Source of the DNA: Bacillota bacterium
GTDB lineage: Bacteria > Bacillota > Clostridia > Christensenellales > CAG-138
DNA length: 64,000 bases
NCBI GenBank assembly: GCA_016282255.1
Contig: JAEEKE010000030.1
Location: 20,575-84,574 of the forward strand
Direction: 5' to 3'
Of this stretch, positions 1 through 64,000 are shown in pieces (within the stretch, counting starts at the first letter, position 1; the number at the start of each line of letters is the position of its first letter). The translations under genes were made by a program, and so were the position numbers. The notes below the pieces were generated by a model. That model was not told where the DNA came from. It saw only the letters and a list, made by a program, of their open reading frames with translations, and ran no database searches.

Positions 1-810
1 TTCGAGATCCGTGCGGTAGCCCAGGAAGCGAACGATTTCCTGCAGGCCAAGCGATGCGGCAAGTTCGCGGAGCTCCTGTTCCTTAGGACCGTTGCCGGCG
101 AGGAGTACCTTGAGGTTCGGTATTCTGTCCTTGAGCATGGCCGCGGCGCGGATCAGCGTGCTCTGATTCTTGTTTTCGTTCAGCTCGCCGGTGCAGAGGA
201 TCACAAAGTCATCCTTCGAAAGGCCTTCGGCTTTGCGCATAGCCAGTTGCTCTTCCGGGGTTGCAGGGTGATACCGTTGTTCGTCAACGCCTACTCCGTG
301 GATATGCGCAACCTTTGTTCGTTTGGCAAAACGCTCAAGCGCGAGTGCATAATCCTCCTTATTCACCGTGATGAGCAGATCGCAGTACTTGGCCATGTAC
401 TTCTCGATCGGGTAGTAGACGAGCCATCCGGACTTTGGCGACCCTTTGTAAAAGTGGAAGCCATGGGCCATGTAGATGACCTTCGTGCCCTCTTTGCGTG
501 TCTTCTTTGCAGCCAGCCTTGTGACGATGCCTCCCATCGGGGTATTGCAGAGTATTACGTCATAATGCTCTTTCGAAAGCAGTTCTTTCAGCTGCTTATA
601 GGCTTTGAGATTGTTCGGGCTCTTCGGCGAGCGGTCGAAAGGCGTCTCGATAAACCTGTCGCAGTATTTGAGCTGCAGCCCGTTCTTGACCGCCAGATTA
701 TCGTGTGCGGCAACATGGACCTCCCAGCCCTGTTCCTGCAGCATTTTCATATGCGGCAGGTGGAACTGGCAGATGTGGGAGAGAACGGTTGCGGTGTAAA
801 GGATCTTCAT
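1..810 (-). CDS. Glycosyltransferase, GT4/GT-B fold (N-terminal ~270 aa; gene runs off the left edge)
   Basis: Absent from the ORF track because there is no stop inside the window. The reverse complement from ATG (808-810) reads MKILYTATVLSHICQFHLPHMKMLQEQGWEVHVAAHDNLAVKNGLQLKYCDRFIETPFDRSPKSPNNLKA... and stays open to position 1. The N-terminus is typical of EPS-locus GT4 enzymes. The + ORF 247..816 is its antisense shadow. Confidence 0.75.
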   Translation of the reverse strand, partial: MKILYTATVLSHICQFHLPHMKMLQEQGWEVHVAAHDNLAVKNGLQLKYCDRFIETPFDRSPKSPNNLKAYKQLKELLSKEHYDVILCNTPMGGIVTRLAAKKTRKEGTKVIYMAHGFHFYKGSPKSGWLVYYPIEKYMAKYCDLLITVNKEDYALALERFAKRTKVAHIHGVGVDEQRYHPATPEEQLAMRKAEGLSKDDFVILCTGELNENKNQSTLIRAAAMLKDRIPNLKVLLAGNGPKEQELRELAASLGLQEIVRFLGYRTDLE

Positions 811-861
811 GATTAATTCCTTTGAACTTTAATAAGAGCCTAATATCCGAGAGCACCGCCA

Positions 862-2412
862 TTACCAGGGCAGGAGATTGTTGATCATATAGTATGCTCT
901 CTCCAGCATTTCTCTCTGCTTCGTTTCATTCCCGTTGACGACATGAATCCCGAGTCGTTCGATACGCGCATCCATATGATCCATCATATCCTTCTGAAGC
1001 TGATCGGAAATCCTTTTTCCCAAAGGCGTACGCAGCATCATATCAAGAAGCGCTCGATTGTTATAAGGAACGGTTATCTCGTTTGTAAGCATGTGCTCCC
1101 CGGTCAATGCGAGTCCGCCCCATCCGCCGAACACGATTTCCCAAACAAAGAACTCCGTCCAAGGGTATCCCGTAATTTCGATAGCCTTCTGCAATCCTGT
1201 ATTCTCCAGATAATCCTTGAATCTCCTGTCTGTAGCGACTGCGTTTGCTCGGTCGAAAGCAAAGAGCTTATACATCGAAGTCAGCATCCGGGGCCTAATC
1301 TTCTTCGGGAAAGACTTTTTGCCGTATCTCTTATATCGGCTTGCCCTTGCCACTTCCGCTACCCAGGACTTTACCTCGACATCAAAATCTATACGAGATC
1401 TCAGCTCTATCCGCTTGCAGATATCATTCGTATTAGCCTTCCCCAGATACGCGTAGTGCCGTTCAAGGAGTTCCGACACTTCCTCAAATTCGGTATGATG
1501 GGCGGGATCGGTATCTATCCGATAGATTTTATGCTCCAATCCCAAAGCTTTGCAGATACTCTGCGCAGCAAGGGCGTCCGTTTCTTCGCGAGGCAGGGAA
1601 ATATAGCTGAAATAGGAAAACCTGTCCTGAACGCCTGCAGCACAAGCCAATGACGTTTTGCTGTCGGTTCCTCCGGTAAGGGAGATTGCCGGAGCGATCC
1701 ACTTCTCCGCGATCAGCTTCAGGTTGTTATTCATTATCGTGCAGATATTGTTCACATGCGCCGGATAAGCTTCATTGTTCACAGTTCCATACTGCTTGCG
1801 CGGGTAGAACCTATGGATGCTTGCTTTGTCCGTTACGTGAACCTCCGTATTGGGAATGATCCGTTTAATCTCTGAATATGGAGTCAGATCCCCCGGAAGA
1901 TACCAGCCGTACCAATGGAACAGCTTCGACTTTTTCAGCTTGGTTACATAAGGATCTTCTTTCAGGTCGTAGATGTCAGCGATCATCTGACTGTATGCGC
2001 TGAAAACTTGCATGTTATTGATCAGTGCATAATTAGCACCAAGCATCCCCGCGCAATCACATGTTGCGGTTATACCGTTATCGTCGATCACCGCAAAAAA
2101 GAATACTCCGGTTACTTGGTCATAACGATCCCTATATTCATTTGATCCGTATTCCAACGATGCAAGGTCCGCAAGAATCTCGTTTTCATCGGATATCATG
2201 TTAAACGGATCATATGCATGGCCGACAAGTAGCAAGCTGCGTTCTGAAGTACTATAGGTATAATACTTCTGCTTTGGATAAACAAACAAAGAATACCCCC
2301 GGATTGTGTCATACTGCCACTTCACCAATTCTGGGAGTCGCTGAATTGCGAGCTGTCCATCGTTGGTGAGGAGATAACCGTATGTATATAAGCTGTCATT
2401 CCAAGCAGTCAT
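862..2412 (-). CDS. Asparagine-synthetase-B-like PP-loop ATP pyrophosphatase (putative amidoligase); N-terminal domain lacks the Cys2 nucleophile
   Basis: The ORF track gives 862..2433. The preferred ATG is 2410-2412 (MTAWND...), one nt after the TAA of the upstream gene and preceded by GGAAGGA. A PP-loop motif SLTGGTDSKT (SGGxDS type) sits mid-protein. Size (~516 aa) and two-domain layout resemble AsnB/WbpS-type enzymes. Confidence 0.6.
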   Translation of the reverse strand: MTAWNDSLYTYGYLLTNDGQLAIQRLPELVKWQYDTIRGYSLFVYPKQKYYTYSTSERSLLLVGHAYDPFNMISDENEILADLASLEYGSNEYRDRYDQVTGVFFFAVIDDNGITATCDCAGMLGANYALINNMQVFSAYSQMIADIYDLKEDPYVTKLKKSKLFHWYGWYLPGDLTPYSEIKRIIPNTEVHVTDKASIHRFYPRKQYGTVNNEAYPAHVNNICTIMNNNLKLIAEKWIAPAISLTGGTDSKTSLACAAGVQDRFSYFSYISLPREETDALAAQSICKALGLEHKIYRIDTDPAHHTEFEEVSELLERHYAYLGKANTNDICKRIELRSRIDFDVEVKSWVAEVARASRYKRYGKKSFPKKIRPRMLTSMYKLFAFDRANAVATDRRFKDYLENTGLQKAIEITGYPWTEFFVWEIVFGGWGGLALTGEHMLTNEITVPYNNRALLDMMLRTPLGKRISDQLQKDMMDHMDARIERLGIHVVNGNETKQREMLERAYYMINNLLPW

Positions 2413-2413
2413 T

Positions 2414-3379
2414 TTATCCTTCCAGCAAATCAATAAACAGTTTCCTGTGGCCTCTGTTATAAAGTGTTTGTTCCATATAGAACTCTGCGTCCCAGTTTCC
2501 CTCGATCATAACCGGACCTTCGATTGTCAGCGCAATATCCCATGATGTATATCGGAGCTGAGGAGTAACCAGCGAAGCTTCTATGGCTAGTTTTTTTACC
2601 TCATTCCAACTTGGAATTACCAATCCTGTTATCTGTTTACCTGTAACGGGATGGCATGTGTATTTTTTGAAATGCTTGTCCATAGCAGGAGTCTCTATCC
2701 TGCCGGTTTCAATGCTAATTCCCGCCGCCATACCCCCGGAATGCACATTGTCAACTGTAGTATTGTTTCCAAAGCGAATAATCGCCGTCACGATCACCGG
2801 GCCGTTTTTTGTTTGCAACACAGTGGCTTTTACCGTATTCAGTGATTCAGGATAGACAGCCTTGATGTCTTCACAGTTTTCAAGCAAAGGTTCGGCAACA
2901 AATTCATCAGTTAACGCTTCCCATGCTCTCTTTATGCTCTCTGGCGATGAAGCATCTATAGCTCTTGCTGATTCGCCTCCCCAACCTACTTTCTTTTTGA
3001 TGAATATCTTGTTGTACCTATTACAAAAATCGACAAAGCTTTCAAATCCTGCTTCTTTTTCAACCTGCTCTCTGTGTAAAAAACGCCCATAGTATTTAGG
3101 GGCAATGCTTTTGTCTCCTATGCGATTCCTGAACTCCGGAGGATTATATCTGTCGAAGAATCTAAACATATGTCTTCTGGTCATGTACAGTTTTTTCTCT
3201 TTGCACGTTTTTTGCCAGAACTTATAACCAAAGTACTCTGAAAAACTTGTACCCCAAACCAAATATGATATTATTGCGCCTAATGAAGCAATGCTCTCTG
3301 ATCTAGGAACGCTCTCTCCGGCTTTCTTCATGTCAGAATAATACTGCTGATTCTTTTTAATTAGACTGATTGAATTCAT
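2414..3379 (-). CDS. Sugar-transfer-associated ATP-grasp protein (ATPgrasp_ST-like)
   Basis: 321-aa ORF. Motifs KIFIKKKVGWGGESARAI and VDNVHSGGMAAGISIETGRI resemble the ATPgrasp_ST family seen in EPS loci. Located inside the EPS operon. Confidence 0.6.
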   Translation of the reverse strand: MNSISLIKKNQQYYSDMKKAGESVPRSESIASLGAIISYLVWGTSFSEYFGYKFWQKTCKEKKLYMTRRHMFRFFDRYNPPEFRNRIGDKSIAPKYYGRFLHREQVEKEAGFESFVDFCNRYNKIFIKKKVGWGGESARAIDASSPESIKRAWEALTDEFVAEPLLENCEDIKAVYPESLNTVKATVLQTKNGPVIVTAIIRFGNNTTVDNVHSGGMAAGISIETGRIETPAMDKHFKKYTCHPVTGKQITGLVIPSWNEVKKLAIEASLVTPQLRYTSWDIALTIEGPVMIEGNWDAEFYMEQTLYNRGHRKLFIDLLEG

Positions 3380-3507
3380 TCCTACACCTTAACTCTGTCT
3401 TACAAAGCATCTGTCTAAGAAACAAATCCACTTTTGAAAAGCAATAGATTTCCTTTGCTGGATTTGAGATATAACTCTGATTTAGCATGCGTTCTATCTG
3501 ATTTCAT

Positions 3508-4419
3508 TCATCTATCGCATTTCCAAAAGTGTTGGTGATCCATAATTATCCTATTCAGCCTTGCCACATTCCCTTCCCCCACAAAGCTGTTATGCGGGGT
3601 AATGATCAGATTCGGAGCGTCCCACAGAGGGGAATCCGGCTGGGGAGGTTCGTTTTCAAAGACGTCGAGCACCGCGCCGGCAAGGCAGTCTTCCTTCAGG
3701 AGGTCGGTCAGGGCTGCTTCGTCGACCACCTTGCCGCGGGATATGTTTACGACGATCGCATCGTGAGGCAGGAGACCTAGGCGCCTTTTGTTGAAAAGAT
3801 GGACCGTTTCGGCGGTCAGCGGTACCGTGAGGATCATTACGTCGGTCGAAGGCAGGACCTCGTCCAGCTTTTCAAACGGGAGCATGCGGTCGAACGCTTC
3901 GTCCTTTCTCGGCATGATGTCGATGCCCGTAATACCGCACCCGAATGCCCGAAAGCGTTTTGCGCACTCGGTCCCGACACTGCCGCAGCCAATCACAGTG
4001 ACTTCTTTCCCATACAGTTCCCGAAGGCCCCTGTGCTTTTCCCACACATGCGCCCGTTGGTTGTCATGGAAAAAGCGCGCTTGCTTGTATAGCTGCAGCA
4101 CTCCCGAGACGGCGAATTCGGCCATGGGTATGCTGTAAACGCCCCTTGCATTGCGGATCTCGATGCCGTGGGCGCGCACATACTCCATGTCCACTCTGTC
4201 GAACCCGGCGCTGGTAAGCTGGATGAACCTCAGGTTCGGAAACATCGTGATGGGGTGGTGCAGGAAGAGCCCGTTGCATATAACGCCCTCGACCCATTCC
4301 GGTGCGCAGGGAAGCTCGTCCTTCTCCATCTGCAGGAACATGACGGAATGCCCCATCGCTTCGATCTGACTGATATGCGCTTTTGCGTTCGGCCATGCGC
4401 CGGTTATAAGCAGATTCAT
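3508..4419 (-). CDS. D-isomer-specific 2-hydroxyacid dehydrogenase (NAD-binding, phosphoglycerate-dehydrogenase-like)
   Basis: 303-aa ORF with Rossmann motif VTVIGCGSVGTECA, NISRGKVVDEAAL and ITPHNS, typical of the D-2-hydroxyacid dehydrogenase family. Overlaps the upstream gene by 4 nt. Confidence 0.8.
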   Translation of the reverse strand: MNLLITGAWPNAKAHISQIEAMGHSVMFLQMEKDELPCAPEWVEGVICNGLFLHHPITMFPNLRFIQLTSAGFDRVDMEYVRAHGIEIRNARGVYSIPMAEFAVSGVLQLYKQARFFHDNQRAHVWEKHRGLRELYGKEVTVIGCGSVGTECAKRFRAFGCGITGIDIMPRKDEAFDRMLPFEKLDEVLPSTDVMILTVPLTAETVHLFNKRRLGLLPHDAIVVNISRGKVVDEAALTDLLKEDCLAGAVLDVFENEPPQPDSPLWDAPNLIITPHNSFVGEGNVARLNRIIMDHQHFWKCDR

Positions 4420-5252
4420 CCTTCAGATCCTTTGCAAATGTTATCCACGAGGCGGATGAGCTCTTTTTCGTTCTCATAGAAGAAGCTGCTGTGCTTTTCG
4501 CATTGCCGCTCCAGGTCGCGTATCTCGCGTACGCCGCGGATAAACGTGGCGTTGATCATGCCGATATGATGCAGTTTCGCTACATCGCAGAAGCTTCTTG
4601 AGAGTATGACGCAGCCCGAGCCGAGCCTGTAGTGTTCCTTAATGATGTATTCGGACGGCAGCAAGCCTTTTCCTATGGATGCGATGCCCCCGAAGCCAAA
4701 GGGTATGCCTCTTTTACGGAGCCTGAAGCAAAGCTGCTCGACCGTGCCGTCCGCTAAGAGCTCGAACATGAACTTGCGTCCATAGCCGATGGCCAGATCG
4801 TTCAATCCGATATGGATCTCGTCTATCCCGGGGAGAGCAAGTATCTCATCGAGGTTTTCCACCGCTTCGGGCGTCTCGAGCAGAAGCATTGTTTTGGCCC
4901 TGCCGTTCACTATCCCGAGGAACCGGCTGACTTCCCCGGCCGTCCTGAAATACGGCAGCATCACGATATCGGCTCCCGCTTCGATAACGGCGTTGATCTC
5001 GTCTTCCGAGGAGAAATAGTCGGGCAGCGCGTCGTGGATGGGATTGACGCGGACGAGCACCTGCGCGCTGGCGACCGCGTTCCTGACGGCTCTTACGTCG
5101 TCCACCGTGTGGTGGCACTTCACCGTATCCAGTCCCTTTTGCCTCGCATCCTTGCCGATGAACTCCATATCGACGAAAATGCGGTCCACGCCTGCGGATT
5201 CCGCTATCTGCGCGATATCCGGACGGTTGGTTATGTACATGAGCTTCAGCAT
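4416..5252 (-). CDS. HpcH/HpaI aldolase / citrate-lyase-beta family protein
   Basis: 278-aa ORF. The TIM-barrel pattern (VLVRVNP..., ADIVMLPYFRTAGEV, LLLETPEAVENLDEILALPGIDEIHIGLNDL) is typical of the HpcH/HpaI family. Confidence 0.65.
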   Translation of the reverse strand: MLKLMYITNRPDIAQIAESAGVDRIFVDMEFIGKDARQKGLDTVKCHHTVDDVRAVRNAVASAQVLVRVNPIHDALPDYFSSEDEINAVIEAGADIVMLPYFRTAGEVSRFLGIVNGRAKTMLLLETPEAVENLDEILALPGIDEIHIGLNDLAIGYGRKFMFELLADGTVEQLCFRLRKRGIPFGFGGIASIGKGLLPSEYIIKEHYRLGSGCVILSRSFCDVAKLHHIGMINATFIRGVREIRDLERQCEKHSSFFYENEKELIRLVDNICKGSEG

Positions 5253-5274
5253 ATCTGCCTCCTCGGCTCGGCCG

Positions 5275-5949
5275 TCAGACCGCTTGGTCCGTCTTATCGT
5301 CGGTCACGGTCGCACCCTTGTTCTCATTGCCTGCATTGGTGAAGACCTTGCCGATCGTAACGAAAAGGATCCTGATATCCAGCGGGAATGATACGTGATC
5401 AACATACCAGATGTTGAGCTCGATTCGCTTGTGCCACTCGACGTCCTTGCGCCCGTGGACCTGGGCCCAGCCGGTGATGCCGGGACGGACCTCGAACATT
5501 CTGAGCTGCCTTGGGGAATAATCTGATACCGGCCAAGGATGGTATGTCAGCGGCGGACGCGGTCCGATCAGAGACATATCCCCCTTTAGGATGTTTACAA
5601 GCTGAGGCAGCTCGTCGATTGAAGTCTTTCTGAGGAGCTTGCCGATGCCCGTCATGCGGGGATCGCTGTTGTCGCTGTAAACGCCCATGCCGGAATGCTC
5701 GCTGTTTACGCGCATGGTGCGGAACTTATAGATAGTGAACTCCTTCGCGCCTCTGCCAAGCCTTCTCTGCCTGAAGATGGCCGGGCCTTCACTGGTCAGC
5801 TTGACGAGTATTGCCGCGATCAGTATCACCGGGGACAGGATGATGAGCGCGATCAGCGCGATCAGGATATCCAGAGTGCGCTTAACAACGCGGTTATAGA
5901 TCCCCTGTGCCGCGCTGTTTCCCTGGCCTTCGAGTTTTCGCTTACCCAT
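5275..5949 (-). CDS. Undecaprenyl-phosphate sugar phosphotransferase (small monotopic PGT, bacterial sugar transferase family)
   Basis: 224-aa ORF with one N-terminal re-entrant helix (ILIALIALIILSPVILIAAIL) and motifs FRQRRLG..., YKFRTM, DELPQLVNILKGDMSLIGPRP and RPGITGWAQV. Confidence 0.9.
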   Translation of the reverse strand: MGKRKLEGQGNSAAQGIYNRVVKRTLDILIALIALIILSPVILIAAILVKLTSEGPAIFRQRRLGRGAKEFTIYKFRTMRVNSEHSGMGVYSDNSDPRMTGIGKLLRKTSIDELPQLVNILKGDMSLIGPRPPLTYHPWPVSDYSPRQLRMFEVRPGITGWAQVHGRKDVEWHKRIELNIWYVDHVSFPLDIRILFVTIGKVFTNAGNENKGATVTDDKTDQAV

Positions 5950-6015
5950 TAGGCTTTCCTCTGACTTTCACCGCTGCTGTAGCCGGTTCCTTTGCATCTT
6001 TGTTCAACCGGCAGC

Positions 6016-7587
6016 TTATTTGCTGTCGGAATGCTTTTTCCTGGATCGGCTGCGTTTCTTATCGGACGATGAGCTGTCGCTCGATCCGTAACCGCCGTAG
6101 CCTCCATAGCCGCCATAGCTGCCGTAATGCCCGTAGCCGCCGTATCGTCCGTAACCGTAGCCGTATCCGTAGCGGCCGTAATGCCCATAATAGCCGTACT
6201 TGCCGTACGAACCGTAGTATCCGTACCTGCCGGTGTGTGAACCGCCGCCGTTGAGGATGCAGCCCGCGATCTTCGCTCCGCCGGCGTTGAGTTCCTCGAT
6301 GCCGTCAACGATATTCCGTCTGCGTGCGTAGTCGCACATGACAACGTAGGCTATCGTATCCACATGCTTGACCAGCATCATCGCGTCTACCAGCACCGCG
6401 GAAGGCGGCGTATCGAGCACGATAACATCGGCGAGCTCCCTCATTTCGGTCAAAAGCTTGCCCATCCTGTCAGTGCTGAGCACCTCTATAGAACGGGTCT
6501 CCTTGTCTGCGCCTGGCAGCAGACTCAGCCCTGCGGTTATCTTGGGATCGGAGATCTCAACGAGCGCATCGTCGAGGCTTGAAGTGCCGTCAAGCACGGA
6601 TCGAAGACCGGGATAGCTTCCTTCGAGATTGAACAGCCGGCCGACCGACGGGTTTCTTAGGTCGCAGTCCACAAGGATCACGCGTTTGCCCTTAAGCGCC
6701 ATGGAGATAGCGATATTGGCCGCGACCGTCGATTTGCCCTCGCCCGCGACGGAGCTGGTCACCATCAGTACCTTGTTTTCGCCGAGCGCGCGCTCGATTC
6801 GCGTCCTGATAAGACGCATCGACTCGACGTAGGCCGAACGGTTCGTATCATAGAGGATGTTTATCTCGCGCTTCGTCTCCTCATTGCGGTGCTTTTTGCT
6901 GAAGCAGGCGGGGAGCGTTCCGAGGCAATTGACGTTAACCGCCGAGCGGAGCTCGTCCTCGTTGCGTATCGTCCTTGTGACCGCCGCCCTGATGAAGACT
7001 ATGGCGAGTCCCAACGCAAGACCGACGAGCGCGCCATTGCGAACGGAACCGTGGATGACAGTCGTTTTGCCCGTGTCCGACGGAATGCCGCCGTCATCTA
7101 TCATGGTGATCTCGGTTTGGCCGATAACGTACTGCGCGACCTCAGGATAATTCTTAAGAGCGGAGCGAAGGATATTGTATGCTACCTCCGCATCGTTTGC
7201 CGACGCCTTTATAGTCAGAAGATTCGTACCGCTGATATTGCTTGTCCAGATGCTGCCCGGCACACTTTTCATATGAAGATCGGATGCAATTATATCCGAC
7301 AGCGCGCCGCTGGTAAGAATATAAGGGAAGATCTTCGCCATCTGTTCTGCGGTGTTGCGGCTTGCATATGACCCGCCGTTTAGGACCCTTACCGCAACGG
7401 TGGCTTCGGCGATATAGACAGGTGTGTAGCTGCGGGAGCTTCTTAAATACATGACAGCGCCGCCGAGGACTGTAAGGGCAAGCACAATATACCACATACG
7501 TTTGAAGCTGTGCCAATAATCCCTTACAAGGGCCATTATATCGATCTTTTTCAGTTCCTGAGTGGTATTGCTTTCCGCTTCGCTCAT
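6016..7587 (-). CDS. Wzz-domain/BY-kinase fusion (polysaccharide co-polymerase fused to tyrosine autokinase), copy 1
   Basis: 523 aa. Two TM segments flank a Wzz-like domain. Walker A VAGEGKST, Walker A' LVDCDLRNP, Walker B VIVLDTPP. The C-terminal tail carries 19 Tyr in 48 aa, followed by a Ser/Lys-rich end. Confidence 0.9.
   Translation of the reverse strand: MSEAESNTTQELKKIDIMALVRDYWHSFKRMWYIVLALTVLGGAVMYLRSSRSYTPVYIAEATVAVRVLNGGSYASRNTAEQMAKIFPYILTSGALSDIIASDLHMKSVPGSIWTSNISGTNLLTIKASANDAEVAYNILRSALKNYPEVAQYVIGQTEITMIDDGGIPSDTGKTTVIHGSVRNGALVGLALGLAIVFIRAAVTRTIRNEDELRSAVNVNCLGTLPACFSKKHRNEETKREINILYDTNRSAYVESMRLIRTRIERALGENKVLMVTSSVAGEGKSTVAANIAISMALKGKRVILVDCDLRNPSVGRLFNLEGSYPGLRSVLDGTSSLDDALVEISDPKITAGLSLLPGADKETRSIEVLSTDRMGKLLTEMRELADVIVLDTPPSAVLVDAMMLVKHVDTIAYVVMCDYARRRNIVDGIEELNAGGAKIAGCILNGGGSHTGRYGYYGSYGKYGYYGHYGRYGYGYGYGRYGGYGHYGSYGGYGGYGGYGSSDSSSSDKKRSRSRKKHSDSK
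6085..6228 (-). repeat. Coding (xYG)n trinucleotide-periodic repeat = Tyr cluster of kinase 1
   Basis: Encodes RYGYYGSYGKYGYYGHYGRYGYGYGYGRYGGYGHYGSYGGYGGYGGYG. The DNA is degenerate GTA-NCC-type 9-nt repeats. Confidence 0.9.
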
Positions 7588-7596
7588 ATCGGCACC

Positions 7597-9162
7597 TCAC
7601 TCATTGTCCGAGGGCTTGTTTGAGCTCTCGCCGTAATGCCCGTAGTAACCATAGGTCCCGTAGTTACCGTAGTGACCGTAGTTTCCGTAATTACCGTAAC
7701 GACCGTAGCGACCATATCTTCCGTAGCGGCCGTAGCGGCTGTAGTTGCCGTAGCGGCCGTAGCCGCCCTGACCGACCACCGACCTGCGCTGGAACGGCAG
7801 GGTCCTCAGCTGGTTCAGGATGCAGCCGGCAAACTTTGCCCGGCAGTCGTGCAGCGAATCTATGGCGTCGTTGATGTCCTGCGCATAGACCATGTCGTAA
7901 CTGACAACGAGTATGCTCATATCGGCGCGGTCGGCAAGGACCTCCGCGTCGGCCATCAGCGACATGGGCGGCGTATCTATGATTATGTAATCGAACGCTT
8001 TTCTCGATACCTCGAGCAGCTCGCTCATTATCTCGTTCGAAACAATATCGGTCGAATTCTGATAGTTTTTATAATTGAGCAGCAGGTAGATGCCGCGCTT
8101 CTCGTCGTAGCGCATGGTCTGCTTCATCGTGCTCTCGCCCATCAGCAGTCCCGCGAGGCTCGTCGGCGGTATCTCCTCGTCCTTCTCAAGGAAAAGGGTA
8201 TGCAGCGTCGGGCGGCGCATATCGCCGTCGATCAGCAGCACGTCGTTCGACTGCTGCGCGAGCGAAAGCGCAAGGTTCGCCGAAACAGTGGACTTGCCCT
8301 CGTGCTCCTGAACGCTGGTTACCACTATAACCTTAGCTCCTTGCTTCTGTGCAAGGGCGGAAACCATAGCCGAGATCTTCTTGTTTCTTTCCACGAACTC
8401 GAAGCTTGCCGAAAGCTCGGTGACCAGAAGCTTTTTCTTTTTCCGTTTGAACAGGGAGCGGAGCTTCATCCTGCGGTCGTAGTACAGCGCGCCGAGGGGT
8501 TTTGTTTCAAGCTTTTCTTCAATATCCTTTTCGCTTTTGATCGTGTCCTTTCGATAGGACAGGAACATGAATAGCAGGCAGAGAGCGCCGAATGAAAGCA
8601 CAAAAGCATACTTGGTCTGTCTTCTTGCGGATATGACTTTATCCGGTCTGGTCGGGACGTTCGGTTCCTGAAGGACCTCCATGACCATATCCGTAGATAC
8701 GTAGCCGGCAAGCTCCCTGAAATTTTTCATTATGGAATGGGTTATTCGATATGTATTCAGCGGTGCGTCCGAGGTCACCTTCATAGTCATCAGGTTCGTG
8801 CCCTTGATGACGCTTGCGGACATCGTCGCATCGAACGAGCTGATGCCCAGGTCCTTGCAGACCTTCTTTTTCATAAGGCTGCTGTTGAGGATATTCGAAA
8901 AGCTTTTGGCCATGGTCGAGGCCGCGGTAAGGTTGCTGTATACGTAGTTGCTGGAGGTTTTTGACGTCACGACAAAGGTTGCCGAGGACGAATATTTGTT
9001 TACATTTTTCGTTTTAACATAGATATTGACGACCAGCGCGACAGCTATCGCTCCGAGCAGGATCACCCAGCTGTTCCTGAGCAGGTCTCTGAGTATGCTG
9101 TAAACGTCTATGCGCTCTATCAGCGTTTCGGGATTTGTATTGGTTTTTGCGTTCGTTTCCAT
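7597..9162 (-). CDS. Wzz-domain/BY-kinase fusion, copy 2 (divergent paralogue)
   Basis: 521 aa with the same architecture. Walker A EHEGKST, Walker A' LIDGDMRRP, Walker B IIIDTPP. The C-terminal tail GYGRYGNYSRYGRYGRYGRYGRYGNYGNYGHYGNYGTYGYYGHYG has 16 Tyr in 45 aa. Confidence 0.9.
   Translation of the reverse strand: METNAKTNTNPETLIERIDVYSILRDLLRNSWVILLGAIAVALVVNIYVKTKNVNKYSSSATFVVTSKTSSNYVYSNLTAASTMAKSFSNILNSSLMKKKVCKDLGISSFDATMSASVIKGTNLMTMKVTSDAPLNTYRITHSIMKNFRELAGYVSTDMVMEVLQEPNVPTRPDKVISARRQTKYAFVLSFGALCLLFMFLSYRKDTIKSEKDIEEKLETKPLGALYYDRRMKLRSLFKRKKKKLLVTELSASFEFVERNKKISAMVSALAQKQGAKVIVVTSVQEHEGKSTVSANLALSLAQQSNDVLLIDGDMRRPTLHTLFLEKDEEIPPTSLAGLLMGESTMKQTMRYDEKRGIYLLLNYKNYQNSTDIVSNEIMSELLEVSRKAFDYIIIDTPPMSLMADAEVLADRADMSILVVSYDMVYAQDINDAIDSLHDCRAKFAGCILNQLRTLPFQRRSVVGQGGYGRYGNYSRYGRYGRYGRYGRYGNYGNYGHYGNYGTYGYYGHYGESSNKPSDNE
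7630..7764 (-). repeat. Coding (xYG)n repeat = Tyr cluster of kinase 2
   Basis: Read directly from the reverse complement: five consecutive RYG units encoded with different Arg/Gly codons, then N/H/T-YG units. Confidence 0.9.
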
Positions 9163-9166
9163 ACTG

Positions 9167-10024
9167 TTATCCCTCCACGATCACATAGAGCGTCGCGCTG
9201 CCCAGCCATTCTGTATGCTCTCGGGTAAGCTGATAAACGACCTTATATATGCCGGGCGTATTGAGGTCGAGCGAGCCTGTGTAAAAGCTGATATCCTGGG
9301 CGGTGAAATCCGTTTCGCTGAAGGACTGTTTGACCCCTGCTGTCCAGATACCGTCGATCAGCGCGCTGAAATTTATATTTTTACCCACTTTGGTATAGAT
9401 AATATAGTCGGAAAGCGAAGGCGAGGGCTTATTGTAAGTCGTATAATCCTCCATGCTGACGACCATATCGATCACCGCGCTGTCGCCGAAGGAATTCGTT
9501 ACCTGCATATTCATTTTCTGCTGGATAACGGTATCGCTGACGGCGTTCGTCTGACCGAAATTGATTTTGATCTGTCTCGTGATATCGCCGTCGATGCAGT
9601 CCTCGGCGGATACGTGCTCAAGGTAATCATAACTCGACGCACCCGAGGAAAAGCGCATGGGAGCGGTCATTCTGAAATGAGGAGCAGTATAATCCGTAAA
9701 CCTCACGGTCCGCGTTTTGGTGCCGACGTTGTTGCTGCTGTCGAACGCGGCGTAGTTTACGTGTATCGTTCCCGGCTCGATGAATTTGCTCTTTGAGGCG
9801 ACGACCAAAGAATCGGTGATGTCTCCGTCGACGTTGTCCGTCGCACGCATGCCGGCGAGCAGGTCCTCATCCGTTGCGGCAACGCTTACCTCGAGTTCAT
9901 CCGATTCGGCGGTTATGACCGGAGCGGTCGTATCCGAAGTGATTTTATCATATATATAGGAAGCGGAAAAGAAGGTTGCAACAGCGATAAAGAATATCAG
10001 TATTGCTATTCGAAGTCTTCCCAT
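9167..10024 (-). CDS. Membrane-anchored extracellular protein with Ig-like (DUF5011/HYR-type) repeats
   Basis: 285 aa. N-terminal TM IAILIFFIAVATFFSASYIY. Two copies of the D..DGDIT motif (ATDNVDGDITDSL, AEDCIDGDITRQI) typical of bacterial Ig-like DUF5011 domains. Sits between the phosphatase and the kinases. Confidence 0.55.
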   Translation of the reverse strand: MGRLRIAILIFFIAVATFFSASYIYDKITSDTTAPVITAESDELEVSVAATDEDLLAGMRATDNVDGDITDSLVVASKSKFIEPGTIHVNYAAFDSSNNVGTKTRTVRFTDYTAPHFRMTAPMRFSSGASSYDYLEHVSAEDCIDGDITRQIKINFGQTNAVSDTVIQQKMNMQVTNSFGDSAVIDMVVSMEDYTTYNKPSPSLSDYIIYTKVGKNINFSALIDGIWTAGVKQSFSETDFTAQDISFYTGSLDLNTPGIYKVVYQLTREHTEWLGSATLYVIVEG

Positions 10025-10086
10025 CCAATTCTCCTCCCTTTCAGATCATGTAATCAGGCTGCACCGATCGGCAGCGTATTCGTCCA

Positions 10087-10836
10087 TTAGTATATCGGTA
10101 TCGGCTCGAGTCCGAGAAGCCGCTTGCCCTCGAGTATCCTTGAGGGGTTCTCCGACAGCAGCAGCATCGCGTACTGCTCCCCGAAGTTGTCTGTCAGGTA
10201 CTCTTTTATCCCGCCCATGAACGTCGTCCGCCGGATGACGCCGTGCGCGTCGCTCGCAACGCAGGCCGCCAGGCCGTGATCTACGAGGAGCTCGGCGATC
10301 TCCTGCGTTTCACGGCCGAATTTGCCGAGCAGGCTCGCTTTGTTGAGCTGAAGGCCGTAGCCCGAAATACACCAGTTGAAAGCAAGCTGCGGATCCTCCT
10401 GTATGCAGCGATAGCGTTCCGGATGCGCTATGATCGGGCAAAAGCCCATTGATGCGCAGCGCCTCAGTATCTCGCTGCAGTAATCGGGCTCCTCTTCGAA
10501 ATCGAACTCCGTAAGGAAATAGTTCGTGCCGTTGAGCGTCCACACCCGGCCGTCCCGAAGCAGCTGAGGCAGGTCGTCCGTAGCGAAGATCTCCATGCCC
10601 TTCATTATTTTGATCGGGATCCCGGCTTTCTCCGCCTCGCTTTCAAGCTGATCGAACAGCATATCGAGTTTTTCCGACGCGTAATTGCCGAACTCGTCGG
10701 GTATATTGCAGTGCGGTGTGGCGACTATCGTCTTCACTCCGCTCCGCGCGGACGTCAGCAGCATTTCGACCGAAGTCTCCATGCTGTCCGACCCGTCGTC
10801 GATGCCCGGAAGGATGTGGGAGTGGATATCTATCAT
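10087..10836 (-). CDS. cpsB: CpsB/CapC-type manganese-dependent protein-tyrosine phosphatase (PHP family)
   Basis: 249 aa. The N-terminus MIDIHSHILPGIDDGS, plus TPHCN and ASDAH, are hallmark PHP-type CpsB/YwqE motifs. Confidence 0.9.
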   Translation of the reverse strand: MIDIHSHILPGIDDGSDSMETSVEMLLTSARSGVKTIVATPHCNIPDEFGNYASEKLDMLFDQLESEAEKAGIPIKIMKGMEIFATDDLPQLLRDGRVWTLNGTNYFLTEFDFEEEPDYCSEILRRCASMGFCPIIAHPERYRCIQEDPQLAFNWCISGYGLQLNKASLLGKFGRETQEIAELLVDHGLAACVASDAHGVIRRTTFMGGIKEYLTDNFGEQYAMLLLSENPSRILEGKRLLGLEPIPIY

Positions 10837-10844
10837 CTCAACGT

Positions 10845-12626
10845 TCAGAACTCCATTGCCTCGATGCTCGACTGCGCTTCATCGAGTTCGGTGACGCTCC
10901 TGTCCTTCACACGGTAGACGCGGCTGCAGAGATTCAGCACGGTCGGTCGGTGCGTCGTAACGATGCAGGTCTTGTTCGGCTTGCTGGTAACGATGTTGCG
11001 CAGGACCTGGCGTTCGGTCGTTACGTCGAGCGCGGAGGTCGCTTCGTCGAGCAGCAGGACCGGTGCGTCGCGCAGTATCGCCCTTGCGATCGCAAGGCGC
11101 TGCGCCTGCCCCTCGGAGAAGCCGCGGCCCCTCTCGCCCACCTTGCTGTTTATGCCGTCCGGCAGAGCGGAAACGAAATCATATGCGCACGCTATCTTCA
11201 GCGCTTCGATTATCTCCTCGTCGGTCGCATCCTCGCGGACCAGGCGCATGTTCTCGGCCACCGTTCCCGAGAGGATCGTATTCCCCTGCGGAACGTAGGA
11301 GAAGAACGCTCTGCTGTCGGCATTCATTTCGACCTCGGTGCCGTCGGATGCTCTGAGGAAGGCCGTGCCCTTGTCCGGCAGGATGAGGCCGAGCATGAGG
11401 CGGATCATCGTGGTCTTGCCCTCGCCCGAGGGTCCGATCAGCGCCACGATCTCGCCCGGAGCGGCTTTAAAGCTCGAGCCGGTGATGACCTCCTTGCCTT
11501 CAACGTAGGCGAAGTCGACGCCTTCCATTCTGACCTCGAAGCCGTCTTCCGCAAGCGCTTTCAGCTCCTCGCTCTCCGGGATATGCCGTTCTCTCGGAAG
11601 GTCGATCAGCTCCCTGATACGGTGAGCGGAGACCGAGCTCGTCAGGAACTGCGGCACTATGCCGACGACGCTGTTGAACGCGCTTGAAAGCCGGACCCTT
11701 TGCTCGAGGAAGAGCGTCATCGTGCCGTAGCTTATCGCGTGGGTCCACAGCAGGAACAGGCAGTAGCCGAACGCCGCATACTGAACGATCATCCCGAGCA
11801 CGGACATGAATATGTTCGTCTTGATCGTGAACATATTGTATTCCAGGCTGATCTCCTTGAGCTTCTGCTGCCATTCACGCAGCTTCCGCCCGCAGGTCTT
11901 CATGATGCCGAAGGACTTGATGGTATCGAAGTTATAGAAGGTCTCCACCTCGAACGCCATCATCTCGCTGCCCTTTTCCTTGACCTTCTTGGCGTATTCC
12001 CTCTGCTTGCTGATGAAGTACTTGCTCATCAGCAGCATGACGGGCGCCGAAGCGAACGCGATCAGGGACATGATCTTATCGTAATGCCATATCAGTATGA
12101 ACGTTACGATGAAGTTATAGACGGCTATTATAATAGAAGGAAGCCAGCTTATCGCGTTCTTGCTGACGGTCTGCACGTCGCTGTTGAAGCGGTTGAGCAG
12201 GTCGCCGCTCGAATAGCCGCTTATCGCCTTCCAGTCCACGTCGATTATCCTGTCGAAGATATCGGCCTGGATATCGTTGTTGATATGGATGCCGATCTTC
12301 GCGGAGAGCCTGCTGATAAGGCTCGAGAAGACCAGGCTGAAAACCGCGCTCGAAAGTATTATCACTATCAGTATGCTGAGCTTGCTCGTCTGGTAGCCGG
12401 TGATGATGTCGATCATGTACTTGCCGGCGACGCTGCCGACAAGCCCGAGCGTGGTGCTAAGTATCCCGAGTACCGTGTAAAACACCACCGCCCACCTATG
12501 GCGCCTGGTATAGGTAAAGATCCAGCGCCAGTCCTCAACTATTTCGCCGAAGTTGCCGTCACGCCATTTTTTCGACAGCGTGCTCAGCGAATTGAAAAGA
12601 ATGCGGTTTTCCCCTATCTTCCTCAT
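10845..12626 (-). CDS. ABC exporter, fused permease/ATPase (type I exporter, MsbA/McjD-sized), no peptidase domain
   Basis: 593 aa. Six predicted N-terminal TM helices. Walker A GPSGEGKTT, signature FSEGQ (variant of LSGGQ), Walker B VLLLDEATSALD. It is 8 nt upstream of cpsB, making it the first gene of the EPS operon. Confidence 0.9.
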   Translation of the reverse strand: MRKIGENRILFNSLSTLSKKWRDGNFGEIVEDWRWIFTYTRRHRWAVVFYTVLGILSTTLGLVGSVAGKYMIDIITGYQTSKLSILIVIILSSAVFSLVFSSLISRLSAKIGIHINNDIQADIFDRIIDVDWKAISGYSSGDLLNRFNSDVQTVSKNAISWLPSIIIAVYNFIVTFILIWHYDKIMSLIAFASAPVMLLMSKYFISKQREYAKKVKEKGSEMMAFEVETFYNFDTIKSFGIMKTCGRKLREWQQKLKEISLEYNMFTIKTNIFMSVLGMIVQYAAFGYCLFLLWTHAISYGTMTLFLEQRVRLSSAFNSVVGIVPQFLTSSVSAHRIRELIDLPRERHIPESEELKALAEDGFEVRMEGVDFAYVEGKEVITGSSFKAAPGEIVALIGPSGEGKTTMIRLMLGLILPDKGTAFLRASDGTEVEMNADSRAFFSYVPQGNTILSGTVAENMRLVREDATDEEIIEALKIACAYDFVSALPDGINSKVGERGRGFSEGQAQRLAIARAILRDAPVLLLDEATSALDVTTERQVLRNIVTSKPNKTCIVTTHRPTVLNLCSRVYRVKDRSVTELDEAQSSIEAMEF

Positions 12627-12634
12627 TATACCTA

Positions 12635-12663
12635 ATTATACAACAAGAGCATCCCGATTGCAA
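12635..12663 (-). promoter_or_regulatory. SigA-type promoter TTGCAA-N17-TATAAT positioned for a leaderless ABC-exporter mRNA
   Basis: Minus strand: -35 at 12663-12658, 17-nt spacer, -10 at 12640-12635. Only 8 nt separate the -10 from the ATG (12626-12624). There is no Shine-Dalgarno sequence. Confidence 0.5.
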
Positions 12664-12701
12664 CATATAGTTCCGCTTTGTAAGCTTTCCTTTTTTTATA
12701 T

Positions 12702-12732
12702 ATTGAAAAACCAAAAATATTTTATTTTCAAT
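12702..12732. promoter_or_regulatory. 8-bp perfect inverted repeat ATTGAAAA-N15-TTTTCAAT in the divergent control region (candidate operator)
   Basis: Arms at 12702-12709 and 12725-12732. A third TTGAAA lies at 12736-12741. The repeat lies between the two divergent promoters in an AT-rich stretch. Confidence 0.25.
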
Positions 12733-12745
12733 TAGTTGAAATGCG

Positions 12746-12774
12746 TTGACACAAGCCACAACATGTTGTATAAT
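12746..12774 (+). promoter_or_regulatory. Perfect consensus SigA promoter TTGACA-N17-TATAAT
   Basis: TTGACA at 12746-12751, exactly 17 nt, then TATAAT at 12769-12774. An AT-rich UP-like region lies upstream. About 100 nt downstream are SD AAAGGAGG (12857-12864) and the TTG start at 12873. Confidence 0.7.
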
Positions 12775-12872
12775 GAGTATTAATTGGAATATTATGCGCG
12801 CAGGATATGTAAACAGCGTATAATTAACTAAGAAACCAATACTTTTCACACATTCAAAAGGAGGAAAGTAAG

Positions 12873-15800
12873 TTGAAAAAGCGTTTTGCGAAGATCCTTT
12901 CACTCGCGCTGGCTCTGATCATGGTCCTCTCCGTGCTGCCCACCGCTGCGCTCGCGCAGACCTCCGGCACCCGCAGGGCTTCCGTGCTCACCGACTGGGC
13001 CGACTGGATCATCGGCTGGATCATCCCCAGGCCGAAGCCCCGTCCCACCTATCCGGCGCAGACCCTGTCCTTTGAAGGGCGGGGCGGCACCCTCGTGTCC
13101 GTTGACGCGCCTGCCGGCGCTCTCCCGGCGAACACCTCGCTCGAGATCAACGACACGATCAACGCGACCGTACTTCAGGATGCGTACGACAGGCTGGCTG
13201 ACGAGCGCGGCACCGTTCTCAAGGCTGTCGACATCAGCTTCCTGAACAGCACCGGCAATGAGGTCGAGCCCCGTCAGGCCGTGACCGTCACTCTTTCGAG
13301 CGACGTTATCGCCGAGCTTGACGAGTTCACCCTCGTGCACTTCGACTGCTCTGCCGATGAGCTCGGCAACAGCAACGTCCATATGGAAGTCATCGAGGAT
13401 TGCTACGTATCCGGCAGCACCGTCACCTTCGAGGCGACGGACTTCTCCGTATACGCGGTTATCGGGGATCCTGGCGCTTCCCATGACGATGCTCGTCTCA
13501 CAGTAAATTTCCGTAAGCTGGAGAACAACAACGGCTCAATCGTGAACAGCATCGTTACAACAGTCTACGTCAAGAATACCGATGTGTATCTCGGTGATGG
13601 CGAGCGCGTTGATACCGTTCAGTACATTGAAGACATCGTTTTCGATCCCGGCGTCGGCGGTACTCTCGGCAAGGGTCTCCTCTTTGGCGGTTGGTCCATC
13701 GATGATCCTGAGGCAAATCCTTCCGGCAGCAATTACGGCGCGGCGTATGACCCCAACACCAAGGCCTACACCATTCCCGGTATCTGCGAGTACATCGGCG
13801 GGAAGGCCGGAACCTTCAAAGAGGGCGATGTGCTTGATATCTATGCTCTTATCTATAAGGTTTACGATATCACCTACGAGGACCAAAACGGCATCACGCT
13901 CTCGTCCGATATCGCCTTGATGTCGCTTTCCGCTTCCGTGGCGGATTTCACCATCAAGGAATCCTACAGGCCTAACGACCAGGTAACCAACTTTGAAGGC
14001 TGGCAGGTCAAGGAGGGCAGCGGCTACATCTCCGACGCCAGCGCGGCACTGCCCTATCCCATGGGCACAAGCATGAAGCTCAGCGGCGACGTTGTCTTCT
14101 CCACCGTGCTCGCCCCCGGCCATTGGCTCGTGTTCGAGGAGAACGGCTACGGCGCAACCTACAATGCGCCTATCTTCATCAAGTCCGACGAAGTCTCCCG
14201 CAAGCCCAGACCCGACAGCGAGATGGTCCGCCCCGGTTACACCTTCGGCGGCTGGTACACCGACGAAGCCTGCACCGACGGCAATGAATACACTTTCGGG
14301 CAGGCTCTTGACGACCGTCTTGTGCTCTACGCAAAGTGGACTATGGCAGCGACGGCCGACTACACCGTCATCATCTGGAAGCAGAATATCGACCGCGACG
14401 GATATGACTATGTTGAATCCATTCCGATGAACGGAACCACTGCCACCGCCATCAGTCCTATTACTCCTAGCGGCGAACACGGTGTGAGCGTAAACAACAG
14501 GACTATCACGTACGACGGTTTCACTCGCTGGAGTTATGATACCAGTAAGAAGATCGATCCTGCCGGCGGTACGGTTTTCAATGTTTACTTCAACCGCAGG
14601 ACGTATACTTTACTCTTCCAGGATTACACGTATACTCGCAATAACAATGGCACTTATGTCTACTGGCCCGGCGGGTATTTAAGAGTTGTAAGCGGCAACT
14701 GGTGGAATACTACGGTTAATTACTATTATTATCCCGAGGGGTATTACAGCAGCAGCAACAACAACGATACCAACGAAGGCGATTACGGTGTAGGCCCCAG
14801 CCCTGTTAGCGGTGTAAACAATAATTCTACAGTCACTTATTATACTGCGAAGAATGACAATTCTGCTGCGACCTATACTGCACACAGGTATAGTCGAAGC
14901 AATAACAGAACTACTGTTTATAGCATTGAGGGATACTACGAGCAGGCTATCATCAGTCATTTCCCGATCGAAGGCACGAACGGTATAACATATGACGACG
15001 GTCAGCGTTGGGATCCTGTAGGAAGTTCGACTTTCACCAGAGTTATTCTTTCGATGGAGCTGATGCCGGCGGAGAATGTTACATTCTATATGAATCCCGG
15101 TACCAAGAGGCCTCTGAAGACCATGAATTACTACGTTGAGGCCCTGCCCGGCACAACGGAGAACACGGTCACCTATGGCGGAAAGACTTTCACGCTTTAT
15201 AAAACCGTTGTTGCTCGTTATAACATGGTTACCGAGGCAGAGGACTTTATCGAGATCAAGGGTTATTCGCATTTTGCTGCAAATCCTGCCTTCAATGATA
15301 ACGGCGTAGCTCTCAACGACAGCTCCACCGACCAGTCCATTAACCTTTATTACTCAAGGAATGTCTATAATATCATTTACCTTGACGGCGACTATTTCAA
15401 CAGGTATGGCTCCATGTCCGACGGCAGGCCCAGTGATCAGGGTCAGTTCAAGGTGGATCCCAATATCTATTTCAATGCCGATATCAGCGCATACGGTAAG
15501 GGCGGCGCCTCCGAATACAAGCCCACTACCACGGGGTTTGTGTTTGACGGCTGGTACGTTGATAAGCAGTGCACAACCGAGGCGCAATTTGAGAAAATGC
15601 CCGCCGGCGACAAGACGGTCTATGCAAAGTGGAGGCTGATCGAATACCGCGTGTTCCTTAAGCCCAACGCTCTTGTAAACGGAGTTCGTGACAGCTCGCT
15701 TGACTGGGGCGATGACGATCAGGCCACCAACTTCCGTATCGATTACAACGGCAAGGTCTCCCTTCCCACCGGTCATAGGTTCGCATACGAATTCGGCGGC

Positions 15801-17681
15801 TGGTTTACAGATGAATCGCTCGACCATATGTTTGACGACTCCACGAAGCTGACCGATGCGACCGTTCCCGCCGAACCCGTCTATGATAAGTCCGTTGACT
15901 TTACCGACGGCGATGGCGATCCCACCATTGATATGGACCCGTGGGGCCTTATCCCCGACGGTGTTACTCCGATCAACAAGGACGTCGACCGTTATTGGAT
16001 CACCCGCAAGCTCAACCTCTATGCCCGCTGGAGCAAGCTGATCCCCGGCGCGAGCGGTGTAGGTATCCTCTACAATGCAAACGGCGGCAGCAACGCTCCC
16101 TCGGATTCCCGCCTTTACAAGGACAATATCAAGGCAATCGCACAGGCAGCTTCCACTCCCAATAATACTGAAACTCAGAAGTTCATGTACTGGGTGATGC
16201 AGAAGTGGGATGGTGAGAAGTATGTTGACGCATACAAGGATGAGGTTGAAGAGGGCGCGGCACATGAGCTTATGATCATCTATCCCGGTGAGCGCTTCAC
16301 GGTCAAGCTCGATCTGGCCAAGCAGGAACCCCGTCTTGATGAAAACGATGTTCAGATGACCGATCCCATTACCGGCGACCCGCTTTGGATCTACACAGTC
16401 GAGCTCAAAGCGGTATACGGCGAAGTTGACACGCCTACCCCCACCCATATCTGGTGGTTTGCGAACAATGAGACCGATCAGGTCCAGAAGGATAACGATC
16501 TCCAGATCAACGAAGCCATCCTCATCCCCACTCCCGAAACCTTCGATTTCGGCGCTAAGGACGGTACGACCGGTCTTGTGTATGAGAATCACATCTTCCT
16601 CGGCTGGGCAAAGGTTACTGCACTCTCCGATAATCCTACCGATGACGAGATCGCTGCTCGTCAGAGCCAGATCGACGCTCTTGATGAAACCAAGCTCTTC
16701 CTCAGGTGGATCCCGGATGATCAGCTTGAGGCAGGCGGCAAGTACCAGGCTAAGTATCCTGTTGATTCGAACAACTGGGTCGATGTTACTGAGGTCGCTG
16801 CAAATGAGATCATGCCTTATGATGATATGATCGCGGTTTGGGGCTCTGTGTTCTATATTTATCACTCCGGTGATAAGTCTGTTGAGAAGGTCGTCTTTAC
16901 CAAGGCTAACAGTGAATTTGATCTCGCAGCCAGGACCACTGAAGGCTTCCTGTATGGCGGTTATTACACCGACTATGCCGGAATTGCCTCAACGTTCAGC
17001 GCTGAAACAGCAATTGAGTGGGAAGCTTTCGATCCTACTAAGATTGCCGATGGTTTCTACTTCCAGAACAAAAAGGTCGTTGACGGCGAAGAAGTCAAGT
17101 ATTTTGACGAAGCGTCCGGTGTCGCTGCTTATGACGGCAATACGGCCGGTGTTTGGAATTGGGCAGATGCAATCAAGGATGTAAAGGGTACCAAGGCTGC
17201 ACCCAAGGCCGGCGATACCTATTACATCAAGGAAGTCCCCGCTTCCAAGTATCTGCAGCCCTATCTGCACTATACCTATGATCTCGGTTCCGGTTACATC
17301 TCCAAGATCTGGATCATTTCCGCGATCGACGATGGCAACTACAATCAGGCCGGTTTCGTGGTCATTGACAGCAGCAACAGAGCGAGTGTCTGCAATAACC
17401 TTTACATTAAGAGTGCTGAAGGCAATTACACCATCACGCTTAATGCGCAGACTGTCTTCTCCGGCAGAGGCGTGCAGCGCGGCTATCTTACCTACAAGGC
17501 CTATACCCCTGCATCCAACCTCACGGATAAAACAATCCTGAACTACTGGTTAACTCCTGATGGCGTGCTTGTAACCGGAACAACGAACCGCAAGGTTCTC
17601 ACTCCGACTCATATCGACAGTATCGGTGTAACGGATACCCCCTGCACATCGACGCTCGATAGGTACCAGCCTGCCAATTGA
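12873..17681 (+). CDS. Giant secreted protein (1602 aa) with multiple Listeria-Bacteroides (Flg_new/InlB-B-type) repeats; no recognisable wall anchor
   Basis: TTG start 8 nt after AAAGGAGG. Signal peptide MKKRFAKILSLALALIMVLSVLPTAALAQ. Repeated motifs GYTFGGWYTDEACT...LYAKW, GFVFDGWYVDKQCT...VYAKW, YEFGGWFTDESL and LFGGWSIDDP. Central Tyr/Asn-rich low-complexity segment (YYYYPEGYYSSSNNNDTN). No LPXTG, C-terminal TM, SLH or choline-binding motif seen. Confidence 0.85.
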   Translation: MKKRFAKILSLALALIMVLSVLPTAALAQTSGTRRASVLTDWADWIIGWIIPRPKPRPTYPAQTLSFEGRGGTLVSVDAPAGALPANTSLEINDTINATVLQDAYDRLADERGTVLKAVDISFLNSTGNEVEPRQAVTVTLSSDVIAELDEFTLVHFDCSADELGNSNVHMEVIEDCYVSGSTVTFEATDFSVYAVIGDPGASHDDARLTVNFRKLENNNGSIVNSIVTTVYVKNTDVYLGDGERVDTVQYIEDIVFDPGVGGTLGKGLLFGGWSIDDPEANPSGSNYGAAYDPNTKAYTIPGICEYIGGKAGTFKEGDVLDIYALIYKVYDITYEDQNGITLSSDIALMSLSASVADFTIKESYRPNDQVTNFEGWQVKEGSGYISDASAALPYPMGTSMKLSGDVVFSTVLAPGHWLVFEENGYGATYNAPIFIKSDEVSRKPRPDSEMVRPGYTFGGWYTDEACTDGNEYTFGQALDDRLVLYAKWTMAATADYTVIIWKQNIDRDGYDYVESIPMNGTTATAISPITPSGEHGVSVNNRTITYDGFTRWSYDTSKKIDPAGGTVFNVYFNRRTYTLLFQDYTYTRNNNGTYVYWPGGYLRVVSGNWWNTTVNYYYYPEGYYSSSNNNDTNEGDYGVGPSPVSGVNNNSTVTYYTAKNDNSAATYTAHRYSRSNNRTTVYSIEGYYEQAIISHFPIEGTNGITYDDGQRWDPVGSSTFTRVILSMELMPAENVTFYMNPGTKRPLKTMNYYVEALPGTTENTVTYGGKTFTLYKTVVARYNMVTEAEDFIEIKGYSHFAANPAFNDNGVALNDSSTDQSINLYYSRNVYNIIYLDGDYFNRYGSMSDGRPSDQGQFKVDPNIYFNADISAYGKGGASEYKPTTTGFVFDGWYVDKQCTTEAQFEKMPAGDKTVYAKWRLIEYRVFLKPNALVNGVRDSSLDWGDDDQATNFRIDYNGKVSLPTGHRFAYEFGGWFTDESLDHMFDDSTKLTDATVPAEPVYDKSVDFTDGDGDPTIDMDPWGLIPDGVTPINKDVDRYWITRKLNLYARWSKLIPGASGVGILYNANGGSNAPSDSRLYKDNIKAIAQAASTPNNTETQKFMYWVMQKWDGEKYVDAYKDEVEEGAAHELMIIYPGERFTVKLDLAKQEPRLDENDVQMTDPITGDPLWIYTVELKAVYGEVDTPTPTHIWWFANNETDQVQKDNDLQINEAILIPTPETFDFGAKDGTTGLVYENHIFLGWAKVTALSDNPTDDEIAARQSQIDALDETKLFLRWIPDDQLEAGGKYQAKYPVDSNNWVDVTEVAANEIMPYDDMIAVWGSVFYIYHSGDKSVEKVVFTKANSEFDLAARTTEGFLYGGYYTDYAGIASTFSAETAIEWEAFDPTKIADGFYFQNKKVVDGEEVKYFDEASGVAAYDGNTAGVWNWADAIKDVKGTKAAPKAGDTYYIKEVPASKYLQPYLHYTYDLGSGYISKIWIISAIDDGNYNQAGFVVIDSSNRASVCNNLYIKSAEGNYTITLNAQTVFSGRGVQRGYLTYKAYTPASNLTDKTILNYWLTPDGVLVTGTTNRKVLTPTHIDSIGVTDTPCTSTLDRYQPAN

Positions 17682-17713
17682 CGGCAGTTGAACATTAGAA
17701 AGAGGTAAAACAA

Positions 17714-17998
17714 ATGGCTAAAACATATTTTACTTTCCCTAAGATTCTCTTTGGTGGTTTAGGTGATATCGGCGATGCTACCGAACCTGCTCAGACCGGT
17801 CAGGGTACCACTGACCCCTATCCCTGCAGCTTTGCTGACTGGCAGCATCTGTTTGGAACGGATCTCAACAACGATGGCAACATCGATGAAGATGATTACT
17901 TGATTTGGTGGAACAATCAGAACTATACCAATGATGATTGGTCGAGGGTAAACCCCGGTTCAACGTTTCCGCCGTCCACCCCTCCCAACGAACCGTAA
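17714..17998 (+). CDS. Small acidic Trp-rich protein (94 aa) with a single EF-hand/dockerin-like Ca-binding loop
   Basis: SD AGAGG lies 8 nt upstream. There is no signal peptide. Motif DLNNDGNIDEDDYLIWWNN matches DxNxDGxIDxxD followed by hydrophobics. Pro-rich C-terminus STFPPSTPPNEP. Followed directly by a hairpin. Confidence 0.7.
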   Translation: MAKTYFTFPKILFGGLGDIGDATEPAQTGQGTTDPYPCSFADWQHLFGTDLNNDGNIDEDDYLIWWNNQNYTNDDWSRVNPGSTFPPSTPPNEP

Positions 17999-18006
17999 CA
18001 ACAAGA

Positions 18007-18034
18007 AAGCGGGGGCTTTGTCCCCCGCTTTTCC
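18007..18034 (+). terminator. GC-rich hairpin with short U tract (intrinsic terminator/attenuator)
   Basis: AAGCGGGGG-CTTTGT-CCCCCGCTT (9-bp stem) followed by only about 4 T. The next gene starts 13 nt later without its own promoter or SD. Confidence 0.7.
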
Positions 18035-18046
18035 TAAGAAAAAAGC

Positions 18047-18811
18047 ATGCAACGCAACATGATCTTCCGCGTAAAGTATGCGGGACACGAACTCAGATAT
18101 CTGTTTCATTATGATGAAACGAGGTACAATTTCAGAGATTATGCTTATTTTTGTCGTGATGACGAATACGATATCTGTGCATCAAATGAGGTCATAGAAC
18201 CTGTGCGAAGAATACTCCCCGCAGATGCGTCTGAAGGCTACATCGAGTACAGGGCAATGATTTCTATAACCGCACGGGAGCTGCTGCGATTCGGGGCTTG
18301 CATCTTTCATTCCGTTGCGTTCGTGTACAGGGGCCGGGCATGGCTGCTGACGGCGCCGAGCGGGGTCGGGAAGACGACGCAGTTTCTGAACTGGCAGAGG
18401 CAGCATCCCGGCGAGATCGAGATGATCTGCGGGGATATGCCCGTGCTCGCGCCCGAAGCGGACGGGCGGATACACGTCTATTCAACGAGCTGGTGCGGCA
18501 AGGAGAACATGGGCAATAAGGAGCTGACCGCGCCGCTTGCGGGCATCGTTTTGCTTGAGCAGGGCTCGGAGAATCAACTCTCTCCCCTGCCTCCCGCCGA
18601 CTGCGTGATGCCGTTTTTCAGGCAGTTCGTGGTACTTCCGGAGACCGAGGAGCAATGCCTTGCATTGACCGGTTTGATGAGCAAGGTGCTTGAAAGCGTG
18701 CCCGTGTGGAAGCTCGTCAATCTCGGCGACGCCGCTTCAACCGAAATGCTTCGTGATGCGTTTAATACTATGATGGATGGACCGATCGGAGGCGCAAATG
18801 ACCCGCTATAA
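18047..18811 (+). CDS. HPr-kinase-C-terminal-like P-loop protein (HprK-related kinase)
   Basis: 254 aa. Walker A LLTAPSGVGKTTQF embedded in a fold-sized (~250 aa) protein, as in HprK-related kinases of PqqD-containing cassettes. No SD upstream. Its 3' end overlaps the PqqD gene by 14 nt. Confidence 0.6.
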   Translation: MQRNMIFRVKYAGHELRYLFHYDETRYNFRDYAYFCRDDEYDICASNEVIEPVRRILPADASEGYIEYRAMISITARELLRFGACIFHSVAFVYRGRAWLLTAPSGVGKTTQFLNWQRQHPGEIEMICGDMPVLAPEADGRIHVYSTSWCGKENMGNKELTAPLAGIVLLEQGSENQLSPLPPADCVMPFFRQFVVLPETEEQCLALTGLMSKVLESVPVWKLVNLGDAASTEMLRDAFNTMMDGPIGGANDPL

Positions 18812-19088
18812 AACACGCCCGGGCGTGGTACTGACGGCGATCTGCGGCAAGCAGATCCTTGTGGCCACGAAGACCGCGCGCGAATCCTGCCCCTACGTGA
18901 CCGAGATCAACGAGACCTCCGCTTTCCTTTGGGAGCGGCTTCGAGGCGGCGCGGATATCGATGCGCTGATGGACGCCGTGAATCGGGAATACGAGGTCGA
19001 GGATCCCGCGCTTGCGCGAAATGCCGTCCTCTCGTTCATCGGTCAGATGCTCGAGCTGAATTATCTCGAACAGACAGAACAAGAATAA
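18798..19088 (+). CDS. PqqD-family protein (RiPP-recognition-element-type peptide chaperone), copy 1
   Basis: The ORF track gives 18777..19088. The preferred ATG is 18798, with GGAGG 5 nt upstream. The ~96-aa sequence ...VTEINETSAFLWERLRGGADIDALMDAVNREYEVEDPALARNAVLSFIGQMLELNYL fits the PqqD pattern (N-T-a-IW-L, Y-V, D-V--F---L). Confidence 0.7.
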   Translation: MTRYKTRPGVVLTAICGKQILVATKTARESCPYVTEINETSAFLWERLRGGADIDALMDAVNREYEVEDPALARNAVLSFIGQMLELNYLEQTEQE

Positions 19089-19100
19089 CAGGAGCATTCT

Positions 19101-19442
19101 ATGAAAAGAAATGGTTTCAAAGCAGTATTTGTGGTCGCGGTTTGCTTTGTGATGATCCTTTCGATGATCGCTTTGCAGGCATGCCGCAAACAGCCGTCGT
19201 CCGGCGATAACACAGCCGAACCCGCTGCCGACAATGGCACGCCGATACCTGCGGTCGATATCACGCCCGATCCCGAAGTCACGGATGAAGTGCCCGACAC
19301 CGCTGTGCCCGATGTGACTCCCGACCCGACTATCGAGCTGACAGAGGATCCCAACGCGACTGACGACGGTCCGCATCTGATCGACAACGGTGATGATATC
19401 GTTATTGAGATCCCGTCCGGTCAGGGGTCCGGTGGCCTTTGA
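19101..19442 (+). CDS. Small acidic lipoprotein-like protein (Thr/Pro/Asp-rich)
   Basis: SD AGGAG lies 7 nt upstream. Signal peptide with lipobox-like IALQAC. The mature part is low complexity (TPDPEVTDEVPDTAVPDVTPDPT). Its stop TGA overlaps the next ATG (TGATG). Confidence 0.65.
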   Translation: MKRNGFKAVFVVAVCFVMILSMIALQACRKQPSSGDNTAEPAADNGTPIPAVDITPDPEVTDEVPDTAVPDVTPDPTIELTEDPNATDDGPHLIDNGDDIVIEIPSGQGSGGL

Positions 19443-20674
19443 TGCTGGTTTCGGATAAAAGCGCAAATATTTTGCTCAATGCCCTGAGATGCTCTCTTCG
19501 AGGCATTGAGTTTGGTTTTGATGAGCCGATCGACGCCGCAGAATGGTATCGCCTCTTTCATATTGCCGAGGAGCACCGCGTACTGCCGCTGTTTACGGAC
19601 GCTGTGTACGACAGCAAGGCGCTGAAGGAGTATCCCAAGCTTCAGAAGCGCTTTATCGATGCCGCGACCGCCGAGACGATTACCCAGGCGCGGCGCACCG
19701 GCGAATTCCTGGAGTTTTTTCGCGATCTGCTGTCGCGCGGGCTCAGGCCCGTCGTTCAGAAGGGCATTATTTGCCGAAGCATCTACCCCGTTCCCGATCA
19801 GCGCGGCTCGGTCGATGAGGATCTGCTGATAGAACCGGATGATTTTCGGAAATATGCCGACGCGATGGCCGAGCTCGGGCTGAAGCGGATTGATATCAAC
19901 ACCGATCAGACGATGGAATCGGCTTATAAGGACGATTCCCGCGGGCTTTACATAGAGCTGCACTGCTCGGCCTTCTCCGAGGATTCGGAGGCTTACGGCG
20001 ACTGCAACGCACCCTTCAACGGCGCGCTCGAACGCGCTGTCAGCATCGAATACATGGGTACGGAGCTCTTAACGCTTTCGCCGAGTGATCATCTGCTGTA
20101 TCTGATCCTGCATGCCTACAAGCATTTTCTGCACGGCGGATTCGGCATAAGGCAGGTCATGGACATCTGTCTGTTTGCGCAGCGGTATGCGGACGAGATC
20201 GGGTTTGACGGCGTGCTCGGATGGCTTTTAAAACTGAAGCTCGAGCGCTTCTCCGCGGCGATTTTCCGGATCGGCGAGAAGCATTTCGAGATCCCGATGC
20301 CCGAGGCTTTCGCGAAGTTCGATGACGACGAATGCCCGCTGCTGAACGATATCCTGACCGGAGGGCTGTACGGCGTTGCCGACGTTAACCGTATGCACTC
20401 GGTCACGCTGACGCTCGACGCAGCCGCCGCATCGAAGCACGGCCAGCACAGGAGCGTGCTCGGCTCCGTTTTCAGGCCCGCAAAGGAGCTTGCCGGCCGG
20501 TATCCGTACCTGCGCCGCCGCCCGTGGCTGCTGCCCGTTGCATGGGTGCAGAGGGTGCACGGCTATCTGGTGAAGCGAAAGAAACAGAGCAGCGTCGATC
20601 CCGCGGAATCTATCCGCATCGGCAAGGAGAGGATCGGACTGATGCGGCAATACGGGATCATCGACAGAGAGTAA
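19442..20674 (+). CDS. Uncharacterised nucleotidyltransferase family protein (NTP_transf_5-like), copy 1
   Basis: The ORF track gives 19439..20674 (TTG). An ATG at 19442 overlaps the preceding stop. Pattern ...VLPLF...LRPVVQKGIICRSIYPVPDQRGSVDEDLLIEPDDF...LHAYKHFLHGGFGIRQVMDI is typical of the PF14907-type family. Confidence 0.65.
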   Translation: MLVSDKSANILLNALRCSLRGIEFGFDEPIDAAEWYRLFHIAEEHRVLPLFTDAVYDSKALKEYPKLQKRFIDAATAETITQARRTGEFLEFFRDLLSRGLRPVVQKGIICRSIYPVPDQRGSVDEDLLIEPDDFRKYADAMAELGLKRIDINTDQTMESAYKDDSRGLYIELHCSAFSEDSEAYGDCNAPFNGALERAVSIEYMGTELLTLSPSDHLLYLILHAYKHFLHGGFGIRQVMDICLFAQRYADEIGFDGVLGWLLKLKLERFSAAIFRIGEKHFEIPMPEAFAKFDDDECPLLNDILTGGLYGVADVNRMHSVTLTLDAAAASKHGQHRSVLGSVFRPAKELAGRYPYLRRRPWLLPVAWVQRVHGYLVKRKKQSSVDPAESIRIGKERIGLMRQYGIIDRE

Positions 20675-20679
20675 CACTA

Positions 20680-20706
20680 AAGCATCCGCAGCTGCGGATG
20701 CTTTTC
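20680..20706. terminator. Bidirectional intrinsic terminator (perfect palindrome)
   Basis: AAGCATCCGCAGCTGCGGATGCTT followed by TTTC. Lies between convergent genes ending at 20674 (+) and 20747 (-). Confidence 0.75.
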
Positions 20707-20746
20707 AGTTTGGAAAAGGATGTTCCTTTTCTTATTCTTATGCTTT

Positions 20747-21025
20747 TCACCAGGTCTGCTGCCTGAGCTGCGCCATATCCTGCTGCGCGGTCGCGATCTC
20801 CTGCTGCTGAGCGGGCTTGGTCTTGTAGAGATTGCGCTGCTTCATCTGCTCGAAGATCGCAAACTGATCCTCCGAGCATTCGCTCATGCAGTCGATAAGC
20901 AGGCTGCGAAGCTGCATGCAGCCGCTTTCGGTGCAGTTTTCGGCATACTGCTTGACAGCAGCCCTTTCGCTGTGGAGCATATCGGTCAGAAGCTCCTGTT
21001 CGTTCATGGATGAATTTTGCATCAT
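20747..21025 (-). CDS. Spore coat protein F-like (Coat_F domain)
   Basis: 92 aa. NEQELLTDMLHSERAAVKQYAENCTES...LRSLL matches the CotF-family helix pattern. Confidence 0.7.
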   Translation of the reverse strand: MMQNSSMNEQELLTDMLHSERAAVKQYAENCTESGCMQLRSLLIDCMSECSEDQFAIFEQMKQRNLYKTKPAQQQEIATAQQDMAQLRQQTW

Positions 21026-21037
21026 TAGTGTTCCTCC

Positions 21038-21427
21038 TTATTTCCCGGAATCGAGATAGCCCTTAAGAGCATCGAAGTGCCTGCGATGATGCTCCGCCGC
21101 GTTTGAGGCAAGGCTCCGAAGCTGCGGGTCGTTGAAATAGCTTGCGTATACATGGCATTTCTTGTACAGCAGCGCTTCGGAATGCATCTCATCCTGCAGG
21201 ATCGAAAGATCCTTTGTGTCCATGCTGCAGTTGGTTCCCATGCCTGCAGCCGTCTCCGTGTTCCAGTTCATCCTGCCCGCATAACCGGAATTGTTCGTTC
21301 CGCTTCGCCGCTCCGCGCCTGAGACTCGATTCCCCGAGGTTTCGCTGCCCGAGCCGCAGCAGGAGTTGTTTGAACGGAAGAACGGATCGGCATAGCTTGA
21401 ATCATTGCCTTTGTTCGTGTTCTGCAT
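21038..21427 (-). CDS. Spore coat protein F-like with Gly/Ser/Asn-rich N-terminus
   Basis: 129 aa. The C-terminal half DLSILQDEMHSEALLYKKCHVYASYFNDPQLRSLASNAAEHHRRHFDAL is Coat_F-like. Confidence 0.6.
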   Translation of the reverse strand: MQNTNKGNDSSYADPFFRSNNSCCGSGSETSGNRVSGAERRSGTNNSGYAGRMNWNTETAAGMGTNCSMDTKDLSILQDEMHSEALLYKKCHVYASYFNDPQLRSLASNAAEHHRRHFDALKGYLDSGK

Positions 21428-21530
21428 AATAATGCCCTCCGTGATGAGTTGTTGCAGTTTGCTTTGACTGCAAGCCTATTGTGCTCATTCAAGAAGGGCA
21501 TTATTCTGTTAAAATCTGGAAATCGGGCCG

Positions 21531-23933
21531 TCAGGCGTGCGCGCCCTGCATTACGGGGACCTGGGGCAGCACGATGCGCGGCTTAGGCTGCTCGGTGAGC
21601 GCGTTCTTGAGCACGTCGTCCGCATCGCTGACCATGATGATATTGAGTGCGGAGAGGATGTCCTCGGGCACCTCGCGAAGGTCCTTGCGGTTCTTCTCGG
21701 GCAGCAGCACGGTCTTGATGCCGGCCCGCACCGCGGCGAGGAGCTTTTCGCGCAGACCTCCGATCGGAAGCACGCGGCCGCGGAGCGTGATCTCGCCGGT
21801 CATCGCAAGGCCAGCACGGACCGGAATGCCGGTAAGAGCGCTCGCTACAGCAGTCAGGATGGAGATGCCGGCGGATGGGCCGTCCTTGGGCACGGCACCC
21901 TCGGGCACGTGGATATGCAGGTCGGTCGTCCCGAAGAAATCAGGAGCGAGCCCGAGCTTGTCCGCACGCTCGCGGATGCAGGTGATGGCGGCTTTGGCGC
22001 TCTCCTGCATGACGTCTCCGAGCTGGCCGGTAAGCTGGAGCTGGCCCTTGCCGGGAAGTGCGGCGACCTCGATCTGCATCGTCTCGCCGCCGACGCTGGT
22101 CCACGCAAGGCCGTTCACGACGCCGACCTCGGGCGCTTCGTCGGCACGCTCGAAGCTGTACTGCGGCGCGCCGAGGTACTCCTCGATGCGCTTTTTGTTG
22201 ACGACGATGCGCTTCTTGCCCTTGGCGATATCCACCGCGGCCTTGCGGCAGACGGTCGCCAGGGTGCGCTCGAGGCTGCGTACGCCGGCCTCGCGGGTGT
22301 AGTCGTTGATGATGGTCTCGATCGACTCGCGCGAGATCGAAAGCATGCTCTTCTTGAGGCCGTTCTTCTCCATCTGCCTGGGCAGAAGATGCCTTGCGGC
22401 GATCTCGACCTTTTCATTGGCGAGATAGCTCGGCACCTCGATGAGCTCCATGCGGTCGAGCAGCGGGCGCGGGATAGCCGCGGCGTTGTTCGCCGTGGTG
22501 ATGAAGAGCACCTTGGAGAGATCGTAGGGCAGCTCGAGGAAGTGGTCGCGGAAAGCGAAGTTCTGCGCGCTGTCGAGCACCTCGAGCATCGCTGCGGAGG
22601 GATCGCCGTGGATATCCGAGGCGAGCTTGTCGATCTCGTCGAAGAGCAGCACGGGGTTGACGGTGCCGGCTTGCTTGATCGCGCTTATGACGCGGCCGGG
22701 CATTGCGCCGATATAGGTCCTGCGGTGGCCGCGGATCTCTGCCTCGTCGCGAATACCGCCGAGGCTCATGCGCACGAATTTGCGGCCGAGCGCCCTTGCG
22801 ATGGAAGCCGATACGGAGGTCTTGCCGACGCCCGGAGGGCCCACGAAGCAGATTATCTGCCCGTTTACCTTGCCGGTCAGCCTCGCGACCGCGATGTATT
22901 CGATGATCCTGTCCTTGACCTTGTCAAGGCCGTAGTGATCCTCATCGAGGATCCTGCGGGCATTCTCGATATCGAGATTGTCCTCGCTCATCTGCGTATA
23001 GGGGAGGTCGAGCAATGTCTCGATATAGGTGCGCATCGGCGGCGCTTCGTGCGAGCCCGCGGGCAGGGAGGCATAATGCGTGATCTCTTTATCGAGCTTC
23101 TCGCGGACGTTCTCGGGGTACTCCCCCGCCTCGAGCCTGCGGCGGAACTCCTCGGCCGCGGACTGCTCGTCCGCACCGAGCTCCTTCTGCGCGGCCTTGA
23201 TCTCCTCGCGCAGGATGTATTCGCGCTGGTTCTTGTCCAGCGCTTCACGCACGCTCTCCTCGATGCGCTTCTTGATCTCGCGGACCTCGCAGTTCTTCGC
23301 GATCAGTCGGATGAGCTCCGTGCAGCGGTCGATGTAGTTATCGCATTCAAGCACCTTCTGCCTGTCCTCGGGGACCATGAGCATCAGGTTGGCGATACGG
23401 TAGGCGTAGCCGATGTCTCCGGCATTCCTTGAGATCATCTCGAGCATCGAGGTGAGCTTTCCGTCCTCGGTAAGCGCAAGGAAGCGCTTGCACTGCTCGT
23501 CGATGCTGCGGCGCAGCGAGGCGGCCTTTGCAGCCTCGGGCACACTTTCCTTCTGAGTGCAGAGTACGTCCGCAAGCAGGTATTCGCCCAGGACGATGTT
23601 GCCGGTGAGCATGATGCTCTCGATCTCGGCACGGGCGATGGCTTCAATAAAGACCTGAAGCACGTCGCCTTCCTTCGCTTCGGTCTTCTTGACCTTGCAG
23701 AGGCAGCCGACGCGGCAGAGATCGTTTTCATTGACCTCGATCTTCTGAGGATCCTTTTGAGCGACGAGCAGCACGTAGCCGTTGGTGATCTTGGCCGATT
23801 TGATGGCCGCGATGCTCTTCGGGCGGCCGACGTCAAAGCTCATTGCGGATTCGGGAAATACAACAAGGCCCCTGAGCGGTACGACGGGAACCATGGAAAA
23901 GCGCTCTTTTTCAGTCATCTCGTTAATATCCAT
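21531..23933 (-). CDS. lon: ATP-dependent Lon protease (LonA, endopeptidase La)
   Basis: The ORF track gives 21531..23966. The preferred ATG is 23933 ([10 protein letters not shown]), with AAAGGAG 7 nt upstream. LON N-domain, AAA+ Walker [10 protein letters not shown], and a protease domain with PKDGPSAG. Confidence 0.95.
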
Positions 23934-23992
23934 AAGTACGCTCCTTTCACATGCGGACGCGATCAAGCATCCGCCTCATTCGTTGTGATTGC

Positions 23993-24021
23993 ATTATACA
24001 TAATTATTCGATTTTTCTCAA
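23993..24021 (-). promoter_or_regulatory. SigA-type promoter TTGAGA-N17-TATAAT upstream of lon
   Basis: Minus strand: -35 at 24021-24016, 17-nt spacer, -10 at 23998-23993. About 60 nt upstream of the lon ATG. Confidence 0.5.
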
Positions 24022-24118
24022 CACACATTTTATGGTTTTTTTAGTACAGATTGTGACAAAAACTGAATGGAGAATGCCGATATGCTAAGGATGCCGTAAA
24101 TGCTGTTAAGATGGGACG

Positions 24119-25120
24119 TCAATCAAGGTCGTCGGGACCGAATACCCTGAAGTATTCCTTAAGCTCCTCCTTCTCGCTCGATTCGGTATCGTTCCCGCAG
24201 GGTATAGCGTCGACGGCTTGAGAAAGCGCGCCGTTGGTAAACCGGCAATCAAAAAGCACTGCTTCGAGTTTTCCGACGAGCCCGGTATCAAGGCAGTCCG
24301 AATAGATCTTCGCTTCCCTGATCCTGCCGTCGCGGAGTCTGAAAAAGAACTGCATCTCGCCGAACGAAAAACGGTGCTCGAGACTGATATCGAAAACCGG
24401 GGTCTTGCCGAAGGTCCATTCCCATGAGGCGATCCTTTCGGCTCGCTTTTCAACGTCTTCAAGCGCTTCGCGGCCGAGCACGAGCTCGCCAGCTTCCCCA
24501 TATTCCCGGATGAACGCATCTTTCACCGCGTTTTTGACGGCTTCGACGCCGATACCTTCTTTGAGCTCGCTGAGATCGCAGACCCTTGCGCGGACGCTCT
24601 CGATGCCCTTTGAGCGCATCTTGGCCTTGGATACGTTCAGGTACCCCGAAAGCTTTGTCAGATCCGCGTCGACGAGCAGCGTGCCGTGATGCGCTCTGTT
24701 GCCCTTGCTCAGGGCAAAAGCGTTGCCGGAGAACTTTTTGCCTCCGACGAGGATATCGTTTCTGCCGGACAGCTCGCATTCAAGCCCGAACGAAGCGACC
24801 GCGTTCATGATGACGCGCATCTGCCTGTCGAGATCATAGCGCTTCTCGGGCATGATGAACGAGAAATTGAGGTTTCCGGCGTCGTGATACACCGCGCCGC
24901 CGCCCGTGTGCCTGCGGACGAGCTGAACGCCGTCACGCCGCATATTGGCAAGATCGCACTCACGCCACGCGTTCTGGTGGCGCCCTATTATCACCGCGTT
25001 GTCATTTACAAAGAAATAAAGTATAATATCCCCGCTCTTTACGTTATCGAGGAACCAACCGTCGAGCGCAAGATTTAAATATGCATTGCCGGTATTCGAG
25101 CTATAAATGAGATTTGCCAT
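24119..25120 (-). CDS. lplA: Lipoate-protein ligase A
   Basis: 333 aa. Motifs GRHQNAWRECD, RRHTGGGAVYHDAGNLNFSFI and GRNDILVGGKKFSGNA. Confidence 0.9.
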   Translation of the reverse strand: MANLIYSSNTGNAYLNLALDGWFLDNVKSGDIILYFFVNDNAVIIGRHQNAWRECDLANMRRDGVQLVRRHTGGGAVYHDAGNLNFSFIMPEKRYDLDRQMRVIMNAVASFGLECELSGRNDILVGGKKFSGNAFALSKGNRAHHGTLLVDADLTKLSGYLNVSKAKMRSKGIESVRARVCDLSELKEGIGVEAVKNAVKDAFIREYGEAGELVLGREALEDVEKRAERIASWEWTFGKTPVFDISLEHRFSFGEMQFFFRLRDGRIREAKIYSDCLDTGLVGKLEAVLFDCRFTNGALSQAVDAIPCGNDTESSEKEELKEYFRVFGPDDLD

Positions 25121-25343
25121 CGAGTTTCCTCACCTTGGATCCCGTCGGACCATAATTATACACGAGTCGGCGGATTTTGCAATACGAAAACAGGTACCGA
25201 TGAAAATATATAATATTATCGTTTTACGGGAGGTGAGTCGCGATCGTATGCCCCGATCGTTTTTGATTTAGGAAGAAATGATTATATGGCTTTCGGGCAG
25301 GACCTGCCGCGCGTTTTACCGCGCGGCAGGCAATGTTTGATCG

Positions 25344-25853
25344 TCAGTCTGCAGATCTTCCGCAGCACTTCTTATACTTCTTACCACTTCCGCAGGGGCA
25401 GGGATCGTTCGGGCCGACCTTCGGCGCGGCGACGAACTGCTTGGACAGCCGCCACTGCTTCGTGATCTCCCTGCGCTTCTCCGCCGGAAGGACTCCGTTC
25501 CACTCATCAAGGCCATAGAGCCAATCGGCCTTTGCCTCGTGCATGTTGAAATAGAGCTTCTCAAAATCGATATCGAGCTTTACTTCGGTATCGGCCTCGA
25601 CGTGCTCGACGTCGACCGGGGTCTTGAGGCTGGTGTTGATGCCGTCGAGGAAGCCCGCGAATACCGCGTTCTCCATACCGAAGGACGCCGCAAGCTCCTC
25701 CGCCTTACCCTGAGGTACCGCCTCGGGAGCGGCGAGGATCTTCTTATACGCTTCGGTCTCTTCGGCAAAATACCTGTTGAAGAAGGCCCTTACGGCCGCT
25801 TCACCGTGCTTCTCGTCGTTGGTTTGATCAAGCCACTGATCGTACAGACTCAT
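25344..25853 (-). CDS. SEC-C metal-binding motif protein
   Basis: 169 aa. C-terminal [14 protein letters not shown] is the SEC-C zinc motif. The remainder is uncharacterised. Confidence 0.75.
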
Positions 25854-25873
25854 TTTATCTCTCCGTTTGTCGT

Positions 25874-27088
25874 TCAGGCAAGAAGCTGCTCAAGCTTCTC
25901 GCGGATCTTCTTGATGAAGCCCTCGGTGGTGCAGACGGTCTTGTTGTCCATATCGGCCAGCAGCGCGAGGTCCTTGGTCATGAAGCCGCTTGCGATGGTC
26001 TCAAGCGAAGCCTTCTCGAGCATATCGGCGAAGTGCACGAGCTCGGGGAGCTCGTCGAGCTCGCCCCTCTTGCGCAGAGCGCCGCTCCATGCGAAGATGG
26101 TCGCCATGGAGTTGGTGGAGGTGGACTCACCGGCCATATGCTTGTAGTAATGCTTGGTGACGGTGCCGTGCGCGGCCTCGTACTCGTAGTTGCCCTCGGG
26201 CGAAACGAGCACGCTGGTCATCATGGCAAGGCTGCCGAACGCGGTGGCGACCATGTCGCTCATAACGTCGCCGTCGTAGTTCTTGAGCGCCCAGATGAAG
26301 CCGCCGTTGGAGCGGATGACGCGGGCGACGGCGTCGTCAATGAGGGTGTAGAAGTAGGTGATGCCGAGCTCCTCGAACTTCGCCTTATACTTCTCGTCGT
26401 AGATCCTCTGGAAGATATCCTTGAAGGTGTGGTCGTACTTCTTGGAGATGGTGTCCTTGGTGGAGAACCAGAGATCCTGCTTGGTGGAGATGGCATACTG
26501 GAAGCAGGCGTTCGCAAAGCTCTCGATCGAATCATCCTTGTTGTAGGTGCCCATCAGCACGCCGGGGCACTTGAAATCGAAGACGGTCTCGTCATAAAGC
26601 ACTTCGCCGTTCTCGGAGGTGAACTTGATCTCCGCCTTGCCGGGGCCGGGTACGCGGAATTCGGAGCACTTGTAGATATCGCCGTAGGCATGACGGGCGA
26701 TGGTGATGGGCTTCTTCCAGCTGCGGACGGAGGGCTTGAGGCAATCCATCGTGATGGGAGCGCGGAAAACGGTGCCGTCGAGGATGGCGCGGATGGTGCC
26801 GTTGGGGCTCTTGTACATCCTGTGGAGCTTGTATTCCTCAACGCGCTGCGCGTTCGGGGTGATGGTCGCGCACTTGACGCCGACGCCGTACTTCTTGCAG
26901 GCTTCCGCCGCTTCGACGGTGATTCTATCGTCGGTCTCATCCCTCTTGACCAGGCCGAGATCGTAGTATTCGGTCTTAAGATCTACAAAGGGCAGGATCA
27001 GCTCATCCTTGAGCATCTTCCAGATGATGCGGGTCATTTCATCGCCGTCCATCTCAACGAGAGGGGTCTTCATTTGAATCTTCTGCAT
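25874..27088 (-). CDS. icd: NADP-dependent isocitrate dehydrogenase (subfamily II, IDH1-like)
   Basis: 404 aa. [20 protein letters not shown] and the overall length are typical of dimeric type II IDH. Confidence 0.95.
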
Positions 27089-27224
27089 TTGTGGTTTTCC
27101 TCCAAAGAATTATAGTTTCTTAACCGTGAATTTGGCGCATAGACAGGATCCATACGCCAAATGATTTCGATTATTGCCGTTCATACGCGCAGGGGCTTTG
27201 AGAACGGTTTGGGTTGGAACAGGC

Positions 27225-27689
27225 TTACTCGGCCTGCTCGGGAAGCTCGCTGGTGCAGTGCGGGCAGCGGGTAGCATCGTCCGCAACGGGCTGCTTGCAG
27301 AAGGGGCAGAGCCTGGGAGCGGGGGCTTCTTCCTCCTCCTTCTTGCCGAGGTCCTTGAGCTTGTTGATGCCCTTGACAACGAAGAAGAGGACGAGAGCGA
27401 TAAGGATGAAATTGATGATGATGCCGATGAACTTGCCGTAGGTCAGGATGTTCGCACCAGCTTCGGTAGCCTGCTCGACGCTCATGCCTTCGACGAAAGC
27501 ATCGGAACCCTTGAGCAGGATGTACTTTTCGTTAAGGCCGTTGGTCTTGAAGAGCAGACCGATAAGGGGCATGAAGATATCGTTTACGAGGGACGATACG
27601 ATCGCACCGAACGCGCTGCCGATGATGACGCCGATGGCCATATCCATGACGTTGCCCTTCAATGCGAACTTTTTAAATTCTTTCCACAT
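27225..27689 (-). CDS. mscL: Large-conductance mechanosensitive channel MscL with C-terminal zinc-ribbon extension
   Basis: The ORF track gives 27225..27758. The preferred ATG is 27689 (MWKEFKKFALKGNVMDMAIGVIIGSAFG), with AGGAGG 6 nt upstream. C-terminal CPFCKQPVADDATRCPHCTSEL. Confidence 0.9.
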   Translation of the reverse strand: MWKEFKKFALKGNVMDMAIGVIIGSAFGAIVSSLVNDIFMPLIGLLFKTNGLNEKYILLKGSDAFVEGMSVEQATEAGANILTYGKFIGIIINFILIALVLFFVVKGINKLKDLGKKEEEEAPAPRLCPFCKQPVADDATRCPHCTSELPEQAE

Positions 27690-27936
27690 AGGACGCCTCC
27701 TGTTAATTTTTGGGGTACTATAAATATACTTCATTTTGGCAGAAATTTCAATAGGCAAAATCGATTATCGGGCCGTTTTGCGCCGAAAAAACGCTTCTTT
27801 GCAAGACGACAAGTGCCGAAGCTTTGCCTTGCCATTTTCACCGTTTGAGGGTATAATGTATTTGTGAAGATTTATGCCGATGAGACCGGGGATCTCCCTT
27901 CATCGGCCGACAAGAAATAAGATCGGTGTTTATGAT

Positions 27937-29856
27937 ATGACTTCCGCTAACGATTCAGGATCCATGACCAGGCAGGAAAAGCTGCTCTCCCTTATCGCGG
28001 CCGTGGAGAAGCCCACGCGCTATATAGGCGGCGAGCTGAATATGCGCGTCAAAAACGATGAAGGTCTGTTCCGGTTCGCCCTCGCCTTCCCCGATACCTA
28101 TGAGATCGGCATGAGCCATCTCGGTTCGAGGATCATCTACAACGTGCTCAACAAGCGCGATGATACCTATTGCGAACGCGTCTACGCCCCCTGGGTGGAT
28201 ATGGAGGCGCAGCTCCGTTCAAGCGGCGAAAAGCTGTTTTCCCTTGAGACCCAGCGCCCGCTCGACGAGTTCGATATCATAGGCTTCTCGCTGCTCTACG
28301 AGATGTGCTACACGAACATCCTTATGATGCTCGATCTCTCGGGCATACCTCTGCTCTCAAGCGAGCGCGGCGAGGATCAGCCGCTTATTTGCGCTGGCGG
28401 TCCCTGCGTCTGCAACCCGGAGCCCGTGGCGGACATCATCGACGTCTTTTTCTTCGGCGACGGCGAGGAGCTCGTCAACGACTTTATGGACGTCTACGCC
28501 TCCTGTAGGCAGCGCGGCCTTTCAAAGCGCGCGACCCTCATCGAGCTGAGCCGGATCGAGGGCGTCTACGTGCCCGCGTTCTATCGCCCCGAATATGAGG
28601 ACGGCCGGTTCAGAAGGCTCGTTAAGCTCGAGCCCGATGCGCCGGATAGGATCAAGCGCCGTATAGTGCGCGATCTTGACAGGGCCGAGTTCACCGGCGA
28701 TCTTGTGGTGCCCTATCAGAGCATTGTGCACGACCGTATCGCGCTGGAGCTCTTCCGCGGCTGCACGCGCGGCTGCCGGTTCTGCCAGGCAGGATTCATC
28801 TACCGGCCGATCCGCGAAAGGCGCATGGAGACGCTGCTCTGCTATGCCGACGAGCAGCTCCGCCGTACCGGGCACGACGAGATCTCGCTCTTCTCGCTCT
28901 CGAGCGGGGATTATACCGAGATACACGAGCTCGTGCCGACCGCGCTCGAACGCTACACGAAGGACAGGGTCTCCCTCTCCTTCCCCTCCCTGCGCATAGA
29001 CTCGTTCCTCAAGGACGATCTTGAAAAGATACAGAGCGTTCGCAAGACGGGCCTGACCTTCGCCCCCGAGGCGGGCACGCAGCGCATGCGTGACGTCATA
29101 AACAAGGGCGTCACCGAGGAGGATCTTATCCGCTCCGTACGCGACGCCTTCGAATCGGGCTGGCAGAGCGTGAAGCTCTACTTCATGATAGGGCTTCCGT
29201 CCGAGACGGACGAGGATATCCTCGGCATCGCCGAGCTTGCGAGAAAAGTCAGCCGGGAGTTCTATTCCATGCCGAAGGATAAGCGCGGCAAGGGGCTGCG
29301 CTGCACCGTTTCCGCATCCACCTTCGTGCCCAAGCCCTTCACGCCCTTCCAATGGGAGCCGCAGATCACCGTGCCCGAGGTGCTCCGCCGCCAGGCGCTG
29401 CTGCGGAATGCGCTCAAGGGCATCCGCGGAGTGGAGTTCAACTGCCATTTCTCGATGACGAGTCGGCTCGAGGCCTGCTACGCGCGCGGCGACAGGAGGC
29501 TTGCCGCCGTCATGATCGGCGCATACAGGCGCGGCGCGAGGTTCGATTCCTGGGATGAGCATTTCAACAGCGAGGCCTGGGACGAGGCCTTCTGCGAGCA
29601 GGGGCTTACCGTGGAGCAGTTCGCAAACCGCACTATCGGCCTTGACGAGCCGCTGGCCTGGCAGCACATGGATGCGCTCGTGACGATGGATTATCTTAAA
29701 AAGGAGCATGAGCGCTCGGTAAAGGGCGTTGTCACGCCCGACTGCAGGGAGAGGTGCAACGGCTGCTTCGGCGCCGAGAACGCCAGATACTGCTCGATGC
29801 ACTGCCCCGGAAGCAAGTTCAATAAAAAGCCGGAAGAAACGGAGGAAGGGTCATGA
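27937..29856 (+). CDS. B12-binding-domain radical SAM protein (TIGR03960-like)
   Basis: The ORF track gives 27874..29856. Candidate starts are 27937 and 27964. CxxxCxxC motif CTRGCRFCQAG. Conserved pairing with the next gene. Confidence 0.85.
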   Translation: MTSANDSGSMTRQEKLLSLIAAVEKPTRYIGGELNMRVKNDEGLFRFALAFPDTYEIGMSHLGSRIIYNVLNKRDDTYCERVYAPWVDMEAQLRSSGEKLFSLETQRPLDEFDIIGFSLLYEMCYTNILMMLDLSGIPLLSSERGEDQPLICAGGPCVCNPEPVADIIDVFFFGDGEELVNDFMDVYASCRQRGLSKRATLIELSRIEGVYVPAFYRPEYEDGRFRRLVKLEPDAPDRIKRRIVRDLDRAEFTGDLVVPYQSIVHDRIALELFRGCTRGCRFCQAGFIYRPIRERRMETLLCYADEQLRRTGHDEISLFSLSSGDYTEIHELVPTALERYTKDRVSLSFPSLRIDSFLKDDLEKIQSVRKTGLTFAPEAGTQRMRDVINKGVTEEDLIRSVRDAFESGWQSVKLYFMIGLPSETDEDILGIAELARKVSREFYSMPKDKRGKGLRCTVSASTFVPKPFTPFQWEPQITVPEVLRRQALLRNALKGIRGVEFNCHFSMTSRLEACYARGDRRLAAVMIGAYRRGARFDSWDEHFNSEAWDEAFCEQGLTVEQFANRTIGLDEPLAWQHMDALVTMDYLKKEHERSVKGVVTPDCRERCNGCFGAENARYCSMHCPGSKFNKKPEETEEGS

Positions 29857-30518
29857 GGATTATAGCGGCTTTTTCAAAGCTCGGACCCGTCCGCTTCGTT
29901 TCGCATCTGGATATGCAGCGGCTCTTTCAGCGCGTGTTCCGCCGTGCGGACCTTCCCCTCGCCTATTCGCAGGGCTTCAACCCCCATCCCCTGCTTTCGT
30001 TCGCCACGGCGCTTTCGGTCGGCTATACCTCGGACGGCGAATACTTCGACGTCACGCTCTCCGAGCACGTCTCTCCTGAAGCGTTCAGAGAGCGCGTAAA
30101 CGCCGTTTTGCCCGAGGGGGTACGGATAATCGACGCCGTCGACGCGGGCGAATTCAAGGCCTCTCTGACGCCTCTGATGCGCAGCGCCGATTATCGGGCG
30201 GTGCTTGCCTTTGAAGCGCCGGTCGAACGCGCCCGTCTTGCCGCAGCCGTCGGAGAACTGCTCGGCGGGCCGATCGTGGTCGACAAGAAAACCAAGGGCG
30301 GCGTCAAGCCCGTCGATATCCGCCCGATGCTTATATCGATGAAGCTGACCGATTTCGACGGCCGACGCGCCGAGTTCGACATCACGGGCAAGCTGACCGC
30401 GGAGGGCGGCCTGCCGCTCGAGCTGCTGTTCAAAGCGCTGTATTCAAAGCTTGAAACGAACGCCGTTTCGTTCGTGCACCGCAAACGCATCGAAATGGAT
30501 TGGACTATGATGAAATGA
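29853..30518 (+). CDS. Radical-SAM-associated protein (TIGR03936/DUF2344-like)
   Basis: 221 aa. FSKLGPVRFVSHLDMQRLFQRVFRRADLPLAYSQGFNPHP is the family hallmark. Overlaps the upstream stop by 4 nt. Confidence 0.85.
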   Translation: MRIIAAFSKLGPVRFVSHLDMQRLFQRVFRRADLPLAYSQGFNPHPLLSFATALSVGYTSDGEYFDVTLSEHVSPEAFRERVNAVLPEGVRIIDAVDAGEFKASLTPLMRSADYRAVLAFEAPVERARLAAAVGELLGGPIVVDKKTKGGVKPVDIRPMLISMKLTDFDGRRAEFDITGKLTAEGGLPLELLFKALYSKLETNAVSFVHRKRIEMDWTMMK

Positions 30519-32047
30519 GTGAACAAAACGAAATTATTTATGAATACCGGGAGGATAGCTGCCCCGCTCAGGCCGAAACGAAGCCCGTCGACAAGCACAT
30601 CGCGATAGACGTCAACCCCTACCGTACGCGCGTGGTGCTGCTTGAGGACGGCCGCGCAGCGGAGGTCTATTCCGAGCATCACGATCGGGTGAGCCTCGTC
30701 GGCAACATCTTTCGCGGCGTCGTCCGTTCGATACTGCCCGGCATGTCCGCCGCGTTCGTGGATATCGGGGAGGAAAAGAACGCCTTTTTAAGCCTCAGTG
30801 ACCTAAGAAAGCCCGCCGACGCGGAGGATGTTACGCCGTCGCAGCGCACGGTCCCCGCCGATCTTAAGGTCGGACGCGAGCTGATGGTCCAGATCATCAA
30901 GGATCCCTACGGCACCAAGGGCGCGCGCGTAAGCTCCGAGATATCCATCTCCGGCCATCTTATCGTGCTGTTCCCGAATGACGATATGATCGGCATCAGC
31001 AAGAACATCACCGACGACGCCGAGCGCGAGAGGCTGCGCGGCATCGTGCAGGCGCACCGCGAGAGCGGCTGCGGCGCGATAATCCGCACGGCTGCCGAAG
31101 GGCGCGATGAAGCGGATATCGTTGCGGAGCTAAATGAGCTTACCGACAAATGGCACGGCATACTGCGCACCTATCGCGGCACCGTCGGCCCGAAGTGCAT
31201 CCATCATGAATTCGGGCTTGTCGAAAGGACCGTGCGCGACCTGTTCCGCCCAGACGTCTCGAAAATCACCGTCAACGACCGCGAGTGCTATGAGGAGCTG
31301 CGCGCGGTGCTGGGCGAGGTCGAACCCGGCTCCGCCGACCGCGTGGTGCTCGTTGAAAACGAACCCGACCTTTTCGACGTGCTCGGCATTGAGAAGCAGA
31401 TCGATGAGGCGCTTTCGCGCAAGGTCTGGCTCAAGAGCGGCGCATACATAATAATCGATTACACCGAGGCGCTGATAAGCATCGACGTCAACTCCGGAAA
31501 GAACATCGGCAAGGTCAATCTTCAGCAGACCGCGCTCGAGACCAACTGCGAGGCGGCGAAGGAGATCGCAAGGCAGCTTCGTCTAAGGGACGTCGGCGGC
31601 ATCATCATAATCGATTTCATCGATCTTGAGAGCCGCGAGGACCGCGCGGCCGTCGTGCGCACGCTGCGCGAAGCCATGAAGCGCGACAGGACCACCGCCG
31701 TGGTGCACGGCATGACCTCGCTCGGGCTCGTCGAGGTAACGCGAAAAAAGCTTCGTGAGAACCTGCCGGCGTCGCTTCAGAGCACCTGCCCCTGCTGCGG
31801 CGCGAGCGGCAAGGTGCTGTCGGATCAGACGATCGCGCTCAAGATCCGCGCCAAGCTGCTTTCGCATATCCTTCGCGACGGTATGAGCCGCGTTTCGATC
31901 ACGGCCAACCCGGGCGTCATCGCGCTTATCCGCAGGCATCTTTCCGACGAATGCAGGGCACTTAAGCTGTCGCCCTCGAGCTTTACGCTGATTGAAAACA
32001 ACGGCGTCGATACCGAACAGTTTTCGATCCGCTGGACTTCCGACTGA
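30515..32047 (+). CDS. rng: Rne/Rng-family ribonuclease (RNase G-like)
   Basis: The ORF track gives 30500..32047. The ATGA overlap at 30515 is the preferred start. S1 domain (GNIFRGVVRSILPGMSAAFVDIG), DNase-I-like core (IDVNSGK) and a Zn-link CPCCGASG. Confidence 0.9.
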   Translation: MSEQNEIIYEYREDSCPAQAETKPVDKHIAIDVNPYRTRVVLLEDGRAAEVYSEHHDRVSLVGNIFRGVVRSILPGMSAAFVDIGEEKNAFLSLSDLRKPADAEDVTPSQRTVPADLKVGRELMVQIIKDPYGTKGARVSSEISISGHLIVLFPNDDMIGISKNITDDAERERLRGIVQAHRESGCGAIIRTAAEGRDEADIVAELNELTDKWHGILRTYRGTVGPKCIHHEFGLVERTVRDLFRPDVSKITVNDRECYEELRAVLGEVEPGSADRVVLVENEPDLFDVLGIEKQIDEALSRKVWLKSGAYIIIDYTEALISIDVNSGKNIGKVNLQQTALETNCEAAKEIARQLRLRDVGGIIIIDFIDLESREDRAAVVRTLREAMKRDRTTAVVHGMTSLGLVEVTRKKLRENLPASLQSTCPCCGASGKVLSDQTIALKIRAKLLSHILRDGMSRVSITANPGVIALIRRHLSDECRALKLSPSSFTLIENNGVDTEQFSIRWTSD

Positions 32048-32052
32048 GCTTC

Positions 32053-32859
32053 ATGGCAGAGACGAAGCAAAGAAACATATGGGGCGGCGTTTTTCAGGCG
32101 CTGCTTATCATAGTGGGAGCGGCGCTTTCGGCCGAATCCCTGCTTGCCGTCAGCATGACAGCGAAGCTTCACCTCGGCATCATAATGCCGTTCATCATCG
32201 GATTCCCGCTGTTTCTCGTCGGAGTGTTCTATAAACCCATCTGCAGACTCTCCGAAAAGTACAGGCTCGTACGGATCCTTAAATACTGCATGATCGCGGT
32301 CTACGTCGCTTTCTTTCTGCTGTTCGGCGTCACGACGGCGCTGATACTGATCAATTCAGCCGAGCCGCAGCAGAGGGATATCGACGCCGTGATCGTCCTC
32401 GGCGCGGGGATACGCGGGAACGCGCCTTCGGCGACGCTCGCGTACAGGCTCGACAAGGCCGCGGCGCTGTACCGCGAGGACCCGTCGCTCTCGATCATCG
32501 TAAGCGGCGGCCGCGGGCAGGACGAGGTCACGAGCGAGGCCTCCGTTATGCGGGCCCGGCTCATCTCGCTGGGCGTTCCCGAGAGCTCGATCATCATGGA
32601 GGACCGCTCGACCAGCACCGAGGAGAACTTCGTTTTCTCGATGGAGCTCGTCGCCTCCGATAAGGAAAGGTTCGGCAGCGAACCTAAGCTTGCCTTCGTC
32701 ACCTCCCGGTTCCACGTTTTCAGGGCGGAACGTATAGCCAAAAAGCTGGGCATCGAGGCGGTCGGCTTCCCCGCAAGGGAGTATAAACCGCTGATCCTCA
32801 ACAATTACCTTCGCGAATGCGCGGCCATAGTGCAGTATTTTCTGACGGGCCGGATGTAG
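32053..32859 (+). CDS. YdcF/ElyC-family (DUF218) membrane-associated protein
   Basis: 268 aa. N-terminal TM helices followed by VIVLGAGIRGNAPSATLAYRLDKAAALY...IIVSGG. Confidence 0.8.
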   Translation: MAETKQRNIWGGVFQALLIIVGAALSAESLLAVSMTAKLHLGIIMPFIIGFPLFLVGVFYKPICRLSEKYRLVRILKYCMIAVYVAFFLLFGVTTALILINSAEPQQRDIDAVIVLGAGIRGNAPSATLAYRLDKAAALYREDPSLSIIVSGGRGQDEVTSEASVMRARLISLGVPESSIIMEDRSTSTEENFVFSMELVASDKERFGSEPKLAFVTSRFHVFRAERIAKKLGIEAVGFPAREYKPLILNNYLRECAAIVQYFLTGRM

Positions 32860-32980
32860 CTTTACCGGGTTTTCCTGCGGAGCGTTTAACGATAAATTGC
32901 TTATTGTTTTACCAAATGCTCTGTGTTATAATAAAGATTGCGAGAAAAAAGCGCAGATTTGCCAGACAGGAGGCTCAATT

Positions 32981-33616
32981 ATGCTGAACAATCACATCAC
33001 CGTCCCGGCCAAGGGCAACAGGCGTATAAAGCTGACGATCTACCCCGGCCATTTTGCAACGAGCCATGCCCATGTTGATAACTATATCAGCATGACCGAG
33101 CTGCGAACGAGCAGCAACATGGCGTCCGAGACCGCCGAGGAGCTGGCAAAGGTATTCAAATACATCCAGGTCGATACGATCATCTGCCTTGAGTACACCC
33201 AGAATATCGGTGCGATGCTCGCAAAGGAGCTCACGGGCGGCAGGCGCGACGTCAACAGCGGCAACGATATCCACGTCATCACCCCCGCTATCAACTCCAA
33301 CAACCAGCTGACCTTCACGAGCGACACCCAGCCCTTCGTGACCGACCGCAATGTGCTGATACTGCTTTCGACCATTTCTACCGGCCGCAGCCTCTCCAGA
33401 GCGCAGGAATGCGTCGGCTACTACGGCGGCAGGCTCGTGGGCATCGGCGCGATCTTCTCCGCCATCGAGGAGAGCGACGGTGTTCCCGTGCACTGCCTCT
33501 TCAAGCCCGAGGATCTGGGCAGCTACAACAGCTACCACAGCAACGAGTGCCCATACTGCGCCAGCGGCCGCAAGCTCGACGGCTTCATCACCACGGGCGG
33601 CTACAACGAGCTCTGA
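32981..33616 (+). CDS. Phosphoribosyltransferase-like protein (PyrE-like fold, function unknown)
   Basis: The ORF track gives 32897..33616. The preferred ATG is 32981, with AGGAGG 7 nt upstream. PRPP-loop-like NVLILLSTISTGRSL. C-terminal CPYC. Confidence 0.55.
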   Translation: MLNNHITVPAKGNRRIKLTIYPGHFATSHAHVDNYISMTELRTSSNMASETAEELAKVFKYIQVDTIICLEYTQNIGAMLAKELTGGRRDVNSGNDIHVITPAINSNNQLTFTSDTQPFVTDRNVLILLSTISTGRSLSRAQECVGYYGGRLVGIGAIFSAIEESDGVPVHCLFKPEDLGSYNSYHSNECPYCASGRKLDGFITTGGYNEL

Positions 33617-33632
33617 TTCCAAAACAAAAACA

Positions 33633-33670
33633 GCGGTCCCATTTCATATGGGATCGCCTTTTTCTTTTGC
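33633..33670 (+). terminator. Intrinsic terminator
   Basis: GCGGTCCCAT-TTCAT-ATGGGATCGC (10-bp stem with one G.U pair) followed by CTTTTTCTTTT. Confidence 0.75.
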
Positions 33671-33873
33671 CCGCGGGCATGAAACCGAACTTCCGCCCGC
33701 GGAGAAAAGTTTTTTCGCGCCAAAAGGAAAATGACAAAAAGCTTGCCTGCTTAAGAGATCCAACATTGAACGGTACGGATAACGGATAACCAAAGTGAAT
33801 AACGCTAAACCTTAACTTTGGACCTTAACGACCGATCTTTGAAAAGAAGTTCTTTTGACGCGACGGAAAGGGC

Positions 33874-34377
33874 TTACAGATCTATCTCCATCGTCTCGGT
33901 GTTATTGAGCACGTCGAGCGCGGTCTGTACGTTTGCGAGCAGCGCCGAAACGGCCTTTAGGTCGGCCGCGGCCTGTTCAACGTCGTAATTCGCATAGCGG
34001 TAGTCGATCACGGCGCTCTGCCCGAGGGTCCTCTCCCTCGTTTTCGGGAGGACGGACGCCATCTGGGAAAGCTTGCTCTTCTTCTGAGTGAGCTGCGGGA
34101 TATAGACGAGCACCTCGTCGATCGTCATATCGAAGCCCGGGACCTTGTGAGTGGTGTTGAAGACGTTGATCGCATGCTTGACCATGCGGATCTTTTTCTC
34201 AACGGTCTCAAGCGCTTCGCCGACGGCCGCGTAGTCGTAGGCAGGGCGCACGGAATCGAGCTCCTCGGTAGTGGCGGCAACGAAGGTCCTTGCCTGGGAT
34301 TCGGCGTAAAGCAGATTGTCGCGCTCTTCATTGAGCTGACGGAGCAGTTTTGCGGCTTCCGCGGAAGTGTATTTCAT
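33874..34377 (-). CDS. Conserved hypothetical coiled-coil protein (possibly DIP1984/septicolysin-like)
   Basis: 167-aa ORF downstream of PqqD copy 2 in the same orientation. Helical heptad-like sequence. The family assignment rests only on length and pattern resemblance. Confidence 0.5.
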   Translation of the reverse strand: MKYTSAEAAKLLRQLNEERDNLLYAESQARTFVAATTEELDSVRPAYDYAAVGEALETVEKKIRMVKHAINVFNTTHKVPGFDMTIDEVLVYIPQLTQKKSKLSQMASVLPKTRERTLGQSAVIDYRYANYDVEQAAADLKAVSALLANVQTALDVLNNTETMEIDL

Positions 34378-34424
34378 AGTCTTTCCTTTCAGATGCTGTT
34401 GCAGCGTCGTTTTTATATTACTGT

Positions 34425-34685
34425 TTAATCGATGACAGCGCCTATGGAGCGCAGTTCGGTGACGGCGCGGTGAACGTCCGCCGCTATTTTTTCGCGGGGA
34501 GCGTCGTATTTATCGAAGAGCTTTTCAACGAGCTCCTCCTCGGTCGTTTCGCATTCGAGCAGGGCAAGGATCTCGCCGAAGGTATCGTTGCCCTTTGCAA
34601 GCCCGAAAAATCCGGCCGCGCCGGTGGGCACGAGGATGGACTCCCTGCCCGTGTTGTGTGCTATGAATTCCTTGCTGAGTTTCAT
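34425..34685 (-). CDS. PqqD-family protein, copy 2 (orphan)
   Basis: The ORF track gives 34425..34865. The preferred ATG is 34685 (MKLSKEFIAHN...), with GAAAGGAAG upstream. The 86-aa sequence LAKGNDTFGEILALLECETTEEELVEKLFDKYDAPREKIAADVHRAVTELRSIGAV is a classic PqqD pattern. Confidence 0.75.
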   Translation of the reverse strand: MKLSKEFIAHNTGRESILVPTGAAGFFGLAKGNDTFGEILALLECETTEEELVEKLFDKYDAPREKIAADVHRAVTELRSIGAVID

Positions 34686-34826
34686 ATGCTTCCTTTCGCG
34701 GCGATCTGAGTCGGCGCCGCAGGTCCTGAGCGAGGGATGCGCTCCCCCATCACGGCAATTGTACACTTCTTTCATGCCGGTGTCAATCCCCGGCGGCATG
34801 CATGCTCTCCGTTCGTCCCGATCCGG

Positions 34827-34855
34827 CAGATTACTGTTGACATTTTCAACAGAAT
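34827..34855 (+). promoter_or_regulatory. Candidate promoter TTGACA-N17-TAGCAT with extended -10 TG
   Basis: TTGACA at 34827-34832, TGT at 34847-34849, TAGCAT at 34850-34855. About 90 nt upstream of the XRE-UGDH ATG. Confidence 0.4.
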
Positions 34856-34944
34856 ATGTTAGCATGCGTGTGTGATAGATCTACGAATGTGCATACTGTT
34901 TATAATATGCAACAATACGGACGATTATCTGTGAGGTCATTGAT

Positions 34945-36447
34945 ATGAAGAAGTTTTCCAGAACACGGTTCGGCGAGACGATCCGCTCAAGGCGCAGGGC
35001 GCTCGGGATCACGCAGACGCAGCTTTCCGAAAGGACCGGCATCAACCGCTCGGTGCTTTCGAGCATGGAAACGGGCGCGCATACGCCCAATATGGAGCAG
35101 CTCGAAACGATCGCCGACGCGCTTGAGTTCGATATCGCGGATATGTTCGTCGACCGGGAGACCGAAAAGCCGGTCATGAACAGGCGGTACAGGATAGCGG
35201 TGGCGGGAACCGGCTACGTCGGTCTTTCGCTCGCCGTGCTGCTCGCCCGGCACAATGACGTGACGGCGGTCGACATCGTCCCCGAAAAGGTCGAGAAGCT
35301 GAACCGGCACGTTTCGCCCATCCAGGATGAATACATCGAAAAATACCTCGCGGAAGCGGCTGCGGGAAAGCGCGAGCTAAGTCTAACCGCTACGACGGAC
35401 GGGGCCGCCGCCTATAAAGACGCCGATTACGTCATCATCGCGGCGCCGACGAACTACGACCCTAAGCAGAACTTCTTCGACTGCTCGGCGGTCGAGGCGG
35501 TCGTCGACCTGGTGCTGAGCGCTTCCGCCGGCTGTGATAAAAAGCCCGTCATCGTCATAAAATCGACCGTTCCCGTCGGGTACACCGAGCATCTTAAGGC
35601 GCGCACGGGCGAGGCGAACATCCTTTTCAGCCCCGAGTTTCTTAGGGAATCCAAGGCGCTGTACGACAACCTCTACCCCAGCCGCATCATCGTCGGCTGC
35701 TCGGAGGCGACCCGCGATGCGGCGGAGGTTTTCGCCGGCCTGCTCCGGCAGGGAGCCATTAAGCACCCCGTAGAAACGCTGTTCATGGGCTGCACCGAGG
35801 CGGAGGCGACGAAGCTGTTTGTCAACACCTATCTTGCGCTGCGCGTATCCTACTTCAACGAGCTGGATACCTATGCCGAGATCAAGGGACTGAATACGGC
35901 TTCCATAATCAAGGGCGTCTGCCTCGATCCGCGCGTCGGGGATTATTACAACAACCCCTCCTTCGGCTACGGCGGCTACTGCCTGCCCAAGGATACCAAA
36001 CAGCTGCTTGCGAATTATCGGGACGTGCCCGAGAATCTTATCCAGGCGATAGTCGAGAGCAACCGCACGAGGAAGGATTTCATCGCCGACCGAGTGCTCG
36101 AGATCGCGGGCACCTACGGCAACAGCGAGGAGTACTCCGAGCAGAAGGAGCTCTTCCAGAGACAGGTCGTGGTCGGCGTCTACAGGCTGACGATGAAATC
36201 CAATTCGGATAATTTCCGCCAGTCATCGATTCAGGGCGTTATGAAGCGCATCAAGGCCAAGGGCGCCGTTGTGGTGATCTATGAGCCTACGCTCGAGGAC
36301 GGCAGCACGTTCTTCGGCAGCAAGGTCATAAACGACCTGAGGCGCTTTAAGAAGATCTGCGGCTGCATCATCGCGAACAGATACGATACCGCGCTCGACG
36401 ACGTGGCCGAAAAGGTCTACACAAGAGATATCTTCAGGAGGGATTGA
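34945..36447 (+). CDS. ugd: XRE-family HTH domain fused in frame to UDP-glucose 6-dehydrogenase
   Basis: 500 aa. Residues ~8-65 ([48 protein letters not shown]) are an HTH_3/XRE domain. From ~82 onward, [19 protein letters not shown]... and [10 protein letters not shown] (catalytic Cys) mark a UDP-glucose/GDP-mannose dehydrogenase. Confidence 0.85.
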
Positions 36448-36448
36448 G

Positions 36449-37519
36449 ATGGGCAAGACGCATATCGATCTTAACGGAAAGACCGTGCTCGTTACCGGCT
36501 CTCCCGGCTTCGTCGGCGCGAACCTGGTGCTGCGTCTGCTCGACGAGATGGAAGCCGGCACTATCGTCAGTTTTGACAATATGATCGATTATTACGATCC
36601 CGGGCTCAAGGAATACAGACTTTCGCTTATCGAAGCAAAGGCCTCCGTTTCGCCGGTCAGGCACGTCTTTATCCGCGGCTCCATCGCCGACAAATCGCTC
36701 GTAAACGAGGTGTTCCGCAAGTACCGGCCCGCAGTCGCGGTCAATCTTGCCGCGCAGGCCGGCGTCCGCTACTCGATCGAGCATCCGGACGTATACATTG
36801 AAAGCAATCTGATCGGCTTCTTCAACATCCTTGAGGCCTGCCGAAGCTTCCCGGTCGAGCATCTCGTGTACGCTTCATCAAGCTCCGTCTACGGAGGCAA
36901 TAAGAAGGTGCCGTTCAGCACCGAGGATAAGGTCGACAACCCCGTTTCGCTCTATGCGGCCACAAAGAAATCGAACGAGCTGCTCGCCCACAGCTATTCC
37001 AAGCTCTATAACATCCCCTCGACCGGCCTTCGCTTCTTCACGGTGTACGGTCCCGCGGGGCGCCCGGATATGTTTTACTTCAGCGCCACGGATAAGCTCG
37101 TGGCCGGCGGAACGATCAAGATCTTCAATTACGGCAACTGCAAGCGCGATTTTACCTACGTGGACGATATCGTTGAGGGCGTACTGCGCGTGATGCGGGG
37201 CGCGCCCGAAAAACGCACGGGCGACGACGGGCTGCCCCTCCCCCCTTATGCCGTCTACAACATCGGCGGCGGGACTCCGGAAAACCTGCTCGACTTCGTC
37301 CGCACGCTGCAGGAGGAGCTCGTTTCGGCGGGCGTGCTTCCCGAGGATTATGATTTTGAGGTGCACAGGGAGCTCGTGCCGATGCAGCCGGGCGACGTGC
37401 CCGTCACCTTCGCAGACTCCTCCGCGCTCGAAAACGACTACGGTTTCCGCCCGTCGATCGGGATACGCGATGGACTGAGGCGCTTTGCCCAGTGGTATAA
37501 AGCGTATTACATGAGCTGA
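36449..37519 (+). CDS. NAD-dependent epimerase, UDP-glucuronate 4-epimerase-like
   Basis: 356 aa. VLVTGSPGFVGANL, the YAATKKSNE (YxxxK) motif and FFTVYGPAGRPDM are typical of Cap1J/LpsL-type UDP-GlcA epimerases. Starts 2 nt after ugd. Confidence 0.8.
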   Translation: MGKTHIDLNGKTVLVTGSPGFVGANLVLRLLDEMEAGTIVSFDNMIDYYDPGLKEYRLSLIEAKASVSPVRHVFIRGSIADKSLVNEVFRKYRPAVAVNLAAQAGVRYSIEHPDVYIESNLIGFFNILEACRSFPVEHLVYASSSSVYGGNKKVPFSTEDKVDNPVSLYAATKKSNELLAHSYSKLYNIPSTGLRFFTVYGPAGRPDMFYFSATDKLVAGGTIKIFNYGNCKRDFTYVDDIVEGVLRVMRGAPEKRTGDDGLPLPPYAVYNIGGGTPENLLDFVRTLQEELVSAGVLPEDYDFEVHRELVPMQPGDVPVTFADSSALENDYGFRPSIGIRDGLRRFAQWYKAYYMS

Positions 37520-37525
37520 CAGAAC

Positions 37526-37557
37526 AGAGCCTGCCTTCAAGGCAGGCTCTCTTTTTG
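37526..37557. terminator. Bidirectional intrinsic terminator
   Basis: AGAGCCTGCC-TTCAA-GGCAGGCTCT followed by CTTTTT. Lies between convergent genes ending at 37519 (+) and 37565 (-). Confidence 0.8.
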
Positions 37558-37564
37558 ATTCACG

Positions 37565-39109
37565 TCAGGCGCTCTTTTTCTTTTTTCTGAACTTTGACAG
37601 GACCAGTTCGACGATCTCGTGCATCTCGGTGATCCGGAGCAGCTTGGTGCCCGCAAAATAGATCGCGACGCCTATGACCGCTGAAACGGCCAGCACGACA
37701 AACTTGTTCGCACGGACGAAAGTAAACAGGAGCCTTGGAACGCCGCAGGAAACGATCGAAAGGAGCAGTACCTTGCCGACGATCATCAGTATCCGCCTGA
37801 CGTCGATCTGAACGTATTTCCGCGTAACGGCGAAGCGGACGAACATCATTATGATCGACAGCGACGAGGTCGTGACGGCTAAACCCGCCGCGCCCCAGAG
37901 CTTGATGAAGACGAGGTTGAGGCAGACGTTTGACACGACGCCTATGACGGTCAGGATCATGGGCGTCTTAGTGTTGCCGTGCCCGTAGAAGATGTTGTTG
38001 AGCACGCCGTTGGTAGCCGAAGAGAAGAAAGCGACGCAGTAGATCGCAAAGATCGTGGCCGTGATCGCAACGTTTTCGGCGTTGAACGAACCGCGCTCGA
38101 ACGCGGCGGAGACGATCTCCGTTCTGAAAAGGATGCAGGCCGTGGTAAGCGGGATCATCAGCACGGCGAAGATGTCCACGATCTTTACCACGAGGCTGCT
38201 CAGCTCTTTGTTCTTTTCAAGCGCGATCAGCTCTATCATCTGGGGGTAGAGCGCCGTGGAGATCGCGGTGGAGATCAGTCCGCTGAAAACATGCGTGAGC
38301 TTGCCGGCGTAGTTGAGTGCGGAGATCGTGCCGGCCGGGAGCCCGGACGCCATCGCCTTGTCGATGAGGGAATTGAGCTTGGTCACGCTTTCGATGATGA
38401 GCACGTACGGAAGGCGCTTCATCATCGCGGACATCTCGGGCGACTTCATCTTGAAGTCGGGTTTATAGCGATAACCCCAGTCGACGAAGAACAGCTCCAC
38501 CACGAGCCGCAGCAGGCCGCCGATTATCAGCGCCACCGCAAGGGCCTTTATGCCGAATACACGGTAAAAGAGCACCGCGGCGAGCAGCGTCGGTATATGC
38601 GAAACGACCTCTCTTATCTGGCTGCCGAAGAACTTGTTGTGGCTCTGCAGCATCGCCGCGTACACCGCCGACGCGATGATCGTGAAATACATCGGGGCGG
38701 AGATCCTGACGAGCTGGATGCAGAGCTCCCGCGTTTCGCCTTCAAAGCCCGGGGCTACGACGCGCACCACCAGGCCGGTGAACAGCATTATGAACGCCGT
38801 GATCGCAACGGCGATCAGGGTGAAGAAGGTTATGACTTTATCGGCAAAGGCATTGGCCTCGGCCAGCTTGTTATGGCTGAGCTTTTCTTTATACAGCGGG
38901 AGGAACACCTTCCAGATGCCCACGCTTATCATGGGATAGATAACCTGCTGTATGCCGGAGACCATGTAATAAGCGTCGCTCTTGTAGGTCGCCCCAAGGT
39001 ATGCGGCAAGAACGGCGTCCGTCGCAAATGCCGTGAGCTTTGCGGCGATGCCGACTATCGCGATAATGATCGCACCGTTGAATACCTTGTTTTTAGCGGA
39101 ACCGTCCAT
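37565..39109 (-). CDS. MurJ/MviN-family MOP flippase (lipid-linked oligosaccharide flippase)
   Basis: 514 aa, about 14 TM helices. The N-terminus GAIIIAIVGIAAKLTAFATDAVLAAYLGATYKSDAYY is typical of MurJ. It is the last gene of the EPS operon, so it may act as Wzx. Confidence 0.8.
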   Translation of the reverse strand: MDGSAKNKVFNGAIIIAIVGIAAKLTAFATDAVLAAYLGATYKSDAYYMVSGIQQVIYPMISVGIWKVFLPLYKEKLSHNKLAEANAFADKVITFFTLIAVAITAFIMLFTGLVVRVVAPGFEGETRELCIQLVRISAPMYFTIIASAVYAAMLQSHNKFFGSQIREVVSHIPTLLAAVLFYRVFGIKALAVALIIGGLLRLVVELFFVDWGYRYKPDFKMKSPEMSAMMKRLPYVLIIESVTKLNSLIDKAMASGLPAGTISALNYAGKLTHVFSGLISTAISTALYPQMIELIALEKNKELSSLVVKIVDIFAVLMIPLTTACILFRTEIVSAAFERGSFNAENVAITATIFAIYCVAFFSSATNGVLNNIFYGHGNTKTPMILTVIGVVSNVCLNLVFIKLWGAAGLAVTTSSLSIIMMFVRFAVTRKYVQIDVRRILMIVGKVLLLSIVSCGVPRLLFTFVRANKFVVLAVSAVIGVAIYFAGTKLLRITEMHEIVELVLSKFRKKKKSA

Positions 39110-39125
39110 GCGCTGTTCTTGACTG

Positions 39126-39956
39126 TTATTCGCTTTCTTTAGAGCTCATCCGGGCCTTTCTCATCGACTCCAATGTGTTGACCGTTTTCCTTGCGTTCAT
39201 TGCGGCGTCTATCTTCGCCTGCGGCGGGAACTTCATATAATCGCCGTACATCGTGCGCAGGACGCTGTCGTATTGCTCGGGTATGCGGACCTTGAAATCG
39301 GCATAATCGGCAAGCACGGTGTTGTCGAGCATTTCCCTCGGGTAAACGTACTGGCGCTTGGTGACGTTGACGCCGACGTTCTTTGCCTTTTCATAGGGGT
39401 ATTTATCGCACAGCTTGTCGAACCGCTTGCAGATGCTTTGGGTCTTGATCGGTTTAAGGAGCTTTCTGAGCTTTTGTATCTTGGCCTTCTTTTCGCCCGA
39501 GTACATCCTCAGATCAGCTTCCTTCACAAGACGCATTTCGAGCAGCAGACGGCCTTTTTTCCTGTATGCCTTATATTTCTTCGTATTTTCGGGGAAGCCC
39601 ACAAGGCGGTAGACATCTATATGGCTCGTGTGCGTATCGTACCCGGAGATTCCGATGCGGGCAAAGATTTTCGGCGAGCTGAGCCCGGATCTGAAATCCA
39701 CCCAGTAGTCGTCCGGCAGCTTTTGGTTCAGGGTATCGATAAACCTCGCGTACTCGTTTTCGGGAACGGCGATATCGATATCGTAATCCCACGGGATCGG
39801 CCCCTTATGCCTTACCGTTCCGAGAAGCGAACCGAAGAACATGCAGTACGGAATGCTTTCGTCCTCGAGGATCCCCGCGACCGTTCTGAGCATATTCGTG
39901 CCTATCTCCTGCAATTCGCCCATCGAACACTCAAAGCTTTTGATCTCTGCATCCAT
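39126..39956 (-). CDS. LicD-family phosphotransferase
   Basis: 276 aa. FFGSLLGTVRHKGPIPWDYDIDIAV (DxD) is the LicD/fukutin-type nucleotidyltransferase-fold hallmark. Confidence 0.85.
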   Translation of the reverse strand: MDAEIKSFECSMGELQEIGTNMLRTVAGILEDESIPYCMFFGSLLGTVRHKGPIPWDYDIDIAVPENEYARFIDTLNQKLPDDYWVDFRSGLSSPKIFARIGISGYDTHTSHIDVYRLVGFPENTKKYKAYRKKGRLLLEMRLVKEADLRMYSGEKKAKIQKLRKLLKPIKTQSICKRFDKLCDKYPYEKAKNVGVNVTKRQYVYPREMLDNTVLADYADFKVRIPEQYDSVLRTMYGDYMKFPPQAKIDAAMNARKTVNTLESMRKARMSSKESE

Positions 39957-39960
39957 GACC

Positions 39961-41205
39961 TTAACCTTCTTTCCAAAGCATTCTTCCGTTCGCGCCGGTA
40001 TTTGCAGGCCCGATCCGGTTTTGATAATACGGCTGCTGTTCCTTGATAATGCCTTTTGCTATCGCCGCGGCAAACATGACTATGCTCCAATAGACCAGAC
40101 GACGCATTGAAAAACCTGCTATGCCATAGGCATAAACCGCAATAATCGGAGGCACCAGCGTCCAATCCGCCGCCCACAGCTGTCTGAAGAGCTGTACGGT
40201 ATAGACCGCAAAGAACCCGAAACCCACCAAACCGGTTGCGGAAAGGATCTCAAGGTAAGTGTTGTGAAATTCTATCCGGCCGTTCAGGGCGTGTATGCCG
40301 GGACCCAGACCGAATATCGGATCCTTTTTGAAAGCATTGCCGATCGACGCGAAGATGGTCAGTCGCCCCTCTCCGTTCGGATCATCCTGGATCCAGGCAT
40401 ATACGTAGTCATAGATATACCTGTACGTCAGCAGGACAATCAGAGCTACGGCAGCAATGGATATGAACAGGATTATGCCGCGCTTTAGCTTGTTTCCGAT
40501 ATTCGCAATGGCAAGGAGACCCATCGACGTAGCCCCGAGCACCAAAGCTATGACGCCCGTTGACGATGCGGTCTGTATCATCAGCAACACCGAAGCTAAC
40601 GCCAGGAGCAGGCTCAGCAAAACATGCTTTTTAAGCGCTGCGTTCCTCAGGAATACAAAAGTCACCCCGCAGAGGAGCACGGCGACCTGGTGGGGGTTGG
40701 TGCCTCCGCCGGAGTACCGTATGCTCGAGTACCAAAGCGGAGCGCCGAGGAATCTCGTGCTGACGGTAATACTATAGATGTAAAGAAATATCTGCCAAAC
40801 CGTGGTCATAACAACGTATGTATTGAAAAGCTTTTCGTTATACTCCAAGGAGTTTTTCGAAAGACCCTGGAACACCATCACGGCTATAAAGGCAAGATAG
40901 AACCACGTCAGCAGACCGCTTAAATAAAGCTCGTTTCTTGCTATAAAAAAGCCAGCAATGCTGCCGATTAGCATAGCGGTAAGATAACCTATAAAAAACT
41001 TCAGGATATTGCTGACAAGCAGTTTTGAGTTCGTGAACGTCCACAGACTCCATACCAGGCAGATGATCTCCGCAGGGCCGACCTTCCAAACGCGAAGTCC
41101 CGTCATCGGCGCGAAACAGAAACCGATGATGAGCAGCCAGTCCATCGGTTTGATCCTTATAGTATTCGCTTTTCCAAGCGTTTTGCCGCCGAAGCTAATC
41201 TTCAT
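39961..41205 (-). CDS. O-antigen polymerase/ligase-family membrane protein (Wzy-like)
   Basis: 414 aa, more than 10 TM helices, with a large loop RYSGGGTNPHQVA typical of the Wzy_C domain. Low GC (~37% in a sampled line). Confidence 0.75.
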   Translation of the reverse strand: MKISFGGKTLGKANTIRIKPMDWLLIIGFCFAPMTGLRVWKVGPAEIICLVWSLWTFTNSKLLVSNILKFFIGYLTAMLIGSIAGFFIARNELYLSGLLTWFYLAFIAVMVFQGLSKNSLEYNEKLFNTYVVMTTVWQIFLYIYSITVSTRFLGAPLWYSSIRYSGGGTNPHQVAVLLCGVTFVFLRNAALKKHVLLSLLLALASVLLMIQTASSTGVIALVLGATSMGLLAIANIGNKLKRGIILFISIAAVALIVLLTYRYIYDYVYAWIQDDPNGEGRLTIFASIGNAFKKDPIFGLGPGIHALNGRIEFHNTYLEILSATGLVGFGFFAVYTVQLFRQLWAADWTLVPPIIAVYAYGIAGFSMRRLVYWSIVMFAAAIAKGIIKEQQPYYQNRIGPANTGANGRMLWKEG

Positions 41206-42109
41206 CTGCCGTCCGTTTTTTCAGTTCAAAGCTCTTCCCGAATTCAAAATCGTATTTATCCGGCGTGAACTGCACGTATCCGCTCCACGGATAAAACGTC
41301 AGCTCGCCGAAATAGATCTTTCCCCCAACGTTGTAGAGATCGACACGCACGAACGGGAAGTCCTCGGAAAGGATCGCCGCCACGCGGAGCATCTCCTTAA
41401 GGTTCTCCGGTTTTTCGATGTTTCGGTCGATAGCAGGACAGTCGCTCGTGATCCCGAGGTCGTTCCATTCAGTATCGTAGAAATTCCGCTTATGCCCCTT
41501 ATACCGGTCGACGTCGACGATTATGCATTCGGGTTTCCCGGCATAGCAGAGCAGCTTATAATCGTTTACGCCCGCATCTGGATCCTCTTCATTGATAAGC
41601 AGCTCTTCGCAGATGATCCCCTTTTTGATCCCGTAATAGGCCCATTCCCGGCCGCCGCCCTTCGGTTCCACTTCCGTACCGCTGAAAGAGAATCGGTCGG
41701 TGATATCCTCAATATCCAGCTGCGATTTATCGCGGCAGATCTCGATAGAGAGCCCGCCGGCGCCGTGCGTGGTCTTGAGCACGAAAGCGTCGGGCAAGGC
41801 CTCCCAGTCGACATCGCCGATCGAATCGTACCTTCCGTACAGCTTGACAAGCGTATCGCCGAGGCCCTTGCTTCGGACGTATTCACGGACCGCATACTTG
41901 TCCACGCAAGTGTGCATCACGGGGTCCTTATAGTTAAGCTTGTACCACTGCAGCTTTTCGGTAAAGCGCTCCGGGTGGGCGAGATGCAGTCCGCGATGCA
42001 GTTTTATCCTGTACTGAAGCCTCAGCATCATCGGATCGGGGATGAAGCTCAGTATTCTCAGTATCCTTTCGCGTGACGACCGTGTTTTGAACAGCTTTTT
42101 ATAGTCCAT
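41195..42109 (-). CDS. TupA-like ATP-grasp protein
   Basis: 304 aa. DKYAVREYV, LPDAFVLKTTHGAGG, LCYAGKPECIIVDVDR, RNFYDTEWN and FVRVDLYNVGGKIYFGELTFYPWSG are hallmark ATPgrasp_TupA motifs. Confidence 0.85.
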   Translation of the reverse strand: MDYKKLFKTRSSRERILRILSFIPDPMMLRLQYRIKLHRGLHLAHPERFTEKLQWYKLNYKDPVMHTCVDKYAVREYVRSKGLGDTLVKLYGRYDSIGDVDWEALPDAFVLKTTHGAGGLSIEICRDKSQLDIEDITDRFSFSGTEVEPKGGGREWAYYGIKKGIICEELLINEEDPDAGVNDYKLLCYAGKPECIIVDVDRYKGHKRNFYDTEWNDLGITSDCPAIDRNIEKPENLKEMLRVAAILSEDFPFVRVDLYNVGGKIYFGELTFYPWSGYVQFTPDKYDFEFGKSFELKKRTADED

Positions 42110-43203
42110 CAGTCTTTAAGAATGCTCTCTATTGCATCAAGATACTTCGCTACAACTATTCTCCTGTCGAATTCGCGTTCGACCTTTCTTCTTCCCGCAA
42201 GTCCCATCTCCCTGCGCTGCTCCCAAGGAAGCGCAATGAACTTTTCCATTTTGGCGATCAGGTCCTCGCTTGAACGCTGTTTCACGACAAAACCGTTGAC
42301 TCCGTCCTCAATGATCTCGCGGCAGCCGGCGCGGTCGGTGGTGATGATCGGGCGACCGCTCGCACAGCTTTCGAGCAGCACATTGCTCATGCCCTCGGGA
42401 TAATAGGTCGGGTGCACGGTGCAGCTTGAAAGGCGGTAGACGGAGACGGCGTCGTTTGTGAAACCGTGGTAAACAATTGTGCCGTTCTCATTCAGTTTAT
42501 CGATTCGTTCTTTGAATTCCGGCGTGCAGTCGCCGAAAACATGAAACGCCGTATTGGAATAATTCGCGCGGATATACTCGGCCGCGTCGAGATATTGCCC
42601 TATGCCTTTTTCCCTCAGCAGTCGGGACATCATCACGAAATCAACGGTCTCCCCCTCCGGATAGTCAAGGAGTGCGAAGCGTTCGAGATTTACGCCCGAG
42701 CCCGGAAGCAGATCGTATTCGCCGCTCACAACGTGCTTTTTGAGCATGAAATCACGGTTTTCGGTATTCTGGAAAAAGACCATATCCGCTTTGCGCAGCC
42801 CGTGCCTGTAGAGCGGCAGGGTGATCTTCTGCATAAGGCCCCCGTTTTCGACGGCCGTGCCGAGACCTGTGATATTGGCGATGTACGGCACCTTGAGCGC
42901 TGCGCAAGCCATGCCCGCATAGACGTTCGGCTTTATGGTGTAGGTCAGCACCACATCGGGTTTTTCGGTCCGGATCAGTTTCTTGTACTCACCGGCAAGC
43001 TTCAGCTCGGCAAAAGGATTTGTGCCGTGGAAATCGAGCTCCGTTTCCAGCACCCTGCATCCAAGGGCCTGCAGCTCCGGACCCGACCCGTTGTTTTTTG
43101 CGCAAACTGTCACGGAGTATTTTTCAAGAAGCGCTTCTATCACTTCGCGTCGAAAAATATAGAGTCCGTTGGAAGCGTTGCCGATCAAAAAAACCTTCTT
43201 CAT
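42109..43203 (-). CDS. Glycosyltransferase family 4 (PglA-like)
   Basis: 364 aa. N-terminus MKKVFLIGNASNGLYIFRREVIEAL. The C-terminal PEGMSNVLLESCASGRPIITTD carries the GT4 EX7E region. Sits next to pglC/D/E-like genes. Confidence 0.85.
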   Translation of the reverse strand: MKKVFLIGNASNGLYIFRREVIEALLEKYSVTVCAKNNGSGPELQALGCRVLETELDFHGTNPFAELKLAGEYKKLIRTEKPDVVLTYTIKPNVYAGMACAALKVPYIANITGLGTAVENGGLMQKITLPLYRHGLRKADMVFFQNTENRDFMLKKHVVSGEYDLLPGSGVNLERFALLDYPEGETVDFVMMSRLLREKGIGQYLDAAEYIRANYSNTAFHVFGDCTPEFKERIDKLNENGTIVYHGFTNDAVSVYRLSSCTVHPTYYPEGMSNVLLESCASGRPIITTDRAGCREIIEDGVNGFVVKQRSSEDLIAKMEKFIALPWEQRREMGLAGRRKVEREFDRRIVVAKYLDAIESILKD

Positions 43204-43255
43204 TTGCTGTTCCTCAAAGCCTATGATTTGCCGCTTTTTCTCTGCCGCTTGACTG

Positions 43256-43900
43256 TCAATGAAACTTTATCGGTTTAGCCGGAATACCGACTGCGGTACA
43301 GTTCGCAGGGATATCTCTGACTACGACCGCTCCCGCGCCGATTATGGAGCGCTCACCGACCGTTTTCCCCTGAATTATCTGCGTGCCGGTGCCCATCTCC
43401 GCGCATCTGCCGATACGCGTATTGCCCGAAATATTGACAGACGGATACAGGGTAACAAAATCATCGAGCACCGCATCATGTCCGACAGTGCAGCCCGGAT
43501 TAATGATAACATGGTCGCCGATCGAAATATTGACCGTGATGCTGTTTCTAAAGAAAATGACGGTCCCTTCGCCGATCGAAACGAAGTCCGATATGATAGC
43601 GGAAGGATCGATAAGTGTTGCAAACCTGCACTCCGGGCAAATCGTCCTGACCTTATTTACGATCCTTTCCCTTACAGCCGCCGCGCCTATTGCGCAGACA
43701 AAACAGGCACCTTCGAATCTTGCCGCATCGCTGATATTGCCCGCAACGCCATATCCGTTCAGCTGCCTGTTAAGAAGTTCCTCATTATCATCAAGAAACC
43801 CGATAAGGTTCCATTGGGGCGTAACAGAATTGATCCTCTCTACCAGCCAGGCGACTTCGCGACCCAAACCGCCCGCGCCCAGAATCAACAGATCCTTCAT
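43256..43900 (-). CDS. NeuD/PglD-family sugar N-acetyltransferase (left-handed beta-helix)
   Basis: 214 aa. MKDLLILGAGGLGREVAWLV is an N-terminal Rossmann-like domain. Hexapeptide repeats occupy the C-terminal half. Confidence 0.85.
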   Translation of the reverse strand: MKDLLILGAGGLGREVAWLVERINSVTPQWNLIGFLDDNEELLNRQLNGYGVAGNISDAARFEGACFVCAIGAAAVRERIVNKVRTICPECRFATLIDPSAIISDFVSIGEGTVIFFRNSITVNISIGDHVIINPGCTVGHDAVLDDFVTLYPSVNISGNTRIGRCAEMGTGTQIIQGKTVGERSIIGAGAVVVRDIPANCTAVGIPAKPIKFH

Positions 43901-43936
43901 TTTGTCTCCTTGTCTGCACCGTAAGTGTTTATGTGA

Positions 43937-44590
43937 TCACGTGCCTGCTTGTCCGCTGCCCATAAACTCCTCCATCGTCGCCGATGTTTCGGAGCTTATC
44001 CCCTCGCGTTTCAAAACCGTTTTTATCGTATTGAGCACTATCGAGCAATCCCCGAGGAACGTTATCCGCTCGACGTACCTAACGTCCCAATCGAATTTTT
44101 CTTCCCACGTTATGCTGTTTCTGCCGTGTATCTGAGCAAGCCCCGTTATACCGGGCCTGACCTCATGACGCCTTGCCTGATGCTCGTTGTATCTTTCAAG
44201 GTAGCGGACCAAAAGCGGCCGCGGCCCGACTATTGCCATATCTCCCTTAAGAATATTGATAAGCTCCGGAAGCTCGTCGATCGATAATGCCCGGCAAGCC
44301 CTTCCAAACCGATTAAGCCGTTTTTCGTCCGGCAGCAGGACTCCGTTTTCGTCCTTCCTGTTTGACATCGTGCGGAACTTGATGAGCCTGAATATCTTCG
44401 CTTTTCCGTCCCTGCCTATCCGCCCCGGTCTTGGCTGCACAAAAAACGGATTCCCTTTCATCGCGATCGCTCCCGTTATCGTGAGGATCAGCAAAAGAGG
44501 CGACAGCACGATAAGCGATACCAACGCGATAAGGAAATCCAATGGGTGTTTTATGAAAGCCTCATACGGGCCGTTCGGTTTATGATTCAT
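43937..44590 (-). CDS. PglC-like small phosphoglycosyl transferase (second initiating transferase in the window)
   Basis: 217 aa. LDFLIALVSLIVLSPLLLILTI, FFVQPRPG, IKFRTM, DELPELINILKGDMAIVGPRP and RPGITGLAQI. Confidence 0.9.
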   Translation of the reverse strand: MNHKPNGPYEAFIKHPLDFLIALVSLIVLSPLLLILTITGAIAMKGNPFFVQPRPGRIGRDGKAKIFRLIKFRTMSNRKDENGVLLPDEKRLNRFGRACRALSIDELPELINILKGDMAIVGPRPLLVRYLERYNEHQARRHEVRPGITGLAQIHGRNSITWEEKFDWDVRYVERITFLGDCSIVLNTIKTVLKREGISSETSATMEEFMGSGQAGT

Positions 44591-44598
44591 TTCGTTTC

Positions 44599-45855
44599 TT
44601 ACATAAAGCAGCGATGCACTATCTCAATGATACTGTCCATCTGTTCCGCGGTCATTTTATTGTCGCTGGGCAGGCAGAGGCCGCGCTCGAAGATATCGGC
44701 GCTGACGTCGCCGTGCACCGAAACGAAGGGGTTTTCACTGTAAATAGGCTGCAGATGCATGGGCTTCCAGATGGGCCTGCCCTCGGCGTTGAATGCGCTC
44801 AGCGCCTCCAGGATCTCCGTGGGGCAGCTCCTGCCCTTCTCTGTGGAATAGGTCGCCGCCGTGTCCGTGCGGGACTGGAAGCACATCGCTGCCCGATCGA
44901 TCAACAGGCAGGAGAGCCAGAAATTCGGGGAGGAATTCACGGCGTCGTACGGATTCATCCTGACGGGCAGATCGGCAAAACCCTTTTTGTAGCGCTGATA
45001 ATTAGCTTTTTTCTGAGCCAGGTGCTCCTCGGCATGGGGAAGCTGACCGCGGACCACGCCGGCGATGATATTGCTCATGCGGTAGTTGTATCCGAGCTCG
45101 GCATGCTGATACCAAGGCGCCGCCTCGCGGGCCTGCGTGGACCATTTGCGTGCTTTCGCCGCCCATGCGGGATCATCGGTGATGATCATTCCGCCGCTCG
45201 ACCCGGTAATGAGCTTGTTGCCGTTCCAGCTGAACACCGAGATATCTCCGAAGCAGCCGGTCTGGACCCCTTTATAGGTGGATAGGAAGGACTCGGCGGC
45301 GTCCTCGATGAGGAGCGCGCCGTGCGCTTTGCAGACGGCCCTGAGCTCGTCGACCTTCGCGGGTATGCCATAGAGATGCGCGAGCATGACGAGACGAACC
45401 TCCGGATACAGTTCGAACGCCTTTTCAAGCGCCTCGGGATCCATATTCCAGGTTTCGGGTTCGGTATCGATGAACACGGCCTCGCCGCCCTCGTAGGCGA
45501 TCGGGTTCGCGGTCGCGTCGAAGGTCATGTCCGTGCAGAAAACGCGCTTTCCTTCAAGTGAACCGTGCCCTGTTTTCGGTATGCCATAGAGCTCCTGCGC
45601 AAGGATACGCACAGCAAGATGAAGCGCCGCCGTGCCGGAACTCAGACCGACGGCATAGCCGCGGCCGGTGAGCTTGGCTATCTCTGCCTCGACGACGTTT
45701 ATGTTTTCGCCGACGGTCGAGACCCAATTGGTTTTGATAGCTTCAACGACCCATCTTTCATCATCGCCATGCATCGTCGGAGTGGAGAGATTGAGCCTTT
45801 TTTCAAAAGGTTCTATCCCTGCAAACCGTTCATCTTTCAAATAGTCTTCCTTCAT
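44599..45855 (-). CDS. DegT/DnrJ/EryC1/StrS-family sugar aminotransferase (PglE-like)
   Basis: The ORF track gives 44599..45948. The preferred ATG is 45855 (MKEDYLKD...). PLP-enzyme pattern SGTAALHLA and FSWNGNKLITGSSGGMI (Lys). Confidence 0.85.
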   Translation of the reverse strand: MKEDYLKDERFAGIEPFEKRLNLSTPTMHGDDERWVVEAIKTNWVSTVGENINVVEAEIAKLTGRGYAVGLSSGTAALHLAVRILAQELYGIPKTGHGSLEGKRVFCTDMTFDATANPIAYEGGEAVFIDTEPETWNMDPEALEKAFELYPEVRLVMLAHLYGIPAKVDELRAVCKAHGALLIEDAAESFLSTYKGVQTGCFGDISVFSWNGNKLITGSSGGMIITDDPAWAAKARKWSTQAREAAPWYQHAELGYNYRMSNIIAGVVRGQLPHAEEHLAQKKANYQRYKKGFADLPVRMNPYDAVNSSPNFWLSCLLIDRAAMCFQSRTDTAATYSTEKGRSCPTEILEALSAFNAEGRPIWKPMHLQPIYSENPFVSVHGDVSADIFERGLCLPSDNKMTAEQMDSIIEIVHRCFM

Positions 45856-45980
45856 ACAAAGCTTCTTCTCTGCCCTTTTCTCTGTTGATCCGGTGCTTTC
45901 GGGCAATGGGGATTCGGATAACGCTTTTGATCGTTCTGCGGCCCACACATTGTATATGCAGGTGCATAAATAATCACTTT

Positions 45981-46009
45981 ATTATATCATGTAAGCAATT
46001 TATTGTCAA
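45981..46009 (-). promoter_or_regulatory. Perfect consensus SigA promoter TTGACA-N17-TATAAT for the pglE-to-flippase operon
   Basis: Minus strand: TTGACA at 46009-46004, 17-nt spacer, TATAAT at 45986-45981. About 120-nt leader to the ATG at 45855. Confidence 0.7.
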
Positions 46010-46027
46010 TCACGGTGAACTCCGAAG

Positions 46028-46870
46028 CTATGATCCCGCGGATGAGTTTTTATTATTATCATCCTTCGTTTTTAGCGTGCCGCGAGGGTCGAGCGGTCTG
46101 AAGGTGATAAAAAAGCGTTCCCCGTTCGCCGACACGGCGAAAACGCCTCCCGATCGAGGTATGCCCATCGGCTGCCGTGCTCTCCCGATGCGCACCGCTG
46201 TTGCCGAGAATATTCTTCCGCGCAGCTTTACCGTACCCTCGAGCGAGCCGTCCGGGGCTTTATGCCAGACGGAGCCCGGGAAGCGCCGCGGGAAGGGGTT
46301 CCACGCAGGGCGGGCCGGATCTGCTTCCCGATCGTTGGTCTGCGGTCCCGGAGGGATCGAAACGCTTTCCTTCGTTTCTTCAGCCCCGTCCTCCGCATCC
46401 GGCGCATGGTTTTTCACCGGCATGCCGAACAGCTCGTTCGCCTCTGACACTATCCTATGCGTCACCGGCGAACGGATCATCGGCGGCGGTTCGGCCGGCG
46501 GTTCGGCTCCGTTTGACCGTATTTCGGACGGTCCCGTCCGTTCCGCGGTCACGGCTGCCCCGGCCGCAGTCAGCCTCAGCCTGTTCAGCAGCTGCTCCGC
46601 TTCTTTGGGGTCGTTCCCGCTCTTTTCGCAGGCATAGCTCCGGCCATCGTCCAGTACCAGCGCTTTGACGTTTTTCATGTGCGTTCGGCCTTTGAGTGCA
46701 GTGAGCCCGATCCGCTCCTCCGCCCTGCCGTCGGAAACAAAACCGATCATACTGTCGGTCTGTTGAAGAGGCCGCCCCCTGAGGCGAAGCTCGACCGCGG
46801 TCCCGTCGTCGCGCTCATCCAGTATCACAAAGCCGGCCAGGCTGCCGTGCAGGTTCAGAAAGCGAAGCAT
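46028..46870 (-). CDS. Hypothetical protein (Pro/Ala/Gly-rich centre, no recognisable domain)
   Basis: 280-aa ORF with no signal peptide or TM. Coding orientation matches the flanking genes. It ends 19 nt before the -35 element of the downstream promoter. Confidence 0.5.
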   Translation of the reverse strand: MLRFLNLHGSLAGFVILDERDDGTAVELRLRGRPLQQTDSMIGFVSDGRAEERIGLTALKGRTHMKNVKALVLDDGRSYACEKSGNDPKEAEQLLNRLRLTAAGAAVTAERTGPSEIRSNGAEPPAEPPPMIRSPVTHRIVSEANELFGMPVKNHAPDAEDGAEETKESVSIPPGPQTNDREADPARPAWNPFPRRFPGSVWHKAPDGSLEGTVKLRGRIFSATAVRIGRARQPMGIPRSGGVFAVSANGERFFITFRPLDPRGTLKTKDDNNKNSSAGS

Positions 46871-46957
46871 ATAAAGCCCTCCCGCATTGATGATATGCGG
46901 GAGGGTCGGTTTTCTTGCTTTATGCCGATGTTTAGTTATGCGCTTCTCAGGGTGATG

Positions 46958-48070
46958 TCAGTGAGTGCCGTAGATGTATTCATGGAGCTTATCGCGGTTG
47001 GCGGGGATGTCGATATGGATAACGGCCATCCTGCCCTCCCAGGCATACCTCCATGTGCCTTCGAAAGGCATCGCTCTGTTGGCGAGGTCTACCCTTTCAC
47101 CGAAAGCTACGTCGATGCCGAGCGAAATGATCTGCGAAGGGCTCATGTTCGTTTCAACGTTATCCATCAGGCTGTAGATCGTTGAGATCAGGGTCGATAT
47201 GTTGCGGATCTTCATCGCCTGATTGTAGAGCGCGTACATGACCTTGCGCTGGCGCTCGGTCCTCGACCAGTCCACGTTGCCGATCCTACGGTTGCGCGCG
47301 TGGCGCAGCGTCTGCGCTCCGTTGAGATGATGCCATCCCGCGACCGACGGGATATTGCTGCCTGTTCCCTTGTTGATGTAATCGATCTCGCGTTCGGTCA
47401 GCTCTATGTCGATGCCGCCCATCTTATCCACTATCTCCTTGAGGTTTTCAAAATCGACGCGCAGATAGTACTGGATATCCATGTCGAAATTTGTATTGAT
47501 GGTGTTTATGGTCAGACCGGGCCCGCCGAACTGATAAGCGGCGTTGATCCTGTTCCACTTATCGCGGCCGGGGATGTAGATCCAGGTATCGCGCAGGATG
47601 GAGATCAGCTTTATCTGTCTCGTTGTCTTATTGAAGGACAGGATCATCGTGGAGTCGGATCGCCCGTGATCATACTGCTCCTGCTTGTCGATGCCGATCA
47701 GCAGTATGTTTATCACGTTTTTATCGATCGCATCGCGCTGGAAGATGCTGTCGAATCCGAACTCAAAGTCGTCGATATCGGGATCGTAATCCTCGGTGAG
47801 ATCGAGCTTATCCGGATCGTCGATATCTACGAGCTCGGGCGGTTCCGCCGTTACGGAGGGCAGGTTCGAAGGCATCGGAATGGTGCCGACCTTATTGTTG
47901 CTCATTCCTTTGAGCTTGATGTAAAAGAACAGCACGACGCCAAGGATCAGCGCAAGCAAGATGCCGAGGATGATGAGCAGCACCGGCGCTTTGCGTTTTT
48001 TCTTTTTATCGTTTCCGTTTTCGTTTGCATCCCCGCCGATGGGGGCGCTGTTGTTTTCGGTTATCTCCAT
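46958..48070 (-). CDS. LytR-CpsA-Psr (LCP) family glycopolymer-to-peptidoglycan ligase
   Basis: 370 aa. One TM (VLLIILGILLALILGVVLFFYI). NILLIGIDK...GRSDSTMILSFN...ILRDTW and RINAAYQFGG are LCP hallmarks. Confidence 0.9.
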   Translation of the reverse strand: MEITENNSAPIGGDANENGNDKKKKRKAPVLLIILGILLALILGVVLFFYIKLKGMSNNKVGTIPMPSNLPSVTAEPPELVDIDDPDKLDLTEDYDPDIDDFEFGFDSIFQRDAIDKNVINILLIGIDKQEQYDHGRSDSTMILSFNKTTRQIKLISILRDTWIYIPGRDKWNRINAAYQFGGPGLTINTINTNFDMDIQYYLRVDFENLKEIVDKMGGIDIELTEREIDYINKGTGSNIPSVAGWHHLNGAQTLRHARNRRIGNVDWSRTERQRKVMYALYNQAMKIRNISTLISTIYSLMDNVETNMSPSQIISLGIDVAFGERVDLANRAMPFEGTWRYAWEGRMAVIHIDIPANRDKLHEYIYGTH

Positions 48071-48225
48071 ATTTTTCCTTTCTTAGGATCGGACGCCTCA
48101 GAGCATTGAAAGCCGGCATCCGAGCGTTGCTATTCTATCATATAGAACGAATAAAGTACAGCATTCGGTTTATTTTTATTCACAATATAATGTTTCGCAG
48201 CGGCACGGTACCGCCGCCTTCCATA

Positions 48226-48254
48226 TTGAATACCCGGCGAAACTATGCTATTAT
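48226..48254 (+). promoter_or_regulatory. Candidate promoter TTGAAT-N17-TATTAT with extended -10 TG
   Basis: TTGAAT at 48226-48231, TGC at 48246-48248, TATTAT at 48249-48254. About 55 nt upstream of the ATG at 48310. Confidence 0.45.
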
Positions 48255-48309
48255 CTATTCGGTACAGGCGCGATCGAGGGCGCCGTACGGAACGGAATGG
48301 AGCGGTAAC

Positions 48310-49497
48310 ATGCTTGACGCTAATGAAAAAGCGGTGCTCAGCCTGCTGTGTGCGGGCATCGGCAGGGACGGAAAAGAGTTCGGCGCGTATAACGAAGCCG
48401 AGCTTGATCCTTCGCGCATCGCAAAACTGCTTGCATCAGGAGGCGTCGTCACCACGGTCTATGATAAACTCGATATCCTCGGGACCGGCATCGGCGCAAA
48501 GCTTCGCGGCCTGCTTGAACAGAGCTATTATGCCGCCGTCACCCAGGCCATGCTTCAGGACAGCGAGGGGAAGCGAATGCTTGCCGCGTTCGAAGCCGCC
48601 GGAATGGACTGCATCCCGCTCAAGGGCTGGGAGCTGCGGGAGCTCTATCCCGATATCACCCGCCGCACGATGGCGGATATCGACATCCTTATCCGTGATC
48701 TCGATTACGCCGCCGTCGCTTCCGTTATGAAGGGCCTCGGATACGCAGCCGAGGGAGACAGCTCATGGAAGCACGTTGATTTTACCCGTGCGGATATCGG
48801 CGTGACCGCGGAGCTGCATCGGCGCCTTACCGATGACAGCGGCGCCGTTATGGAGTGGGAGGAAACGATCTTCTCCGGCGCCTCCCCCGTCCCCGGGCAC
48901 GAACACCTTATGAGGATGAACGATGAGGATTTCTATACCTTCCACGTGCTGCACCTTCATAAGGACCTTTTGAACGGCCGCATCGGGCTCAAGCGCATAC
49001 TCGATACCAGGCTTTATCTCGACGCTCACCCGGAGCTTGACAGAGCACTGCTCGAAGACCGTTTTGAAAGGATGGGCGTGGGAGGATTTGCGCGCAGCAT
49101 GGAGAAGCTTTCCGCCGTTTGCTTTGCCGATGAAGCGATGGATGAGGACAGCGAGCTGCTTATCGGCTTTGCGCTCTCCTCCGGCGTTTTCGGCACGGAG
49201 GAAACCTATAAGCTCGGCAGGATAACGCGCATGGCCTCCGGCTCGGTCGGAAGCGGCAAGCTTCGTTCGGTGCTCGCCGCGGTGTTCCTGCCGTATCCGA
49301 GGATGAAGGCGCAGTTCCCAAAGCTGAAAAAAGCGCCTTTTCTGCTGCCCTACTATTGGTGCGTGCGGCTCTTTAACCTCAGAAGCGGGCTGAAGGCTAA
49401 GCTCAAAAGGCTCGATTACAGCGGCATAGGCGAGGAGGACCGCCGGTATATGCAGGAGGTCTTCCGTGCCGCCGGCGTTTCCGGCAGGAGCGTTTGA
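48310..49497 (+). CDS. Uncharacterised nucleotidyltransferase family protein (NTP_transf_5-like), copy 2
   Basis: The ORF track gives 48025..49497. The preferred ATG is 48310 (MLDANEKAVLSLL...). IPLKGWELRELYPDITRRTMADIDILIRDLDY and FHVLHLHKDLLNGRIGLKRILD parallel copy 1. Confidence 0.7.
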   Translation: MLDANEKAVLSLLCAGIGRDGKEFGAYNEAELDPSRIAKLLASGGVVTTVYDKLDILGTGIGAKLRGLLEQSYYAAVTQAMLQDSEGKRMLAAFEAAGMDCIPLKGWELRELYPDITRRTMADIDILIRDLDYAAVASVMKGLGYAAEGDSSWKHVDFTRADIGVTAELHRRLTDDSGAVMEWEETIFSGASPVPGHEHLMRMNDEDFYTFHVLHLHKDLLNGRIGLKRILDTRLYLDAHPELDRALLEDRFERMGVGGFARSMEKLSAVCFADEAMDEDSELLIGFALSSGVFGTEETYKLGRITRMASGSVGSGKLRSVLAAVFLPYPRMKAQFPKLKKAPFLLPYYWCVRLFNLRSGLKAKLKRLDYSGIGEEDRRYMQEVFRAAGVSGRSV

Positions 49498-49543
49498 TAC
49501 TGACCCGATATGATTTCGGACCGCGAGAGCGGTCCGTTTTTTA

Positions 49544-50530
49544 TTAATCGCCGGTGATCTCCACGGAAGTGATCTCGGGCGGATTGAAGACGCGCGGTAT
49601 GCCGTTGTGCCCGTCAAGTCCGCCCGTGACTACCATAGCCGCGCGGGAGCCGATGATGGATTTCCCGCGGGCATGCTTCGGGAAGAAGCCCTCCGAGGTC
49701 CAGATCGCGCCGAGCCCGAACGGTATCGCGATTACTCCGTTATGCGTATGGCCCGAAACGATCAGGTCGATATCCCACATATCCTCATCGGTGTTCTTAA
49801 GGTAGCTGTCGGGCCGGTGCGAGAGCATCAGCTTGAAGCTGTCCGTATCGCAGAAATCCGCAAGGAATTCCTGCCTTTTCTGCCAGCTCCGGTCAGTATC
49901 GAACTCCATGCGCACCGCGAAGGAATAGAAGCCGCCGATGCGGAGCTTCTGGCCCTTTATTTCGACGTCACGGTAGTCGTTTTCAAGGAAAACCGCGCCG
50001 GTACTCTCAAGCAGCTCGAGCGTTTGAGTCCTGCCGTGACCCTCGACGTTTTCCATTTCGAGCCGCTCGACATATTCGTAATAGCAGGAGTAATCGTGGT
50101 TCCCCGCAGCAAAATACACGGGAGCAATGGCCATGAGGCGCTCGAAGAGGTATCTCAGCTCCTCGTCCTCCTCTTCGGTATGGTCGCGCTCGAGCATATC
50201 GCCGAGGACGCAAATAAGGTCCGGCGCCTGTTCGGCGGCGCGCTCGACGATCTGTTCATTGTGCTCGTCGAACCTTTGGCGATGGAGATCGCTTATCAGC
50301 ACGATCCTGAGCCCCTCCATACCGGGCGCTTTTGTATCGACGCGGTATTCTGAGACGGTCACGGTCGAATCGGCGGTCGTTGATATGAGTGCGGCGGCAG
50401 CCAGGATAACGAAGAGCGCAGCGAGGATCAGGGCAGCGATCCGGCGTGCAGAAAGCTTCCGCCCGTTTTTTCTTCGGGCGGAAGCGGTTTCGTTTATTGA
50501 AATATCGTTCGTGGGGAGCGGTGTGTCCAT
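49544..50530 (-). CDS. Membrane-anchored calcineurin-like metallophosphoesterase
   Basis: 328 aa. N-terminal TM (IAALILAALFVILAAAAL). LISDLH, GDMLER, AAGNHD and SGHTHNG motifs. Confidence 0.85.
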   Translation of the reverse strand: MDTPLPTNDISINETASARRKNGRKLSARRIAALILAALFVILAAAALISTTADSTVTVSEYRVDTKAPGMEGLRIVLISDLHRQRFDEHNEQIVERAAEQAPDLICVLGDMLERDHTEEEDEELRYLFERLMAIAPVYFAAGNHDYSCYYEYVERLEMENVEGHGRTQTLELLESTGAVFLENDYRDVEIKGQKLRIGGFYSFAVRMEFDTDRSWQKRQEFLADFCDTDSFKLMLSHRPDSYLKNTDEDMWDIDLIVSGHTHNGVIAIPFGLGAIWTSEGFFPKHARGKSIIGSRAAMVVTGGLDGHNGIPRVFNPPEITSVEITGD

Positions 50531-50536
50531 GTTTTT

Positions 50537-52429
50537 TCAGTCGTCCTCGGTCATGGGTTCGTGATAACCCTTGACCATCTGCTTGACCATATCGCGGATC
50601 TCGGGTGAATTGGCTTCGCAGAGCTTATGGAGCTGGTCGAGCTGCACCACGAACAGGCGCTCGTCCATTTCGATGGGATGGCCGATGTAGATCAGCTCGT
50701 TGTTGGTCTTGACCATGCCCTCCTCATCCATCAGCAGCTCCTCAAAGAGCTTTTCACCCGGACGCAGGCCAGTGTATGCGATCTGGATATCGACGTCCGG
50801 CTCGAGACCCGAAAGCTTGATCATGTTGCGCGCAAGGTCGTCTATGCGCACGGGCTTGCCCATGTCGAGCACGAAGATCTCGCCGCCCTTTGCGTAGGCG
50901 CCCGCCTGCAGCACGAGCGACACCGCCTCGGGGATGGTCATGAAATAGCGGATGATATCCTTATGCGTGACCGTGACGGGGCCGCCCTGCTCGATCTGCC
51001 TGCGGAAGAGCGGGATGACCGAGCCGTTGGAGCCGAGCACGTTGCCGAAGCGCACGGCGACGTATTCGGTGTCGGAATGATTGTTCATGGTCTGAACGAT
51101 CATCTCGCAGATGCGTTTGCTCGCGCCCATTACGTTGGTGGGATTGACGGCTTTATCGGTGCTGATCAGCAGCATGCGCTTTGCGCCGTACTCATCCGCC
51201 GCGCGCGCGACGTTAAGCGTGCCGAACACGTTGTTCTTGATCGCTTCGTTCGGGCTGTTCTCCATGAGGGGCACGTGCTTATGCGCCGCAGCATGGAAAA
51301 CGTATTCGGGCCTGTACTGTTCGAAGATATCGTCCAGCCTGTCGCGGTCGCGGACCGAACCGATCAGGACCACAAGATCGAGCTCGGGATACCTGCGTTT
51401 GAGCTCCATCTGGATCTCATAGGCATTGTTCTCGTAGATATCGAAGATGATGAGCGTCTTCGGATTGTGGGAGGCGATCTGGCGGCAGAGCTCGCTGCCG
51501 ATCGATCCGCCGCCGCCGGTGACGAGGATCGTGCTGCCGGTAACGTAGCCGATGATCTCGGATATGTCGACGTTAACGGAGTCGCGCCCGAGAAGGTCCT
51601 CGATCTGTACGTCGCGAAGGCGCTTGACGCTGACCTCACCGTTTGCGAGCTGGAGCAGGCTGGGCAGGATGCGGAGCTTGCAGGGCGTCTGCCGGCAGAT
51701 CTCGATGATCTCGCGGCGCTGCTTGTTGGTCGCCGAGGGGATCGCGATGATGATCTCCTCGATGGAATACTTCTGCACCGTTTCGACGATCTTGTTCCTG
51801 CCGCCGACGATCTTCACGCCGAGCAGATGCTGGCCCCATTTGGTCTGGTCGTCGTCGATAACGCGGACGATGCGGTTGTCGGAATAGGTGTTGGCCTGGA
51901 TATCCTGCAAGGTGATCATGCCCGAGCGGCCCGCACCGATCAGCAGCGTGCGCTTTGCGCCGCGGCTCTTATGCCGCCAGTTGCGGCGTATAAGGCGGTA
52001 GGAGAAGCGGATCAGCAGGATAAAGACGACGAGCAATATGCCGTTTAGCACATGGAAGCTCATCGGCATGCGCCAATGAAGCAGCTTAAAGCCTATGAAG
52101 CTGACGACGTCCGTCACGAAGCAGGCAATGACGATGCTTATCGCTTCATCAAGGGACGCGTATTCCCAAAGGCTGGTATAGAGCCTGAACAGAGCGAATA
52201 TGATTATGCCGAGGGCGGTGTAGACGGGAGCGGACTTGAGCGCGTAATCGAGATATATGGTGCCGATCACCTTTGTGACGTCGAGCTCGAAACGAAGGTA
52301 GAGCGAAAGAAATACCGCAAGATTGAGCGCGATGATATCGGCAATAACAAGGAAGCATATCCTAAGCAGCTTCGCAGAGCTCATCGGCCTGCGGCTGGGC
52401 ATTTTGCTTTTATCTGCATTTTTACCCAT
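50537..52429 (-). CDS. CapD/PglF-like membrane-bound UDP-N-acetylglucosamine 4,6-dehydratase
   Basis: The ORF track gives 50537..52480. The preferred ATG is 52429 (MGKNADKS...). Four TM helices, then LVTGGGGSIGSEL, YxxxK (GASKRICE) and the Polysacc_synt_2 pattern. Confidence 0.9.
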   Translation of the reverse strand: MGKNADKSKMPSRRPMSSAKLLRICFLVIADIIALNLAVFLSLYLRFELDVTKVIGTIYLDYALKSAPVYTALGIIIFALFRLYTSLWEYASLDEAISIVIACFVTDVVSFIGFKLLHWRMPMSFHVLNGILLVVFILLIRFSYRLIRRNWRHKSRGAKRTLLIGAGRSGMITLQDIQANTYSDNRIVRVIDDDQTKWGQHLLGVKIVGGRNKIVETVQKYSIEEIIIAIPSATNKQRREIIEICRQTPCKLRILPSLLQLANGEVSVKRLRDVQIEDLLGRDSVNVDISEIIGYVTGSTILVTGGGGSIGSELCRQIASHNPKTLIIFDIYENNAYEIQMELKRRYPELDLVVLIGSVRDRDRLDDIFEQYRPEYVFHAAAHKHVPLMENSPNEAIKNNVFGTLNVARAADEYGAKRMLLISTDKAVNPTNVMGASKRICEMIVQTMNNHSDTEYVAVRFGNVLGSNGSVIPLFRRQIEQGGPVTVTHKDIIRYFMTIPEAVSLVLQAGAYAKGGEIFVLDMGKPVRIDDLARNMIKLSGLEPDVDIQIAYTGLRPGEKLFEELLMDEEGMVKTNNELIYIGHPIEMDERLFVVQLDQLHKLCEANSPEIRDMVKQMVKGYHEPMTEDD

Positions 52430-52580
52430 CTTATCGCCTTCCTTGAATAAGTTATCAAACACGGGCTGCGTATGCCGCACAGCGGCACATACCCATCCTA
52501 TGATAGTTTATTATAAAATAGTTTAATACGTTTTGTCAACATGCGGCCCGCTGAAACGGGCCGCCTTTCCTGAGATGAAC

Positions 52581-52615
52581 AAAGGAAAAGGGGCTGCCGA
52601 GCGTTCGGCAGCCCC
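52581..52615 (-). terminator. Intrinsic terminator after the methionine gamma-lyase-like gene
   Basis: Minus strand: GGGGCTGCCG-AACGCT-CGGCAGCCCC followed by TTTTCCTTT. Confidence 0.8.
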
Positions 52616-52632
52616 GGTTTTTCAGCGAGGGT

Positions 52633-53832
52633 TTACTTTTTCAGAGCGTTGAGGCAGGTGTCGAGATCGGCGATGATATCCTCGGCGTCCTCAAGGCCGA
52701 CGCTGATGCGGAGCATGCTGACGCCGATGCCGGCTTCCTCGAGCGCTTCGGGGGTGTAGGTGCTGTGGGTCATCGTCGCGGGATGCTCGATAAGGGTCTC
52801 CGCATCGCCCAGGCTGACCGCGATGGTGCAGAGCTTGAGGCTGTTGGTGAACTCGGCGCTCTCCTCGCGGGTGGCGTTGAGCTCGAAGGTCACGATGCCG
52901 CCGAAGCCGTTGCGCATCTGCTTCTTCGCGACGTCGTGGCGGGGATGGCTCTCGAGGCCGGGATAGATGACGCGCTTGACCATCGGATGGCCCTCGAGGA
53001 ACTTGGCGACCTTCATCGCGTTCTCGCAGTGCTTCTTGACGCGGATATCGAGGGTCTTGAGACCGCGGTCGATAAGGTAGGCTTCGAAGGGCCCGAGGAC
53101 CGCGCCGGTCATATCCTTGAGGCCGAACAGCGTGCACTCCTGGATGAAATCGGCTTTGCCGGCGGCCATGCCGGCAATGACGTCGCCGTGGCCGTTGAGG
53201 TACTTGGTGGCACTGTGGATGACTACGTCCGCGCCGAGATCGAGGGGCCTCTGCAGATACGGAGTGGCAAAGGTATTGTCGACGATGACCTTTGCCTCGG
53301 GGCAGGTCTCGTGCGCGAGCTTCGCTACCGCTTCGATATCGATGATCTTGAGGTTCGGATTGGTCGGAGTCTCGAAATAGAAGACCTTGGTATTCGGGCG
53401 GATCGCTTCCCTGACCTTTTCGATATCGGAGAAATCGACGAGGGTGACCTCAACGCCGTAGCGGGTAAGCCCGTGGGTAAAGAAGGAGAAGGTGCAGCCG
53501 TAGAGCGCATCGTCGGCGAGAAGATGATCGCCCGCCTTGAGCGCGGTCCAGAGTACGGTGGTCACGGCGCCCATGCCGCTCGACATCGCCATGCCGGCCT
53601 CCGCATGCTCGAGCGCGGCAAGCTTCTGACCGATCTTGGTGATGTTGGGATTGCCGAGCCTGGTGTAGATATAGCCGGGCTCCTCGAGAGCGAAGCGCTT
53701 GGCGCCCTGCTCGGTGGTGGCGAATTCAAAGGTAGAGGTCTGGAAGATCGGTGTTGCGAGGGGCGCGATGCCGGGGATCTCCAGCTTGCCGACGTGGATC
53801 TGCTGTGTTGCGAAACCGCTGTTCTTTTCCAT
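52633..53832 (-). CDS. PLP-dependent trans-sulfuration family enzyme (methionine gamma-lyase / O-acetylhomoserine sulfhydrylase-like)
   Basis: 399 aa. TPIFQTSTF, SSGMGA and HSATKYLNGHGD (PLP Lys) are typical of the Cys/Met metabolism PLP family. Confidence 0.9.
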   Translation of the reverse strand: MEKNSGFATQQIHVGKLEIPGIAPLATPIFQTSTFEFATTEQGAKRFALEEPGYIYTRLGNPNITKIGQKLAALEHAEAGMAMSSGMGAVTTVLWTALKAGDHLLADDALYGCTFSFFTHGLTRYGVEVTLVDFSDIEKVREAIRPNTKVFYFETPTNPNLKIIDIEAVAKLAHETCPEAKVIVDNTFATPYLQRPLDLGADVVIHSATKYLNGHGDVIAGMAAGKADFIQECTLFGLKDMTGAVLGPFEAYLIDRGLKTLDIRVKKHCENAMKVAKFLEGHPMVKRVIYPGLESHPRHDVAKKQMRNGFGGIVTFELNATREESAEFTNSLKLCTIAVSLGDAETLIEHPATMTHSTYTPEALEEAGIGVSMLRISVGLEDAEDIIADLDTCLNALKK

Positions 53833-54229
53833 TGTGATTCCTCCGTATTGGCTTAAAGATTGTGCATTTGACTGCCGGATGCGGCGGAGCGCGCATTATC
53901 GCCGCAGGGTCGCTTCCGTGTGCTCAGATATGGTTATTATACAGCTTTTTGGCCGATCTGTACAGAAGCAAATAAATATATTACGGCATTTTTGAGTCCG
54001 AAACGGCCGCCCGTGCGTTATATAGATATGGCCGGGTCGTTTGATCCGCGTTAGTCCGCATACGGCGTAAAAAGCAGTGGCAATATACCGAAGTTCGTGC
54101 TATAGTATGCGGACGGAGCGGACGGGAACGCCGAAAAGCGGATGCGAACGCACCGACCGAGAACAAAAACCTTCCGGAACATATCGTTCACAGCGGAAGG
54201 CGTATACCGAAAGGAAAGTACAAAGAATC

Positions 54230-55129
54230 ATGAAAAAACTGATCGCAGGCATTCTTGCCTTCATTACCCTGTTTACCTGTTTCTCCTCCTTCGCCATGGA
54301 CGAGGGCGACTGGCGCATCGTGCTCGGCGCGGACCTTACCGAAGAGGAGCGCAGCGAGATGTTCGCCGCCTTCGGCATCGTGCCCGAGGGCCTGGACGAA
54401 AGGCGCATCCTGACCGTGACCAATTCCGAGGAGCGCTTCTACTTTGAGGGCAAGCTCCCTTCGAATGAGATCGGCGTGCGCTCGATCTCGAGCATCTATA
54501 TCCGCGCGCTCCCCGAGGGCAGCGGCATCGACATCAGCACCCACAACATCAACTACTGCACCGAGGAGATGTATAAAAGCGTGCTCGCGACGGTCGGCAT
54601 CACCGACGCGAAGATCATCGTGGCAGCCCCCCGCGCCGTCAGCGGCACCGCGGCGCTCACCGGCATCTACAAGGCCTACGAGAGCCTGACCGGCAGCCTC
54701 ATCAGCGAATACGCCAAGATGGCGGGCGTCGACGAGATGCTGACCACGGGCGAGCTGGCCGAGATCATCGGCAGCGACGAGGCGACCGAGGTCATCATCG
54801 AGCTCAAGAAGATCCTTGACGAGACCCAGAAGATGGGCGACGAGGAAGTCAGGACGCAGATCCGCGCCATCGCCGAGGATAACGACGTTGAGCTCACCGA
54901 CGAGCAGGTGCAGCAGATCCTGACCCTTGCCCGCACGCTCGAGGGCCTCGACGTCGAGCAGATCCGTCAGCGCGCGCTCGGCCTTGCGAACGCCGCCACC
55001 GGCTGGCAGAAGTTTACCGACGGCGTCAAGAAGGTGTTCAACGATATCGGCAGGTTCTTAAAGGACGTGGCCGAATTCCTGCGCGGCGTGCTCGATAAGT
55101 TCTTCGGCGGGAACAGCGCAAAAGAATAA
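54230..55129 (+). CDS. DUF1002-family secreted protein
   Basis: The ORF track gives 54077..55129. The preferred ATG is 54230 (MKKLIAGILAFITLFTCFSSFA signal peptide). VLGADLTEEERSEMFAAFGI...ILTVTN is typical of DUF1002. Confidence 0.75.
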   Translation: MKKLIAGILAFITLFTCFSSFAMDEGDWRIVLGADLTEEERSEMFAAFGIVPEGLDERRILTVTNSEERFYFEGKLPSNEIGVRSISSIYIRALPEGSGIDISTHNINYCTEEMYKSVLATVGITDAKIIVAAPRAVSGTAALTGIYKAYESLTGSLISEYAKMAGVDEMLTTGELAEIIGSDEATEVIIELKKILDETQKMGDEEVRTQIRAIAEDNDVELTDEQVQQILTLARTLEGLDVEQIRQRALGLANAATGWQKFTDGVKKVFNDIGRFLKDVAEFLRGVLDKFFGGNSAKE

Positions 55130-55144
55130 CCTCAAAACACGGAA

Positions 55145-55175
55145 GAAGGGGCTGACGAACAGCCCCTTCTTTTTT
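55145..55175. terminator. Bidirectional intrinsic terminator
   Basis: GAAGGGGCTG-ACGAA-CAGCCCCTTC followed by TTTTTT. Lies between convergent genes ending at 55129 (+) and 55205 (-). Confidence 0.85.
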
Positions 55176-55204
55176 GCATCGGTATGAGCGGCGGACGCCG
55201 CTTT

Positions 55205-56590
55205 TTACGCGTTGAGCATGAACGCGCGGTACGCCTTGACGGCCTCGTAGAGGTCGGCCTTGGAGATTATCTCCCACGGCGCGTGCATCGAGAGCACGGC
55301 GACGCCGCTGTCGATGACTTCCATGCCGTAGACGGCGCAGATATAGGCGATGGTGCCGCCGCCGCCCTGATCGACCTTGCCGAGCTCGGCGGTCTGGAAA
55401 TTGACGTTCGCATCGTCCATCAGCTTGCGCAGCGCGCCGAGGTATTCGGCGTTGGCGTCATTGGAGCCGCCCTTGCCGCGCGAACCGGTGTATTTATTGA
55501 AGCATACGCCCTTGCCGAGATAGGCGGAGTTCTTGCGCTCGAACACGCCGGCGAAGTTCGGATCGTAGCCCGCGCTGACGTCGCAGGAGAGCATGCGGCT
55601 CGCGGTGAGGGCGCGGCGGAGCTTGAGGTCGCAGTAATCGCCGGTCAGATTGATGAGCTCTGCGACGGCATTCTCGAAATACTTGCCGGTCATGCCGGTC
55701 GCGCCGACGGAGCCGATCTCCTCCTTATCGGCGAGGATGCAGCAGATGGTCTTCTCGGGGATCTCGTCGATCGAAAGGATCGCGTCGATCTGAGCATAGG
55801 CGCAGACGCGGTCGTCGTGGCCGTAGCCGAGGATCATGCTGCGGTCAAGGCCGAAGTCGCGCGCGGGACCCGCGGGAACGACCTCGATCTCGGCGGAGAG
55901 GAAGTCCTCCTCCTCGATGCCGTACTTATCCTTGAGGATGGCGAGCATGGCGTCCTTGACGGGCTCCTTGGCTTCCTCATCCTTGACGGGCTTCGAGCCG
56001 ATGATGACGTTGAGCTCCTCGCCCTCGATGACGACCGAGGCCTTCTTGCCCATCTTGTCGGCGGAGAGGTGGATCAGCAGGTCGGAGATGCCGACGACGG
56101 GATCCGCGGGATCCTCGCCGACGACGACGTCCACAACGGTGCCGTCCTTCTTTGCGACTACGCCGTGGAGCGCCAGGGGCAGCGTTACCCACTGATACTT
56201 CTTGATGCCGCCGTAATAATGCGTGTCGAGATACGCGATGCCGGTATCCTCATAGAGGGGATTCTGCTTGAGGTCCATGCGCGGCGAGTCGATATGCGCG
56301 CCGACGATGTTGATGCCCTTTTCGATGGGCTGCCTGCCGAGCTTGAACATCATGATCGCCTTGCCCATCCAGTTAACGTAGACGCAGTCGCCCGGGTTGA
56401 GCTTCTCGCCCTTTTCGATGGCGCAGGCAAGCTCGCGATAGCCCTTGGCCTCGGCCTTCTTTACGGCTTCGCGGACGCATTCGCGCTCGGTCTTGCCGTT
56501 GTCGAGGAAAGCCTTGTAGTCGGCCGCGATGCGGTCGAGCTTAGTAAAGTCCTCTTCGGAATAGGTAGTCCATGCAACTTTTCTTTCCAT
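55205..56590 (-). CDS. M18-family aminopeptidase
   Basis: 461 aa. IVGAHIDSPRMDLK, YGHDDRVCAY and the C-terminal MHAPWE are typical of M18 aspartyl/aminopeptidase 1. Confidence 0.85.
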   Translation of the reverse strand: MERKVAWTTYSEEDFTKLDRIAADYKAFLDNGKTERECVREAVKKAEAKGYRELACAIEKGEKLNPGDCVYVNWMGKAIMMFKLGRQPIEKGINIVGAHIDSPRMDLKQNPLYEDTGIAYLDTHYYGGIKKYQWVTLPLALHGVVAKKDGTVVDVVVGEDPADPVVGISDLLIHLSADKMGKKASVVIEGEELNVIIGSKPVKDEEAKEPVKDAMLAILKDKYGIEEEDFLSAEIEVVPAGPARDFGLDRSMILGYGHDDRVCAYAQIDAILSIDEIPEKTICCILADKEEIGSVGATGMTGKYFENAVAELINLTGDYCDLKLRRALTASRMLSCDVSAGYDPNFAGVFERKNSAYLGKGVCFNKYTGSRGKGGSNDANAEYLGALRKLMDDANVNFQTAELGKVDQGGGGTIAYICAVYGMEVIDSGVAVLSMHAPWEIISKADLYEAVKAYRAFMLNA

Positions 56591-56711
56591 TTGAAACCTC
56601 CGTTATTTGCCGGAACGCGCTTTCCGGTATTTTAAGCAGCTATAATATTATCATTTTTTATTCCGCTTTTCAACAGGTCCCGGGCGGAATAAGGAATTGT
56701 TTTTTCTCCGA

Positions 56712-57341
56712 TCAGAAGCCGAGCACGTCGTTGACGAGGATGACGTGTATCCTGTCCTTATGCCTTGAATACCTTGTGATAAGGAACTGGCAGCAGATCG
56801 TATCGGGCGATTTGCAGTTCATGCAGGCGCCGGTCGAGGTGCAGGGCGTGGAAAGACCGAAGCGCTGGGCGTTGATCGGGGCGGCGACGTTCCTTGCGCG
56901 CTTCATCGCGCCGTCGATATCGCCGCAGACCTTGTTCATCCCCACGATGAAGAGCACCTGCTTCGGGCCCTGCGCGATCGCGGAGACGCGGTTGGCGTTG
57001 CCGTCGATATTGACGAGGACGCCGTCGTCGGTCATGGCGTTGACGCTTGAAAGGAACCAGTCCGCGTCGTAGGCAGCGAGCATCGCGGCGCGCCCGTCCG
57101 GAGCCTTGTCTCGGTCGATGAAGTCGTATTCCCCGTTCTTGAGTGCGGTTACAAGGCCGATCTCGTGCACGCTCATGCCGCCGCCCATGGTGACGGAGCT
57201 GCCCTTAGCTATCAGGCTGAGTGCGATGCGAAGCGCGTCCTCCCTTGTCTCGGCATAATACCCGGTCATGTTGCGCGAAGCAAGGCCCTTGATGACCTTT
57301 TGGGCAAGCAGCCGGTTGCGTTTGGTTATGATCTCGTTCAT
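56712..57341 (-). CDS. LUD-domain (lactate utilisation protein C-like, DUF162) protein
   Basis: 209 aa. Pattern GSSVTMGGGMSVHEIGL...VLFIVGMNKV and a C-terminal Cys cluster CTSTGACMNCKSPDTIC. Confidence 0.65.
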   Translation of the reverse strand: MNEIITKRNRLLAQKVIKGLASRNMTGYYAETREDALRIALSLIAKGSSVTMGGGMSVHEIGLVTALKNGEYDFIDRDKAPDGRAAMLAAYDADWFLSSVNAMTDDGVLVNIDGNANRVSAIAQGPKQVLFIVGMNKVCGDIDGAMKRARNVAAPINAQRFGLSTPCTSTGACMNCKSPDTICCQFLITRYSRHKDRIHVILVNDVLGF

Positions 57342-57432
57342 TGGTTTTCTCCCTTCCGGTTTTTCTGTATTATACTATATGCCGCCTTTAAAAACAAGGT
57401 CGGAACGGAAGGATTTGACTGCCCCGCGAATA

Positions 57433-57461
57433 TTGACAGAAAAGCGAAAATACTGTAAAAT
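57433..57461 (+). promoter_or_regulatory. Candidate SigA promoter TTGACA-N17-TAAAAT
   Basis: TTGACA at 57433-57438, 17-nt spacer, TAAAAT at 57456-57461. About 50 nt upstream of the ATG at 57512. Confidence 0.5.
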
Positions 57462-57511
57462 ATTAGTTTGTAACGTGCGTATTCAAACGCGATCAAAGGG
57501 CTCGGAGGTTT

Positions 57512-59371
57512 ATGAGCAAGACTACTCAAAGGATCATAATCGGCGTTTCGGCGGCGGCTGTTATAACGATGCTCGTCTTCTTTATGAAGGACATCATGGT
57601 GCCCTATATCCGCATGGAGCTGAACAACGATATCGACGGCGCGAAGGAGCTGCTCGTTTCAAAGGGCTTGCTCGGCTGCCTGACCGTGGTGCTCGTTGAG
57701 GCGCTGCAGATGGTCGTCGTGTTCATCCCGGCCGAATTCATACAGATCTCGAGCGGGCTGAGCTACCCGTTTTATCTGGCGCTGCTGCTCTGCGACCTCG
57801 GTGTCTGCCTCGGCGCGTCGCTGATCTACCTGCTCGTGCGCGTGTTCAGCTTCAATAACGACGCCGCTGCGAAGCAGGAAAAGCTGATAGAAAAGATCGC
57901 GAGCTCGCAGAAGAAGGACCGCAGCACCTCGCTTTTGATGTATCTGCTGTTCATCATGCCGCTCGTTCCGTTCGGGGCGATCTGCTATTTCGCGAGCGGA
58001 AGGCGGATCAAATACGGGCGCTATATCCTGACCGTAGCGACGGGCGTCATCCCCTCGATCGTGACCTCCAACCTGATGGGCGCCGCGACGAGGTATTTCA
58101 TAAGCAACCTCCTCCCCCTCCCCGTGCTCATCCTCATCATCGTGGGGCTCGGCGCGCTGCTGCTCGCTTCGCTGATATTCTTCCTTAATAAATTCTATTT
58201 CAAAGAGAACGACAGGACGCCCGATTCGGTGATCTACACCGGTATCTTCCGCGTGGTCGATATCCTGATCGGCAAAAAGCAGCGGCTGCATTTCGACGAC
58301 GCGCTGCTAAAGGACCTGGACGGGCCGTTCGTGGCGATCTGCAACCACGAATCGTTTTACGACTTCTATTATCTTAATAGATTCCTCGGCGATAAGCGCG
58401 CTGCGTTCGTAGCCAACAGGCATATAGTTACTAAGCCGGGCCTGAAAAAGCTCGCTGCAAAATCCGCATTCATACCGAAGAAGCTGTTCGTTCCCGATAT
58501 GGTGACCGCAGTCGGCATCCGCAAGATGCTGCGCGCGGGCTACCCCGTGGCGCTGTTCCCCGAAGGGCGCCTTTCCATCACCGGCTCGCCCTATCCGATA
58601 GTGGACGACAGCGCGGGCTTCCTTAAAAAGATGAAGGCGGATATCCTGCTCGTTAAGATCGAGGGAGCGTATTTCGCCAACCCGAAATGGCGCAGGCGCT
58701 TCTATAGATCCGATATCAACGTCTCCGGCGTCCGCATCATTAAGGCAGAGGAGGCGGCACAGATGACGAACGAAGCGCTTTCCGCGGCCATCGCCGAAGG
58801 GATCTCCTACGACGAATCGAAGCTCGGGCTCAACCGCTACGATAAAAAGGATATGGCAGAGGGGCTTGAGAGCATCCTCTACCGCTGTGCGCACTGCGGT
58901 GCGCTCTACACCACGAAGGGCGTGGGCAGGGAGTTCGTCTGCACCGAATGCGGGAAAAAGCTCACATTCGACGAATACTACCGTTTCGACGGCGAACCGC
59001 ATACGATCGCCGAATACTACGAGCGCATAAAGGCGATGGAGGCGGAAGAGCTCGACGGCCTTTCGCTTGAAGCGGCGGTGAAGACCGTTATCTTCAGCGT
59101 CAAGGGCCGCTACAGGACGCACGACCGCGGCGTCTGCCGGCTGACGAAGGAGGGCTTTTGCTATGCCTCCGAGGATCCCGAAAGGAGCTTCTCGGTCGGC
59201 TTCGACGCGCTGCCCGCGCTGCCGTTCTCCTGCAATCAGGAGTTCGAGACCTATCATGACGACAAGCTCTATTATTTCTACCCCGAGGAAAACAGGCGTC
59301 AGGTAGTGCGCTGGGCGCTTATCGTGGATCTTATAAAGGAGAAGCAAGATGAACAAAAAGCCGACGAATGA
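57512..59371 (+). CDS. VTT/DedA-like membrane domain fused to a lysophospholipid acyltransferase (PlsC-type) domain and a zinc ribbon
   Basis: 619 aa. N-terminal TVP38/SNARE-associated-like TM region, acyltransferase HX4D motif CNHESFYD, FPEGR, and later CAHCG...CTECG. Confidence 0.75.
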   Translation: MSKTTQRIIIGVSAAAVITMLVFFMKDIMVPYIRMELNNDIDGAKELLVSKGLLGCLTVVLVEALQMVVVFIPAEFIQISSGLSYPFYLALLLCDLGVCLGASLIYLLVRVFSFNNDAAAKQEKLIEKIASSQKKDRSTSLLMYLLFIMPLVPFGAICYFASGRRIKYGRYILTVATGVIPSIVTSNLMGAATRYFISNLLPLPVLILIIVGLGALLLASLIFFLNKFYFKENDRTPDSVIYTGIFRVVDILIGKKQRLHFDDALLKDLDGPFVAICNHESFYDFYYLNRFLGDKRAAFVANRHIVTKPGLKKLAAKSAFIPKKLFVPDMVTAVGIRKMLRAGYPVALFPEGRLSITGSPYPIVDDSAGFLKKMKADILLVKIEGAYFANPKWRRRFYRSDINVSGVRIIKAEEAAQMTNEALSAAIAEGISYDESKLGLNRYDKKDMAEGLESILYRCAHCGALYTTKGVGREFVCTECGKKLTFDEYYRFDGEPHTIAEYYERIKAMEAEELDGLSLEAAVKTVIFSVKGRYRTHDRGVCRLTKEGFCYASEDPERSFSVGFDALPALPFSCNQEFETYHDDKLYYFYPEENRRQVVRWALIVDLIKEKQDEQKADE

Positions 59372-60785
59372 CCGTCTGATCGATCTTTCAACGAAGACCT
59401 TCATTCAGGTGACGGCGCTGCTGCTCGCGCTGATGATCGCGGCGATAGTGATGACGTACGTGATCCCCAAGGGCAGCTTCGGCGTGAATCCCGACGGGAG
59501 CACGAACTACCTTGAATACACCCGCGACGACGGCCGGGGCGGCATCCCGCTCTACAAGGGCCTGCTCGCGCCGATACTCGTTTTCTTCTCCGACAACGGG
59601 CTGACGCTCGTCATGCTGTCGCTCTTCCTGATCGTGATCTTCGCGGCGTTCCAGGTCATGAACGATTTCGGGGGCATCCGCGTGCTGGTCGGCGCGGTCT
59701 CCGCGCGTTTTCAGAAGCGCCGCGGCCTGCTGCTTGCCGCCGTCGGCCTTGTATTCATGTGCTTCGGCGCGTTCCTCGGGCAATTCGAGGAGACGCTGAC
59801 GCTGCTGCCCATCGTCGCCGCGCTCACGGTCATGGTGGGGCTCGACTCATTCACCGGCTTTCTTATCAGCACCATCGCCTGCGGCTTCGGCTTTGCGAGC
59901 GCGATAACGAACCCGTTCACGGTGCTGCTGGCGTCGAGCATCATCGGCGCGAATCCGATGGGGCATATCTGGTACAGGATCGTGATCTTCATAGTGATGT
60001 ACCTGCTGCTGATGCTGTTCGTTTACCTCTACGTCAGGCGCATCACGAAGGATCCCTCCGCGAGCCTGACCGCCGCGCACGACGAAAAGCTGCGCGAAAA
60101 AAACGCGCAGCCCGTTGAAAACGAATACAGCCCCGCAGAAGCAAAACGGATCCGCATCACCTATATAGTTTTCCTGCTCGTCTGCCTCGCAATACTGATA
60201 ACCTGCTCCTCGGTCGCCGCGCTGCGCGATTACACGGTCGTGTTCCTTATCGCGTATTTCCTCATATTCGGCCTGCTCGCGGGCATCATCTGCTCCCGTA
60301 AGCCCGGCGCAGTGTTCAAAAGCTTTTTAAAGGGCGCCGTGAGCGCGCTGCCGAGCATCGTGTTCATCGCCATCGCCTCGTCGATCAAATACATCTTCGA
60401 CGAGGGCGGCATCATGCCGACGATCGTGCACCATATAAACGAGCTCGTCGCCGGAAGGAATCTTTTCCTCATAGCGCTGCTGCTCTACGGGATCATCCTC
60501 GTGCTGGAGTTCTTTATCTCCTCCTCCACGGCCAAGGCGATACTCGTGATGGGCATGCTGGCGGTCGTCAACGTGGGCCTTTCAAAGCAGATGCTCGTGC
60601 TCATCTACACCTTTGCCGACGGCTATACGAACGTGCTCTTCCCCACCTCCCCGGTGCTGCTGATCGGGCTTTCGATGATCGAGGTCGACTATTTCAAATG
60701 GGTCAAAAAAAGCGCGCCGCTGTTCGCGGCGAACCTCGCGCTCGTTGTGCTGTTCATCTTCCTCGGTATCGTGATAGGCTACTAA
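59349..60785 (+). CDS. YfcC-family (C4-dicarboxylate anaerobic carrier-like) membrane transporter
   Basis: 478 aa, polytopic. Overall pattern and length match the YfcC family. Overlaps the upstream gene by 23 nt. Confidence 0.7.
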   Translation: MNKKPTNDRLIDLSTKTFIQVTALLLALMIAAIVMTYVIPKGSFGVNPDGSTNYLEYTRDDGRGGIPLYKGLLAPILVFFSDNGLTLVMLSLFLIVIFAAFQVMNDFGGIRVLVGAVSARFQKRRGLLLAAVGLVFMCFGAFLGQFEETLTLLPIVAALTVMVGLDSFTGFLISTIACGFGFASAITNPFTVLLASSIIGANPMGHIWYRIVIFIVMYLLLMLFVYLYVRRITKDPSASLTAAHDEKLREKNAQPVENEYSPAEAKRIRITYIVFLLVCLAILITCSSVAALRDYTVVFLIAYFLIFGLLAGIICSRKPGAVFKSFLKGAVSALPSIVFIAIASSIKYIFDEGGIMPTIVHHINELVAGRNLFLIALLLYGIILVLEFFISSSTAKAILVMGMLAVVNVGLSKQMLVLIYTFADGYTNVLFPTSPVLLIGLSMIEVDYFKWVKKSAPLFAANLALVVLFIFLGIVIGY

Positions 60786-60798
60786 AACCCAAACTCAT

Positions 60799-60844
60799 GC
60801 ATACGGAAAAGGGCCCTCTGCACCGAGGGTCCTTTTCCGTATGC
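60799..60844. terminator. Long hairpin between convergent genes (probable bidirectional terminator)
   Basis: GCATACGGAAAAGGGCCCTC-TGCACC-GAGGGTCCTTTTCCGTATGC, a 20-bp stem with one G.U pair. The U tracts lie inside the stem arms. Confidence 0.55.
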
Positions 60845-60871
60845 TGTGCTGCTGTGCTGCTGTTCCGCACT

Positions 60872-61900
60872 TCAGATATGTTTCAGCAATTCTTCACGAA
60901 CCGCGTCCATCCTCTCGTCCGAAAGACCGAAATCCATCCTGCGATAGCTCCACGCGGCGCGGCCTATGCCGTAATGGAGGAAGGCGGCGTTGATCATGCG
61001 GTACCATGCGAGCGCATCCTCGGGCGAAGCCTTGTCGATAACGCCGTATTCGCCGCAGTAGAGCGGCACGCTCTTTGCTTCCGCCGCCGCGACAGCCTCC
61101 GCCATAAAGGAGATGAAGAACTCGGTTGAAAGCCCTTCTTCGGACGGCAGCGCGTCGAGATCCACGCAGGAATAGATCTGCGTGCGGCGGCAGGCGGCCG
61201 CCATTTCGCCGTAGGAAGCGTACGCGGGCAGCCTGAGGTCGGGATCCATGGTCTCCATCCAGTACGCGCCCTGATGCGTGAAGATCAGCGGTTCGTAGCA
61301 GTGGAAATTGAAGATGATGTTTTCATCGACGGGGACGTCGATATCCTTTACGGAGACGGCGCTGTTGTGCCAGTACCCGCCCACGAGGATCGGGATCCCG
61401 GGCGCAATAGCGCGGATGCGGGCGATGCATTCGGAGGCGATGCGGTTCCAGACGGGGCCGTATTCCTTTTCGGTGACCTCGTTCAAAAGCTCGAAGGCGA
61501 GCATATCCGTATTGCCGCCGAAACGATCTGCGATGCGCTCCCAAAGCATCAGGAAGCGCTCCTGGTAGTATTCGTTCTCGAAAAAGCCCGCTTCGCCCTC
61601 GTTTTTATCGAAGGAAAAGCCCGCGGTCTTATGCAGGTCGAGCACCATATTGAGCCCGGCTTCCCTGCAGAGGGCGATCGTTTTTTCGAGCCTTAAGTAT
61701 CCGCTTTCGCGCGGCTCGCCGTTTCGGTCCTCAAGCAGCTCGTAATCGACCGGCACTCGCACGTGGTCCGCTCCCCAGCTTTTGATGACCGGGAAGTCCT
61801 CGGGCGTGATGAAGGAATCGTAATGCTCTTCGGTATGCACGCACTGGGAGAACCAGCCGCCTAAGTTTATGCCCTTTTGATAGCCCAGCCAGGTTTTCAC
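60872..61900 (-). CDS. Glycoside hydrolase family 5 (cellulase/beta-glycanase-like), intracellular
   Basis: 342 aa with no signal peptide. GINLGGWF, VRVPVDY and FELLNEV (acid/base Glu) are GH5 motifs. Confidence 0.85.
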   Translation of the reverse strand: MKTWLGYQKGINLGGWFSQCVHTEEHYDSFITPEDFPVIKSWGADHVRVPVDYELLEDRNGEPRESGYLRLEKTIALCREAGLNMVLDLHKTAGFSFDKNEGEAGFFENEYYQERFLMLWERIADRFGGNTDMLAFELLNEVTEKEYGPVWNRIASECIARIRAIAPGIPILVGGYWHNSAVSVKDIDVPVDENIIFNFHCYEPLIFTHQGAYWMETMDPDLRLPAYASYGEMAAACRRTQIYSCVDLDALPSEEGLSTEFFISFMAEAVAAAEAKSVPLYCGEYGVIDKASPEDALAWYRMINAAFLHYGIGRAAWSYRRMDFGLSDERMDAVREELLKHI

Positions 61901-61938
61901 TGCTTTTAGCTCCTTTTCGCTCCTTTATGCTGCCGGTA

Positions 61939-62811
61939 TCAGCCCTTGACGCTGCCGGCGGTGACGCCCTTGATGATGGACTTGGACAGGATGATATAGG
62001 TTATCATGACCGGCAGGATCGCCAGAAGGATGAACATATAGACCTTACCCATATCGAACTTGGAATAGTCCGCGCTCCTGAGCTGTGCGATCATGATCGG
62101 GACGGTCTTCATATCCGCCTTGTCGAGCAGCAGCGCCGGGATGAAGTAGTTGTTCCAGGAGCTGACGAACGAGAAGATCATCTGCACCGCGAGCGCGGGC
62201 TTGATCATGGGCAGCACGATCGTGTTGAAGGTGCGGAATTCGCCGGAGCCGTCCACACGGGCCGCGTCGATGACGTCGAGCGGGAGGACGCTTTCCATGT
62301 ACTGCTTCATGTAGAAGAATACGACGGGAGCGGCGATGCCCGGAACGATCAGCGGGATGTAGCTGTTGGTCATGTTCAGCTTGAGCATCATCTGATAGAA
62401 GCCGAGCGCGGAGACCTGGGCGGGGATCATCATGATGGCCATGATGAAGGTGAAGACGAATTTCTTGCCCTTAAAGTCGTAGGCATGGACGCCGAACGCG
62501 GTGAGGGCCGAGAAATAGGTCGTGATAACTGCCGTTGAAAGCGCCACGATGAGGCTGTTGAGCATGCCGCGCGGGATATTGATGGAGCTGTCGTTCCACG
62601 CGTTGACAAAGTTCTTGAAGAAATTGCCCTGCGGCACGAGCGAGAAGCCCGTTGCAAGCTGTGCGTTCGACCTGGTCGAGTTGATGATCATCAGGTAGAA
62701 GAAGAACAGGCAGAGGATGCACAGGAAGATCAGGATCGAGTAAACGACTATACGCATCAGCGTCAGCTTGATCTTGCCGGCGGTATTTGCGCTGTTGGAA
62801 TTTTTCATCAT
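61939..62811 (-). CDS. Carbohydrate ABC transporter permease (MalG-type)
   Basis: 290 aa, 6 TM helices, EAA loop AARVDGSGEFRTFNTIVLPMIKPAL. Confidence 0.9.
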   Translation of the reverse strand: MMKNSNSANTAGKIKLTLMRIVVYSILIFLCILCLFFFYLMIINSTRSNAQLATGFSLVPQGNFFKNFVNAWNDSSINIPRGMLNSLIVALSTAVITTYFSALTAFGVHAYDFKGKKFVFTFIMAIMMIPAQVSALGFYQMMLKLNMTNSYIPLIVPGIAAPVVFFYMKQYMESVLPLDVIDAARVDGSGEFRTFNTIVLPMIKPALAVQMIFSFVSSWNNYFIPALLLDKADMKTVPIMIAQLRSADYSKFDMGKVYMFILLAILPVMITYIILSKSIIKGVTAGSVKG

Positions 62812-63800
62812 ATAACGTTGCCCCTCCTTTCCCTGTGAGGCCTCTTCTGGTCCTTATACTGAGCGGAGAGCATCCTGTAAACGATCGCGCCGAGGACGCC
62901 GGTGATAATGAAGATGATCACGGAGATCGCGCCGGCCATGCCGAAGTTCTTGTTCTTAAGGTAATTGTTGAGATACATGACGAGAGTCCTCGTCGTCTCA
63001 TTGGGCTGGCCCTTGCCGTTGGTCAGGACCTGCGGCACGTCGAACATCTGGATGCCGCCGATAAGAGCGGTGATCAGGCAGTAGACGAAGATCGGCATGA
63101 GCAGGGGCATCGTGACCTTGAAGAAGACCTGAACGGAGTTCGCGCCGTCGATCGTGGCGGACTCGAACAGGCTCTGGTCGATGCCCATGATGCCCGACAT
63201 CAGAACGATCGTGGTGTTGCCGAACCACATAAGGAAGTTCATCAGGGCGATCATGCCGCGTACAGTCACACGGTGCGAGAAGAAATCGAAGCTTTGATCC
63301 AGCACCCCCCAGTTTTCAAGCAGGCCCTGGATGGGACCGACGCGGGAGAAGAGCGTGTAGAACAGCATCGAGAACGCCGCCGCCATGATCAGGTTGGGCA
63401 TGTAGATGACCGTCTTGAAGAAGCCCTGCCCCTTGATGTTGAGCCGGTAGCTCGTGAAGAACAGCGCAAGAAGCATCGCTATCACGAACTGCGGCACGGC
63501 GCCGAGGATCCACATAATGAGGGTGTTCCCGGCATATTTGAGTATCAGTATCGTGCCGCCGGAATCCGCCGTGAACAGCTCCTTGTAGTTCGCGAGCCCG
63601 ACGTAGTTCGGGCCGACCTGGCTCAGGCCGATGCGGTAATTCTCAAAAAAGCTGTTGTAAATGGTCAGGAACTGAGGTACCAGCGTGAACACGATGTAGG
63701 CAATGAAAAACGGCGCTATGAAAATGTATCCCCATTTCGCATAGCTGACGGATTTCAGCTTGCCGTCCCTTGTCAGCATCGGTTTTTCCATCGGATTCAT
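62808..63800 (-). CDS. Carbohydrate ABC transporter permease (MalF-type)
   Basis: 330 aa, 6 TM helices, EAA loop SATIDGANSVQVFFKVTMPLLMP. Has a 4-nt overlap with the downstream permease. Confidence 0.9.
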   Translation of the reverse strand: MNPMEKPMLTRDGKLKSVSYAKWGYIFIAPFFIAYIVFTLVPQFLTIYNSFFENYRIGLSQVGPNYVGLANYKELFTADSGGTILILKYAGNTLIMWILGAVPQFVIAMLLALFFTSYRLNIKGQGFFKTVIYMPNLIMAAAFSMLFYTLFSRVGPIQGLLENWGVLDQSFDFFSHRVTVRGMIALMNFLMWFGNTTIVLMSGIMGIDQSLFESATIDGANSVQVFFKVTMPLLMPIFVYCLITALIGGIQMFDVPQVLTNGKGQPNETTRTLVMYLNNYLKNKNFGMAGAISVIIFIITGVLGAIVYRMLSAQYKDQKRPHRERRGNVI

Positions 63801-63865
63801 CTCCTCCGTTGAGGCTTAATTAAACACTGCGGCAGGGTGCTCCCCTGCCGCAGTATTGAGTAGGA

Positions 63866-64000
63866 TCAGGCTTCGGGAAGCTTGATGTTCTGGTAGGTCT
63901 CCTTGACGTACTGGTAGAAGTTCTTCATAGCGGTCTCCTTGTCGACGGAACCGTTGTAGAACTCCTGCAGCTTGTTCTGCAGGCCCTCGTTGAGGAGCTG
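63866..64000 (-). CDS. ABC transporter extracellular solute-binding protein (C-terminal 44 aa only; gene runs off the right edge)
   Basis: The reverse complement reads ...QLLNEGLQNKLQEFYNGSVDKETAMKNFYQYVKETYQNIKLPEA*. Its position upstream of two sugar permeases supports the call. A hairpin CTGCGGCAGG...CCTGCCGCAG follows at 63830-63856. Confidence 0.6.
   Translation of the reverse strand, partial: QLLNEGLQNKLQEFYNGSVDKETAMKNFYQYVKETYQNIKLPEA

Follow-up and report, generated by a model that had tools for sequence, protein, structure and literature searches.

A probable relative of the LPP RiPP pathway that lacks a leader peptidase and accompanies a giant secreted protein

The gene block described here is probably a relative of the linear polyphosphorylated peptide (LPP) RiPP pathway, one that lacks a leader peptidase and is linked to a giant secreted protein. 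Most likely, it would bring a 94-aa protein to two modifying enzymes, a kinase and a nucleotidyltransferase, and then export the product. Within the window, i.e. the entire 64,000-nucleotide stretch analysed, we found all seven genes noted in the initial annotation, along with the hairpin, the two start/stop overlaps and a further copy each of PqqD and NTP_transf_5, with this second PqqD gene corrected to the minus strand:

10845..12626, minus strand: MsbA-like half-transporter ABC exporter, TMD-NBD, 593 aa (ABC_membrane 109 bits, ABC_tran 90 bits)
12663-12635, minus strand: divergent promoter-like site for the ABC gene (consensus match only)
12746..12774, plus strand: sigma-70-like promoter TTGACA-17-TATAAT upstream of the giant gene (12 of 12; consensus match only)
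12873..17681, plus strand: secreted protein of 1602 aa containing Listeria-Bacteroides (Flg_new) repeats (77.5 bits) and a Sec-type signal peptide
17714..17998, plus strand: 94-aa acidic, Trp-rich protein (S94), predicted precursor/substrate, with a good ribosome-binding site (family alignments)
18006..18031, plus strand: GC-rich hairpin with a T tract, resembling an intrinsic terminator or attenuator, separating the precursor gene from the enzyme genes
18047..18811, plus strand: HprK/PEPCK-fold P-loop protein, predicted LppK-like Ser/Thr kinase acting on the precursor (PF27840, fold, LppK homology)
18798..19088, plus strand: 96-aa PqqD-type RiPP recognition element (RRE), LppB-like (PqqD 44 bits)
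19101..19442, plus strand: 113-aa acidic membrane-anchored protein with a signal peptide/lipobox-like segment including Cys (called from sequence)
19442..20674, plus strand: 410-aa NTP_transf_5 nucleotidyltransferase-fold protein, LppN/PsmN-like (PF14907 148 bits)
34425..34685, minus strand: second, orphan PqqD-family gene (PqqD 36.6 bits; weak lasso-B1-type NCBIfam matches)
48310..49497, plus strand: second NTP_transf_5 gene, inside a second polysaccharide locus (PF14907 141 bits)

The kinase, PqqD protein, nucleotidyltransferase and ABC pump of the window are distant homologues of LppK, LppB, LppN and LppD, respectively, of the LPP family (Popov et al. 2026, PMC13381572), with low pairwise identities to the Lpp proteins (23–28%). 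Both the location of this four-gene core in capsule or polysaccharide loci and the MsbA-like character of the pump are common to the LPP clusters (PMC13381572) and the cassette. In contrast, the SipW-like leader peptidase, the hook by which LPP was defined (PMC13381572), is absent from the window and was found in just 1 of 85 related loci. The precursor family also differs, and the cassette contains, in addition, a conserved lipoprotein and the giant Flg_new-repeat protein. The 113-aa lipoprotein occupies the slot of the leader peptidase LppS in the LPP clusters; it has no similarity to LppS, matches no family in a Pfam scan, and carries a C-terminal tail, IVIEIPSGQGSGGL, that is conserved across loci. 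The initial annotation regarded the block as “not a classical RiPP pathway”, a view now outdated by LPP (PMC13381572, May 2026), a RiPP class whose primary enzyme is an HprK-like kinase.

The P-loop protein comprises 254 residues from the first ATG (18047), while the database copy, P0001, has 250 residues and begins at 18059, which is likely the actual start. Its Walker A motif (APSGVGKTT), together with His84 and Asp126, is invariant in the family. In profile searches, it matched neither PF07475 nor TIGR04352, and it scored below the cut-offs of TIGR04353 (15.3 bits vs 35) and TIGR04249 ScmC (17.3 bits vs 125); the suggested HPr-rel-A assignment (TIGR04352/04353) was thus not sustained at the curated thresholds. 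A precomputed match places the protein in the new Pfam family PF27840 “ScmC”. The AlphaFold2 model (pLDDT 93.3) retrieved HprK/P structures on top in Foldseek (1kkl, 1jb1 and 2qmh; E 2e-7), followed by PEPCK structures. Moreover, the protein aligns with LppK at 24% identity over 138 residues (E 3e-13), with the His, P-loop, Asp and PLAGI motifs in register, and the family HMM scores 76.8 bits against LppK. The Pfam match, the structural match and the LppK homology therefore argue for a kinase-like protein. The original description as HPr-kinase-like holds for the Walker A motif and the fold, and not at the level of HPr-kinase sequence models; likewise, the three enzyme types were named correctly, with the kinase backed at the fold and new-Pfam levels. 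In the LPP system, the +80 Da series is lost when lppK is deleted, and the modification maps to Ser3 of the core (PMC13381572).

The 410-aa protein lies far above the Pfam cut-off for NTP_transf_5 (148 bits vs 31.2), in agreement with its original naming. LppN belongs to the same family (129 bits against PF14907) and is matched by the cassette family HMM at 55 bits. In 47 of 71 loci, the gene follows the kinase gene at a distance of no more than 2.5 kb. The second NTP_transf_5 protein of the window is closer to LppN than the cassette's own copy (29% identity over 155 residues, 55 bits). As for the exporter, profile searches detected ABC_membrane and ABC_tran and no peptidase domain, in agreement with the initial annotation of an exporter lacking a C39 peptidase domain. 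Its closest NCBIfam models are MsbA-type, and it aligns with the LppD of L087 at 28% identity over 456 residues (189 bits). It would probably carry the modified small protein out, in an LppD-like manner.

What is the substrate? The N-terminus of the 94-aa protein reads MAKTY-F6-T-F-P9-K-I11, an F-x-x-P-x-I leader motif that the initial annotation missed. It matches the RRE-binding motif [Y/W]xxPx[L/V/I/F/A] of the lasso and LPP leaders, defined in the LPP paper and its reference 25 (PMC13381572), except that the aromatic residue is Phe, while the published set includes only Tyr and Trp. In the LPP leader, the Y-16A and P-13A substitutions lower binding (PMC13381572). All of the S94-type homologues have [F/Y/W]xxPx[I/L/V] 4–6 residues past the Met, and P9 and W43 are invariant in the family alignments. 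Counted as [YFW]xxPx[LIVMFA] inside the first 25 residues, the motif is carried by 38 of the 80 small ORFs preceding the kinase gene, as compared to 4.4% of background ORFs. The leader is followed by a Gly-rich T-G-Q-G-T-T segment and then by an acidic/aromatic region that includes a DxNxDGxIDxxDY loop. The family alignment contains neither the extended LPP leader consensus VLxHQxIxFETxxS nor an invariant Ser/Thr, and for the latter reason any acceptor site is a guess. A third cassette clade encodes a different protein of ~86 residues without the N-terminal motif, and in that clade the RRE may have a different recognition target.

The PqqD call was likewise upheld (44 bits vs the Pfam cut-off of 23.4), and the family HMM matches LppB at 43.9 bits. 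The PqqD gene adjoins or is fused to the kinase gene in 74 of 82 loci, including four natural fusions (P0091, L035, L042 and L058); no kinase gene lies beside the orphan PqqD gene at 34425–34685. An Asn is conserved at the position of LppB N33. In the LppB crystal structure, D70 hydrogen bonds with the leader Tyr (PMC13381572). The corresponding RRE position is Asp or Glu in 13 of 19 Tyr-leader cassettes vs 0 of 23 Phe/Trp-leader cassettes, and the window pairs Ala at this position with a Phe leader. A single genome, L024, has a Trp/Thr cassette beside a Tyr/Asp cassette. This covariation largely tracks two clades and may therefore stem from few independent events.

The order giant protein, small protein, kinase, PqqD, lipoprotein and NTP_transf_5 is repeated in dozens of species-level genomes, and is thus not due to chance. 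The kinase and PqqD genes are translationally coupled through an overlap of 14 nt, an identical length to that in the homologous loci L001, L004, L006 and L007. The TGATG overlap at 19440–19444 joins the lipoprotein stop to the nucleotidyltransferase start, which is therefore the ATG at 19442. The GC hairpin is followed by TTTTCC, and 27 of 28 loci have a hairpin (−20 to −33 kcal/mol) at the equivalent place between genes. An attenuator hairpin after the precursor gene is the usual route by which RiPP operons produce excess precursor, a role that had been overlooked although the hairpin itself was noted.

The giant protein, which is predicted to be a co-transcribed partner of the precursor, contains three Flg_new repeat stretches. 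Its conservation is highest at residues 1300–1580, and the C-terminal ~280 residues are the part conserved across cassettes; the model of this region is beta-rich (pLDDT 69) and had no significant PDB match in a structure search. Could the enzymes modify this or another secreted protein before export, with the 94-aa protein as an accessory or chaperone? No other neighbour is as constant as the giant protein: among 74 loci with sufficient flanking sequence, 43 have a homologue whose gene terminates no more than 1.5 kb upstream of the kinase gene, and one lies next to each S94-type gene. In Paenibacillus, the gene directly 5′ of lppA in the lpp loci likewise encodes a secreted protein, of 573 aa, but it has no homology to the giant protein. 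Moreover, the N-terminus of the giant protein is a Sec signal peptide without the [YFW]xxP motif, whereas the motif is present in every small-protein homologue and co-varies with the RRE. In the remaining 31 of the 74 kinase–PqqD loci, the kinase gene is not preceded by a giant-protein homologue, and in many of them a short peptide gene takes its place. We thus consider the giant protein an unlikely substrate.

Equally improbable, in our judgement, is that the cassette modifies polysaccharide or lipid-linked intermediates (e.g. by phosphorylation or nucleotidyl/phospho-sugar transfer), with PqqD as a scaffold only and the ABC protein flipping a glycolipid. Divergently from the cassette, beyond the ABC gene, lies the six-gene head of a polysaccharide operon (4416..10836, minus strand) that travels with the cassette:

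10087-10836, minus strand: CpsB phosphatase (called from PF19567 precomputed on homologues and HMM matches, not from a scan of the window ORF)
9167-10024, minus strand: Ig-like membrane protein (Pfam/NCBIfam)
7597-9162 and 6016-7587, minus strand: two Wzz/tyrosine-kinase fusions (Pfam/NCBIfam)
5275-5949, minus strand: priming sugar transferase, Bac_transf (Pfam/NCBIfam)
4416-5252, minus strand: HpcH aldolase-like protein (Pfam/NCBIfam)

In ~15 other genomes (L004, L006, L010, L011, L016, L018, L021, L023, L067, L077 and others), the cassette is collinear with the ABC gene and then this entire series from CpsB to HpcH, and the proposed polysaccharide link is therefore not accidental. Also compatible with a glycan substrate are the MsbA-like pump, the NTP_transf_5 gene of the second EPS locus, partnered by neither a kinase nor a PqqD protein, and the lack of activity or peptide modification by LppN in its sole experiment, conducted in a heterologous host (PMC13381572). 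However, only 13 of the 21 giant-type loci whose flanks are complete contain EPS genes at distances up to 10 kb, and the tandem cassettes of L007 have none in the 20.7 kb read (within ~10 kb of the kinase gene). In addition, PqqD-type RREs bind peptides, the peptide ligand motif is present here and co-varies, and the LppK and PadeK homologues phosphorylate peptides. Among the substrates listed in the initial annotation, the evidence favours the 94-aa protein, and none favours a giant-protein terminus or the EPS machinery.

It is highly improbable, and effectively refuted, that the block is a non-functional remnant of a paeninodin-type lasso-peptide cluster from which the cyclase and B2 protease have disappeared. 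The kinase, nucleotidyltransferase, ABC pump, split PqqD and YxxP-type leader do correspond to the tailoring and recognition components of such clusters. However, phmmer with a real lasso cyclase found a homologue in 0 of 85 related loci, against the possibility raised in the initial annotation that the cassettes always adjoin a lasso core. The order of the genes, their overlaps and their catalytic motifs are kept from 100% to about 30% identity in several families, which indicates selection rather than decay. Profile searches also bore out the lack of a lasso cyclase, B2 protease, RiPP-type radical SAM, YcaO or LanM in or near the operon. A 523-aa ORF (862-2433, minus strand) with a sub-threshold Asn_synthase match (19.8 bits), the other feature in favour of decay, has no similarity to the Paenibacillus cyclase and matches no NCBIfam lasso model.

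Returning to the LPP-like reading, we propose the following mechanism, in which phosphorylation, its decoration, export and the absence of leader removal are extrapolated from experiments on LppK, PadeK and PsmN in other species. First, the strong promoter would drive a transcript of the giant and 94-aa proteins, and the hairpin 3′ of the 94-aa gene would pass only part of the transcription to the enzyme genes. The PqqD protein would then bind the F-x-x-P-x-I motif and present the 94-aa protein to the HprK-fold kinase, which would phosphorylate a Ser or Thr downstream of the leader, possibly repeatedly; the conserved G-[ST]-G-Q-[STG]-[GST] segment is the best guess for the acceptor. Subsequently, the NTP_transf_5 enzyme may place a further group (e.g. 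a sugar or nucleotide) on the phosphate, as PsmN adds a group to the phosphate in pseudomycoidin. Finally, the MsbA-like pump would deliver the product into the surface layer of polysaccharide and giant protein.

An LPP variant of this make-up is most likely undescribed so far, the LPP pathway itself having been published in 2026. In gut and rumen anaerobes, the cassette has a polysaccharide operon and the gene of a giant surface protein as its neighbours.

The cassette consists of six co-directional genes and a divergent ABC gene, located where the initial annotation placed them, along with a second PqqD gene and a second NTP_transf_5 gene:

10845-12626, minus strand: ABC exporter
12873-20674, plus strand: giant 1602-aa protein, 94-aa protein, kinase, PqqD-type protein, 113-aa lipoprotein and NTP_transf_5 protein, in this order
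17714-17998, plus strand: the 94-aa protein within this block
18006-18031: GC hairpin with a T tract, after the 94-aa gene
20712-20732, plus strand: terminator-like hairpin with a 9-bp stem
34425-34685, minus strand: second PqqD gene
48310-49497, plus strand: second NTP_transf_5 gene

In the Pfam scans, the 96-aa protein matched PF05402 (44 bits) and the 410-aa protein matched PF14907 (148 bits), the giant protein contained Flg_new repeats, and the exporter consisted of ABC_membrane and ABC_tran domains with no peptidase domain. The TGATG overlap between the lipoprotein and NTP_transf_5 genes is real, as is the 14-nt overlap between the kinase and PqqD genes, which has the identical length in four homologous loci. 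A promoter-like TTGACA-17-TATAAT sequence, a perfect match, lies 5′ of the giant gene, and the Rfam scan of the whole window matched zero families, indicating that no riboswitch lies 5′ of the operon. The terminator-like hairpin, directly 3′ of the NTP_transf_5 stop codon, is probably the end of the cassette operon. It is followed by two small convergent ORFs and the Lon protease; in a related locus, L001, a Coat_F-family homologue is among the ORFs separating the cassette from Lon. The layout first described is thereby confirmed, with minor corrections only.

In order to examine the cassette across genomes, we scanned one genome per species with a kinase-family profile, which gave at least 471 confirmed matches, and read 78 loci, in which the ORFs were called and matched with HMMs built on the window proteins. 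The hosts of these 78 loci are mostly rumen and human-gut Clostridia (Oscillospiraceae, Christensenellales-like and Lachnospiraceae) and Erysipelotrichaceae. The prevailing gene order is giant protein, small protein, kinase, PqqD, lipoprotein and NTP_transf_5. In 74 of 82 loci, PqqD either neighbours the kinase or is fused with it, natural fusions being those of the homologue P0091 and of L035, L042 and L058; NTP_transf_5 lies at most 2.5 kb downstream of the kinase in 47 of 71 loci, and a giant-protein homologue lies upstream of it in 43 of 74. The proposed tie to exopolysaccharide (EPS) genes is borne out by about 15 genomes, in which the cassette is followed collinearly by the ABC exporter, CpsB, the Ig-like protein, two tyrosine kinases, the sugar transferase and HpcH; the window differs from them by an inversion of the ABC-to-HpcH half. 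The shared order, co-occurrence and fusions argue that the cassette is a selected unit and that it is genuinely linked to this polysaccharide operon head without depending on it: the tandem cassettes of L007 have no EPS genes near them. Several genomes have two cassettes, in tandem in L007 and L012, convergent in L024, and also in L071.

The window contains two polysaccharide loci, with the following features:

Leftward from the ABC gene, first locus: CpsB, Ig-like membrane protein, two Wzz/tyrosine-kinase fusions, priming sugar transferase, HpcH-like aldolase, dehydrogenase, ATP-grasp protein and 523-aa ORF
7597-9162, minus strand: first Wzz/tyrosine-autokinase fusion of this locus
862-2433, minus strand: 523-aa ORF
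33874-34685, minus strand: orphan PqqD gene (34425-34685), then a helical ORF of 167 aa that matches no family
34.9-52.5 kb, second locus: UDP-sugar enzymes, flippase, LicD, Wzy, glycosyltransferases, LytR and the second NTP_transf_5
34945-36447, plus strand: UDP-glucose/GDP-mannose dehydrogenase

CpsB was assigned through the precomputed Pfam matches of its homologues and HMM matches. The first Wzz/tyrosine-autokinase fusion has an unusually long C-terminal RYG/NYG repeat tail (GYGRYGNYSRYGRYGRYGRYGRYGNYGNYGHYGNYGTYGYYGHYG), with far more Tyr than the usual C-terminal Tyr clusters. The dehydrogenase at the head of the second locus carries an N-terminal Cro/C1-type HTH (HTH_3/HTH_31, residues 8-65), an odd enzyme-regulator fusion. 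Beside the orphan PqqD gene, we found no kinase and no obvious YxxP peptide.

How does the cassette relate to known phosphorylated peptide systems? The clusters for linear polyphosphorylated peptides (LPPs), with the order lppA-K-B-S-D-N, are known from Paenibacillus and other Bacillota and occur in Bacilli inside capsule loci (Popov et al., Nat Commun 2026, PMC13381572). LppK transfers up to four phosphates onto core residue Ser3, LppB acts as RiPP recognition element (RRE), LppS is a SipW-like leader peptidase and LppD is an MsbA-like pump; no activity was detected for the NTP transferase LppN, and its partner was speculated to be encoded outside the core cluster (PMC13381572). We recovered lpp loci for comparison via exact primer matches. 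The window kinase aligned with LppK over 138 aa at 24% identity (BLASTP, E 3e-13), with the His, P-loop, Asp and PLAGI elements aligned, and the kinase family HMM scored LppK at 76.8 bits. In addition, the PqqD HMM scored LppB at 43.9 bits, the counterpart in the window being a discrete PqqD-type RRE adjoining the kinase; the NTP_transf_5 HMM scored LppN at 55 bits, LppN itself matching PF14907 (129 bits); and the ABC exporter matched LppD at 189 bits. The second NTP_transf_5 of the window is nearer to LppN (55 bits) than the cassette copy is (27 bits).

In both systems, the precursor is 35-200 aa long and carries an aromatic-x-x-P-x-aliphatic motif at its N-terminus, a macrolactam synthetase is missing, and the cluster is set within a capsule or EPS locus. 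In contrast, LPP clusters encode the SipW-like LppS, while the cassette has in this slot a conserved acidic lipoprotein, unrelated to LppS by sequence comparison. The signal-peptidase motif G/S-x-S-M-x-P is absent from every real ORF of the window, and an LppS homologue was found in only one of 85 related loci, L071; there, a giant-type cassette lies beside a separate LPP-like set of canonical type that includes an SpI-like peptidase (2103-2597), and the homologue belongs to this set. The cassette leader also lacks the HQxIxFET cleavage region of LPP leaders, which is read by LppS, and its aromatic residue is Phe in the window lineage; its core is about 65 aa, acidic and Trp-rich, whereas the LPP core is a Gly/Asn-rich tail. 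Only the cassette has a giant Flg_new-repeat secreted protein co-transcribed with the precursor, and it is found in Clostridia and Erysipelotrichaceae of rumen and gut instead of in Bacilli. In Paenibacillus lpp clusters, a secreted protein of about 573 aa is encoded directly upstream of lppA (L086, 1093-2814, minus strand; L087, 75-1070, plus strand); it has no homology to the giant protein, and the arrangement echoes that of giant protein and precursor. Since the SpI peptidase, a defining trait of LPP clusters, is lacking, the cassette is called LPP-like in mechanism and is not filed as a member of the published LPP class. It is best filed as a peptidase-less, giant-protein-linked LPP variant, not as something categorically new.

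The kinase remained unclassified in the local Pfam and NCBIfam scans, and a look-up of the window protein itself turned up no record. Searches of PDB sequences with the kinase profile gave nothing past the P-loop, and those with this profile and the NTP_transf_5 protein yielded generic P-loop matches or none, which made a fold search necessary. The AlphaFold2 model, built with 46 homologues, had a pLDDT of 93.3, and its best PDB matches were the HprK/P structures 1kkl, 1jb1 and 2qmh (E about 2e-7), with PEP carboxykinases next. As HprK/P structures rank first among the Foldseek matches to the model, the earlier label “HPr-kinase-like” holds at the fold level. The sequence models PF07475 and TIGR04352 gave no match, and the cassette, unlike HprK/P, has no HPr context.

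Next, we investigated the substrate. A direct homologue search with the 94-aa protein returned two sequences only, and the family (S94) was rebuilt from small ORFs adjoining kinase homologues. When the small ORFs 5′ of kinase genes are aligned, their N-terminus proves constant (M-x-K-K-x-[F/Y/W]-x-x-P-x-[I/L/V]); next come a Gly-rich G-[ST]-G-Q-[STG] segment and a region that is acidic, rich in Trp and contains a DxDGDGxxDxxDY loop. The leader motif lies within the first 25 residues of 38 of 80 ORFs 5′ of the kinase, against a background of 4.4% among other 40-200-aa ORFs of the same loci. A very stable hairpin is located directly 3′ of the small gene in 27 of 28 loci. Such a hairpin between precursor and enzyme genes is the usual RiPP design, in which the precursor transcript is in excess of the enzyme transcripts. 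The 94-aa protein is therefore likely to be the substrate, one of the candidates originally put forward; the S94 alignment has no invariant Ser or Thr, and thus does not single out the phosphoacceptor residue.

The motif [Y/W]xxPx[L/V/I/F/A] is bound by lasso B1 and LPP RREs (PMC13381572). In the window protein, the RRE-binding part of the LPP leader consensus YxxPxVLxHQxIxFETxxS is present as F6-x-x-P9-x-I11, with Tyr or Trp in other lineages, and the HQxIxFET part is absent. In the crystal structure of LppB with LppA, the Tyr of the leader is hydrogen-bonded by Asp70, and the Pro kink is fixed by Asn33 (PMC13381572). An alignment of LppB with 42 cassette PqqD proteins showed the Asn33 equivalent to be retained in 37 of them. 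The position of Asp70 is Asp or Glu in 13 of 19 Tyr-leader cassettes versus 0 of 23 Phe- or Trp-leader cassettes. Phe and Tyr leaders divide largely along two clades, so that the independent leader–RRE changes are few. The window pairs a Phe leader with Ala at this position, and Solobacterium sp. (L024) carries two convergent cassettes, one with a Trp/Thr and one with a Tyr/Asp pair of leader and RRE residues. This covariation fits a direct contact, and the Phe/Ala, Tyr/Asp and Trp/Thr pairs widen the published rule for RRE discrimination among leaders.

Considering LppK, PadeK and PsmN, from which we infer the chemistry, the following scheme is the most likely, and we hold it with reasonable confidence. 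The PqqD protein would bind the 94-aa protein at its N-terminal motif, and the HprK-fold kinase would phosphorylate a Ser or Thr further along the same protein. The NTP_transf_5 protein would then decorate the phosphate, and the MsbA-like pump would export the product. Because the cassette is not accompanied by a peptidase, the leader may remain attached to the product.

A more far-reaching reading, which we consider unlikely, takes the 94-aa protein not as a peptide product that diffuses away but as a phospho-glycosylated or nucleotidylated surface adaptor, uncleaved and exported by the pump, that would anchor the giant protein, the exopolysaccharide or both on the cell. The kinase and the NTP_transf_5 protein would build a phosphodiester-linked group, as PsmK and PsmN do on pseudomycoidin, and the Ca-binding-loop domain of the 94-aa protein and the conserved lipoprotein would do the tethering outside the cell. 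The lipoprotein has a conserved C-terminal tail, phi-x-phi-P-x-[GD]-[QM]-x-S-G-G-[LF]; its homologues were called by position and this motif instead of by HMM, because some HMM matches were driven by low complexity. The conserved C-terminal region of the giant protein gave a mediocre beta-sandwich model (pLDDT 69), whose structure matches were generic Ig-like ones, none significant, and which speaks neither for nor against a cohesin-like fold. If true, the adaptor reading would mean that RiPP-type recognition is reused for cell-envelope assembly, and a first biological role would be assigned to LPP-like systems.

Could the cassette instead be a decayed lasso-peptide cluster? Like the cassette, paeninodin and pseudomycoidin clusters have an HPr-kinase homologue, an NTP transferase, a split PqqD RRE and an ABC exporter. 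PadeK and PsmK are HPr-kinase homologues that phosphorylate a precursor Ser, PsmN transfers a hexose onto the phosphate, and the split PqqD RRE recognizes a [Y/W]xxP leader (PMC8498205). However, lasso clusters contain a cyclase and a B2 cysteine protease, neither of which was found in the cassette, whose substrate is about twice as long as theirs. No lasso cyclase, YcaO or LanM was found among the window ORFs scanned with Pfam and NCBIfam, in agreement with the first reading, and general family scans of these ORFs gave no transglutaminase-like B2 protease. Moreover, cyclase homologues occur in 0 of 85 related loci, which rejects lasso decay and sustains the original view that no lasso core belongs to the cassette. 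The 523-aa ORF at 862-2433 has a sub-threshold Asn_synthase match (PP-loop region) and adjoins the sugar-transfer-associated ATP-grasp gene. As a lasso cyclase it was rejected, having no likeness to the cyclase of Paenibacillus locus L087 and no NCBIfam match; it is probably a polysaccharide-modifying enzyme.

The SynChlorMet system likewise pairs a P-loop protein, ScmC, with a PqqD-family protein, ScmD, and precomputed PF27840 “ScmC” matches are present on P0001, the database copy of the window kinase, and on most homologues, some flagged weak. Membership was rejected, as the scores fell far under the equivalog cut-offs (17.3 versus 125 bits for TIGR04249; 13.6 versus 100 bits for TIGR04248). 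No ScmE/ScmF-type SPASM radical SAM gene neighbours the cassette, and the window's sole radical SAM gene, at 27874-29856, belongs to a housekeeping type with DUF2344 and adjoins RNase G. Literature searches on “ScmC” returned unrelated acronyms only, and those on PF14907, NTP_transf_5 and SynChlorMet nothing useful. In NCBIfam, the window kinase and PqqD protein scored far under threshold for TIGR04353, TIGR04249 and the lasso-B1 models; the suggested HPr-rel-A system failed, with no TIGR04352 match and 15.3 bits against a cut-off of 35 for TIGR04353. Finally, a type I dockerin was rejected for the 94-aa protein (14.3 versus 22.9 bits; one loop, where two segments are required), with only 2 of 22 S94 members giving even a sub-threshold match.

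Other small proteins accompany related kinases. In a third clade, the order is giant protein, lipoprotein, another acidic/aromatic protein of about 86 aa, kinase, PqqD and NTP_transf_5, and the small genes are located as follows:

L056, 9652-9918
L066, 9554-9817
L077, 1109-1369
L067, 5021-5296
L083, 7629-7886
L085, 9460-9726

These proteins lack the N-terminal leader motif and end in a sequence like K-S-T-Q-G-I-G-G, which is similar both to the lipoprotein tail and to the G-x-G-Q-S-G segment in S94. Giant-less kinase–PqqD pairs (L032, L036, L037, L039, L043, L046, L048, L079 and L081) have upstream of the kinase 58-67-aa peptides ending in ...DG[SR]xVxxDxxGNIV, probably another precursor family for this pair.

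LPPs were described in May 2026, and their clusters were found through the SipW-like peptidase (PMC13381572). A survey keyed on this peptidase is blind to cassettes without one, and the window reveals a large conserved peptidase-less branch, with at least 471 confirmed kinase matches. In this branch, a variant of the LPP systems, the kinase–RRE–transferase–pump core is connected with a giant protein of the surface, with a conserved lipoprotein and with the regulatory head of a Wzy-type polysaccharide operon. This offers a concrete connection, open to testing, from phosphorylated RiPP-like proteins to the surface or biofilm architecture of gut anaerobes.
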